32,000 nt of DNA from Methanothermobacter thermautotrophicus str. Delta H (GTDB lineage Archaea; Methanobacteriota; Methanobacteria; Methanobacteriales; Methanothermobacteraceae): NCBI RefSeq assembly GCF_000008645.1, contig NC_000916.1, forward strand, positions 30,001 through 62,000, in the 5' to 3' direction. The stretch's first letter is position 1. Each line of letters begins with the position of its first letter. The notes under the pieces are model-generated. The model ran no database searches. It was not told the DNA's origin and saw nothing but the letters and a program-made list of their open reading frames with translations. The translations under genes and the position numbers were made by a program. Positions 1 through 32,000 of the stretch are shown piece after piece.

Positions 1-1269
1 ATCCTCAGGATAGAGGACACGGACCCCCGCAGGGTTGACCCGGAGGCCTACGATATGATTCCAGCCGACCTTGAGTGGCTGGGCGTTGAATGGGATGAGA
101 CAGTTATCCAGAGCGACCGCATGGAAACCTACTATGAGTACACAGAGAAACTCATAGAGAGGGGTGGTGCGTATGTATGCACATGCAGGCCGGAGGAGTT
201 CAGGGAACTCAAGAACAGGGGAGAGGCCTGTCACTGCAGGTCCCTTGGTTTCAGGGAGAACCTCCAGCGATGGAGGGAAATGTTCGAGATGAAGGAGGGC
301 TCAGCCGTTGTGAGGGTTAAAACGGACCTGAACCACCCAAACCCTGCCATAAGAGACTGGGTCTCAATGAGGATCGTTGAGGCAGAGCACCCACGCACCG
401 GTACACGCTACAGGGTCTACCCCATGATGAACTTCTCAGTGGCGGTTGATGACCACCTCCTTGGCGTGACACACGTCCTGAGGGGTAAGGACCACCTGGC
501 AAACAGAGAGAAGCAGGAGTACCTCTACAGGCACCTTGGCTGGGAGCCCCCCGAATTCATACACTACGGGCGCCTGAAGATGGACGACGTTGCACTCAGC
601 ACCTCGGGGGCCCGTGAGGGCATCCTCAGGGGTGAGTATTCTGGATGGGACGACCCACGCCTCGGAACCCTGAGGGCCATTGCAAGGAGGGGTATACGAC
701 CGGAGGCCATAAGAAAGTTAATGGTTGAAATCGGCGTAAAGATAGCAGATTCCACAATGAGCTGGAAGAAGATCTACGGCCTCAACAGGAGCATCCTCGA
801 AGAGGAGGCCAGGAGGTACTTCTTTGCTGCAGATCCTGTTAAACTTGAAGTGGTGGGTTTACCCGGACCTGTCAGGGTTGAAAGGCCCCTACACCCGGAC
901 CACCCTGAAATCGGGAACAGGGTACTTGAACTGAGGGGTGAGGTGTACCTGCCGGGCGATGACCTTGGGGAAGGACCGCTGCGCCTCATAGACGCGGTTA
1001 ACGTGATCTACTCTGGGGGTGAACTGAGGTACCACAGTGAGGGCATCGAGGAGGCCCGTGAACTCGGCGCTTCAATGATACACTGGGTCCCTGCAGAGTC
1101 CGCCCTTGAGGCCGAGGTCATCATGCCGGACGCCTCCAGGGTGAGGGGAGTCATCGAGGCTGACGCATCAGAACTGGAGGTTGATGATGTTGTGCAGCTT
1201 GAGAGGTTCGGCTTCGCCCGCCTGGATTCTGCAGGCCCAGGAATGGTCTTCTACTATGCCCACAAATGA
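1..1269 (+). CDS. gltX: Glutamyl-tRNA synthetase, archaeal/eukaryotic type (5' end lies outside the window)
   Basis: Frame 1 is open from base 1 (ILRIEDTDPRRVDPEAYD precedes the listed Met at 55). It has the RIEDTDP motif and VYPMMNFSVAVDDHLLGVTHVLRGKDH, typical of class I GluRS/GlnRS catalytic cores, plus a C-terminal anticodon-binding-like region. Confidence 0.85.
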   Translation: MLRIEDTDPRRVDPEAYDMIPADLEWLGVEWDETVIQSDRMETYYEYTEKLIERGGAYVCTCRPEEFRELKNRGEACHCRSLGFRENLQRWREMFEMKEGSAVVRVKTDLNHPNPAIRDWVSMRIVEAEHPRTGTRYRVYPMMNFSVAVDDHLLGVTHVLRGKDHLANREKQEYLYRHLGWEPPEFIHYGRLKMDDVALSTSGAREGILRGEYSGWDDPRLGTLRAIARRGIRPEAIRKLMVEIGVKIADSTMSWKKIYGLNRSILEEEARRYFFAADPVKLEVVGLPGPVRVERPLHPDHPEIGNRVLELRGEVYLPGDDLGEGPLRLIDAVNVIYSGGELRYHSEGIEEARELGASMIHWVPAESALEAEVIMPDASRVRGVIEADASELEVDDVVQLERFGFARLDSAGPGMVFYYAHK

Positions 1270-1312
1270 TTTTTCTGTTTTCTGGGGTTTATAATTCCTT
1301 TTTTAACAGGGT
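1270..1312 (+). terminator. Oligo-T tract after gltX (archaeal-type terminator candidate)
   Basis: tgatttttctgttttctggggtttataattcctttttt follows the stop codon directly and contains several T runs. Confidence 0.3.
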
Positions 1313-1458
1313 ATCCCTGAGAAAGAATTTTTTGTTTTCCAGCAGTGATCCGGCTTCTTCACAGGCTGGGGATTCAGCACAGCAATTTTTATTAACTCCA
1401 GTGGACTACATGATAATATCATTCTTCTCGTGTTGAATTAACTTCTGGAGGATAAATC

Positions 1459-2691
1459 ATGGTGACTGTAAACGAGAACTACCTGCTACTTAAAAGCAGC
1501 TACATATTCTCCGAGATAAACAGGAGAGTTGAGGAATTCCAGAGAAAAAATCCTGACGCTGACATAATCAGGATGGGTATAGGTGATGTGACAAGGCCCC
1601 TCCCGGAGGCAGTTGTTGAGGCCTTCCACAGGGCCGTTGATGAGATGGCAGAGGAGGAGACATTCAGGGGCTACGGACCGGAACAGGGATACCCCTTCCT
1701 CAGGGAGGCCATAGCAGAGAACGACTACGCTTCAAGGGGAGTTGATATCACAGCAGATGAGATCTTCATAAGCGACGGTGCCAAGTGCGACACAGGAAAC
1801 ATCCAGGAGATCTTTGGACTCGACAACGTTGTCGCTGTCACAGACCCTGTCTACCCTGTTTACGTTGAGAGCAACGTCATGGCAGGACGTGCCGGCCCGG
1901 CAGACGACGATGGAAGATACAGTGGACTTGTCTACCTCCCATGTACAGAGGAGAACAGCTTCATACCCTCCCTCCCAGAGGAGAGGGTGGACCTCATCTA
2001 CCTCTGCTACCCCAACAACCCCACAGGAACAACACTGACAGAGAAACAGCTTGCTGAGTGGGTGGACTATGCAAGGGACAGTGGCAGCTTGATACTCTTC
2101 GATGCAGCCTACGAGGCCTACATCCAGGAGGATGGGATACCCCACAGCATCTACGAAGTCGAAGGTGCAAGGGAAGTCGCGATTGAGTTCAGGAGCTTCT
2201 CAAAGAACGCGGGCTTCACAGGTACAAGGTGTGCCTTCACGGTTGTACCTGAAGAACTTGAGGTCCCTGACAGCAGCGGAAGGATGCACTCTGTGAGGGA
2301 ACTCTGGAACAGGCGCCAGACAACAAAGTTCAACGGAGTCTCCTACCCGGTCCAGAGGGCGGCCGAGGCTGTCTACACACCTGAGGGGCAGCGGGAGATA
2401 AGGGAATCCATTGATTACTACATGGAAAACGCCAGGATAATAAGGGAAAGCCTTGAAAGGGCAGGTTTAAGGTACTATGGTGGTGTAAACGCACCATACA
2501 TCTGGATAAGGACGCCCGAGGGAATGGACTCCTGGCAGTTCTTTGACACCCTCCTCAATGATGCTGAGGTCGTTGGGACACCGGGCTCAGGTTTCGGACC
2601 AAGTGGTGAGGGTTACTTCCGTCTCACAGCCTTCAACTCCTTCAGGAACACTGTGAAGGCCATGGAGAGGATATCAGAGCTGAGCTTCTAG
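1459..2691 (+). CDS. dapL: LL-diaminopimelate aminotransferase (class I PLP aminotransferase)
   Basis: 410-aa ORF with RBS GGAGGA at 1447-1452. The N-terminus [33 protein letters not shown] and the [18 protein letters not shown]-lysine region match my recollection of DapL from methanogens and plants. Confidence 0.85.
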
Positions 2692-2751
2692 ATGATACTG
2701 ATTGTTGATGGTAGAGCAGTCACCATCACGGAAAAATAAATAATTAATTTT

Positions 2752-3336
2752 TTAATTCATGGCTGAGTTTATTGCCATATATGCGACACTGGTACCCATG
2801 TCGAGGTCCCTCTGGACTGTTGATGGGCTCTTTGTCCTCGTCCACCTTGACCAGTCACTCCTACCGTTGAGGTAGCCCTGCTTCATCAGTGTGTAGAGGT
2901 CCCCTGACACATACTTTATTCTGGGTGCAAGGTACAGCGCCTGCCTCTCATAGCCTGTATGGAGTGATGATGACTCCCCGCTCACACAGTGGGGGGCGCT
3001 GAAGGTGTCTGTTATGTAGTGGCTTGCAACCCCGAAACAGTAACTCGCATACCTGTAGTTCCTGTTCCTGTAGGCACTCCTTCCACGGTCGAGCCATTTC
3101 TTCGCCTCGGTGAAGCTCCTGGGGAAGCTGTGTCTCACTGTATCATGGAACTTCTCATCAGGGTCGTTGGACCCGTCGACCATGGCGTTGAGGTTTAACC
3201 TGGGTTTCTTGTGGGAGGGTAGCTTCTCGTATATGGCCTCTGCTGTGTCGTAGTGGGTCACAGTCTTCCAGGCAAATGAGGCGGGTGTAAGGAGCATCAT
3301 AAGAACAAGGATTAAGGACACACCCCTTATCTTCAT
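2752..3336 (-). CDS. Secreted zinc-dependent phospholipase C / P1-nuclease-fold protein
   Basis: Signal peptide MKIRGVSLILVLMMLLTPASFA, then W-K-T-V-T-H. FGVASHYITDTFSAPHC parallels LGLSLHYLGDVNQPMHA of Bacillus PLC. SLHTGYE parallels FHSKYE. The metal ligands W1, H, D, H, H, E are all placeable. Confidence 0.65.
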   Translation of the reverse strand: MKIRGVSLILVLMMLLTPASFAWKTVTHYDTAEAIYEKLPSHKKPRLNLNAMVDGSNDPDEKFHDTVRHSFPRSFTEAKKWLDRGRSAYRNRNYRYASYCFGVASHYITDTFSAPHCVSGESSSLHTGYERQALYLAPRIKYVSGDLYTLMKQGYLNGRSDWSRWTRTKSPSTVQRDLDMGTSVAYMAINSAMN

Positions 3337-3430
3337 GGTGAAACCTCCATTTAGTGGGTGGTACCTTTACATGTATAAATTTATTGTTGAGAATGGTGTT
3401 ACTGATATAAAAAAGAAAAAGAGTGGGGGT

Positions 3431-4303
3431 TTATTTTCCTGCTCCGCCCCTGAGGAATCCGAAGGCCACAAGACCAGCGGCAACAAGGACACCCACGATA
3501 CCGTAGACATACCATGAGGAGTCACCGCCACTGGCGCCTGATGTAGCATTCTTAACCTCATAGGCCTTTGAAGGGGTTGATGCAGGCTCCTCTGACACTG
3601 AGGATGCAGCGCCCACCTCTGCGGGTGAAGCCGCAGTATCCACACCCGGTGAATAACCTGAGTGTCCGCCGCTGATACCACCAGCTGAACCTGAAGGAAC
3701 ACCACCGGTTGAACCTCCCTGGGTTCCTCCGTTGTTAACTGGTGTTCCACCGTTGTTCACAGGTATAAGGTCCTCGAGGGTCCTGTTGGATGGGATACTG
3801 AAAATATACTGAAGGGCATTCATGGAGCCAGTTCCACCTGCAAGGAGTATGCCAAGTTCCTCCTTGTTTATAAGACGTTCCGCGGCTGTACTGACAACCG
3901 GTGCTGATACCAGGTTTGGTGAGGAGTAATCATGCTTGTAGAGTCGGATGTACTCTTCGTAGGAGTTGGATCCTGATGCAAACCTTGGGCTCTGCCATGT
4001 GATAACTGCAACCCTTCCAGTGTTTGTCTTTTCATCCCATATTATGATGTAGCCCACCATTCCATTCATACCGCCGCCTGTTGTTTCCAGTGTTGTCTCA
4101 TCACTTGTCAGCCTCTGGTTGGCGTAGGTTCCCTGTCCCGCTGAAACACCGAGGAGCATGAAGAGTATGTCGTCCTTACAGTTATCGAGTGTTGTGACAT
4201 AGATGTACTTCTCGTTTTCCCCCTTGGGTAAGTGTTGAAGATGTAGTCGGCTATGAGGTAACCTGGTGAGCTTCCACCACAGACGTGGTTGTGGAAGAGC
4301 CAA
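3431..4303 (-). CDS. C-terminal fragment of an FmdE-motif surface protein (FmdE-like core continuation, G/S/T-rich stalk, C-terminal TM anchor)
   Basis: KGENEKYIYVTTLDNCKDDILFMLLGVSAGQG continues the FmdE-like domain begun in the overlapping frame of 4108..5241. The frames can be joined near the C5/T4 run at 4215-4228. It ends in a low-complexity GGT/SGG stalk and WYVYGIVGVLVAAGLVAFGFLRGGAGK. Confidence 0.55.
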   Translation of the reverse strand: MALPQPRLWWKLTRLPHSRLHLQHLPKGENEKYIYVTTLDNCKDDILFMLLGVSAGQGTYANQRLTSDETTLETTGGGMNGMVGYIIIWDEKTNTGRVAVITWQSPRFASGSNSYEEYIRLYKHDYSSPNLVSAPVVSTAAERLINKEELGILLAGGTGSMNALQYIFSIPSNRTLEDLIPVNNGGTPVNNGGTQGGSTGGVPSGSAGGISGGHSGYSPGVDTAASPAEVGAASSVSEEPASTPSKAYEVKNATSGASGGDSSWYVYGIVGVLVAAGLVAFGFLRGGAGK

Positions 4304-5241
4304 CCCATCAGCACGTCAAAGGGTGGATCGTATGGTAGGACCTCTTCTATTCTGTAATTGGATGAATTCTGAACAACAAGTGTTCCGCTTGTGATGTTGT
4401 AGTACATTGATTTGATTATCTTCTGTGTCCCGTTGATCAGACAGAAGTCGAATTTCAGCTGACCCCAGAGCGGTGCATGTACTGGTAGAAGTGTTTTCCT
4501 GCTGAGTCTTGATCCGAGGATGTCATAGATTCCATCCCAGATTGGACTGGTCTCCTGGTTGTTTAACCTGACGTAGCCTGCTGATGTGAGGACAAATAGC
4601 TGATAGTCATCCCTTTCAAGATTTATACCCATGGCCTGGAAGAGCTCTACAGCCTTCTCTGCCGCAAGGCGGCCGATGTTCTTGAGGTCCCCGTATGTTA
4701 GATTGCCTGTACTGTAACTGCTGTTAGATGGGGTTGCATTTATAAGGTTTGTCTGGTTGAGGATGTAGTTGAGGTCAAGCCCGGCTGCGGCGATGGTCGT
4801 GTTACCCTTTGTGGGTTCATATCCCATGAGGTAGTTTACCTGGTCCTGTGTGAGGTTGTCGAATGCGTAGAGGATCTTCACAAGGGTTTCTGGACTTGTT
4901 GTTAGTTTTTTAACTGCCCATGCGTTGAATTTAAGTTCTGATACTGCTGTTTCACCGGTTTCCTGTTTGTATTTGCTGATGAGGTCCTGAAGGTTGTAGG
5001 CCATTATGATAAGTGTACCTTTTTTTGTCTTTGAGTTCCATCGAATGAAACCCACAATGTTGGTGTCTTCAGTTGTGTTGAACCCCACATATGCCCTTTT
5101 ACCGGGTGTCGCATCCATGGCATATATGAAGACGTCATCGTCTGAACCGCCGGGTACACCTATGACCTGGTAGCTCACACCCTCCAGTGGTAGGCCGAAT
5201 TCATTTGTAGCAGGGTAGTATTTGAGGAGTGTTTCTATCAT
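4108..5241 (-). CDS. Middle fragment of the same FmdE-motif surface protein
   Basis: 377-aa ORF containing FHNHVCGGSSPGYLIADYIF (FmdE-like HxHxCxG). The last ~35 residues (RGKTRSTSMSQ...) look out of frame. Its start overlaps the upstream ORF stop in ATGA. Confidence 0.55.
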   Translation of the reverse strand: MIETLLKYYPATNEFGLPLEGVSYQVIGVPGGSDDDVFIYAMDATPGKRAYVGFNTTEDTNIVGFIRWNSKTKKGTLIIMAYNLQDLISKYKQETGETAVSELKFNAWAVKKLTTSPETLVKILYAFDNLTQDQVNYLMGYEPTKGNTTIAAAGLDLNYILNQTNLINATPSNSSYSTGNLTYGDLKNIGRLAAEKAVELFQAMGINLERDDYQLFVLTSAGYVRLNNQETSPIWDGIYDILGSRLSRKTLLPVHAPLWGQLKFDFCLINGTQKIIKSMYYNITSGTLVVQNSSNYRIEEVLPYDPPFDVLMGWLFHNHVCGGSSPGYLIADYIFNTYPRGKTRSTSMSQHSITVRTTYSSCSSVFQRDREPTPTRG

Positions 5242-5735
5242 TCGTAGCCGCTGATTGTTCCCATGCAGACGTGGCCGTGGAATGCTGCTTCCCTGAGGAT
5301 GTCTGCTGAGAGTCCTATGGCCCAGGCGTTGGCCAGGCTTGCTATGGGGAATGTGTCGTTTCCAAGTTTTTTCTGCAGTGCCTGGTACTGTGTGAGGGTC
5401 ATATTCTGTGAGACCGTTCCAATGTAGATGGGTGTCATGCTGGCGTTTTTGAAGTAGGCGAGTATGAGGTCGTTACCTTTCCTTACTATGAATGCGAAGT
5501 CCAGTGGATCGAGTCTGGTTTTTCGGAGCATCAGGAGGTTTCCTTTACCATAGCTCACTATACCGCGGGCCTGGTTGAGTATACCCTCCAGGGCGTCCTC
5601 TGTCGTCTGGTTTTTGTAGTATGCTGTTCCTGCTGTTGTTATGACCAGGACCTCACCGGTTCTGGTGAAGTTGAGGATCTGGTCTGCCTTCTTTGTTGTT
5701 TCCCTTCCCAGTTTGTAGGCTTCTGTGGCGTTCAT
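5238..5735 (-). CDS. Fragment of the same surface protein, ending in the first FmdE-like motif FHGHVCMG
   Basis: 165-aa ORF. Its frame is open upstream to 5897 without a start codon (..LPENITNTTKFTVKIRAPGYRELSHTFQLTDYGTVYAAHLSLT-MNATE). Restoring one A at GAATGA would read ..ISGYEMIETLL.. into the next ORF. Confidence 0.5.
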   Translation of the reverse strand: MNATEAYKLGRETTKKADQILNFTRTGEVLVITTAGTAYYKNQTTEDALEGILNQARGIVSYGKGNLLMLRKTRLDPLDFAFIVRKGNDLILAYFKNASMTPIYIGTVSQNMTLTQYQALQKKLGNDTFPIASLANAWAIGLSADILREAAFHGHVCMGTISGYE

Positions 5736-5824
5736 GGTGAGTGAAAGATGGGCTGCGTATACCGTGCCGTAGTCTGTTAGCTGGAAGGTATGTGAGAGTT
5801 CCCTGTATCCGGGGGCACGGATTT

Positions 5825-6208
5825 TTACTGTGAATTTTGTGGTGTTTGTGATGTTCTCTGGTAGTTGAATTTGATTTTGGTCATGTTTGCTGCCGGGTCA
5901 AATGTTCTGGTGAAGTTTATCTTTGTCCCGTTTTCGTCTGTCAGTTCCTGGATGTCAGGGTTGATATTGCCATTATCGTCGGCGTATTCATATTTGACGT
6001 CAACCCCCACCTCACAGTTTGTATCAGCTGCACTCACCGAACCTGTAAGTGCCACAGCAACGAGAAGAACCATGAAAACCATGAAATACTGTCTTTCCAT
6101 ACCTTTTTCACCTCCTTTTAATTTTATCATTAAAAATAATGATCTTACTAACATATAAGTCTTAATTATTACTACTTGGGTGATGATGGGATGTATTGTA
6201 ATACTCAC
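5825..6208 (-). CDS. Small secreted protein, probably the signal-peptide-bearing N-terminal fragment of the same gene (likely start at ATG 6100)
   Basis: RBS AGGAGGTGA at 6108-6116 precedes MERQYFMVFMVLLVAVALTGSVSA. The last codons overlap the open upstream extension of 5238..5735 in another frame. Confidence 0.5.
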   Translation of the reverse strand: MSITIHPIITQVVIIKTYMLVRSLFLMIKLKGGEKGMERQYFMVFMVLLVAVALTGSVSAADTNCEVGVDVKYEYADDNGNINPDIQELTDENGTKINFTRTFDPAANMTKIKFNYQRTSQTPQNSQ

Positions 6209-6383
6209 TGCTTTAAAAGGAGAACTGTATGGAATTATCCTGAGATGCTCAGAACAAAATAGTTTTAGAAGAACTGCATAAAGTGATCAATTAACTGAGA
6301 ATATGGTAGAAAAGAAAAAAGGATGGATTACTTTTTCCTCTCGATCTTGATCGCGATTGGAGGTTCAATTCCCTTCTTACGGA

Positions 6384-6641
6384 TCACCACACTGTGGCTC
6401 CGAGGACGAGGAGGATTATCAGCCATGCAGGTATCACGATGACCGTGTCGCTGGTCTCAAGGGTCTTTGTCTGATGGAAACGTCCATACTTTATCTCTGT
6501 CCGGGCGGTGTATGGTCCGAATTCAAGCCATCCCGGCTTCCATGTCTCAACCAGTGTGTAGCTGTCCTCAGGGTAGACGACACCATCGATGGGCACCCTC
6601 TGTTTACCGGTTATCCCAGTGAGTTCAATGGCCCCTGTCAT
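6384..6641 (-). CDS. C-terminal fragment (second beta domain + TM anchor) of an Ig-like surface protein
   Basis: The frame is open to 6683 (FTYKLKNTGTVQAN-MTGAIELTG..) and ends with the TM segment IVIPAWLIILLVLGATVW. It continues 6638..7219 after a 1-nt shift near 6684-6690. Confidence 0.5.
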   Translation of the reverse strand: MTGAIELTGITGKQRVPIDGVVYPEDSYTLVETWKPGWLEFGPYTARTEIKYGRFHQTKTLETSDTVIVIPAWLIILLVLGATVW

Positions 6642-7219
6642 GTTTGCCTGGACTGTACCTGTATTTTTGAGTTTGTAGGTGAACTACCGGGCATGAAGCT
6701 CAGAAGTATGGTGGGTGCTTTGTGGTCCTCCAGTTTGAGTGACTCGATGATCGGCCCGGGGAGACCCACATATATGGGTACCACCAGTTCGACTCCCTGG
6801 ACTATCTGTATCTGTCCAGTGGCTGCATTCTGGACCGGCACTCCCCTTATCACCAGGGCCCCTGCGGCGTCGAGGTAGTTTATCTTTCCAGGTGCGTTGA
6901 CCGTGAATCTTATCTTCCTTGACTCCCCGGGTTTTAGCCTGAAGGTCGTGTTACCTTCGATGGTGATCCACTGGGCTATACCCCTGTCAGAGTACACCAG
7001 GTTCACACTGTCCATGAGGAGCCTCTTCTTGGTCACGTTGACGCTTACCTCCTCCTTGCCGATGTTCCGCACCGTGACCTCGCCGCTCACTGAATCTCCT
7101 GGCTTGAGGTTGTATCGGAAGTCTGCCGGTGATGCCCAGAGGCCTGTTGCCACTGCAGGTGCCACGTATCCGACTATGAATATGATCATTAAGAGGGCTG
7201 TTAAGTGTCTGACTTTCAT
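6638..7219 (-). CDS. Secreted Ig-like/CARDB-like protein, N-terminal part (possible fimbrial accessory or chaperone-like protein)
   Basis: Signal peptide MKVRHLTALLMIIFIVGYVAPAVA. LKPGDSVSGEVTVRNIGKEEVSVNV and FRLKPGESRKIRFTVNAP are typical beta-sandwich adhesion-domain strings. The tail SSPTNSKIQVQSRQT looks out of frame. Confidence 0.5.
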   Translation of the reverse strand: MKVRHLTALLMIIFIVGYVAPAVATGLWASPADFRYNLKPGDSVSGEVTVRNIGKEEVSVNVTKKRLLMDSVNLVYSDRGIAQWITIEGNTTFRLKPGESRKIRFTVNAPGKINYLDAAGALVIRGVPVQNAATGQIQIVQGVELVVPIYVGLPGPIIESLKLEDHKAPTILLSFMPGSSPTNSKIQVQSRQT

Positions 7220-7307
7220 GGTTCATCCACCTTTAAAATGAGTTTAAATCTTAAGGTATTAAAAGATTTTTAAAAATAGGAAAAAAAGTTGGGTTTAGAA
7301 TTGGAGT

Positions 7308-7838
7308 TTATGGTGCAGGTGAGTTATGCTTCACTGCTGTGTATGTGTTTGTTATTGTGTATGTGCCGTCCTCTGTGAATGGGGGTACAAAGAGTCTGAG
7401 TGTTGTTGTCCATGTTGTCGGGGTACCTGCTCCCTGGGATGCCTTGTTCATGTTGTCATATATCTTAAGGGAGCTGGTTGTGATGTTCTGGTAGTTACCT
7501 GTGACATTACTGAAAATATTGAACCCTGTTATTGGTATTGTATCTGTAGCAGTTGGGCTTGTGAATGCTGATGCGTCTGCCTTGACGTAGAGGTCTATCT
7601 TGACGTTACCTGTGTTACTTACTGTGAAAGCAGGGCTTGTTCCTTCACTTCCTGCGGCAATGCTCCCGAAGTTAACATTCGGTACAACTATTGAGATGGC
7701 CTCTGGCACTGTAACTGTAACTGTCTGGCTTGCTGTTGCCGCGTAGGATGGTGAGCTGTATGCACCTATTGCCACCACAAACACAAGGGCAACCATAAGC
7801 GGGATTACTCCCATTAACTTTTCCCTCATATTGATCAC
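7308..7838 (-). CDS. Secreted beta-rich structural protein, candidate Mth60-type fimbrin (likely start at ATG 7829)
   Basis: RBS AGGTGAT at 7834-7840 precedes the ATG at 7829. Signal peptide ..VAIGAYSSPSYA|ATASQ. The mature part is ~143 aa with N-x-S/T sequons (NVTG, NITT). It lies eight ORFs after dapL, which fits my recollection that dapL is MTH52 and the fimbrin is MTH60 in M. thermautotrophicus. This is positional inference only. Confidence 0.5.
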   Translation of the reverse strand: MINMREKLMGVIPLMVALVFVVAIGAYSSPSYAATASQTVTVTVPEAISIVVPNVNFGSIAAGSEGTSPAFTVSNTGNVKIDLYVKADASAFTSPTATDTIPITGFNIFSNVTGNYQNITTSSLKIYDNMNKASQGAGTPTTWTTTLRLFVPPFTEDGTYTITNTYTAVKHNSPAP

Positions 7839-7874
7839 CTGTATTTCAGATAAAAATTAATTGTCACAGCATGT

Positions 7875-7882
7875 TATATAAA
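7875..7882 (-). promoter_or_regulatory. TATA box candidate (TTTATATA) for the fimbrin-like gene
   Basis: The reverse complement of tatataaa lies ~46 nt upstream of ATG 7829, leaving a ~23-nt leader that carries the RBS. Confidence 0.35.
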
Positions 7883-8014
7883 TCTTTTCATTTTTCGTGA
7901 CACCAGAAACATATATTTGAAGTATATGTGACTGAGTTCACAAAAACAGGTTTTCGATGGCAGCGGTTTGGTCAGGTTGCTGTGTAGATGAGTGTTGTCT
8001 GATAGGTACCGGGG

Positions 8015-8500
8015 TCAGTGTAGGGGGGTACCCGTGATGTAAAGGCTCATGGTTACACTCCTTGATCCATGGAGAAAGAACCCTCCGGTGTATGTCATTA
8101 TGGTCTGATCGGAGGTCGTGAAGGACCTCTTGCTAAGGCTGGGGGTGCTGAATTTGAGGCTGGATAGGGGTATCCTGAGTGAACTGTCAGCCGTGTTCAC
8201 AAGGTTCCCATCGGCCCTGACAGAAAGGGTATCCTGCCAGGCAAAGAAGTATGTCACAGTCGCTGTTACAGCGTTGGGGTAGCTCCTTTCGATGCCATCA
8301 GGGTAGACAGTCCCCAGGTTGATGCTTGAGGGCTCCACCTCTATTGATGCTGACAATGAGAGTGGCTGAACCCCACCCCCGCCTTTAACAGTTTTATTCA
8401 CTGCAGAGGAATTGTTACCTGTTTCATTTGCAGCCGCGGCTGTGAAGATTCCCCCCACGATTAGAAACAATAAAATCACGGAAATAACTGTCGTCCTCAT
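8015..8500 (-). CDS. Secreted beta-rich protein, fimbrin-like or fimbria-associated
   Basis: Signal peptide MRTTVISVILLFLIVGGIFTAAAA. EPSSINLGTVYPDG resembles VPNVNFGSIAAGSEG of the neighbouring fimbrin candidate. It shares that gene's strand and cluster. Confidence 0.45.
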   Translation of the reverse strand: MRTTVISVILLFLIVGGIFTAAAANETGNNSSAVNKTVKGGGGVQPLSLSASIEVEPSSINLGTVYPDGIERSYPNAVTATVTYFFAWQDTLSVRADGNLVNTADSSLRIPLSSLKFSTPSLSKRSFTTSDQTIMTYTGGFFLHGSRSVTMSLYITGTPLH

Positions 8501-8583
8501 GAAATCCCAACCTTCATATAATATTGCAAGAACACCTTTTTATATAATTTTCGATAGGTCGGGATGTCTTCCTTATTCCTGGA

Positions 8584-9336
8584 CTAGAGGGTGCGGATGA
8601 TCATCCTCCTCTTCGTGTGTCTCCTGAAGTCGAGGGATGTTGATACCCTGCTGAGGTACCTCCTGCTGATCCTAGCTGCCTCTCTGATTTCATCGTCACG
8701 GGGTCTGCGGGCGTCGAGGCTGTTACCATGGGCAACATACCCTGTTATCCTGTAGGGAACATCCCATACTGACAGGAACTCTGCAATCCCCTCAATCTCA
8801 TCAAGGTCAACAAAGCCAGGCACGAGGACCGTTGAGACCTCAATCCTCTCTGAACCTGAGAACTCCTCTATGCATTCAAGGACCTCCCTGTTGGACTCCC
8901 CGGTCAGCTGGATGTGTTTCTCCTCGTCGAGGGCCTTGAGGTCAACGTGGACCTCATGGAAGGTGCTCATCCATAGAACATCCCTGCGGGTGCCGTTGGG
9001 CGATATTGTCACATGGAAGTCTCCTGCGAGGATTTCGGTCAGTTCAGGAAGGTCCTCCTGGAGTGTGGGTTCACCCCCTGCTATGAGGACCCTCTCTACC
9101 CCGGTTTCATCACGGATCCTCTGGATTAGATCTGCTATCCTGTCTGGGGAGTGGTTCATACATCCTGATGGTTTGAAAAAGCAGTACCTGCACCTGAAGT
9201 TGCATGTTGGTGTCAGGACGGTTATGATGTCGCTTACAGATATGTGTGAGAGCTGGATGTGTTTCACCTCTGGATGGCATGTTTTTATATCTGTGGTATG
9301 TGTTATGGCCCGGTGTGTTTCACCTCGAAATGCCAC
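8584..9336 (-). CDS. Radical SAM domain protein
   Basis: CNFRCRYC (CxxxCxxC) cluster motif, a GGEPTL SAM-binding motif, and size and layout like activating-enzyme-type rSAM proteins. Confidence 0.75.
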   Translation of the reverse strand: MAFRGETHRAITHTTDIKTCHPEVKHIQLSHISVSDIITVLTPTCNFRCRYCFFKPSGCMNHSPDRIADLIQRIRDETGVERVLIAGGEPTLQEDLPELTEILAGDFHVTISPNGTRRDVLWMSTFHEVHVDLKALDEEKHIQLTGESNREVLECIEEFSGSERIEVSTVLVPGFVDLDEIEGIAEFLSVWDVPYRITGYVAHGNSLDARRPRDDEIREAARISRRYLSRVSTSLDFRRHTKRRMIIRTL

Positions 9337-9468
9337 TATATCCTTCGTATGGTATATATGTGGCGGTCAATTTTGGCATGTTTTCAACCATATCTGCCAG
9401 CGGACCACCTCAGAGCAGGATCACCATTAACGTTGATGATGAATACATTGATGAGGGGTATATGATTT

Positions 9469-9813
9469 CTACAGATCCATTCTTTCCTCTTTGAACACCC
9501 TCAGAGACCTTGAAAGTGCTGTTGATTCTGCCATAGATGCTCCTATAAGGATCGCTAGTAGTATTTCATCACCACCCGCGTCCAGGCGTTTTGCAGCCTT
9601 AATATGTGTTTTAAGACAGTGTTCAGATCCAAGGGCTGCTGCAGCTCCAACCCCTATAAGCTCCTTTGTAACCAGTGGGAGCGCATCATTAGATAGAATC
9701 TTCTCCATTTTGTCATAATATGCTTCCAGGATCTCTGGCTCGTCCTCCAGGACTTTAAATATCTCTGGTATAAAACCAAAAAATTCCTCGATCTTTTCCA
9801 ATATTTTCTCCAT
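9469..9813 (-). CDS. Carboxymuconolactone decarboxylase (CMD/AhpD-like) family protein
   Basis: 114 aa. KELIGVGAAAALGSEHCLKTHIKAAKRLDAGGDEILLAILIGASM matches the CMD core layout (helix-Cys-xxx-His). Confidence 0.65.
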   Translation of the reverse strand: MEKILEKIEEFFGFIPEIFKVLEDEPEILEAYYDKMEKILSNDALPLVTKELIGVGAAAALGSEHCLKTHIKAAKRLDAGGDEILLAILIGASMAESTALSRSLRVFKEERMDL

Positions 9814-10383
9814 CCCTTAACCCCCTACACACATTATATTGGTGGATAGTAGAATATAAAATCAGGTCTTGTGGAGATGCTGCTTCAGACCAGGCCCCCA
9901 TCCTGTTGTTTGCAACAGCCGTCAAAAAACCATATCCGGGGCTCTAAGATTACTAAAAAAATTCTGTCTGACCTATGAGGGCCCTAAACCCTGTGGCGTA
10001 GAAGAATAGGCCCTAAATTTTTTCATGGCTGGGGCTGCATACCATGATATGATCATTTCTTGATCATTCCAGACCCTACTTGAAGAGGAGGGTAGGGTTT
10101 CACTGTTTTACCTTCGTCATAGATCTATATAACGAATAAAACATGTGAAGGCAAGCAAGAAGAAAATTTTGATATTCAGTTCCTTCTTGGCAACCTAATA
10201 TCCTTCTATGTTCCCCTTTCGAGTATGCCTAGTGTAGGGGTTGATCCATTTCTTTCAGGTCATCCCGCAAAGAAGTAGAAGCTGAATAAAAACTTAAAAG
10301 GGGCTGCTATCTGAGGCTAAAAATGCCCTGAACCTCTTTATTTTGGTGTTGATTTGTTGGTTTGTTGTTGGGTTTAACGCTCC

Positions 10384-10662
10384 TCAAATATATGGCATAG
10401 AAAGGAGAAGTACACCTATTAGGGACATTATAACAAAAAGTGTTTCGAGCACACCTTTTTCCTCGCCTCTAAACACCTTCTTCGACAGAAAATAGATTAG
10501 CAAAAACATATTTCCCAGTAAAAGACACGTTAACAATATAATAGGTAGTTCAGGCCTAGTATGCAGTAAAGCCAACCTACTACACGTAACAGTAAAACCA
10601 ACAAAATTGTAAAACACGATAACGACCCCAAAAAAATAAAAAAGCTTAGATGTATGCTGCAT
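10384..10662 (-). CDS. Small membrane ORF, family 2 (putative immunity-like partner of cassette E2)
   Basis: 92 aa with 3 hydrophobic helices. Its ATG is embedded in the last codons of the upstream cassette (gATGCAGCATACATCTAA). It is a paralogue of 18605..18883. Confidence 0.6.
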   Translation of the reverse strand: MQHTSKLFYFFGVVIVFYNFVGFTVTCSRLALLHTRPELPIILLTCLLLGNMFLLIYFLSKKVFRGEEKGVLETLFVIMSLIGVLLLSMPYI

Positions 10663-11042
10663 CCTCCCACCTCAAACTACCATCAGGATTCTTCGGTATT
10701 TCAATATAGTGTATACAATGATCCTCACCAACATAACTTCTCAACTCATAACCATAAATCCAGGTACGATGAATCGAAATATACTTCCAATATTCTTGGG
10801 GAAGATAATGAGTCCGTATCCTTAAAATCAAATCACCTTCAGCCACTATCACACTTATAAAACCCAAAGGACCCATAACAGCAGTGACACCGGCAACAGT
10901 TGCAATATCTAATATACCATGGAAAACATCCTCTAGAATGCATGTTTGGTGTTCTATGATGAATTCTTTGATATCGTCTGTGATGTTTAGGAGGCCTGTG
11001 TAGGCTATTATTGTTGCATATGCTGCCATGTTGAGTCCTATG
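10640..11042. repeat. ~0.4-kb near-identical repeat (partner 18861-19263, offset 8221); weaker similarity continues down to ~10140/18400
   Basis: Identical side-frame ORFs 10654..10860 and 18875..19081. One K/E difference in the cassette protein. Confidence 0.8.
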
Positions 11043-11426
11043 AGGCTGGCCCTACATAATCGAAAAAGAGGGTTTAGGATGGAAAGGTACATGGAGGTTA
11101 CAAAGCCCAATATAAGCCTTCTTAGTACTATCATCTAAACCTTCAAGGTTTACTGTGCCATTACCATCCAAGAGCGAATCTAACTTTTCAGATATTATGG
11201 CTTGGCCAAGTTCCCGAGCCCATTCTGTCTGTTGGTGGTAGTAGCAGTATGCTCCCATGAAAGCATAGATCATGTCCCTTACTATCCCTGTTGCATGGTC
11301 TATGATGAGGTATCTTCCCTGCCCGTCACTGATAAGCGTGTAATTCTCGCTTTCGAGGATGTTTAGTGACCCGCCGTTGAGGAGTGTTAGGCCTATTCCT
11401 GTTGTGTGGAGGTTTTGATCCTGGGA
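10646..11426 (-). pseudogene. Orphan C-terminal cassette E2 (5'-truncated copy of the large-protein C-terminus, internally frameshifted)
   Basis: It covers ORFs 11052..11273 (MIYAFMGAYCYYHQQTEWARELG..) and 10646..11134 (..LIGLNMAAYATIIAY..GEDHCIHYIEIPKNPDGSLRWEDAAYI). An extra T near 11100-11110 shifts the frame. There is no signal peptide and no N-terminal domains. Confidence 0.7.
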
Positions 11427-12183
11427 TTTGGGTTTATGGTTGATTTTTTTTGGATGGTGAGTTCTTTCAGGGCTTTTTTGGCTTTTTTGTATTCTGGGTC
11501 TATTTTCAGGGCTTTTTCATAGCATTTTAGTGCTTCTTTGTGTTTGCCGAGTTTTTGTAGTGTTTTTCCTTGCATGTACCATAGTGTTTTGTTTTGGGGG
11601 GTTTAGTTTGAGGGCTTTCTTGTAGCATTTCAGGGATTCCTCTGGTTTTTTGAGGTCTTCTAGGATTATGCCTTTCCATTTCCATGCATCGGCGAATTCG
11701 GGGTTTATTTCAAGGGCTTTTTGAAAGCATTCCAGCGCATCCTTATATTTTCCAAGTTCTTCGAGGACTAGTCCTTTGTTGTTCCATGTTTTGTCGTCTT
11801 CTGGATCTATTTCCAGGGCTTTTTCATAGCATTCTAGTGCCTCCTCATATCTCCCAAGTTCACTGAGGACTACTCCTTTGTTGTTCCATGCTTCTGCAAG
11901 TTTGGGGTTTATCTGTAATGCTTTTTCATAGCATTCTAGTGACTCATCATATCTCCCAAGTTCATTGAAAACTAGTCCTTTGTTGTTCCAAGCTTTATCA
12001 TCTTGTGGATTTAATTGGAGAACTTTGTCATAACATTTTAATGCTTCTTCATATATCTTAAGGTTATGTAATGTTATTCCTTTAGTTCCCCAAGCTCTAT
12101 AATTTTTTGGATTTAGCTCTATGGCTTTTTCGAAACATTTTAGTGCCTTTTTGTATTTTTTAAGGTAAATTAGAACGGAGCCT
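11131..12183. repeat. ~1.05-kb direct repeat (partner 21040-22092, offset 9909)
   Basis: Identical side-frame ORFs 11393/21302 and 11684/21593. Lines compared by eye at both ends. Confidence 0.8.
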
Positions 12184-12235
12184 TCCCCTAGCCATCCAAT
12201 CCTTTATTTTCTTAAGGGGGTTCATATTCCAGCCT
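11393..12235 (-). pseudogene. TPR gene remnant (internal deletion, in-frame stop, 3' frameshift)
   Basis: 11131-12183 matches 21040-22092 (offset 9909). At 12184 the sequence jumps straight to the TPR 5' end (..ccatccaatcctttattttcttaagggggttcat) with a tag stop. It carries the same G6 run frameshift (11596-11601) as the copy at 21505-21510. Confidence 0.65.
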
Positions 12236-12345
12236 CTCTCAACTTCTTTTTCATGTAATCGTTGGGTCCTAGTATGCAAGTTTTTATCGTCTCATGATTC
12301 TGATAGGCATCCTATGCTTGCAGCGGAACCTATTATGGGTTGATT
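12236..12345 (-). pseudogene. Decayed 3' end of a type-2 (..NYLEKKLREAGG) C-terminal module
   Basis: ~110 nt resemble 22566-22680 and 14439-14550 by eye (agcctctctcaacttctttt..cctagtatgca..) but carry many substitutions and no open frame. Confidence 0.4.
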
Positions 12346-12384
12346 CTTTATTTATCTGTTAGTATAGGTTTACATAAGGTTTTT

Positions 12385-12642
12385 TCATGTCTTAAGGATT
12401 CTAATCGTAAGAATTGCGAGCATCATTAGCCCAAAAATTCTGATCGCCTCTTGATGGCGAATTATCCAATCTTCTTTTTTTCTGAAAAAATACAATAAAA
12501 CGAAAAGGAGCCCCACGACTAACCAGTCAGTCAACTCAACCTTCGGGCTGTTTAAATATAACAGTTCAAGGAAAAAGATTATGAAAGTAACCATAAAAAG
12601 TATATCAAATTTTCTTTCACCTTTTTCAGACCTTTCAATCAT
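12385..12642 (-). CDS. Small membrane ORF (putative immunity-like partner of cassette F)
   Basis: 85 aa with 2-3 hydrophobic helices. RBS GAGGGG lies in the 18-nt gap after the cassette F stop. Confidence 0.5.
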   Translation of the reverse strand: MIERSEKGERKFDILFMVTFIIFFLELLYLNSPKVELTDWLVVGLLFVLLYFFRKKEDWIIRHQEAIRIFGLMMLAILTIRILKT

Positions 12643-12660
12643 TACAACCCCTCTATTTAC

Positions 12661-13235
12661 CTAAATGTATATTGTTTCATTCTCTCTTAGCGTATCATCT
12701 GGATTTTTAGGAATCTCCTTGTAGTGTATACAATTATCCGCACCAATGTATGCTTCCAGTTTGTATCCATATATCGGGCCACGATGAAGGGATATATACT
12801 TCCAGTATTCCCTAGGTAGGTAATGATCCCTTATATTAAGAATCAAATCCCCTTCTGCAATAATACAAAAAACAAGGCTACAGTTGCCACAAAAGATCCT
12901 CCTTCTAACATAAAATAACAGCCACCAACCACACCTACTGCATCTAGAATATCCTTTGGGATGTATGTTTGATGTTCCACGATAAATTCTTTGATGCTAC
13001 CTGTAATGTTGTTGAGTTTGGAGTCTATGTAGGCTATTGTTGTTGCGTATGCTGCCATGTTAACTCTTATGAGGCCCTGACCCACCAGGCCATAACTGAT
13101 GATTTCCAAAGGTCATGGGATTGTGTGGGGCGGGTTGTATTGGGCTAATAAGGCCTCTTGAAGGCTTTTCTCGCGTTGTCCTTTAAGCCTTCAAAGGTTT
13201 GCTGTGCTGTTATCCTAAGAGTGACTTTAGCCTTT
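12661..13235 (-). pseudogene. Orphan C-terminal cassette F (decayed, several frameshifts)
   Basis: ORFs 12843..13109 and 12661..12846 join as ..AEGDLILNIRDHYLPREYWKYISLHRGPIYGYKLEAYIGADNCIHYKEIPKNPDD. Its 5' part is homologous to the copy-B region ERLKSLLDGNGTVNLEGL.. but is broken by stops. The motif residues are degenerate (ADNCIHY). Confidence 0.65.
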
Positions 13236-14438
13236 CATTTGGAGTTCTTTCAGGGCTTTTTTGGCTTTTTTGTATTCTGGGTCTATTTTCAGGGCTTTTT
13301 TGTAGGATTTTTTGGCTTTTTGGTGTTTTCCAAGTTTTTGTAGTGTTTTTCCTTGCATGTACCATAGTGTTTTGTCTTGGGGGTTTAGTTTGAGGGCTTT
13401 CTCGTAGCATTTCAGGGCTTCCTCTGGTTTTTTGAGGTCTTCCAGGATTATACCTTTCCATTCCCATGCATCGGCGAATTCTGGGTTTATTTCAAGGGCT
13501 TTTTCAAAACATTCCAGCGCCTCCTCATATTTTCCAAGTTTCCTGAGGAGTACTCCCTTGTTAGCCCATGTTTCGTCGTTTTCTAGGTTTATTTCTAAGG
13601 CTTTTTCATAGCATTCCAATGCCTCATCATATCTCTTAAGTTCTTCAAGGACTACTCCTTTGTTGTTCCATGCTTTTGCATTTTTTTGGTTTATTTCTAA
13701 GGCTTTTTCATAGCATTCTATTGCTTTTTCAGGTTTACCGATTGTGTCAAGGAGCGCTCCTTTGTTGTTCCATGTTCCATCGTCTTGTGGATCTATTTGT
13801 AGTGCCCTTCCATAGCATTCCAATGCCTCATCATATCTCTTAAGTTCTTCAAAAATTAGTGCTTTGTTGTACCATGCCTCTACGAATTCTGCGTTTATCT
13901 GTAATGCTTTTTCATAGCATTCCAATGCCTCCTCATATTTTCCGAGACTGCGTAATCCGTTACCTTTATTATACCATGCTTTTGCATTTTTTTGGTTTAT
14001 TTCTAAGGCTTTTTCATAGCATTCTATTGCTTTTTCAGGTTTACCGATTGTGTCAAGGAGCGCTCCTTTGTTGTTCCATGTTCCATCGTCTTGTGGATCT
14101 ATTTGTAGTGCCCTTTCATAGCATTCCAATGCCTCATCATATCTCTTAAGTTCTTTAAGGACTACTCCTTTGTTGTTCCATGCTTCTGCTAGTTTTGGAT
14201 TGTTTTTGAGGATTTTTTCATAACATTTTAAGGCTTTCTCTGGTCTTTTGAGTTTTAGTAGTGTCATTGCATTATAGTGCAAGATTTCCGGGTCGTTTGG
14301 ACTCGCCTTGAGGGCTTTCCTGAATTCTTTAAGAGCTTCTTTGTATTTTCCCTGTTTTAGGCTTGATCGGCCCCCGCTGAGGTGCCATCCAGCCTTTCCC
14401 CTGGCTATCCAATCCTTTATCTTCTTAAGGGGGTTCAT
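13227..14438 (-). CDS. TPR repeat protein (~11 TPR units), coupled to the upstream type-2 module
   Basis: 34-aa periodicity (..AWxNKGxxLxxLxRYDEALECYEKALxIxP..). ATGA start/stop overlap with 14435..15385. No catalytic domain. Confidence 0.8.
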   Translation of the reverse strand: MNPLKKIKDWIARGKAGWHLSGGRSSLKQGKYKEALKEFRKALKASPNDPEILHYNAMTLLKLKRPEKALKCYEKILKNNPKLAEAWNNKGVVLKELKRYDEALECYERALQIDPQDDGTWNNKGALLDTIGKPEKAIECYEKALEINQKNAKAWYNKGNGLRSLGKYEEALECYEKALQINAEFVEAWYNKALIFEELKRYDEALECYGRALQIDPQDDGTWNNKGALLDTIGKPEKAIECYEKALEINQKNAKAWNNKGVVLEELKRYDEALECYEKALEINLENDETWANKGVLLRKLGKYEEALECFEKALEINPEFADAWEWKGIILEDLKKPEEALKCYEKALKLNPQDKTLWYMQGKTLQKLGKHQKAKKSYKKALKIDPEYKKAKKALKELQMKG

Positions 14439-15385
14439 CCTCCAGCCTCTCTCAACTTCTTTTCTAGGTAGTTTTTGAATCCTAGTATGCAGGCTTCTAT
14501 TGTCTCACGATTCTCATAGGCTAATAGGCTTCCAATAGCCATCCCAGTGCCTATTACAGTACCTCCATGTTTTATGGCGCCCACGACATTCCCATCCTTT
14601 AAAGCCTCCTTGAACAGATCCCATTCATCCATCATGAGTTTACCTAAATTATTTATAGCCCTTCCTATATCGTCGGGATCGCCACCAACACCACCACTGC
14701 TAATCACCCTTAGAGTATCTACGGCTTCTCTATACTCATTTATCGCTTGACTCCATTCGTCAGACTGTCTTGATAGTATTTCAAGATAGTTTTGTATTGG
14801 TTGTGTGTCTCCTGTTAGTAGTGTGTAGGCGATGAATGTTGGCAGACCAGCGGGTGAGAGTAACATCATGGCATCTTCGATGTATGGGAGCCACTCAGGA
14901 TGTTCGATGAGGATATAAGCGACTATTGCAACAACTATTCCTATGCCAGCTGTCGCCGGCGCTGACAAGGCTCCTGCTTCGAGGATGGCGACTTCAGCTC
15001 CTCCTTCGAAGCCGACGACTTCAGCTCCTGAAACACCAGCAAATCCAATGAACTTCCACAAACCGGTCTCATTCAGTAGTTCTTTTGCGAGGTTGGCTGC
15101 CCATTCTGTCTGCAGGTGGCTGAAACAATATGCCCCCATAACATTCTTAAAGATATTGACATCCCTCACTATCCCTGTTGCAGTGTCGATGATCAGGTAG
15201 TCATTATCATAGTTTATTATGGTGTAGTTCCCAGCTTTTGTAATATTTAGTTTTTCTCCGTTCAGGAGCCTGTATGCTATGCTTGTGATCGCAGCACCTT
15301 CCATGATATCCCCTATATTGTCGAGGCTTCCATTGTATGGGAATAGGCGTTGCATTGAACTCTGAGGGGTTTGATGTCCCGACAA
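14435..15385 (-). CDS. Type-2 C-terminal module: junction block fused to a different Gly/Ala-rich hydrophobic C-terminus (likely start at ATG 15304)
   Basis: AITSIAYRLLNGEKLNITKAGNYTIINYDNDYLIIDTATGIVRDVNIFKNVMGAYCFSHLQTEWA aligns with the junction block of the 837/840-aa proteins. The rest (..ATAGIGIVVAIVAYILIEHPEWLPYIED..GGTVIGTGMAIGSLLAY..NYLEKKLREAGG) is unrelated to them. The listed start is TTG. ATG 15304 has TAGGGGAT 5 nt upstream. Confidence 0.6.
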   Translation of the reverse strand: MSGHQTPQSSMQRLFPYNGSLDNIGDIMEGAAITSIAYRLLNGEKLNITKAGNYTIINYDNDYLIIDTATGIVRDVNIFKNVMGAYCFSHLQTEWAANLAKELLNETGLWKFIGFAGVSGAEVVGFEGGAEVAILEAGALSAPATAGIGIVVAIVAYILIEHPEWLPYIEDAMMLLSPAGLPTFIAYTLLTGDTQPIQNYLEILSRQSDEWSQAINEYREAVDTLRVISSGGVGGDPDDIGRAINNLGKLMMDEWDLFKEALKDGNVVGAIKHGGTVIGTGMAIGSLLAYENRETIEACILGFKNYLEKKLREAGG

Positions 15386-15401
15386 TAATTAAATAGCCCT
15401 G

Positions 15402-15677
15402 TTATACCCCTGGAGATGCAATTAAACCCACTATAAGGAGCATTACCATCATCCATCTTATTTCATACTCTTTTTCCTTCAACTCGTAGTAGAGCCAGCA
15501 TAAAAGGAGAAGAGTGAACAAGCCTAAAGGGGCTGCTATTAGGGACAAAACATCACAATGATACTTAAGCGCAAGAATACATAGGAACATAACTATGCAG
15601 ATAAGAGGATAAGCCCTCTTATACCAAGATTCATAATCCAATAAGATCCCCTCCACTTTAGATATATACTGCTTCAT
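15402..15677 (-). CDS. Small membrane ORF, family 1 (DYES..EIRWM), putative immunity-like partner of large protein A (probable TTG start at 15641)
   Basis: 2-3 TM helices. GGAGGGG at 15648-15654 and TTG at 15641 reproduce the RBS/TTG arrangement of paralogues 20180..20425 and 23298..23534. It lies 16 nt after the protein A stop. Confidence 0.6.
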   Translation of the reverse strand: MKQYISKVEGILLDYESWYKRAYPLICIVMFLCILALKYHCDVLSLIAAPLGLFTLLLLCWLYYELKEKEYEIRWMMVMLLIVGLIASPGV

Positions 15678-18171
15678 CCCACCTCAAACTACCATCAGGA
15701 TTCTTCGGTATTTCAATATAGTGTATACAATGATCCTCACCAACATAACATCTCAACTCATAACCATCGTACCAGGAACGATGATACGATATATACTTCC
15801 AATACTCTTTTGGAAGATAATAATCTCTAAAGCTCAATATTTTATCACCAAACCACATACAAAACCCAATTGACCCTAATATCGCCCCAGCACCTCCTTT
15901 TGACACGTATCCAAAAACAGTAAGTAAAATATCTATAATGTCTTTTGGAATGTATGTTTGGTGTTCTATGATGAATTTTTTGATATCGTCTGTGATGTTT
16001 TGGAGGCTTGTGTAGGCTATTGTTGTTGCATATGCTGCCATGTTGAGTCCTATAAGTCCCTGACCCACAAGAGCATAATTGAGGATATCAACGAAAGCCA
16101 TTGGACCTTCCAGGGCAATGTACATGGAGATTACAAGGCCAATATAGGCCTTCTTGATACTATCATCTAAACCTTCAAGGTTTACTGTGCCATTACCATC
16201 CAAGAGCGAATCTAACTTTTCAGAGAATATTATGGCTTGGCCAAGTTCCCGGGCCCATTCTGTTTGTTGGTGGTAGTAGCAGTATGCTCCCATGAAAGCA
16301 TAGATCATGTCCCTTACTATCCCTGTTGCATGGTCTATGATGAGGTATCTTCCCTGCCCGTCACTGATAAGCGTGTAATTCCCGCTTTCGAGGATGTTTA
16401 GTGACCCGCCGTTGAGGAGTGTTAGGCCTATTCCTGTTGTGGGCGCGCTTGTGGGGTCTGATCCTGGGAAGAGGGCCTCCATCACATAGTATTCTATTGG
16501 ATTTATAGCTGATGTTCTCGCATAATTGAATGCTTTAATGTTTTCGGGTGTGCCTTCTGCTTTCACGGCCATGTTGTGGTTGCATTCGAGGCTTATCCAT
16601 GTCCCTGGGCTGTGGTCTCCTGCTGAGACCATCACTGGCATGGTCCTGGTCCATGTTACATTATAGCGCGTGGCTGCTTCTTCTGCGATGAGATCGTGGA
16701 GGTATATTACTTCAAGGCCTGTTAGGAATGTTCCGTGGGCTGCCTTTAATGGTCCGGGCTCGTATGTCCTGTTTAGCCACTTTTGTAATGTCTGGTTTGT
16801 TATCTTCCCTGTGGCGAGGGTGTAGGTTATGATGGCGTCGTAGTTGCTAGCCTCCCAGATGAGAGTGTCGTTTATTATGATATTGGGTCCTGTTTCTCCT
16901 GGTGGGTGTATGTATTGGCCGTTTGTGTAGAGTAGGAGGAGTGTTCTTGTTGATTTGTTCCCTGGGAATGTTATATTGGCTATTGTCACCTTTTCCTCGC
17001 CGGGATACTCCACACTGACCTGTAAAGGGTCTATGCACTTGTTATAGTTTGTGAGTATGAATATCTTTTCTGCCTGGGTTAAATTGAAGTTGTTGAGATA
17101 TTCATTCACTTGAGGTTCTGCTCCGAGTTTTGTGTAAATTTCTATGAGTCTGTTCAGGCCAGCTATGACTTGCCAGACTATTTCTCTTTGACTCTGGCTG
17201 TTAGCCTGGTAGAATGGGTTAGTGACCTCGGCTAGTTTGTATGCTATGCCATCCTCCACAAGGAATATTGTTTCATTGAATAGGCCCGAAGATATAGCCC
17301 CTATACTAATCCATTTAACCGTGTCATTGAGCGGAATTTTAAATGTTAAATTTAGGGGCTTCCCAGAGGATGTTGCCGTGGAATTAACATGGACCGTTGC
17401 AAGCATAACCTCCAATGTAATAGTCTTCGTGTCTGTTATGCCATAGCCTTGGACTGTTAGGGTTACTTTGTAGGTTCCTGGTTTGTAGGCGTGTACTGGA
17501 TTCTTCTGGGTGCTTGTGCTTTGGTCTCCGAAGTCCCATTTGTAGTATTGTATTGTCCCTGTACTTTTATCCTGGAATTGGACATTATAGCCTTGTATTG
17601 TGTAGGTGTAGTCTGCCCTTGGCCTTACTATAATTCCACCCTTACCTGTAACATATTCTACTGTTACATAGTTTGGTAGTCTTCCTGTGCTGTTGTAGAA
17701 GTTTATTATCCTTGCATTGGCATATATTAGGCTTTCTGGGCGGACTTGTCCAATGGCTGTGCTGGCATAATTCGGCGACCTCCCATAGGATTCCATGAAA
17801 GCCTTAACATTCTTTGCCACCTGCAAGTATCCTGCTTTTTGGAGTGTTCCTGTTCCTGTTCCACTTGGACTGGGCGGGGAGGCCATACTATTGAATGACA
17901 AGCCAACTCTCCTACCCTGATCGAGGTTTATGATGGTTGAGGATGAGGCGTAGAGGTAGTCGTCTGCCGACACATTCTTACCGTTAATCACAACCTGTGA
18001 TGGTATTTTTTCATGTTGTGCAGTGTAGTTTCCGATCAGCTTTGAAACGTCACAAATCTCATCATAGGATAAACTCACAGCTGAAGAACTGCCCAAAAGA
18101 CAGAAAAAGGACAGGATCGCCAGAAAAAACAACAACCTCCTCACAGCCACCACCATAATATGATAACACAT
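15658..18171 (-). CDS. Large secreted protein A: signal peptide, 2 pseudomurein-binding-like repeats, PKD domain, unassigned ~300-aa domain, junction block, variable hydrophobic C-terminus with a conserved His/Cys end module (polymorphic-toxin-like)
   Basis: 837-aa ORF. IGNYTAQHEKIPSQVVINGKNVSADDYLYASSSTI and VKAFMESYGRSPNYASTAIGQVRPESLIYANARII resemble PMBR repeats. YKWDFGDQSTSTQKNPVHAYKPGTYKVTLTV is a classic PKD signature. Residues 23-640 are identical to protein B. The start may be ATG 18156 (MVVAVRRLL). Confidence 0.7.
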   Translation of the reverse strand: MCYHIMVVAVRRLLFFLAILSFFCLLGSSSAVSLSYDEICDVSKLIGNYTAQHEKIPSQVVINGKNVSADDYLYASSSTIINLDQGRRVGLSFNSMASPPSPSGTGTGTLQKAGYLQVAKNVKAFMESYGRSPNYASTAIGQVRPESLIYANARIINFYNSTGRLPNYVTVEYVTGKGGIIVRPRADYTYTIQGYNVQFQDKSTGTIQYYKWDFGDQSTSTQKNPVHAYKPGTYKVTLTVQGYGITDTKTITLEVMLATVHVNSTATSSGKPLNLTFKIPLNDTVKWISIGAISSGLFNETIFLVEDGIAYKLAEVTNPFYQANSQSQREIVWQVIAGLNRLIEIYTKLGAEPQVNEYLNNFNLTQAEKIFILTNYNKCIDPLQVSVEYPGEEKVTIANITFPGNKSTRTLLLLYTNGQYIHPPGETGPNIIINDTLIWEASNYDAIITYTLATGKITNQTLQKWLNRTYEPGPLKAAHGTFLTGLEVIYLHDLIAEEAATRYNVTWTRTMPVMVSAGDHSPGTWISLECNHNMAVKAEGTPENIKAFNYARTSAINPIEYYVMEALFPGSDPTSAPTTGIGLTLLNGGSLNILESGNYTLISDGQGRYLIIDHATGIVRDMIYAFMGAYCYYHQQTEWARELGQAIIFSEKLDSLLDGNGTVNLEGLDDSIKKAYIGLVISMYIALEGPMAFVDILNYALVGQGLIGLNMAAYATTIAYTSLQNITDDIKKFIIEHQTYIPKDIIDILLTVFGYVSKGGAGAILGSIGFCMWFGDKILSFRDYYLPKEYWKYISYHRSWYDGYELRCYVGEDHCIHYIEIPKNPDGSLRWDEAVYI
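16252..18105. repeat. Long direct repeat, copy 1 (partner 24753-26606, offset 8501), apparently 100% identical
   Basis: The encoded proteins are identical. Three pairs of alternative-frame ORFs are also identical with the same offset (16847/25348, 17222/25723, 17491/25992). The boundary lines were compared by eye. Confidence 0.85.
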
Positions 18172-18222
18172 TATAGTATAAAAAGATTACTATCTCTTTT
18201 AGGGGCGAAAAATATAAAAGGT
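18172..18222 (-). promoter_or_regulatory. Conserved promoter region of protein A (two TATA-like elements)
   Basis: The minus strand reads cTTTTATATTTTTcg..cTTTTTATACTATA directly upstream of the ATGs. The same ~50 nt recur at 26673-26724 upstream of protein B, and similarity stops beyond them. Confidence 0.4.
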
Positions 18223-18604
18223 GGGATTTAAGACAAGAGCATGAATCCCATCATTACAAGCTTAAACAGGAAAAAATAGGCACTTACCATCCCCCCCAGA
18301 TGGGCAAAGAGAAACCTTATATTGCTGTCATAAAATGATTCTTGTTTACATAATGATTCTTGAGGAGTTTATTTTGTCATGCTTGAAAATAAAATATGTG
18401 GAGGCCGAGAAGAAAACTTTGATAGTCGCTTTTTTGGGAACCTGATATCCCCTTTTGGGTTTGTGTAGTGTGGTGTTTGATCCATTTTTAGGTTATTCTG
18501 GGAGGGGGGGATGAGATTGGAGGCTGCTATTTGGAGGCTAGAAATGTCCTGAGCCTCTTTATTTTGGTATTGGCTTGTTGGTTTGTTGTTGGGTTTAACG
18601 CTCC

Positions 18605-18883
18605 TCAATGATATAGCCGAGAAAGGAGAAGTACACCTACTAGGAGCATTATAACAAAAAGTGTTTCGATCACACCTTTTTCCTCGCCTCTGAACACCTT
18701 CTTCGACAGAAAATAGATTAGCAAAAACATATTTCCCAGTAAAAGACACGTTAACAATATAATAGGTAGTTCAGGCCTAGTAGGCAGTAAAGCCAACTTA
18801 CTACCCGTAAACAGTAAAACCAACAAAATTGTAAAACACGATAACGACCCCAAAAACTGAAAAAGCTTAGATGTATGCTGCAT
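18605..18883 (-). CDS. Small membrane ORF, family 2 (putative immunity-like partner of cassette E1)
   Basis: 92 aa. It shares RPELPIILLTCLLLGNMFLLIYFLSKKVFRGEEKGV with 10384..10662. Its ATG is embedded in the cassette's last codons. Confidence 0.6.
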   Translation of the reverse strand: MQHTSKLFQFLGSLSCFTILLVLLFTGSKLALLPTRPELPIILLTCLLLGNMFLLIYFLSKKVFRGEEKGVIETLFVIMLLVGVLLLSRLYH

Positions 18884-19274
18884 CCTCCCACCTCAAACTA
18901 CCATCAGGATTCTTCGGTATTTCAATATAGTGTATACAATGATCCTCACCAACATAACTTCTCAACTCATAACCATAAATCCAGGTACGATGAATCGAAA
19001 TATACTTCCAATATTCTTGGGGAAGATAATGAGTCCGTATCCTTAAAATCAAATCACCTTCAGCCACTATCACACTTATAAAACCCAAAGGACCCATAAC
19101 AGCAGTGACACCGGCAACAGTTGCAATATCTAATATACCATGGAAAACATCCTCTAGAATGCATGTTTGGTGTTCTATGATGAATTTTTTGATATCGTCT
19201 GTGATGTTTAGGAGGCCTGTGTAGGCTATTATTGTTGCATATGCTGCCATGTTGAGTCCTATAAATCCCTCCAC
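18867..19274 (-). CDS. Orphan C-terminal cassette E1 (5'-truncated; no ATG, listed start is GTG inside ..LVEGFIG..)
   Basis: ..EGFIGLNMAAYATIIAYTGLLNITDDIKKFIIEHQTCILEDVFHGILDIATVAGVTAVMGPLGFISVIVAEGDLILRIRTHYLPQEYWKY..GEDHCIHYIEIPKNPDGSLRWEDAAYI. Homology to the full-length genes begins only at ~19295. Confidence 0.7.
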   Translation of the reverse strand: MEGFIGLNMAAYATIIAYTGLLNITDDIKKFIIEHQTCILEDVFHGILDIATVAGVTAVMGPLGFISVIVAEGDLILRIRTHYLPQEYWKYISIHRTWIYGYELRSYVGEDHCIHYIEIPKNPDGSLRWEDAAYI

Positions 19275-19404
19275 AAGAGCATAATTGAGGATATCCTGGA
19301 ATGTAAATCCACATAGACTTCAACATTATCATGAGTTGTGATATTTTTTATAGGTTTTTTCTAAGATTTTCCAGTTTTTTTGGGCGTGGGGGGCTGCTTT
19401 TCTT

Positions 19405-19647
19405 TTATGCAAGGCCAAAGAAGCCTATAATTACAAGCAAGCCTCCAAGTGCTCTGACAGTTTCATTTTCAGTTTTTCCCAACTCATCCTTGCCTAATAG
19501 GTAAATTAAGAGAAACATGTTCACTATGTAAATGGAATAGACAATTAATTTGCTGATAATATAGGGGAAACGGAGACTAACCACAACCAATGCAGCAGTA
19601 AAATAAGAAAGGAAATAACTAAAATAAAAAATGTACTTTACCATCAT
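19405..19647 (-). CDS. Small membrane ORF, distant family 2 (putative immunity-like partner of cassette D)
   Basis: 80 aa, 3 hydrophobic helices. It shares NMFLLIYLLGK with family 2. RBS AGGAGGA lies in the 13-nt gap after the cassette D stop. Confidence 0.55.
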   Translation of the reverse strand: MMVKYIFYFSYFLSYFTAALVVVSLRFPYIISKLIVYSIYIVNMFLLIYLLGKDELGKTENETVRALGGLLVIIGFFGLA

Positions 19648-19660
19648 ATCATCCTCCTAA

Positions 19661-20164
19661 TCAGATATACACTGCTTCATCCCATCTTAAAGTACCATCT
19701 GGGTTCTTTGGGATTTCAATGTAGTGTATGCAATGGTCTTCGCCAACATAAATTTTAAGTTCATAACCATGCCGCCAAGTTCTATGGTAAGAAACATATT
19801 TCCAATATTCAGTTGGAAGATAATTCGTTCTTACATTCACAATTAAATCACCTTCTGCTAATAGTAGAGAAGCAATCGAAAAAATACCACTTGCCAAGGT
19901 GACACCTTCACTACTAAGCTCTTTTAAACTCCATATAAAAAGAATCCCATCTATAATGTCCCCTCCAATGCATGTTTGGTGTTCTATGATGAATTTTTTG
20001 ATATCGTCTGTGATGTTTAGGAGGCCTGTGTAGGCTATTATTGTTGCATATGCTGCCATGTTGAGTCCTATGAGGCTGGCCCTACATAATCGAAAAAGAG
20101 GGTTTAGGATGGAAAGGTACATGGAGGTTACAAAGCCCAATATAAGCCTTCTTAGTACTATCAT
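19661..20164 (-). CDS. Orphan C-terminal cassette D (5'-truncated; the first ~10 listed residues are an out-of-frame artefact)
   Basis: The core GGDIIDGILFIWSLKELSSEGVTLASGIFSIASLLLAEGDLIVNVRTNYLPTEYWKY is unique. The end module is conserved. DNA homology (..LDGNSTVNLEGLDDSTKKAYIG) starts at ~20200, overlapping the preceding ORF's 3' end. It has the same extra-T frameshift as E2. Confidence 0.7.
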   Translation of the reverse strand: MIVLRRLILGFVTSMYLSILNPLFRLCRASLIGLNMAAYATIIAYTGLLNITDDIKKFIIEHQTCIGGDIIDGILFIWSLKELSSEGVTLASGIFSIASLLLAEGDLIVNVRTNYLPTEYWKYVSYHRTWRHGYELKIYVGEDHCIHYIEIPKNPDGTLRWDEAVYI

Positions 20165-20179
20165 CTAAACCTTCAAGGT

Positions 20180-20425
20180 TTACAGTGCTGTTGCCATCCA
20201 GGAAAAGGACGAGCCTACTACAAAGGTTATGGCCATTAACCATCGTATTTCATCCTCTCTTTCCTTCAATTTGAATTGGAGCCAGAATAGAAGAGAAAAA
20301 ATGAACAAGCCTAAAAGGTCTGCTATTGGAATCAAACCATTAAAATGTTTAATTCCAATGGAAAATAAAATAATATCGAGACAAAGAAGGGAATAAAGTA
20401 TATCGAGCAAAGATTCATAATCCAA
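20180..20425 (-). CDS. Small membrane ORF, family 1 (TTG start, RBS AGGAGGTG at 20433-20440)
   Basis: 81 aa. DYESLLD..EDEIRWLM is paralogous to 15402..15677 and 23298..23534. A decayed cassette-end remnant (~20446-20485) lies directly upstream. Confidence 0.6.
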   Translation of the reverse strand: MDYESLLDILYSLLCLDIILFSIGIKHFNGLIPIADLLGLFIFSLLFWLQFKLKEREDEIRWLMAITFVVGSSFSWMATAL

Positions 20426-20464
20426 GAAAAGACACCTCCTATATCATCCACTTAGACTACCCCA

Positions 20465-20554
20465 TTAGGGTTCGTTTGAGAATTTTAGCCCCATATAGTT
20501 GCCGCGGATCGTAAAATACGCCAAAAACTGAAAAAGCTTAGATGTATACTGCAT
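20465..20554 (-). pseudogene. Truncated family-2 membrane ORF remnant after cassette C
   Basis: MQYTSKLFQFL.. starts inside the last codons of cassette C exactly as in E1/E2, then diverges and stops after 29 codons. Confidence 0.45.
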
Positions 20555-21182
20555 CCTCCCACCTCAAACTACCATCAGGATTCTTCGGTATTTCAATATA
20601 GTGTATACAATGATCCTCACCAACATAACTTCTCAACTCATAACCATAAATCCAGGTACGATGAATCGAAATATACTTCCAATATTCTTGGGGAAGATAA
20701 TGATCTCTAAATGTAAGTATGCCATCACCTATCCGCATACACCATCCAATTGGTTGAAATATTTCACCACCATACCTTACTAACACATATGCCAAAACCT
20801 GGATCAAACAGTGAGCAGTATCTTCTGAGATGTATGTTTGGTGTTCTATGATGAATTTTTTGATATCGTCTGTGATGTTTAGGAGGCTTGTGTAGGCTAT
20901 TATTGTTGCATATGCTGCCATGTTGAGTCCTATAAATCCCTCCACAAGAGCATAATTGAGGATATCAACGAAAGCCATTGGACCTTCCAGGGCAATGTAC
21001 ATGGAGATTACAAGGCCAATATAAGCCTTCTTGATACTATCATCTAAACCTTCAAGGTTTACTGTGCCATTACCATCCAAGAGCGAATCTAACTTTTCAG
21101 ATATTATGGCTTGGCCAAGTTCCCGAGCCCATTCTGTCTGTTGGTGGTAGTAGCAGTATGCTCCCATGAAAGCATAGATCAT
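20538..21182 (-). CDS. Orphan C-terminal cassette C (homology extends 5' to ~21335; no N-terminal domains)
   Basis: The in-frame upstream extension reads TTGIGLTLLNGGSLNILESENYTLISDGQGRYLIIDHATGIVRD-MIYAFMG... The unique core is SEDTAHCLIQVLAYVLVRYGGEIFQPIGWCMRIGDGILTFRDHYLP. The end module is identical to that of E1/E2. Confidence 0.7.
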   Translation of the reverse strand: MIYAFMGAYCYYHQQTEWARELGQAIISEKLDSLLDGNGTVNLEGLDDSIKKAYIGLVISMYIALEGPMAFVDILNYALVEGFIGLNMAAYATIIAYTSLLNITDDIKKFIIEHQTYISEDTAHCLIQVLAYVLVRYGGEIFQPIGWCMRIGDGILTFRDHYLPQEYWKYISIHRTWIYGYELRSYVGEDHCIHYIEIPKNPDGSLRWEDAVYI

Positions 21183-21425
21183 GTCCCTTACTATCCCTGT
21201 TGCATGGTCTATGATGAGGTATCTTCCCTGCCCGTCACTGATAAGCGTGTAATTCTCGCTTTCGAGGATGTTTAGTGACCCGCCGTTGAGGAGTGTTAGG
21301 CCTATTCCTGTTGTGTGGAGGTTTTGATCCTGGGATTTGGGTTTATGGTTGATTTTTTTTGGATGGTGAGTTCTTTCAGGGCTTTTTTGGCTTTTTTGTA
21401 TTCTGGGTCTATTTTCAGGGCTTTT

Positions 21426-22565
21426 TCATAGCATTTTAGTGCTTCTTTGTGTTTGCCGAGTTTTTGTAGTGTTTTTCCTTGCATGTACCATAGTGTTTTG
21501 TTTTGGGGGGTTTAGTTTGAGGGCTTTCTTGTAGCATTTCAGGGATTCCTCTGGTTTTTTGAGGTCTTCTAGGATTATGCCTTTCCATTTCCATGCATCG
21601 GCGAATTCGGGGTTTATTTCAAGGGCTTTTTGAAAGCATTCCAGCGCATCCTTATATTTTCCAAGTTCTTCGAGGACTAGTCCTTTGTTGTTCCATGTTT
21701 TGTCGTCTTCTGGATCTATTTCCAGGGCTTTTTCATAGCATTCTAGTGCCTCCTCATATCTCCCAAGTTCACTGAGGACTACTCCTTTGTTGTTCCATGC
21801 TTCTGCAAGTTTGGGGTTTATCTGTAATGCTTTTTCATAGCATTCTAGTGACTCATCATATCTCCCAAGTTCATTGAAAACTAGTCCTTTGTTGTTCCAA
21901 GCTTTATCATCTTGTGGATTTAATTGGAGAACTTTGTCATAACATTTTAATGCTTCTTCATATATCTTAAGGTTATGTAATGTTATTCCTTTAGTTCCCC
22001 AAGCTCTATAATTTTTTGGATTTAGCTCTATGGCTTTTTCGAAACATTTTAGTGCCTTTTTGTATTTTTTAAGGTAAATTAGAACGGAGCCTTTATTGTA
22101 CCATGCATCTGCAAGTTTGGGGTTTATCTGTAATGCTTTTTCATAGCATTCTAGTGCCTCATCATATCTCCCAAGTTCTTTGAGGACTAGTGCTTTATTG
22201 TTCCATGCTCCTGCATACTTTGGATTTATTTTTAGTGCTTTTTCATAGCATTCTAGTGCCTCATCATATCTCCCAAGTTCTTTGAGGACTAGTCCTTTGT
22301 TGTTCCATGCTTCTGCAAGTTTTGGATTGTTTTTGAGGATTTTTTCATAGCATTCTAAGGCTTTCTCTGGTCTTTTGAGTTTTAGTAGTGTTATTGCATT
22401 GTAGTGGAGGATTTCTGGGTTGTTTGGTCTTGCTTTGAGGGCTTTCCTGAATTCTTTGAGGGCTTCTTTGTATTTTCCCTGTTTTAGGCTTGATCGGCCC
22501 CCAGCAAGGTGCCATCCAGCCTTTCCCTCGGCTATCCAATCCTTTATTTTCTTAAGGGGGTTCAT
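21426..22565 (-). CDS. TPR repeat protein, frameshifted near its 3' end (last TPR units continue in ORF 21302..21484)
   Basis: 379 aa of TPR units. At the G6 run 21505-21510 the frame slips (..KLNPPKQNTMVH.. instead of ..KLNPQ.KTLWYMQGKTLQKLGKH..). ATGA overlap with 22562..23164. Confidence 0.75.
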   Translation of the reverse strand: MNPLKKIKDWIAEGKAGWHLAGGRSSLKQGKYKEALKEFRKALKARPNNPEILHYNAITLLKLKRPEKALECYEKILKNNPKLAEAWNNKGLVLKELGRYDEALECYEKALKINPKYAGAWNNKALVLKELGRYDEALECYEKALQINPKLADAWYNKGSVLIYLKKYKKALKCFEKAIELNPKNYRAWGTKGITLHNLKIYEEALKCYDKVLQLNPQDDKAWNNKGLVFNELGRYDESLECYEKALQINPKLAEAWNNKGVVLSELGRYEEALECYEKALEIDPEDDKTWNNKGLVLEELGKYKDALECFQKALEINPEFADAWKWKGIILEDLKKPEESLKCYKKALKLNPPKQNTMVHARKNTTKTRQTQRSTKML

Positions 22566-23164
22566 CCTCCAGCCTCTCTCAACTTCTTTTCTAGGTAGTT
22601 TTTGAATCCTAGTATGCAGGCTTCTATTGCTTCACGATTCTCATAGGCCAATAGGCTTCCAATAGCCATCCCAGTGCCTATTATAGTGCCTCCATGTTTT
22701 ATGGCGCCCACAACATCCCCATCCTTTAAAGCCTCCTTGAACAGATCCCATTCATCCATCATGAGTTTACCTAAATTATTTATAGCCCTTCCTATATCAT
22801 CAGGGTCTGGGGATGATGGGACATTCACTTGAGGAAGCTCCCCCCAATTTGTAATTCTTTTCTTCCATTCCTTGTCAGGTATTATTTTTGCTAATTCTTG
22901 TATTGGTTGTGTGTCTCCTGTTAGTAGTGTGTAGGTGATGAATGTTGGCAAACCACCAGGTGAAAGTAGCATGCTCATCATCATAGCATCTTCGATGTAT
23001 GGTAGCCATTCAGGATGCTCCATGATAATAATTAGAGCCAGGGTAATAACCAAGCCTAAACCTAGTGTTTCTGGGGCTGAAAGCACACCCAATTCAAGTG
23101 CAGCTGCTTCGGCTGTTGAAACACCAGCAACACCAATAAATTTCCACCAACCACTCCAATTCAA
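22562..23164 (-). CDS. Type-2 C-terminal module, 5'-truncated and frameshifted copy
   Basis: Homologous, with several substitutions and small indels, to the C-terminal ~200 aa of 14435..15385 (..IEHPEWLPYIEDAMM..NYLEKKLREAGG). Upstream, MGAYY(fs)HQQTELAKKLGNEILNWSGWWKF shows a 1-nt deletion, and homology ends at ~23225. Confidence 0.6.
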   Translation of the reverse strand: MNWSGWWKFIGVAGVSTAEAAALELGVLSAPETLGLGLVITLALIIIMEHPEWLPYIEDAMMMSMLLSPGGLPTFITYTLLTGDTQPIQELAKIIPDKEWKKRITNWGELPQVNVPSSPDPDDIGRAINNLGKLMMDEWDLFKEALKDGDVVGAIKHGGTIIGTGMAIGSLLAYENREAIEACILGFKNYLEKKLREAGG

Positions 23165-23297
23165 AATTTCATTCCCAAGTTTTTTGGCTAGTTCTGTTTG
23201 TTGGTGTAGTATGCTCCCATAATATTCCTGTTTTATGTCTATTAAATGAAAAAAACCTTAACATCCCCCTTCATCTTGGCAACATGATAACTCCTCT

Positions 23298-23534
23298 TTA
23301 TGTTCCGAATATAATTAATGCAAGGATTATGGCAATCATCCATCTTATTTCTTCTTTTTTTCCCTTCAACTCATCCACGAAGAAGTGCAACCAGAATAAA
23401 AGGAAATAAATAAACACGGTTAAAAGGGCCGCTATTGGAACCAAACCATTAAAATGCCTAATCCCAACAAAATATAAAATAATATCAACACAAATAAGAA
23501 AATAAACCTTCCCAAACAAAGATTCATAATCCAA
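23298..23534 (-). CDS. Small membrane ORF, family 1 (TTG start)
   Basis: 78 aa. DYESLFG..KEEIRWMIAI. It lies 15 nt after the stub stop at 23550-23552. Confidence 0.55.
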   Translation of the reverse strand: MDYESLFGKVYFLICVDIILYFVGIRHFNGLVPIAALLTVFIYFLLFWLHFFVDELKGKKEEIRWMIAIILALIIFGT

Positions 23535-23549
23535 AAAAGACCCTTCTCA

Positions 23550-23640
23550 CTAACAATATACTGCTTCATCCCACCGTAGAGTACCATCAGGGTTCTTCGG
23601 CATTCCATGTTGTATGCAATGGGATCCTTCATACTGAAGT
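23550..23640 (-). pseudogene. Stub of a cassette 3' end (last ~28 codons only)
   Basis: It reads YEGSHCIQHGMPKNPDGTLRWDEAVYC*, compared with YVGEDHCIHYIEIPKNPDGTLRWDEAVYI*. It abuts the stop of 23629..24045. Confidence 0.6.
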
Positions 23641-24045
23641 ATTGGATTCTTTGATTAAAAGGGTTGCGACTATCAGAGCAAAAATACCTATTAATATTCT
23701 GTCTAAGATTATCATTGTTAAAGCAAAGATGTATGCTAGTATTATGGAGGATTTGGCTAACCATTCCATCTTAAGTTTCCCTATCTTATTTAAGAAGATG
23801 AAAGAGATTATGAGGAATGTGAAAGCCCCCACATCCCCCCCAAGGAAAAAAGATCCAATGGCAAGCAACACACCACCTATAACCCCATATAAGAGAAAAT
23901 CCAACCTCTTTTCCCGTTCTCCTAAACCTCCTAATATCAGTAATATACAACCTATAAATACTAACATAAAAAGTATACAGCCTATGATTATTCTTAAACC
24001 TAACATAGAACCACCCATCCTTTTTCTCCAATCACCCCACCACAA
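23629..24045 (-). CDS. Multi-TM small protein downstream of protein B (candidate immunity-like ORF; likely start at ATG 24018)
   Basis: 4 hydrophobic helices with Gly-rich loops and no paralogue in the window. It is ~130 nt from the protein B stop, so less tightly coupled than the other pairs. Confidence 0.45.
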   Translation of the reverse strand: MWWGDWRKRMGGSMLGLRIIIGCILFMLVFIGCILLILGGLGEREKRLDFLLYGVIGGVLLAIGSFFLGGDVGAFTFLIISFIFLNKIGKLKMEWLAKSSIILAYIFALTMIILDRILIGIFALIVATLLIKESNTSV

Positions 24046-24149
24046 ATCACCTCAAAGCCAAAACCAAACACAACTTAGTAGATCTGCCACTGAAACCAAC
24101 ACCTAGATAATCAGCACATAAAGCTTATCAATCCAAACAAACCACCACC

Positions 24150-26672
24150 TTAAATATATACTGCTTCATCCCACCGTAGAGTACCATCAGGGTCCTTCGG
24201 TATTTCAATATAGTGTATACAATGATCCTCACCAACATAAGCCCTAAGCTCATAACCATGAGCCCATGTACGATGATATGCAATATATTTCCAATATTCC
24301 TCTGGGAGATAATGATCCCTAAAATCGAGTATCCCATTGCCTATAGCCATACACAAACCAACTGGCTGAAGTATTACCCCACCACCAGATTTCGATAATA
24401 CATATATTACTGCTGGAAGCATATATTCAACAAAATCATTTGAAATGTATGTTTGATGTTCCACGATAAATTCTTTGATGCTGCCTGTAATGTTGTTGAG
24501 TTTGGAGTTTATGTAGGCTATTGTTGTTGCGTATGCTGCTATGTTAACTCCTATGAGGCCCTGACCCACCAAGCCATAACTGATGATTTCAACAAAGGTC
24601 ATGGGGTTATGTAGGGCGAGTCGCATTGAAACTATAAGACCCATGAAGGCTTTTCCCACACTATCCCTTAAACCTTCAAGATTTACTGTGCCATTACCAT
24701 CCAAGAGTGACTTTAACCTTTCAGAGGACATTATGGTTCGGCCAAGTTCTTGGGCCCATTCTGTTTGTTGGTGGTAGTAGCAGTATGCTCCCATGAAAGC
24801 ATAGATCATGTCCCTTACTATCCCTGTTGCATGGTCTATGATGAGGTATCTTCCCTGCCCGTCACTGATAAGCGTGTAATTCCCGCTTTCGAGGATGTTT
24901 AGTGACCCGCCGTTGAGGAGTGTTAGGCCTATTCCTGTTGTGGGCGCGCTTGTGGGGTCTGATCCTGGGAAGAGGGCCTCCATCACATAGTATTCTATTG
25001 GATTTATAGCTGATGTTCTCGCATAATTGAATGCTTTAATGTTTTCGGGTGTGCCTTCTGCTTTCACGGCCATGTTGTGGTTGCATTCGAGGCTTATCCA
25101 TGTCCCTGGGCTGTGGTCTCCTGCTGAGACCATCACTGGCATGGTCCTGGTCCATGTTACATTATAGCGCGTGGCTGCTTCTTCTGCGATGAGATCGTGG
25201 AGGTATATTACTTCAAGGCCTGTTAGGAATGTTCCGTGGGCTGCCTTTAATGGTCCGGGCTCGTATGTCCTGTTTAGCCACTTTTGTAATGTCTGGTTTG
25301 TTATCTTCCCTGTGGCGAGGGTGTAGGTTATGATGGCGTCGTAGTTGCTAGCCTCCCAGATGAGAGTGTCGTTTATTATGATATTGGGTCCTGTTTCTCC
25401 TGGTGGGTGTATGTATTGGCCGTTTGTGTAGAGTAGGAGGAGTGTTCTTGTTGATTTGTTCCCTGGGAATGTTATATTGGCTATTGTCACCTTTTCCTCG
25501 CCGGGATACTCCACACTGACCTGTAAAGGGTCTATGCACTTGTTATAGTTTGTGAGTATGAATATCTTTTCTGCCTGGGTTAAATTGAAGTTGTTGAGAT
25601 ATTCATTCACTTGAGGTTCTGCTCCGAGTTTTGTGTAAATTTCTATGAGTCTGTTCAGGCCAGCTATGACTTGCCAGACTATTTCTCTTTGACTCTGGCT
25701 GTTAGCCTGGTAGAATGGGTTAGTGACCTCGGCTAGTTTGTATGCTATGCCATCCTCCACAAGGAATATTGTTTCATTGAATAGGCCCGAAGATATAGCC
25801 CCTATACTAATCCATTTAACCGTGTCATTGAGCGGAATTTTAAATGTTAAATTTAGGGGCTTCCCAGAGGATGTTGCCGTGGAATTAACATGGACCGTTG
25901 CAAGCATAACCTCCAATGTAATAGTCTTCGTGTCTGTTATGCCATAGCCTTGGACTGTTAGGGTTACTTTGTAGGTTCCTGGTTTGTAGGCGTGTACTGG
26001 ATTCTTCTGGGTGCTTGTGCTTTGGTCTCCGAAGTCCCATTTGTAGTATTGTATTGTCCCTGTACTTTTATCCTGGAATTGGACATTATAGCCTTGTATT
26101 GTGTAGGTGTAGTCTGCCCTTGGCCTTACTATAATTCCACCCTTACCTGTAACATATTCTACTGTTACATAGTTTGGTAGTCTTCCTGTGCTGTTGTAGA
26201 AGTTTATTATCCTTGCATTGGCATATATTAGGCTTTCTGGGCGGACTTGTCCAATGGCTGTGCTGGCATAATTCGGCGACCTCCCATAGGATTCCATGAA
26301 AGCCTTAACATTCTTTGCCACCTGCAAGTATCCTGCTTTTTGGAGTGTTCCTGTTCCTGTTCCACTTGGACTGGGCGGGGAGGCCATACTATTGAATGAC
26401 AAGCCAACTCTCCTACCCTGATCGAGGTTTATGATGGTTGAGGATGAGGCGTAGAGGTAGTCGTCTGCCGACACATTCTTACCGTTAATCACAACCTGTG
26501 ATGGTATTTTTTCATGTTGTGCAGTGTAGTTTCCGATCAGCTTTGAAACGTCACAAATCTCATCATAGGATAAACTCACAGCTGAAGAACTGCCCAAAAG
26601 ACAGAAACAAGAGAGGATTGCCAGAAGAAACAATAACCTCCTCACAGCCACCACCATAATATGATAACACAT
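24150..26672 (-). CDS. Large secreted protein B: same N-terminal 640 aa as protein A, different C-terminal core (polymorphic-toxin-like)
   Basis: 840-aa ORF. From ..TEWA it diverges: QELGRTIMSSERLKSLL..SNDFVEYMLPAVIYVLSKSGGGVILQPVGLCMAIGNGILDFRDHYLPEEYWKYIAYHRTWAHGYELRAYVGEDHCIHYIEIPKDPDGTLRWDEAVYI. Confidence 0.7.
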   Translation of the reverse strand: MCYHIMVVAVRRLLFLLAILSCFCLLGSSSAVSLSYDEICDVSKLIGNYTAQHEKIPSQVVINGKNVSADDYLYASSSTIINLDQGRRVGLSFNSMASPPSPSGTGTGTLQKAGYLQVAKNVKAFMESYGRSPNYASTAIGQVRPESLIYANARIINFYNSTGRLPNYVTVEYVTGKGGIIVRPRADYTYTIQGYNVQFQDKSTGTIQYYKWDFGDQSTSTQKNPVHAYKPGTYKVTLTVQGYGITDTKTITLEVMLATVHVNSTATSSGKPLNLTFKIPLNDTVKWISIGAISSGLFNETIFLVEDGIAYKLAEVTNPFYQANSQSQREIVWQVIAGLNRLIEIYTKLGAEPQVNEYLNNFNLTQAEKIFILTNYNKCIDPLQVSVEYPGEEKVTIANITFPGNKSTRTLLLLYTNGQYIHPPGETGPNIIINDTLIWEASNYDAIITYTLATGKITNQTLQKWLNRTYEPGPLKAAHGTFLTGLEVIYLHDLIAEEAATRYNVTWTRTMPVMVSAGDHSPGTWISLECNHNMAVKAEGTPENIKAFNYARTSAINPIEYYVMEALFPGSDPTSAPTTGIGLTLLNGGSLNILESGNYTLISDGQGRYLIIDHATGIVRDMIYAFMGAYCYYHQQTEWAQELGRTIMSSERLKSLLDGNGTVNLEGLRDSVGKAFMGLIVSMRLALHNPMTFVEIISYGLVGQGLIGVNIAAYATTIAYINSKLNNITGSIKEFIVEHQTYISNDFVEYMLPAVIYVLSKSGGGVILQPVGLCMAIGNGILDFRDHYLPEEYWKYIAYHRTWAHGYELRAYVGEDHCIHYIEIPKDPDGTLRWDEAVYI
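24753..26606. repeat. Long direct repeat, copy 2 (partner 16252-18105)
   Basis: See copy 1. Confidence 0.85.
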
Positions 26673-26724
26673 TATAGTATAAAAAGATTACTATCTCTTT
26701 TAGGGACCGAAAAATATAAATATG
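26673..26724 (-). promoter_or_regulatory. Conserved promoter region of protein B
   Basis: Nearly identical to 18172-18222, with the same TATA-like elements. Confidence 0.4.
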
Positions 26725-27203
26725 AGGATTTTGGGGGTTGTTTTATTTGTAATGTTGCATGATCATGTTCTCCCTTCATTTTTTTCTGGTGTTCCTTAAC
26801 ATAATTGCCTCTGCTAATCTGTACGTTGTTGTTCCATTTTTTTACCTGCAGCCCCTGTAACTGTAATACCGACTCCAGAAACAGCTCACCCCAAGGATTC
26901 CAACCTAAATAGCTTCCAGATCATTAAATACTCCTAAAGCTATAACACCAAAGCCCAGCAGGTTGAAAAAGTGAAATAATTTTTCATATCTAAAAAAATC
27001 AAAGTTTTGATGTTATGAGGTATCATTCCTATAAATAGGCACAACCACTCCAAATTGCTAATATGCCTCTTCAAGTGTGTAGCCCAACCACCAGGCAACC
27101 ATGCAAGCATCAGAAACAAACCTATTATACAACCCCAACTAAAGTGCCGCCAATTACATATTTTCCAACTTTATGCCAAATTAAGTTTATATATGTCAAA
27201 AGT

Positions 27204-27599
27204 TTATTTCCTTCTTTGTTGATCAAATGTAAGTAAAATTAACGCCGCTATAGCCACTACAGTCATAATAGTTCTTAGTGATAATGGCTGTTGGGTTAAT
27301 ACTACTATATAAAAAAATAAAGCCAAAAATATTGTGTAAAACAAGAGTTTTAATCTTCTTCCAGGACTATTATAAATACTTTGAAGTCTGATGTATCCAT
27401 AGAAAGTTAGTATCATTAACATGAACATTAACAATCTTAACTCTAAATATTGGAAAAAATTAAATTCTATGTATAAAAAAATGCCAAAAAATACCACGCA
27501 CAAAAGTAATGTTATTCTTTTTTCATTTTTTTCACTTATCTCAAACATACTTCTTCCACTCCCTAAAATTAAAATAATAATTAGGTATATGTCCACCAT
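27204..27599 (-). CDS. Multi-TM ORF, family 3 (putative immunity-like partner of cassette K2; likely start at ATG 27548)
   Basis: 4 hydrophobic helices. LTFYGYIRL and ALFFYIVVLTQQPLSLRT parallel LSLYGYRT and ALFLYIILVLQPALNTL of 28390..28758. Confidence 0.5.
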   Translation of the reverse strand: MVDIYLIIILILGSGRSMFEISEKNEKRITLLLCVVFFGIFLYIEFNFFQYLELRLLMFMLMILTFYGYIRLQSIYNSPGRRLKLLFYTIFLALFFYIVVLTQQPLSLRTIMTVVAIAALILLTFDQQRRK

Positions 27600-27808
27600 C
27601 CCTCATTAACATGCGCTGTTCCTATAGTACCTAAGTAAGCTGTCCCTAATAAACCAAAAAACTTACCCACTGGATGATCTGTGTAACCTAGCGTCACACA
27701 AACCCAGGCACACCCATAGTAGACTCTCCACCAGTTAAACTCCTTACCATGCCATTTACCCTTCTTCTTCAACCGGTACTTCCAGTTTTTACCAATGATC
27801 TTTTGCAT
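27581..27808 (-). CDS. Leader+cargo cassette K2 (5'-truncated; frame opens only at ..KVLSREEMQKIIGK)
   Basis: MQKIIGK-NWKYRLKKKGKWHGKEFNWWRVYYGCAWVCVTLGYTDHPVGKFFGLLGTAYLGTIGTAHVNEGWWTYT. ~95 nt appear identical by eye to K1 (27729-27816 vs 28928-29015). Confidence 0.55.
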   Translation of the reverse strand: MQKIIGKNWKYRLKKKGKWHGKEFNWWRVYYGCAWVCVTLGYTDHPVGKFFGLLGTAYLGTIGTAHVNEGWWTYT

Positions 27809-27998
27809 TTCCTCTCTGCTTAGGACTTTTTATCTGCTATGTTCGCGATTTGATCTCTATCCGTGCTTATATGGTCTTTTGCCTTTGACGTTCTTGCATC
27901 TCCCCTAATTTTACTGGTCGTTGATTCTATTAGCTTTTGGATCCCCCTCTTTTGTGCTTGTCAATGTAAAGGTCCGATAGGAAATGCTGGTTGGAGGG

Positions 27999-28211
27999 TC
28001 AAGATGCTTTTGGTTTAATCTTCGCGAATAATCCCAGTGTCATCAATATTAGTGTTATGAAGAAGGATCCGAGGCAAAGGCATATTAGCCAGAAGGGGCT
28101 GAGGCCACCTAATAATGTCCCCGCGGGGCCTTTGACCACAAACTCCACCAGATTCATAATACATAATGTTAGGGCCACCACTATCATATTAACATTTTCT
28201 TCCCCTTTCAT
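27999..28211 (-). CDS. Small 2-TM ORF (uncertain)
   Basis: Hydrophobic 62-70-aa ORF on the island's coding strand. It is preferred over the overlapping plus-strand ORF 27991..28365, which has no recognisable features. Confidence 0.3.
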   Translation of the reverse strand: MKGEENVNMIVVALTLCIMNLVEFVVKGPAGTLLGGLSPFWLICLCLGSFFITLILMTLGLFAKIKPKAS

Positions 28212-28389
28212 GCTGAAATGCGCTATAAAATATCCGGTCAGGACAAAATGTCATCCTAATTCACCTTTGAATAGCAAAGTATTCTCCTCTCATAATGTGG
28301 ACTATAAAATATGCCAACCATATCTCCACTCAAACTGTGGGAATAATGTACAGTTATCCCAGTAGATTCCCAATCCTCAATGGGGGGTC

Positions 28390-28758
28390 CTAAGTCTCTT
28401 TGTTTTTAGTGGCGGTTCTTAGGAAAGTTTTCAGTTGAGGCGCGTTGATTAGGAAGAGTGTTGTCAGTAATCCGATGGCTACATACCAGTTTAAGGTGTT
28501 TAATGCTGGTTGAAGTACCAGTATGATGTAGAGGAAGAGTGCTGTGAGGACCGTCTCAACAAAAACTTTAAGCTGCCATTTATTGTGTCGATTTGAAGTT
28601 CTATAACCATAGAGGGAGAGCATGGCAAGCATCATCAGAAAAACCATTAACTCCGAGGCTCCATGGACATCAAACACATAAAGGAATGAAATTACCATAA
28701 AAACCGTGAATATGCCTAAAAAATATCTCAAATCTCTATTCCTCCTTTCATCAGACAT
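28390..28758 (-). CDS. Multi-TM ORF, family 3 (putative immunity-like partner of cassette K1)
   Basis: 122 aa, 4 hydrophobic helices. RBS AGGAGG lies in the 36-nt gap after the K1 stop. Confidence 0.55.
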   Translation of the reverse strand: MSDERRNRDLRYFLGIFTVFMVISFLYVFDVHGASELMVFLMMLAMLSLYGYRTSNRHNKWQLKVFVETVLTALFLYIILVLQPALNTLNWYVAIGLLTTLFLINAPQLKTFLRTATKNKET

Positions 28759-28794
28759 TATAAAAACCTCCTGAATAAGAAAAATGGTGGTACT

Positions 28795-29067
28795 TTAATA
28801 CCACCACCCACAATGTGTACGATAATAACGCCCTTCTGAGGGTTCAAACATGAGATAAAGGGCGCCAGCTTTGCCCCATGGGCCACCGTACACTGTCCCC
28901 GCAACAGCAGCCCAGTAATAAACTTTCCACCAGTTAAACTCCTTACCATGCCATTTACCCTTCTTCTTCAACCGGTACTTCCAGTTTTTACCAATGATCT
29001 TTTGCATTTCCTCTGTGCTGAGGGGTTCTATTCGCTGTGTTCTCCGCGGTTTTGTTGTAACATCCAT
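28795..29067 (-). CDS. Leader+cargo cassette K1 (has its own ATG): double-glycine-like leader followed by a cationic Trp/Gly-rich core
   Basis: MDVTTKPRRTQRIEPLSTEEMQKIIGK | NWKYRLKKKGKWHGKEFNWWKVYYWAAVAGTVYGGPWGKAGALYLMFEPSEGRYYRTHCGWWY. The junction DNA cctcagcacagaggaaatgca is shared with the C39 gene. Confidence 0.55.
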   Translation of the reverse strand: MDVTTKPRRTQRIEPLSTEEMQKIIGKNWKYRLKKKGKWHGKEFNWWKVYYWAAVAGTVYGGPWGKAGALYLMFEPSEGRYYRTHCGWWY

Positions 29068-29127
29068 GTTTATTCATCTTAGATGTTTAAGATCTGGGCT
29101 TCCATTTTGTTTTTTGTTCGCTGTATT

Positions 29128-29583
29128 TTAATAATGCTTTTGATGGCTTTTCTCAGTCTTTGGATCAGTTACTGGTCTTTTGATGATTAGCACTGTAAAG
29201 ACGATATATGCGGCGGCGGTTACTGTAAGCGCGACGCATGTGGCCCCCACAACATTTTTGTTGATGGGTGTTTTTGTGAGGATGGCATTTGTTAAACCTA
29301 TGAGGTTGAATCCCAGTGTGAACAGCGCGCTGATCAGTAGTGTCCTGGTAAGGCAATGATCATAGCATCCACCAAGACCTTTGATAACCCTATTCAAACC
29401 GGTCATGTACAGTATAACCATGACATCTAAAATGAGGATATAAGCTGCTGAATTAATAGCGTTTCCTGAGACAATATAGAAGAATGGGGCCAGCTCATCC
29501 CCCTGCATCCACCCTGATAAAACTACAGCCGCGCTTATGGCAAAAACCGCCAGCAACGTTAATATAAACATTTTATCTTTCAT
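29128..29583 (-). CDS. 4-TM ORF directly downstream of the C39-cargo gene (putative immunity-like)
   Basis: 151 aa. RBS GAGGAG lies 8 nt upstream of the ATG, in a 36-nt gap after the upstream stop. Confidence 0.55.
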   Translation of the reverse strand: MKDKMFILTLLAVFAISAAVVLSGWMQGDELAPFFYIVSGNAINSAAYILILDVMVILYMTGLNRVIKGLGGCYDHCLTRTLLISALFTLGFNLIGLTNAILTKTPINKNVVGATCVALTVTAAAYIVFTVLIIKRPVTDPKTEKSHQKHY

Positions 29584-29619
29584 AATTTTTCTCCTCTTTT
29601 AAAATAATTGGTTGGATGG

Positions 29620-30189
29620 TTAGTATTCTACATAATGTATACAGTGATCACGCCCCAAGTATGCTTTCACTCTTTTATTTGGCGGGTGATATGCACAGTA
29701 TTTCCAGTACTTTCGCGGCACATACTTATCCCTGACAGTGACTATTATATTACCCAAACCATATAATGTAATAGGAAGCCACCACAACTTGCCTCTAATG
29801 TTCTGCATTTCCTCTGTGCTGAGGATTTTAGCTGAGTCTGTGCCTTGTATTGGCTGATCTGTTGAGATATTCATTGGATTCATTTCATGTTCTGTCTGGT
29901 TGTCTGATGCCGTTCTGTTTTCCATTGCTTCTGTGTTATCACTGCTCTTGATTATGAGGGCGTATCCTGTGTAGATTTCTTGGAATTCTTCCAGTGACAT
30001 TTCTATGTTTCCCATGGTGGGGTCTGCTAGTTTAACGGTTTCATTGTTGACTTCCCTGATGAGGGTGTAGTGTCCCACACCATCACTCATTGTATATGCG
30101 ATCATGTTCTCGTGGAGTTCTGTGATGTTCAGTTTCATGCCTGTCATGTTAACGCCCTTGGCCTTTGCCGCCTCCAGGAGGCCCTGCAT
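29620..30189 (-). CDS. C39-type cysteine peptidase, C-terminal fragment (His/Asp half) + linker + leader-like motif + cargo with the YWKY..DHCIHY end module
   Basis: The frame is open upstream to ~30290 (GINTTEDELADLAGTTEEGTT-MQGLLEAAKAKGVNMTG..). VGHYTLIREVNNETVKLADPTMGNIEMSLEEFQEIYTGYALII follows the C39 His/Asp layout. Next comes ..ILSTEEMQNIRGK-LWWLPITLYGLGNIIVTVRDKYVPRKYWKYCAYHPPNKRVKAYLGRDHCIHYVEY. Confidence 0.75.
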   Translation of the reverse strand: MQGLLEAAKAKGVNMTGMKLNITELHENMIAYTMSDGVGHYTLIREVNNETVKLADPTMGNIEMSLEEFQEIYTGYALIIKSSDNTEAMENRTASDNQTEHEMNPMNISTDQPIQGTDSAKILSTEEMQNIRGKLWWLPITLYGLGNIIVTVRDKYVPRKYWKYCAYHPPNKRVKAYLGRDHCIHYVEY

Positions 30190-30245
30190 TGTTGTACCCT
30201 CTTCTGTGGTGCCGGCGAGGTCTGCGAGTTCATCCTCGGTTGTGT

Positions 30246-30524
30246 TTATTCCAAGGTTTGGAGTAGTGTGGCGAGTGCTGCCGGTCCGCAGGTGTAGTTC
30301 CTGGTCTGCAGGACCACGCCGGTGTTATCTGCTGTGATGTTATCGTCTATAGTGAACTCTGCTGGATCCGTGAAGTTCTCTTCCAAGTTATCTGCTGTGG
30401 ATAAGTCCATGGGATTCGTGGAGTTACTGCTGTTATCCCGTGGGGTTTGTGCGGCCGCAGCAGCGTTAAAAGATACTGCGAGTGTTAAGAGGATCAGCAA
30501 ACCCAAAAGACACGACTTTCTCAT
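30246..30524 (-). CDS. C39-type cysteine peptidase, N-terminal fragment (signal peptide + Gln/Cys half)
   Basis: MRKSCLLGLLILLTLAVSFNAAAAA is a signal peptide. VLQTRNYTCGPAALATLLQTL is the Q..CG.A.L catalytic-Cys motif. It stops at ..QTLE*, where one more G would give ..QTLGINTTEDEL. Confidence 0.75.
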   Translation of the reverse strand: MRKSCLLGLLILLTLAVSFNAAAAAQTPRDNSSNSTNPMDLSTADNLEENFTDPAEFTIDDNITADNTGVVLQTRNYTCGPAALATLLQTLE

Positions 30525-31442
30525 CCACTATTCACCACATATCAGGTTGATAATAAATCTATAAGAAAAACTCATATATATATTACGGTGCTATGTTAAT
30601 GTATTAATCACATAAAAGGAGGCCTTTAAACATCACTCAGCTCGCCTCCGAGGTAATAGTAGCAAATAAGGAAAGATGGAGGGGGAAACAGGAGATTTCA
30701 ATGAATTATTGGATGCTTAACACTATTAAAGAATCCATTTGCATGATGCTGTATTTAAGTTGGTATGACCTCCAAAATCAGATATGCCCATTACAAGTGT
30801 GGTGACGATTGGCTGCTTTAGCGTTCTTCACGATATTGATGGAGGTTGCCATGAAAAATGGATATGATAGTCAGTACACACACCGAAATGTCGAGTAACC
30901 AGGATCTCACCTCCAGGACACCATCCAGTATTGTTCTCATCATTATGAAGATGACGGCTATAATGCCTGGGGATATTTCAAGTTTATGGGATGATTCATA
31001 GAATTACATATACTGCAGCAATTATGCAAGAGTAGCCATAAATATGGTGAATGATTGGGGCTTCTTATTTTTCATTGTCATCATCTTTAGTAGAGTTGAG
31101 GATTATTTTCCCCAGTATCCATCATATATCTCTGATACCTTTTTTATGAGGTAAGAACCTGTGAGCAGGCCTCCTGCAGTGTTTAAATGTCATTCCTGCC
31201 TTTAAGAGTGTTATACAAGGTTCCGATGCCACTGATAATCTCCATGCAACCCTCTCTGATTTTGCCACAGTCTGGTTTGGGATTTCTGTCTACTTTATAT
31301 GTGCTTCCATCCATGCACGTATATGGGGTATCCTTTCCCGTCCAATTTATATGTGACTTCATACTTGTAGAATGTTATTACTCTATTTCCATGTCGTTCG
31401 CTCTATTTTCTGATAAGGCGTTTTTTGATTATCTTGTAGCCT

Positions 31443-31754
31443 TTACCTCGATATCTTTTTGATACAGAAATAGTCAGACACATCACTTTCAGATAATATG
31501 TGCTCCTTCCATACCTCACACCCACTGCAGAGGCACTCTTCATGTGGATCTATATCCCTGCAAATGGCCCTTCCTGTGGAACAGTAGACCCCTGGAACCC
31601 TGTCTGTGTCCATGCGCATGGCGCTGTCAAGGTCCTGCTGGGTTATGAGTAGCATTATCTTCTTCTTATCCCTCACGCACCGACTTTCCCTCTGGACGGG
31701 ACACTCAAGACAGAGGCACCTTCTGATGTTCTCCATGCTGAAGTCAACCTGCAT
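31443..31754 (-). CDS. Cysteine-rich small protein (DUF2769-like, tentative)
   Basis: CLCLECPV and CLCSGCEVW motifs. The upstream in-frame sequence encodes another CSCGKCEVP but has no start codon before it. Confidence 0.4.
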   Translation of the reverse strand: MQVDFSMENIRRCLCLECPVQRESRCVRDKKKIMLLITQQDLDSAMRMDTDRVPGVYCSTGRAICRDIDPHEECLCSGCEVWKEHILSESDVSDYFCIKKISR

Positions 31755-32000
31755 GTCATCACCACAGTGGATATATGTACCTGCAGGTACTTCACATTTG
31801 CCACATGAACAGAAAAATTTTAATTAATAATCATTATAAATTGAAGTTTTTTTAGAAAATAGCTGCTATTTAAAGCTTTTGTCTTGTAACATTTAGAAAC
31901 TGATATTAATGTAGATGACCTATTTAATATTGGTGGAATCTGTGTACCCTTCTAAGGGCAGGGCAGTTCTACCGAAGGTGATCTAATGGCTGAGTTGTAC

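What the first reader, a model, noticed from the sequence alone, without database searches (positions are those of the whole stretch)
28987..29022. A double-glycine-leader look-alike (L-S-x-x-E-M-x-x-I-x-G-K) sits exactly at the cassette junction
The consensus of bacteriocin and competence-peptide leaders cleaved by C39 peptidases is LSxxELxxIxGG, numbered -12 to -1. The three junctions here are:
- K1: LSTEEMQKIIGK
- C39 protein (29778-29813): LSTEEMQNIRGK
- K2 (~27788-27826): LSREEMQKIIGK

They match at L-12, S-11, E-8, hydrophobic -7, I-4 and G-2. Met replaces Leu at -7 and Lys replaces Gly at -1. Sequence conservation between cassettes ends a few residues after this motif in the head gene, and ~22 residues after it between K1 and K2.

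Its co-occurrence with a C39 domain in the same polypeptide makes chance resemblance less likely. It predicts cleavage after G-K.

The large proteins A and B show a weaker parallel: the junction block contains ..GIGLTLLNGG|SLNIL.. with L-7, L-4, G-2 and G-1, just downstream of the point (~FPGS) where orphan-cassette 5' homology begins. I regard that parallel as speculative.
Basis: partly seen in the sequence, partly recalled or inferred. Interest (0 to 1): 0.7.

Follow-up and report, generated by a model that had tools for sequence, protein, structure and literature searches.

The report
Self-cleaving archaeal toxin cassette junction motif
The 12-residue motif is the conserved link between a bacteriocin-type C39 protease domain and swappable small toxin peptides in methanogen archaea, and it most likely is the protease's own recognition and cut site, although in this genome the protease gene is broken.

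Summary
The motif is real. It occurs three times in the window, against 0.07 expected by chance.

It is the last conserved element of a family built as signal peptide, C39 peptidase (PF03412, 1e-33), variable linker, L-[ST]-x-[ED]-E-M-x-x-[IV]-x-G-x, then variable cargo. The family is found in Methanobacteriales and in candidate phyla radiation (CPR) bacteria.

- About 20 unrelated small cargos follow the motif, and each co-varies with its own downstream membrane "immunity" gene.
- Conserved residues use many synonymous codons, so selection acts on the peptide.
- Leader HMMs align in the predicted register, but below their cutoffs.
- Two AlphaFold models give the motif pLDDT 91-95 between disordered linkers, in the helix-plus-extended shape of a leader bound to LahT.

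The best reading is a cis "releasing peptidase" site of a polymorphic toxin. Gly at -2 is the determinant and -1 is relaxed (K, R, T, M, E, Q, G).

Cleavage itself is untested. In this lineage the C39 gene carries a fixed 1-nt deletion, and K1 and K2 are orphan cassettes. The proposed LLNGG parallel in the large proteins is not supported.

The parts
30246..30524 (-). Head gene, 5' ORF: Sec-type signal peptide (MRKSCLLGLLILLTLAVSFNAAAAA), spacer, and the start of the C39 domain with the oxyanion Gln and catalytic Cys (QTRNYTCGPAAL).
   Evidence: The start codon is preceded by GGTGA, and a TATATATA stretch lies upstream.
30255..30261 (-). Site of a 1-nt deletion that splits the C39 gene. The window reads CTCCA-AACCTTGG; the intact relative L059 reads CTCCAGAAACTTGG.
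   Evidence: The lesion is identical in six assemblies, including three complete genomes, and in the more diverged locus L007.
29620..30258 (-). Head gene, 3' part in the shifted frame: the rest of the C39 domain (catalytic His and Asp, 16 residues apart), an N/T/Q-rich linker, the motif and the cargo.
   Evidence: The rejoined 301-aa protein matches PF03412 at 1e-33 over profile positions 4-132 of 133.
29788..29823 (-). Motif copy in the head gene: LSTEEMQNIRGK.
29623..29787 (-). Head cargo, 55 aa (LWWLPITLYGLG...YVPRKYWKYCAYHPP...HCIHYVEY). It is homologous to the C-terminal module of large proteins A and B.
29128..29583 (-). Putative immunity gene 1: 151 aa, about 4 transmembrane segments, strong Shine-Dalgarno sequence GAGGAG.
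   Evidence: Its cluster membership is identical to that of its cargo type.
28795..29067 (-). Orphan cassette K1: 15 unrelated residues, the motif at 28987-29022, then a 63-aa cargo (NWKYRLKKKGKWHGKEFNWW...HCGWWY).
   Evidence: It has no Shine-Dalgarno sequence comparable to those of the immunity genes.
28390..28758 (-). Putative immunity gene 2: 122 aa, about 4 transmembrane segments, Shine-Dalgarno sequence AGGAGGT.
28008..28244 (-). Remnant of an immunity gene of another cargo type (the ...RRVGYRYAA family), with no cargo left.
   Evidence: tblastn, 38% identity, E = 4e-13 to the L006 immunity protein.
27581..27829 (-). Orphan cassette K2: no start codon upstream (stop codon, then KV, then the motif at 27788-27823), followed by a 68-aa cargo (NWKYRL...NEGWWTYT). 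The same cargo is fused to an intact C39 in P0012 and P0015.
27204..27599 (-). Putative immunity gene 3, multi-pass membrane protein. The true start is probably the internal MFEISEK, near 27548. It is orthologous to the gene that follows K2-type cargo in L001, L006 and L059.

Best explanation
The motif is the C-terminal end of the constant region in a family of secreted polymorphic peptide toxins of Methanobacteriales. The same module also occurs in CPR bacteria.

An intact family member is built as follows:
- a Sec signal peptide, or a giant beta-helix/PMBR surface stalk;
- a genuine bacteriocin-type C39 cysteine peptidase domain;
- a disordered linker;
- the motif L(-12)-[ST]-x-[ED]-E(-8)-M(-7)-x-x-[IV](-4)-x-G(-2)-x(-1);
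- a variable cargo, usually a 30-110-aa peptide rich in W, Y, R, K and G.

A cargo-specific small membrane protein, the immunity protein, is encoded just downstream.

Inferred mechanism. After export into the anoxic, reducing surroundings, the motif folds back onto its own C39 domain as a double-glycine leader does. A two-turn helix places L-12, M-7 and I-4 in the hydrophobic groove. Residues -3 to -1 lie extended in the active site. The peptidase then cuts after position -1 (G-K|) and releases the cargo as a bacteriocin-like toxin.

Gly at P2 is the conserved determinant. P1 is relaxed, mostly Lys in Methanothermobacter.

Because the motif is the last shared sequence before the cargo, it is also where displaced 'orphan' cassettes keep homology with the head gene, which allows cargo swapping by recombination.

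In this window the system is degenerate. The head C39 gene has a fixed frameshift. K1 and K2 are silent orphan cassettes, whereas their immunity genes look expressed.

Shown: the architecture, motif conservation, cargo-immunity co-variation, C39 identity and the predicted conformation.
Inferred: docking into the active site, the scissile bond, toxicity and extracellular action.
For: C39 identity:
- The rejoined protein matches PF03412 at 1e-33 with 116.5 bits (cutoff 22). Q, C, H and D have ComA-like spacing.
- The closest solved sequences and folds are ComA, PCAT1 and LahT peptidase domains.

Motif conservation with unrelated cargo:
- 37 close homologues were found, all but the three weakest (P0035-P0037, unnamed metagenome proteins) from Methanobacteriales. 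L, E, E, M, I and G are at least 90% conserved after a linker full of insertions and deletions.
- About 20 unrelated cargo families follow the motif.
- In an independent set of 91 cluster representatives with a tail, 57 exceed the 99th percentile of shuffled tails on a motif PSSM. Most of the rest show recognisable variants at a fixed distance from the catalytic Cys. Some carry true GG, for example LSVDEMKNLVGG.

The same module in CPR bacteria:
- ITDDELSGMTGK, LSDEEADQVTGK and ISDAELATIWGK.
- The last sits in a 1026-aa protein followed by an Imm26 immunity gene (PF15428, 1.3e-14).

Selection at the peptide level:
- Five Leu codons are used at -12 and three Gly codons at -2.
- Nucleotide identity is 0.70 in the motif, 0.44 upstream and 0.29 downstream.

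Leader-model matches in register:
- TIGR01847 scores 12.3-14 bits, NF047798 18.3 bits and TIGR03949 18.4 bits.
- In each case the archaeal G-2 aligns with the first Gly of GG.

AlphaFold2 on two homologues with 49% identity and different cargo:
- The linker has pLDDT 33-42, while the motif block has 95 and 91.
- There is a helix at -10 to -5 and an extended segment at -3/-2.
- This matches the bound leader in LahT147, where -1 to -3 are linear and -4 to -11 form a two-turn helix (PMC6363468).

Toxin-immunity signature: cargo clusters and downstream-ORF clusters have identical membership.

Precedent: the C39 domain of StbD-CT cuts itself in cis after GG, and only under reducing conditions (bioRxiv 10.64898/2026.05.07.723447).
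Against: - No cleavage data exist.
- Position -1 is Lys, or another residue, rather than Gly, Ala or Ser. From my own recollection of Furgerson Ihnken et al. 2008, which I could not re-read here, the bacterial enzyme LctT rejects most double-glycine variants.
- All leader-model hits are below their curated cutoffs.
- I could not inspect model coordinates, so docking into the active site is inferred from pLDDT and DSSP only.
- Many family members have only about 5-10 residues between the domain and the motif, which may constrain folding back in cis.
- In this window the C39 gene is frameshifted in every assembly examined except one at about 2x coverage.
Confidence: 0.65

Rival explanations
1. 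The motif binds the C39 groove but is not cleaved. It would act as a pseudo-substrate or autoinhibitory tether, or as an intramolecular chaperone for the cargo. Release, if it happens at all, would be carried out by another protease or in trans on contact with a target.
For: - Lys and other bulky residues at -1 differ from all proven C39 sites.
- The high pLDDT shows a confident interaction, not catalysis.
- Inactive C39-like domains that merely bind substrate are known, such as the HlyB CLD (3ZUA among the fold hits).
Against: - The catalytic Q, C, H and D residues are invariant across the family. Conservation of that kind is unexpected for a pure binding module.
- Gly at P2 is conserved, as in cleaved leaders.
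- Some members carry canonical GG.
Confidence: 0.15
2. The motif is only a recombination junction or 'pre-toxin' spacer. It would be conserved because cassette exchange needs a shared DNA segment, and it would have no role as a peptide.
For: - It is the last sequence shared between the head gene and the orphan cassettes. In this window homology starts exactly at the motif (D17 and D20).
- A recombinant with K1 upstream sequence and K2 cargo exists (P0040 and L059).
Against: - Synonymous codons vary freely at the conserved residues.
- In L001, L005 and L006 the orphans retain 76-190 residues of upstream C39 and linker, so recombination does not need the motif.
- The motif is conserved between archaea and CPR bacteria, whose DNA has no detectable similarity.
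- AlphaFold treats it as a structured element.
Confidence: 0.08
3. K1 is an independent class II bacteriocin precursor. Its N-terminal 27 residues (MDVTTKPRRTQRIEP plus the motif) would form a leader, processed in trans by a C39 protein.
For: - K1 has its own ATG and a leader of typical length.
- It is annotated as a 90-aa protein in many genomes.
- It gives a TIGR01847 hit.
Against: - There is no Shine-Dalgarno sequence like those of the neighbouring immunity genes.
- No signal peptide is present, and no ABC exporter is among the genes called in the neighbourhood. The C39 proteins, by contrast, are Sec-exported.
- K2 has no start codon.
- The M. tenebrarum orthologue P0039 has the motif frameshifted while the cargo is kept.
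- In other genomes equivalent cassettes carry C39 fragments upstream.
Confidence: 0.07
4. The resemblance is due to chance or to a generic amphipathic helix.
For: A relaxed pattern also matches a helix inside the C39 domain (TTEDELADLAGT) and a few unrelated proteins.
Against: - There are 3 hits against 0.07 expected in the window.
- Conservation extends across genera and domains of life, at a fixed position after a C39 domain.
- The junction's weak hits are concentrated on leader and bacteriocin-precursor models rather than spread across the 18,950 NCBIfam families.
Confidence: 0.01

Closest known systems
Double-glycine leader peptides cleaved by the C39 domain of AMS/PCAT ABC transporters (ComC/ComA, CtA/PCAT1, ProcA/LahT, PedA/PedD)
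   Same: - The peptidase family is the same: PF03412, with ComA, PCAT1 and LahT as the best sequence and fold matches.
- The recognition positions are the same: L-12, E-8, hydrophobic -7 and -4, and G-2. The pediocin PA-1 leader LTEKEMANIIGG is 7 of 12 identical to K1.
- The predicted bound shape is the same: a two-turn helix followed by an extended P3-P1.
- Any sequence after the site is tolerated.
   Different: - The peptidase is not part of an ABC transporter. It is Sec-exported or sits at the end of a surface protein.
- The 'leader' is internal and lies C-terminal to the peptidase in the same chain.
- P1 is Lys, Arg, Thr and others rather than Gly, Ala or Ser.
- The hosts are archaea and CPR bacteria.
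- Scores fall below the curated leader cutoffs.
Polymorphic toxin systems with internal 'releasing peptidases' and orphan cassettes (Zhang et al. 2012, PMC3482391; CdiA VENN and Rhs junctions)
   Same: - A constant N-terminal part is followed by a hypervariable C-terminal toxin.
- A cognate immunity gene lies immediately downstream.
- There are arrays of displaced orphan toxin-immunity cassettes.
- A conserved junction motif is present, with a peptidase placed just before the toxin.
   Different: - That survey lists HINT, ZU5, PrsW, caspase-like, OTU and PL1 domains as releasing peptidases. C39 appears there only as a toxin domain (Tox-PLC39).
- Here C39 is the constant, releasing part and comes with a leader-like recognition helix.
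- Most cargos are short peptides rather than enzymes.
StbD-CT / Cpe1 C39 peptidase toxins (bioRxiv 10.64898/2026.05.07.723447; PDB 8SSK, 8SSM, 9L5U)
   Same: - A C39 domain within a polymorphic toxin cuts its own chain in cis at a Gly-containing site in a flexible linker.
- The activity needs reducing conditions.
- These structures appear among the fold matches.
   Different: - In StbD-CT the site is GG and lies N-terminal to the domain.
- The C39 domain is itself the toxin, cleaving GyrB and ParE.
- That C39 domain is paired with the immunity protein StbI.
Class II (unmodified) bacteriocins with dedicated membrane immunity proteins
   Same: - The cargos are small, cationic peptides rich in Trp, Tyr and Gly, or hydrophobic.
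- A small multi-pass membrane protein is encoded next to each.
- One cassette (P0034) matches TIGR03949, the lactobin A/cerein 7B family, at 18.4 bits.
   Different: - No activity is known for any of these peptides.
- The precursor is a 250-2400-aa protein rather than a 40-70-aa peptide.
- Export is by Sec rather than by an ABC transporter.

Membership tests
Peptidase C39 (PF03412, bacteriocin-processing double-glycine peptidase) | Match to the family profile above the curated cutoff | tested here: met
   116.5 bits against a cutoff of 22, E = 1e-33, profile positions 4-132 of 133, on the rejoined reading frame. The PDB sequence search gives ComA at 2e-15. Foldseek's top hits are PCAT1, ComA and LahT.
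Peptidase C39 (PF03412, bacteriocin-processing double-glycine peptidase) | Intact catalytic Gln, Cys, His and Asp in one polypeptide | tested here: not met
   The residues are all present with canonical spacing: Q six residues before C, and H 16 residues before D. In this window, however, a 1-nt deletion places Cys and His/Asp in different ORFs. The feature is met in P0001 and in all other full-length homologues.
Peptidase C39 (PF03412, bacteriocin-processing double-glycine peptidase) | Fusion to an ABC transporter (AMS/PCAT architecture) | tested here: not met
   The domain follows a signal peptide or a beta-helix stalk. No ABC transporter is among the genes called in the neighbourhood.
Double-glycine leader (TIGR01847 bacteriocin_sig and related leader models) | Conserved L-12, E-8, hydrophobic -7 and -4, and G-2 | tested here: met
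   L, E, E, M, I and G are at least 90% conserved. Model alignments keep this register.
Double-glycine leader (TIGR01847 bacteriocin_sig and related leader models) | Gly, Ala or Ser at -1 | tested here: not met
   K occupies -1 in all three window copies. Across the family the position holds K, R, T, M, E, Q, N, D, L and S, with only occasional G or A.
Double-glycine leader (TIGR01847 bacteriocin_sig and related leader models) | Score at or above the curated cutoff | tested here: not met
   TIGR01847 scores 12.3-14.0 bits against 15.7. NF047798 scores 18.3 against 23.5. TIGR03949 scores 18.4 against 21.5.
Double-glycine leader (TIGR01847 bacteriocin_sig and related leader models) | N-terminal position in a short, separately translated precursor | tested here: not met
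   In all head genes the motif is internal, 120-215 residues after the catalytic Cys. K1 only superficially looks like a short precursor, and K2 has no start codon.
Double-glycine leader (TIGR01847 bacteriocin_sig and related leader models) | Cleavage after the motif by a C39 peptidase | not testable with these tools
   Only indirect support is available: AlphaFold pLDDT of 91-95 and a leader-like conformation.
Polymorphic toxin system | Conserved N-terminal region with unrelated C-terminal domains among close homologues | tested here: met
   about 20 cargo families follow one conserved C39-plus-motif region.
Polymorphic toxin system | Cognate immunity gene immediately downstream, co-varying with the toxin | tested here: met
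   cargo clusters and downstream-ORF clusters have identical membership. In the CPR example the downstream gene is a known immunity family, Imm26 (PF15428, 1.3e-14).
Polymorphic toxin system | Orphan toxin-immunity cassettes downstream of the head gene | tested here: met
   K1, K2 and an immunity remnant in the window. Arrays also occur in L001, L003, L005 and L006, with C39 fragments retained.
Polymorphic toxin system | Toxicity of the C-terminal domain and protection by the immunity protein | not testable with these tools
   No experimental data were found (literature searches).

The most novel reading that the evidence does not exclude
Methanobacteriales, together with some CPR bacteria, use a previously undescribed route to make antimicrobial peptides that needs no transporter. 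A Sec-exported or surface-anchored protein carries its own C39 'double-glycine' peptidase and, directly behind it, a built-in leader helix. Outside the cell, under anoxic conditions, the protein cuts itself after a G-x site and sheds a swappable peptide toxin. These peptides would be the first bacteriocin-like 'archaeocins' of methanogens. Their specificity would be set by cassette recombination and by matching membrane immunity proteins.
Probability: 0.5. Interest if true: 0.75.

Novelty: new variant of a known kind. Interest (0 to 1): 0.62.

Why it matters
- No antimicrobial peptide system of methanogens has been characterised. This family gives dozens of candidate peptide toxins with their immunity genes and a precise, testable maturation site. 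Such peptides could be leads for agents that act specifically against methanogens, for example in the rumen.
- It would extend C39 and double-glycine processing from cytoplasmic, transporter-coupled cleavage of separate peptides to extracellular self-cleavage in cis.
- It would show that P1 can be relaxed while P2 Gly and the leader helix are kept.
- It adds C39 to the list of releasing peptidases of polymorphic toxins and links archaeal and CPR conflict systems.
- For annotation, the many 'C39 family peptidase' and short 'hypothetical protein' entries in Methanobacteriales can be re-read as toxin head genes and orphan cassettes.

Tried and rejected
- **LLNGG in large proteins A and B as a second leader: rejected.** A and B are identical until about residue 640, whereas LLNGG is at 585-589. 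One orphan copy has LLNGE. L-12 and E-8 are absent. The 840-aa protein hit no NCBIfam family at E <= 1, so no leader model matched.
- **My first guess about the frameshift was wrong.** I took it for a GGG to GG change. Alignment with L059 shows a deleted G in CCAGAAAC plus a nearby substitution.
- **Sequencing error as the cause of the frameshift: rejected.** The lesion is identical in six assemblies, including three complete genomes, and in the diverged L007.
- **First motif regex had one position too many and found nothing**. It was corrected.
- **A relaxed regex produced false positives.** These were the C39 helix TTEDELADLAGT, GluRS and others, so I switched to a PSSM with a shuffled-tail control.
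- **Pfam on K1, K2 and the immunity proteins:** no significant families.
- **Literature:** no paper was found describing a C39-leader-cargo fusion. The most relevant survey, Makarova et al. 2019 in mBio (PMC6509191), is not held, so prior description there cannot be excluded.
- **bioRxiv 'Bacteriocins in archaea':** it does not mention C39.
- **The C39-like glycosidase paper (PMC13642728):** it concerns a different, PMBR-linked and divergent protein.
Full report
**1. What is in the window**

All relevant genes lie on the minus strand. The window is almost identical to complete genomes of Methanothermobacter thermautotrophicus-type strains (AP018336.1, CP064337.1, CP194219.1).

Read 5' to 3' along the minus strand, from 30524 down to 27204, the genes are:

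- (a) A C39 'head' gene.
- (b) A 151-aa multi-pass membrane protein (29128-29583).
- (c) K1 (28795-29067).
- (d) A 122-aa membrane protein (28390-28758).
- (e) A remnant of a third membrane-protein gene (28008-28244).
- (f) K2 (27581-27829).
- (g) A membrane protein (27204-27599).

The motif occurs three times:

| Copy | Sequence | Coordinates |
|---|---|---|
| Head gene | LSTEEMQNIRGK | 29788-29823 |
| K1 | LSTEEMQKIIGK | 28987-29022 |
| K2 | LSREEMQKIIGK | 27788-27823 |

The other two are right.

At the DNA level K1 and K2 share 117 nt at 92% identity, beginning at the Leu codon. The head gene shares only about 41 nt with them (D17 and D20).

**2. The C39 domain is genuine but the gene is broken here**

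The head gene is split into ORF 30246-30524 and ORF 29620-30189.

- The first ORF holds the signal peptide, a spacer and ...QTRNYTCGPAALATLLQTLE followed by a stop.
- The second ORF holds the rest of the domain, the linker, the motif and the cargo.
- Rejoined, the 301-aa protein matches PF03412 Peptidase_C39 at 1e-33 (116.5 bits, profile positions 4-132 of 133).
- The best NCBIfam hits are the peptidase domains of bacteriocin ABC exporters.
- Q, C, H and D have the canonical spacing.

The split is a 1-nt deletion relative to an intact 99%-identical relative, P0001 in locus L059. The identical lesion is present in six assemblies and in the more diverged L007. It is therefore real and fixed in this lineage. 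The statement 'C39 domain in the same polypeptide' holds for homologues but not literally for this window.

**3. The motif is conserved while the cargo is not**

A search with the rejoined protein found 37 relatives. All but the three weakest (P0035-P0037, unnamed metagenome proteins) come from Methanobacteriales: Methanothermobacter, Methanobacterium and Methanothermus fervidus.

In the alignment the C39 domain is followed by an N/T/Q-rich linker full of insertions and deletions. Then comes a sharply conserved block in which L, E, E, M, I and G are each at least 90% conserved or invariant. After that the sequences are unrelated.

Including loci from the genome collection, I counted about 20 unrelated cargo families. 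Most are 30-110 residues long and rich in W, Y, R, K, H and G, or hydrophobic.

Two links to the window stand out:

- The K2 cargo is fused to intact C39 proteins elsewhere (P0012, P0015).
- The head-gene cargo (YVPRKYWKY...HCIHYVEY) is homologous to the C-terminal module of the two large PMBR/PKD proteins A and B in this window.

**4. It is a polymorphic toxin-immunity system**

In L001, L003, L005 and L006 the head gene is followed by arrays of orphan cassettes. These keep 76-190 residues of the 3' part of the C39 domain, the linker, the motif and a new cargo. Each is followed by a small membrane-protein gene.

When cargos and the ORFs downstream of them are clustered independently, the major clusters have identical membership. 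That is the signature of cognate toxin-immunity pairs.

In the window the immunity genes have strong Shine-Dalgarno sequences (AGGAGGT, GAGGAG). K1 has none comparable, and K2 has no start codon.

Two further observations bear on K1:

- A K1 orthologue in M. tenebrarum (P0039) has the motif frameshifted while the cargo is kept.
- P0040 and L059 carry K1 upstream sequence joined to K2 cargo, showing recombination within the shared segment.

K1 and K2 are therefore silent orphans, not independent bacteriocin genes.

**5. The conservation is at the peptide level**

Across 19 distinct DNA copies the conserved residues use many synonymous codons:

- Five Leu codons at -12.
- GAA and GAG at -8.
- ATT, ATC and ATA at -4.
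- GGT, GGC and GGA at -2.

Mean pairwise nucleotide identity is 0.70 in the motif, 0.44 in the 36 nt upstream and 0.29 downstream. A purely DNA-level recombination signal would not look like this. In addition, orphans in other genomes have long upstream homology, so recombination does not depend on the motif.

**6. The family is large and crosses domains**

A profile search of 1.84 billion cluster representatives found 120 clusters at E <= 1e-30.

- Of 91 retrieved proteins with the catalytic Cys motif and a tail of at least 25 residues, 57 score above the 99th percentile of shuffled tails on a PSSM trained on the first set.
- Most of the remainder show recognisable variants (for example LNINQMKNVTGN, ISNIDQKMISGK) at a fixed distance after the Cys.
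- Some members are giant beta-helix (NosD) and PMBR surface proteins that end in C39, motif and cargo. One cargo is a transglutaminase core.

CPR bacteria have the same module:

- Uhrbacteria: ITDDELSGMTGK.
- Microgenomates: LSDEEADQVTGK.
- Nomurabacteria: ISDAELATIWGK, in a 1026-aa protein whose downstream gene is Imm26 (PF15428, 1.3e-14).

Position -2 is Gly, rarely Ala. Position -1 varies: K, R, T, M, E, Q, N, D, L, S, A, and true GG in some members (LSVDEMKNLVGG).

**7. Comparison with double-glycine leaders**

Met at -7 is canonical. The pediocin PA-1 leader is MKKIEKLTEKEMANIIGG (PMC6036575), which is 7 of 12 identical to K1.

Curated leader models match the junctions weakly but consistently:

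| Model | Score (bits) | Cutoff (bits) |
|---|---|---|
| TIGR01847 | 12.3-14.0 | 15.7 |
| NF047798 | 18.3 | 23.5 |
| TIGR03949 | 18.4 | 21.5 |

The matches to the two short leader models, TIGR01847 and NF047798, stop one position short of the model end. The archaeal Gly therefore aligns with the first Gly of GG, and the Lys with the second.

The reported E-values of 0.06-0.2 are corrected for 18,950 models. For the one pre-specified model, TIGR01847, they correspond to roughly 1e-5. Calibration for such short models is rough.

Among the families hit by the most junctions, the top six are all bacteriocin or lanthipeptide precursor or leader families.

**8. Structure prediction**

AlphaFold2 was run on P0001 and on P0024 from Methanothermus fervidus, which is 49% identical and has a different cargo.

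- The C39 domain has pLDDT above 90.
- The linker has 33-42.
- The motif block has 95 and 91.
- Confidence falls again afterwards.

In both models DSSP gives a six-residue helix at -10 to -5 and extended or bridge states at -3/-2 and -13/-14.

In the LahT147-leader crystal structure, residues -1 to -3 are linear. Residues -4 to -11 form a two-turn helix that places V-4, L-7 and L-12 in a hydrophobic groove (PMC6363468). A short segment between disordered linkers reaching pLDDT above 90 implies a confident contact with the domain.

I could not read coordinates, so placement in the active site is inferred. The fold search returns PCAT1, ComA and LahT peptidase domains first, with target-normalised TM-scores of 0.77-0.86.

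**9. Mechanism proposed**

Shown: the architecture, motif conservation, peptide-level selection, cargo-immunity pairing, C39 identity and the predicted conformation.

Inferred steps:

- After Sec export, the motif docks in cis like a leader.
- The peptidase cuts after position -1.
- The released peptide acts on competitors that lack the immunity protein.

The register with P2 as the invariant Gly and P1 variable fits the general rule for papain-like enzymes that S2 dominates specificity (established knowledge). The alternative register, with Gly at P1, would shift the hydrophobic positions out of the -4/-7/-12 pattern and put Lys or Arg at P2.

A cysteine protease can work outside the cell in the reducing habitat of methanogens. 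StbD-CT shows that a C39 domain can cut its own chain in cis, and only when reduced.

**10. Caveats**

- From memory, bacterial LctT does not process most double-glycine variants (Furgerson Ihnken et al. 2008, cited in PMC6363468). If that holds, Lys at P1 requires an altered S1 site.
- All leader-model hits are sub-threshold.
- The linker is only about 5-10 residues in many members.
- A non-cleaving, pseudo-substrate role cannot be excluded.
- In this genome the head gene is inactivated, unless it is recoded.

**11. The large-protein 'parallel'**

The sequence TTGIGLTLLNGG|SLNIL lacks L-12 and E-8. It reads LLNGE in an orphan copy. It lies about 50 residues before the A/B divergence point, which follows HQQTEWA at 634. 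No leader model hits protein B. This part of the finding is not supported.

**12. Novelty**

Releasing peptidases in polymorphic toxins and C39/double-glycine processing are both known. Zhang et al. 2012 list C39 only as a toxin domain.

One paper notes a hypervariable C39 protein with rearranged neighbours in Methanobacterium single-cell genomes. It does not describe the motif or the fusion (PMC8115248).

I found no description of the cis C39-leader-cargo module. Makarova et al. 2019 (mBio) could not be read.

I rate this a new variant of a known kind.

Noticed in passing
window 30255-30261 (-); L053-L058, L007, L059: The C39 head gene carries a 1-nt deletion that separates the catalytic Cys from His and Asp. 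The lesion is identical in six assemblies, including three complete genomes, and in a diverged MAG. It is absent only from one contig at about 2x coverage. It could be an old fixed pseudogene or a recoding site.
   Followed up: partly
window 9000-27000 (-): A second, larger polymorphic island lies here. Two 837/840-aa PMBR+PKD surface proteins (15658-18171 and 24150-26672) are identical to about residue 640 and then diverge. There are at least six orphan C-terminal cassettes: 10646-11134, 14435-15385, 18867-19274, 19661-20164, 20538-21182 and 22562-23164. Small membrane proteins follow them.
   Followed up: partly
window 13227-14438 and 21426-22565 (-): Two proteins are made of tandem 34-aa (102-nt) TPR-like repeats. 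They lie directly downstream of orphan cassettes of the large-protein system and may be immunity or accessory proteins (repeat families D1, D4 and D8).
   Followed up: no
window 29623-29787 versus 15658-15830 and 24150-24320 (-): The C39 head cargo (YVPRKYWKYCAYHPP...HCIHYVEY) is homologous to the extreme C-terminal module of the large PMBR/PKD proteins (YLPxEYWKY...GEDHCIHYIEIP). The same toxin module is therefore delivered by two different carriers in one genome.
   Followed up: partly
window 28008-28244 (-): This is a truncated orphan immunity gene of the '...RRVGYRYAA' cargo family (38% identity, E = 4e-13 to the L006 protein). No cargo remains beside it.
   Followed up: yes
L023 7707-11302; L020 179-1282; L022 947-2482: CPR bacteria (Nomurabacteria, Uhrbacteria, Microgenomates) encode signal peptide, C39, [IL]-[ST]-x-x-E-[LA]-x-x-[IMV]-x-G-K and then cargo. 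The Nomurabacteria protein is 1026 aa with a GIY-YIG-looking C-terminus (judged by eye only) and is followed by an Imm26 immunity gene.
   Followed up: partly
L009 2697-9035; L016 5046-8750; L018 2-3130; L014 7956-9152: Methanobacterium proteins of 1000-2100 aa made of right-handed beta-helix (NosD) repeats end in C39, motif and cargo. In L014 the cargo is a transglutaminase-core domain. In these proteins -1 is T, E or M.
   Followed up: partly
C39 domain, for example window ~30190-30240 (-), sequence TTEDELADLAGT: A helix inside the C39 domain itself fits a relaxed version of the leader pattern (x-T-x-[DE]-E-L-x-x-L-x-G-T). PCAT1 has an equivalent helix followed by a GT turn, so it is probably a generic fold element. 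It does contaminate loose regex searches.
   Followed up: no
window 31443-31754 (-) and L053-L059: A conserved DUF2769 Cys-rich protein lies just upstream of the C39 locus in all assemblies. Beyond it are DUF2193, DUF2180, MIP and MFS genes. No ABC transporter is present nearby.
   Followed up: no
window 2752-8500 (-): A run of signal-peptide-bearing proteins without annotation lies here, some with Ser/Gly/Thr-rich tails and a C-terminal transmembrane segment. They were not analysed.
   Followed up: no
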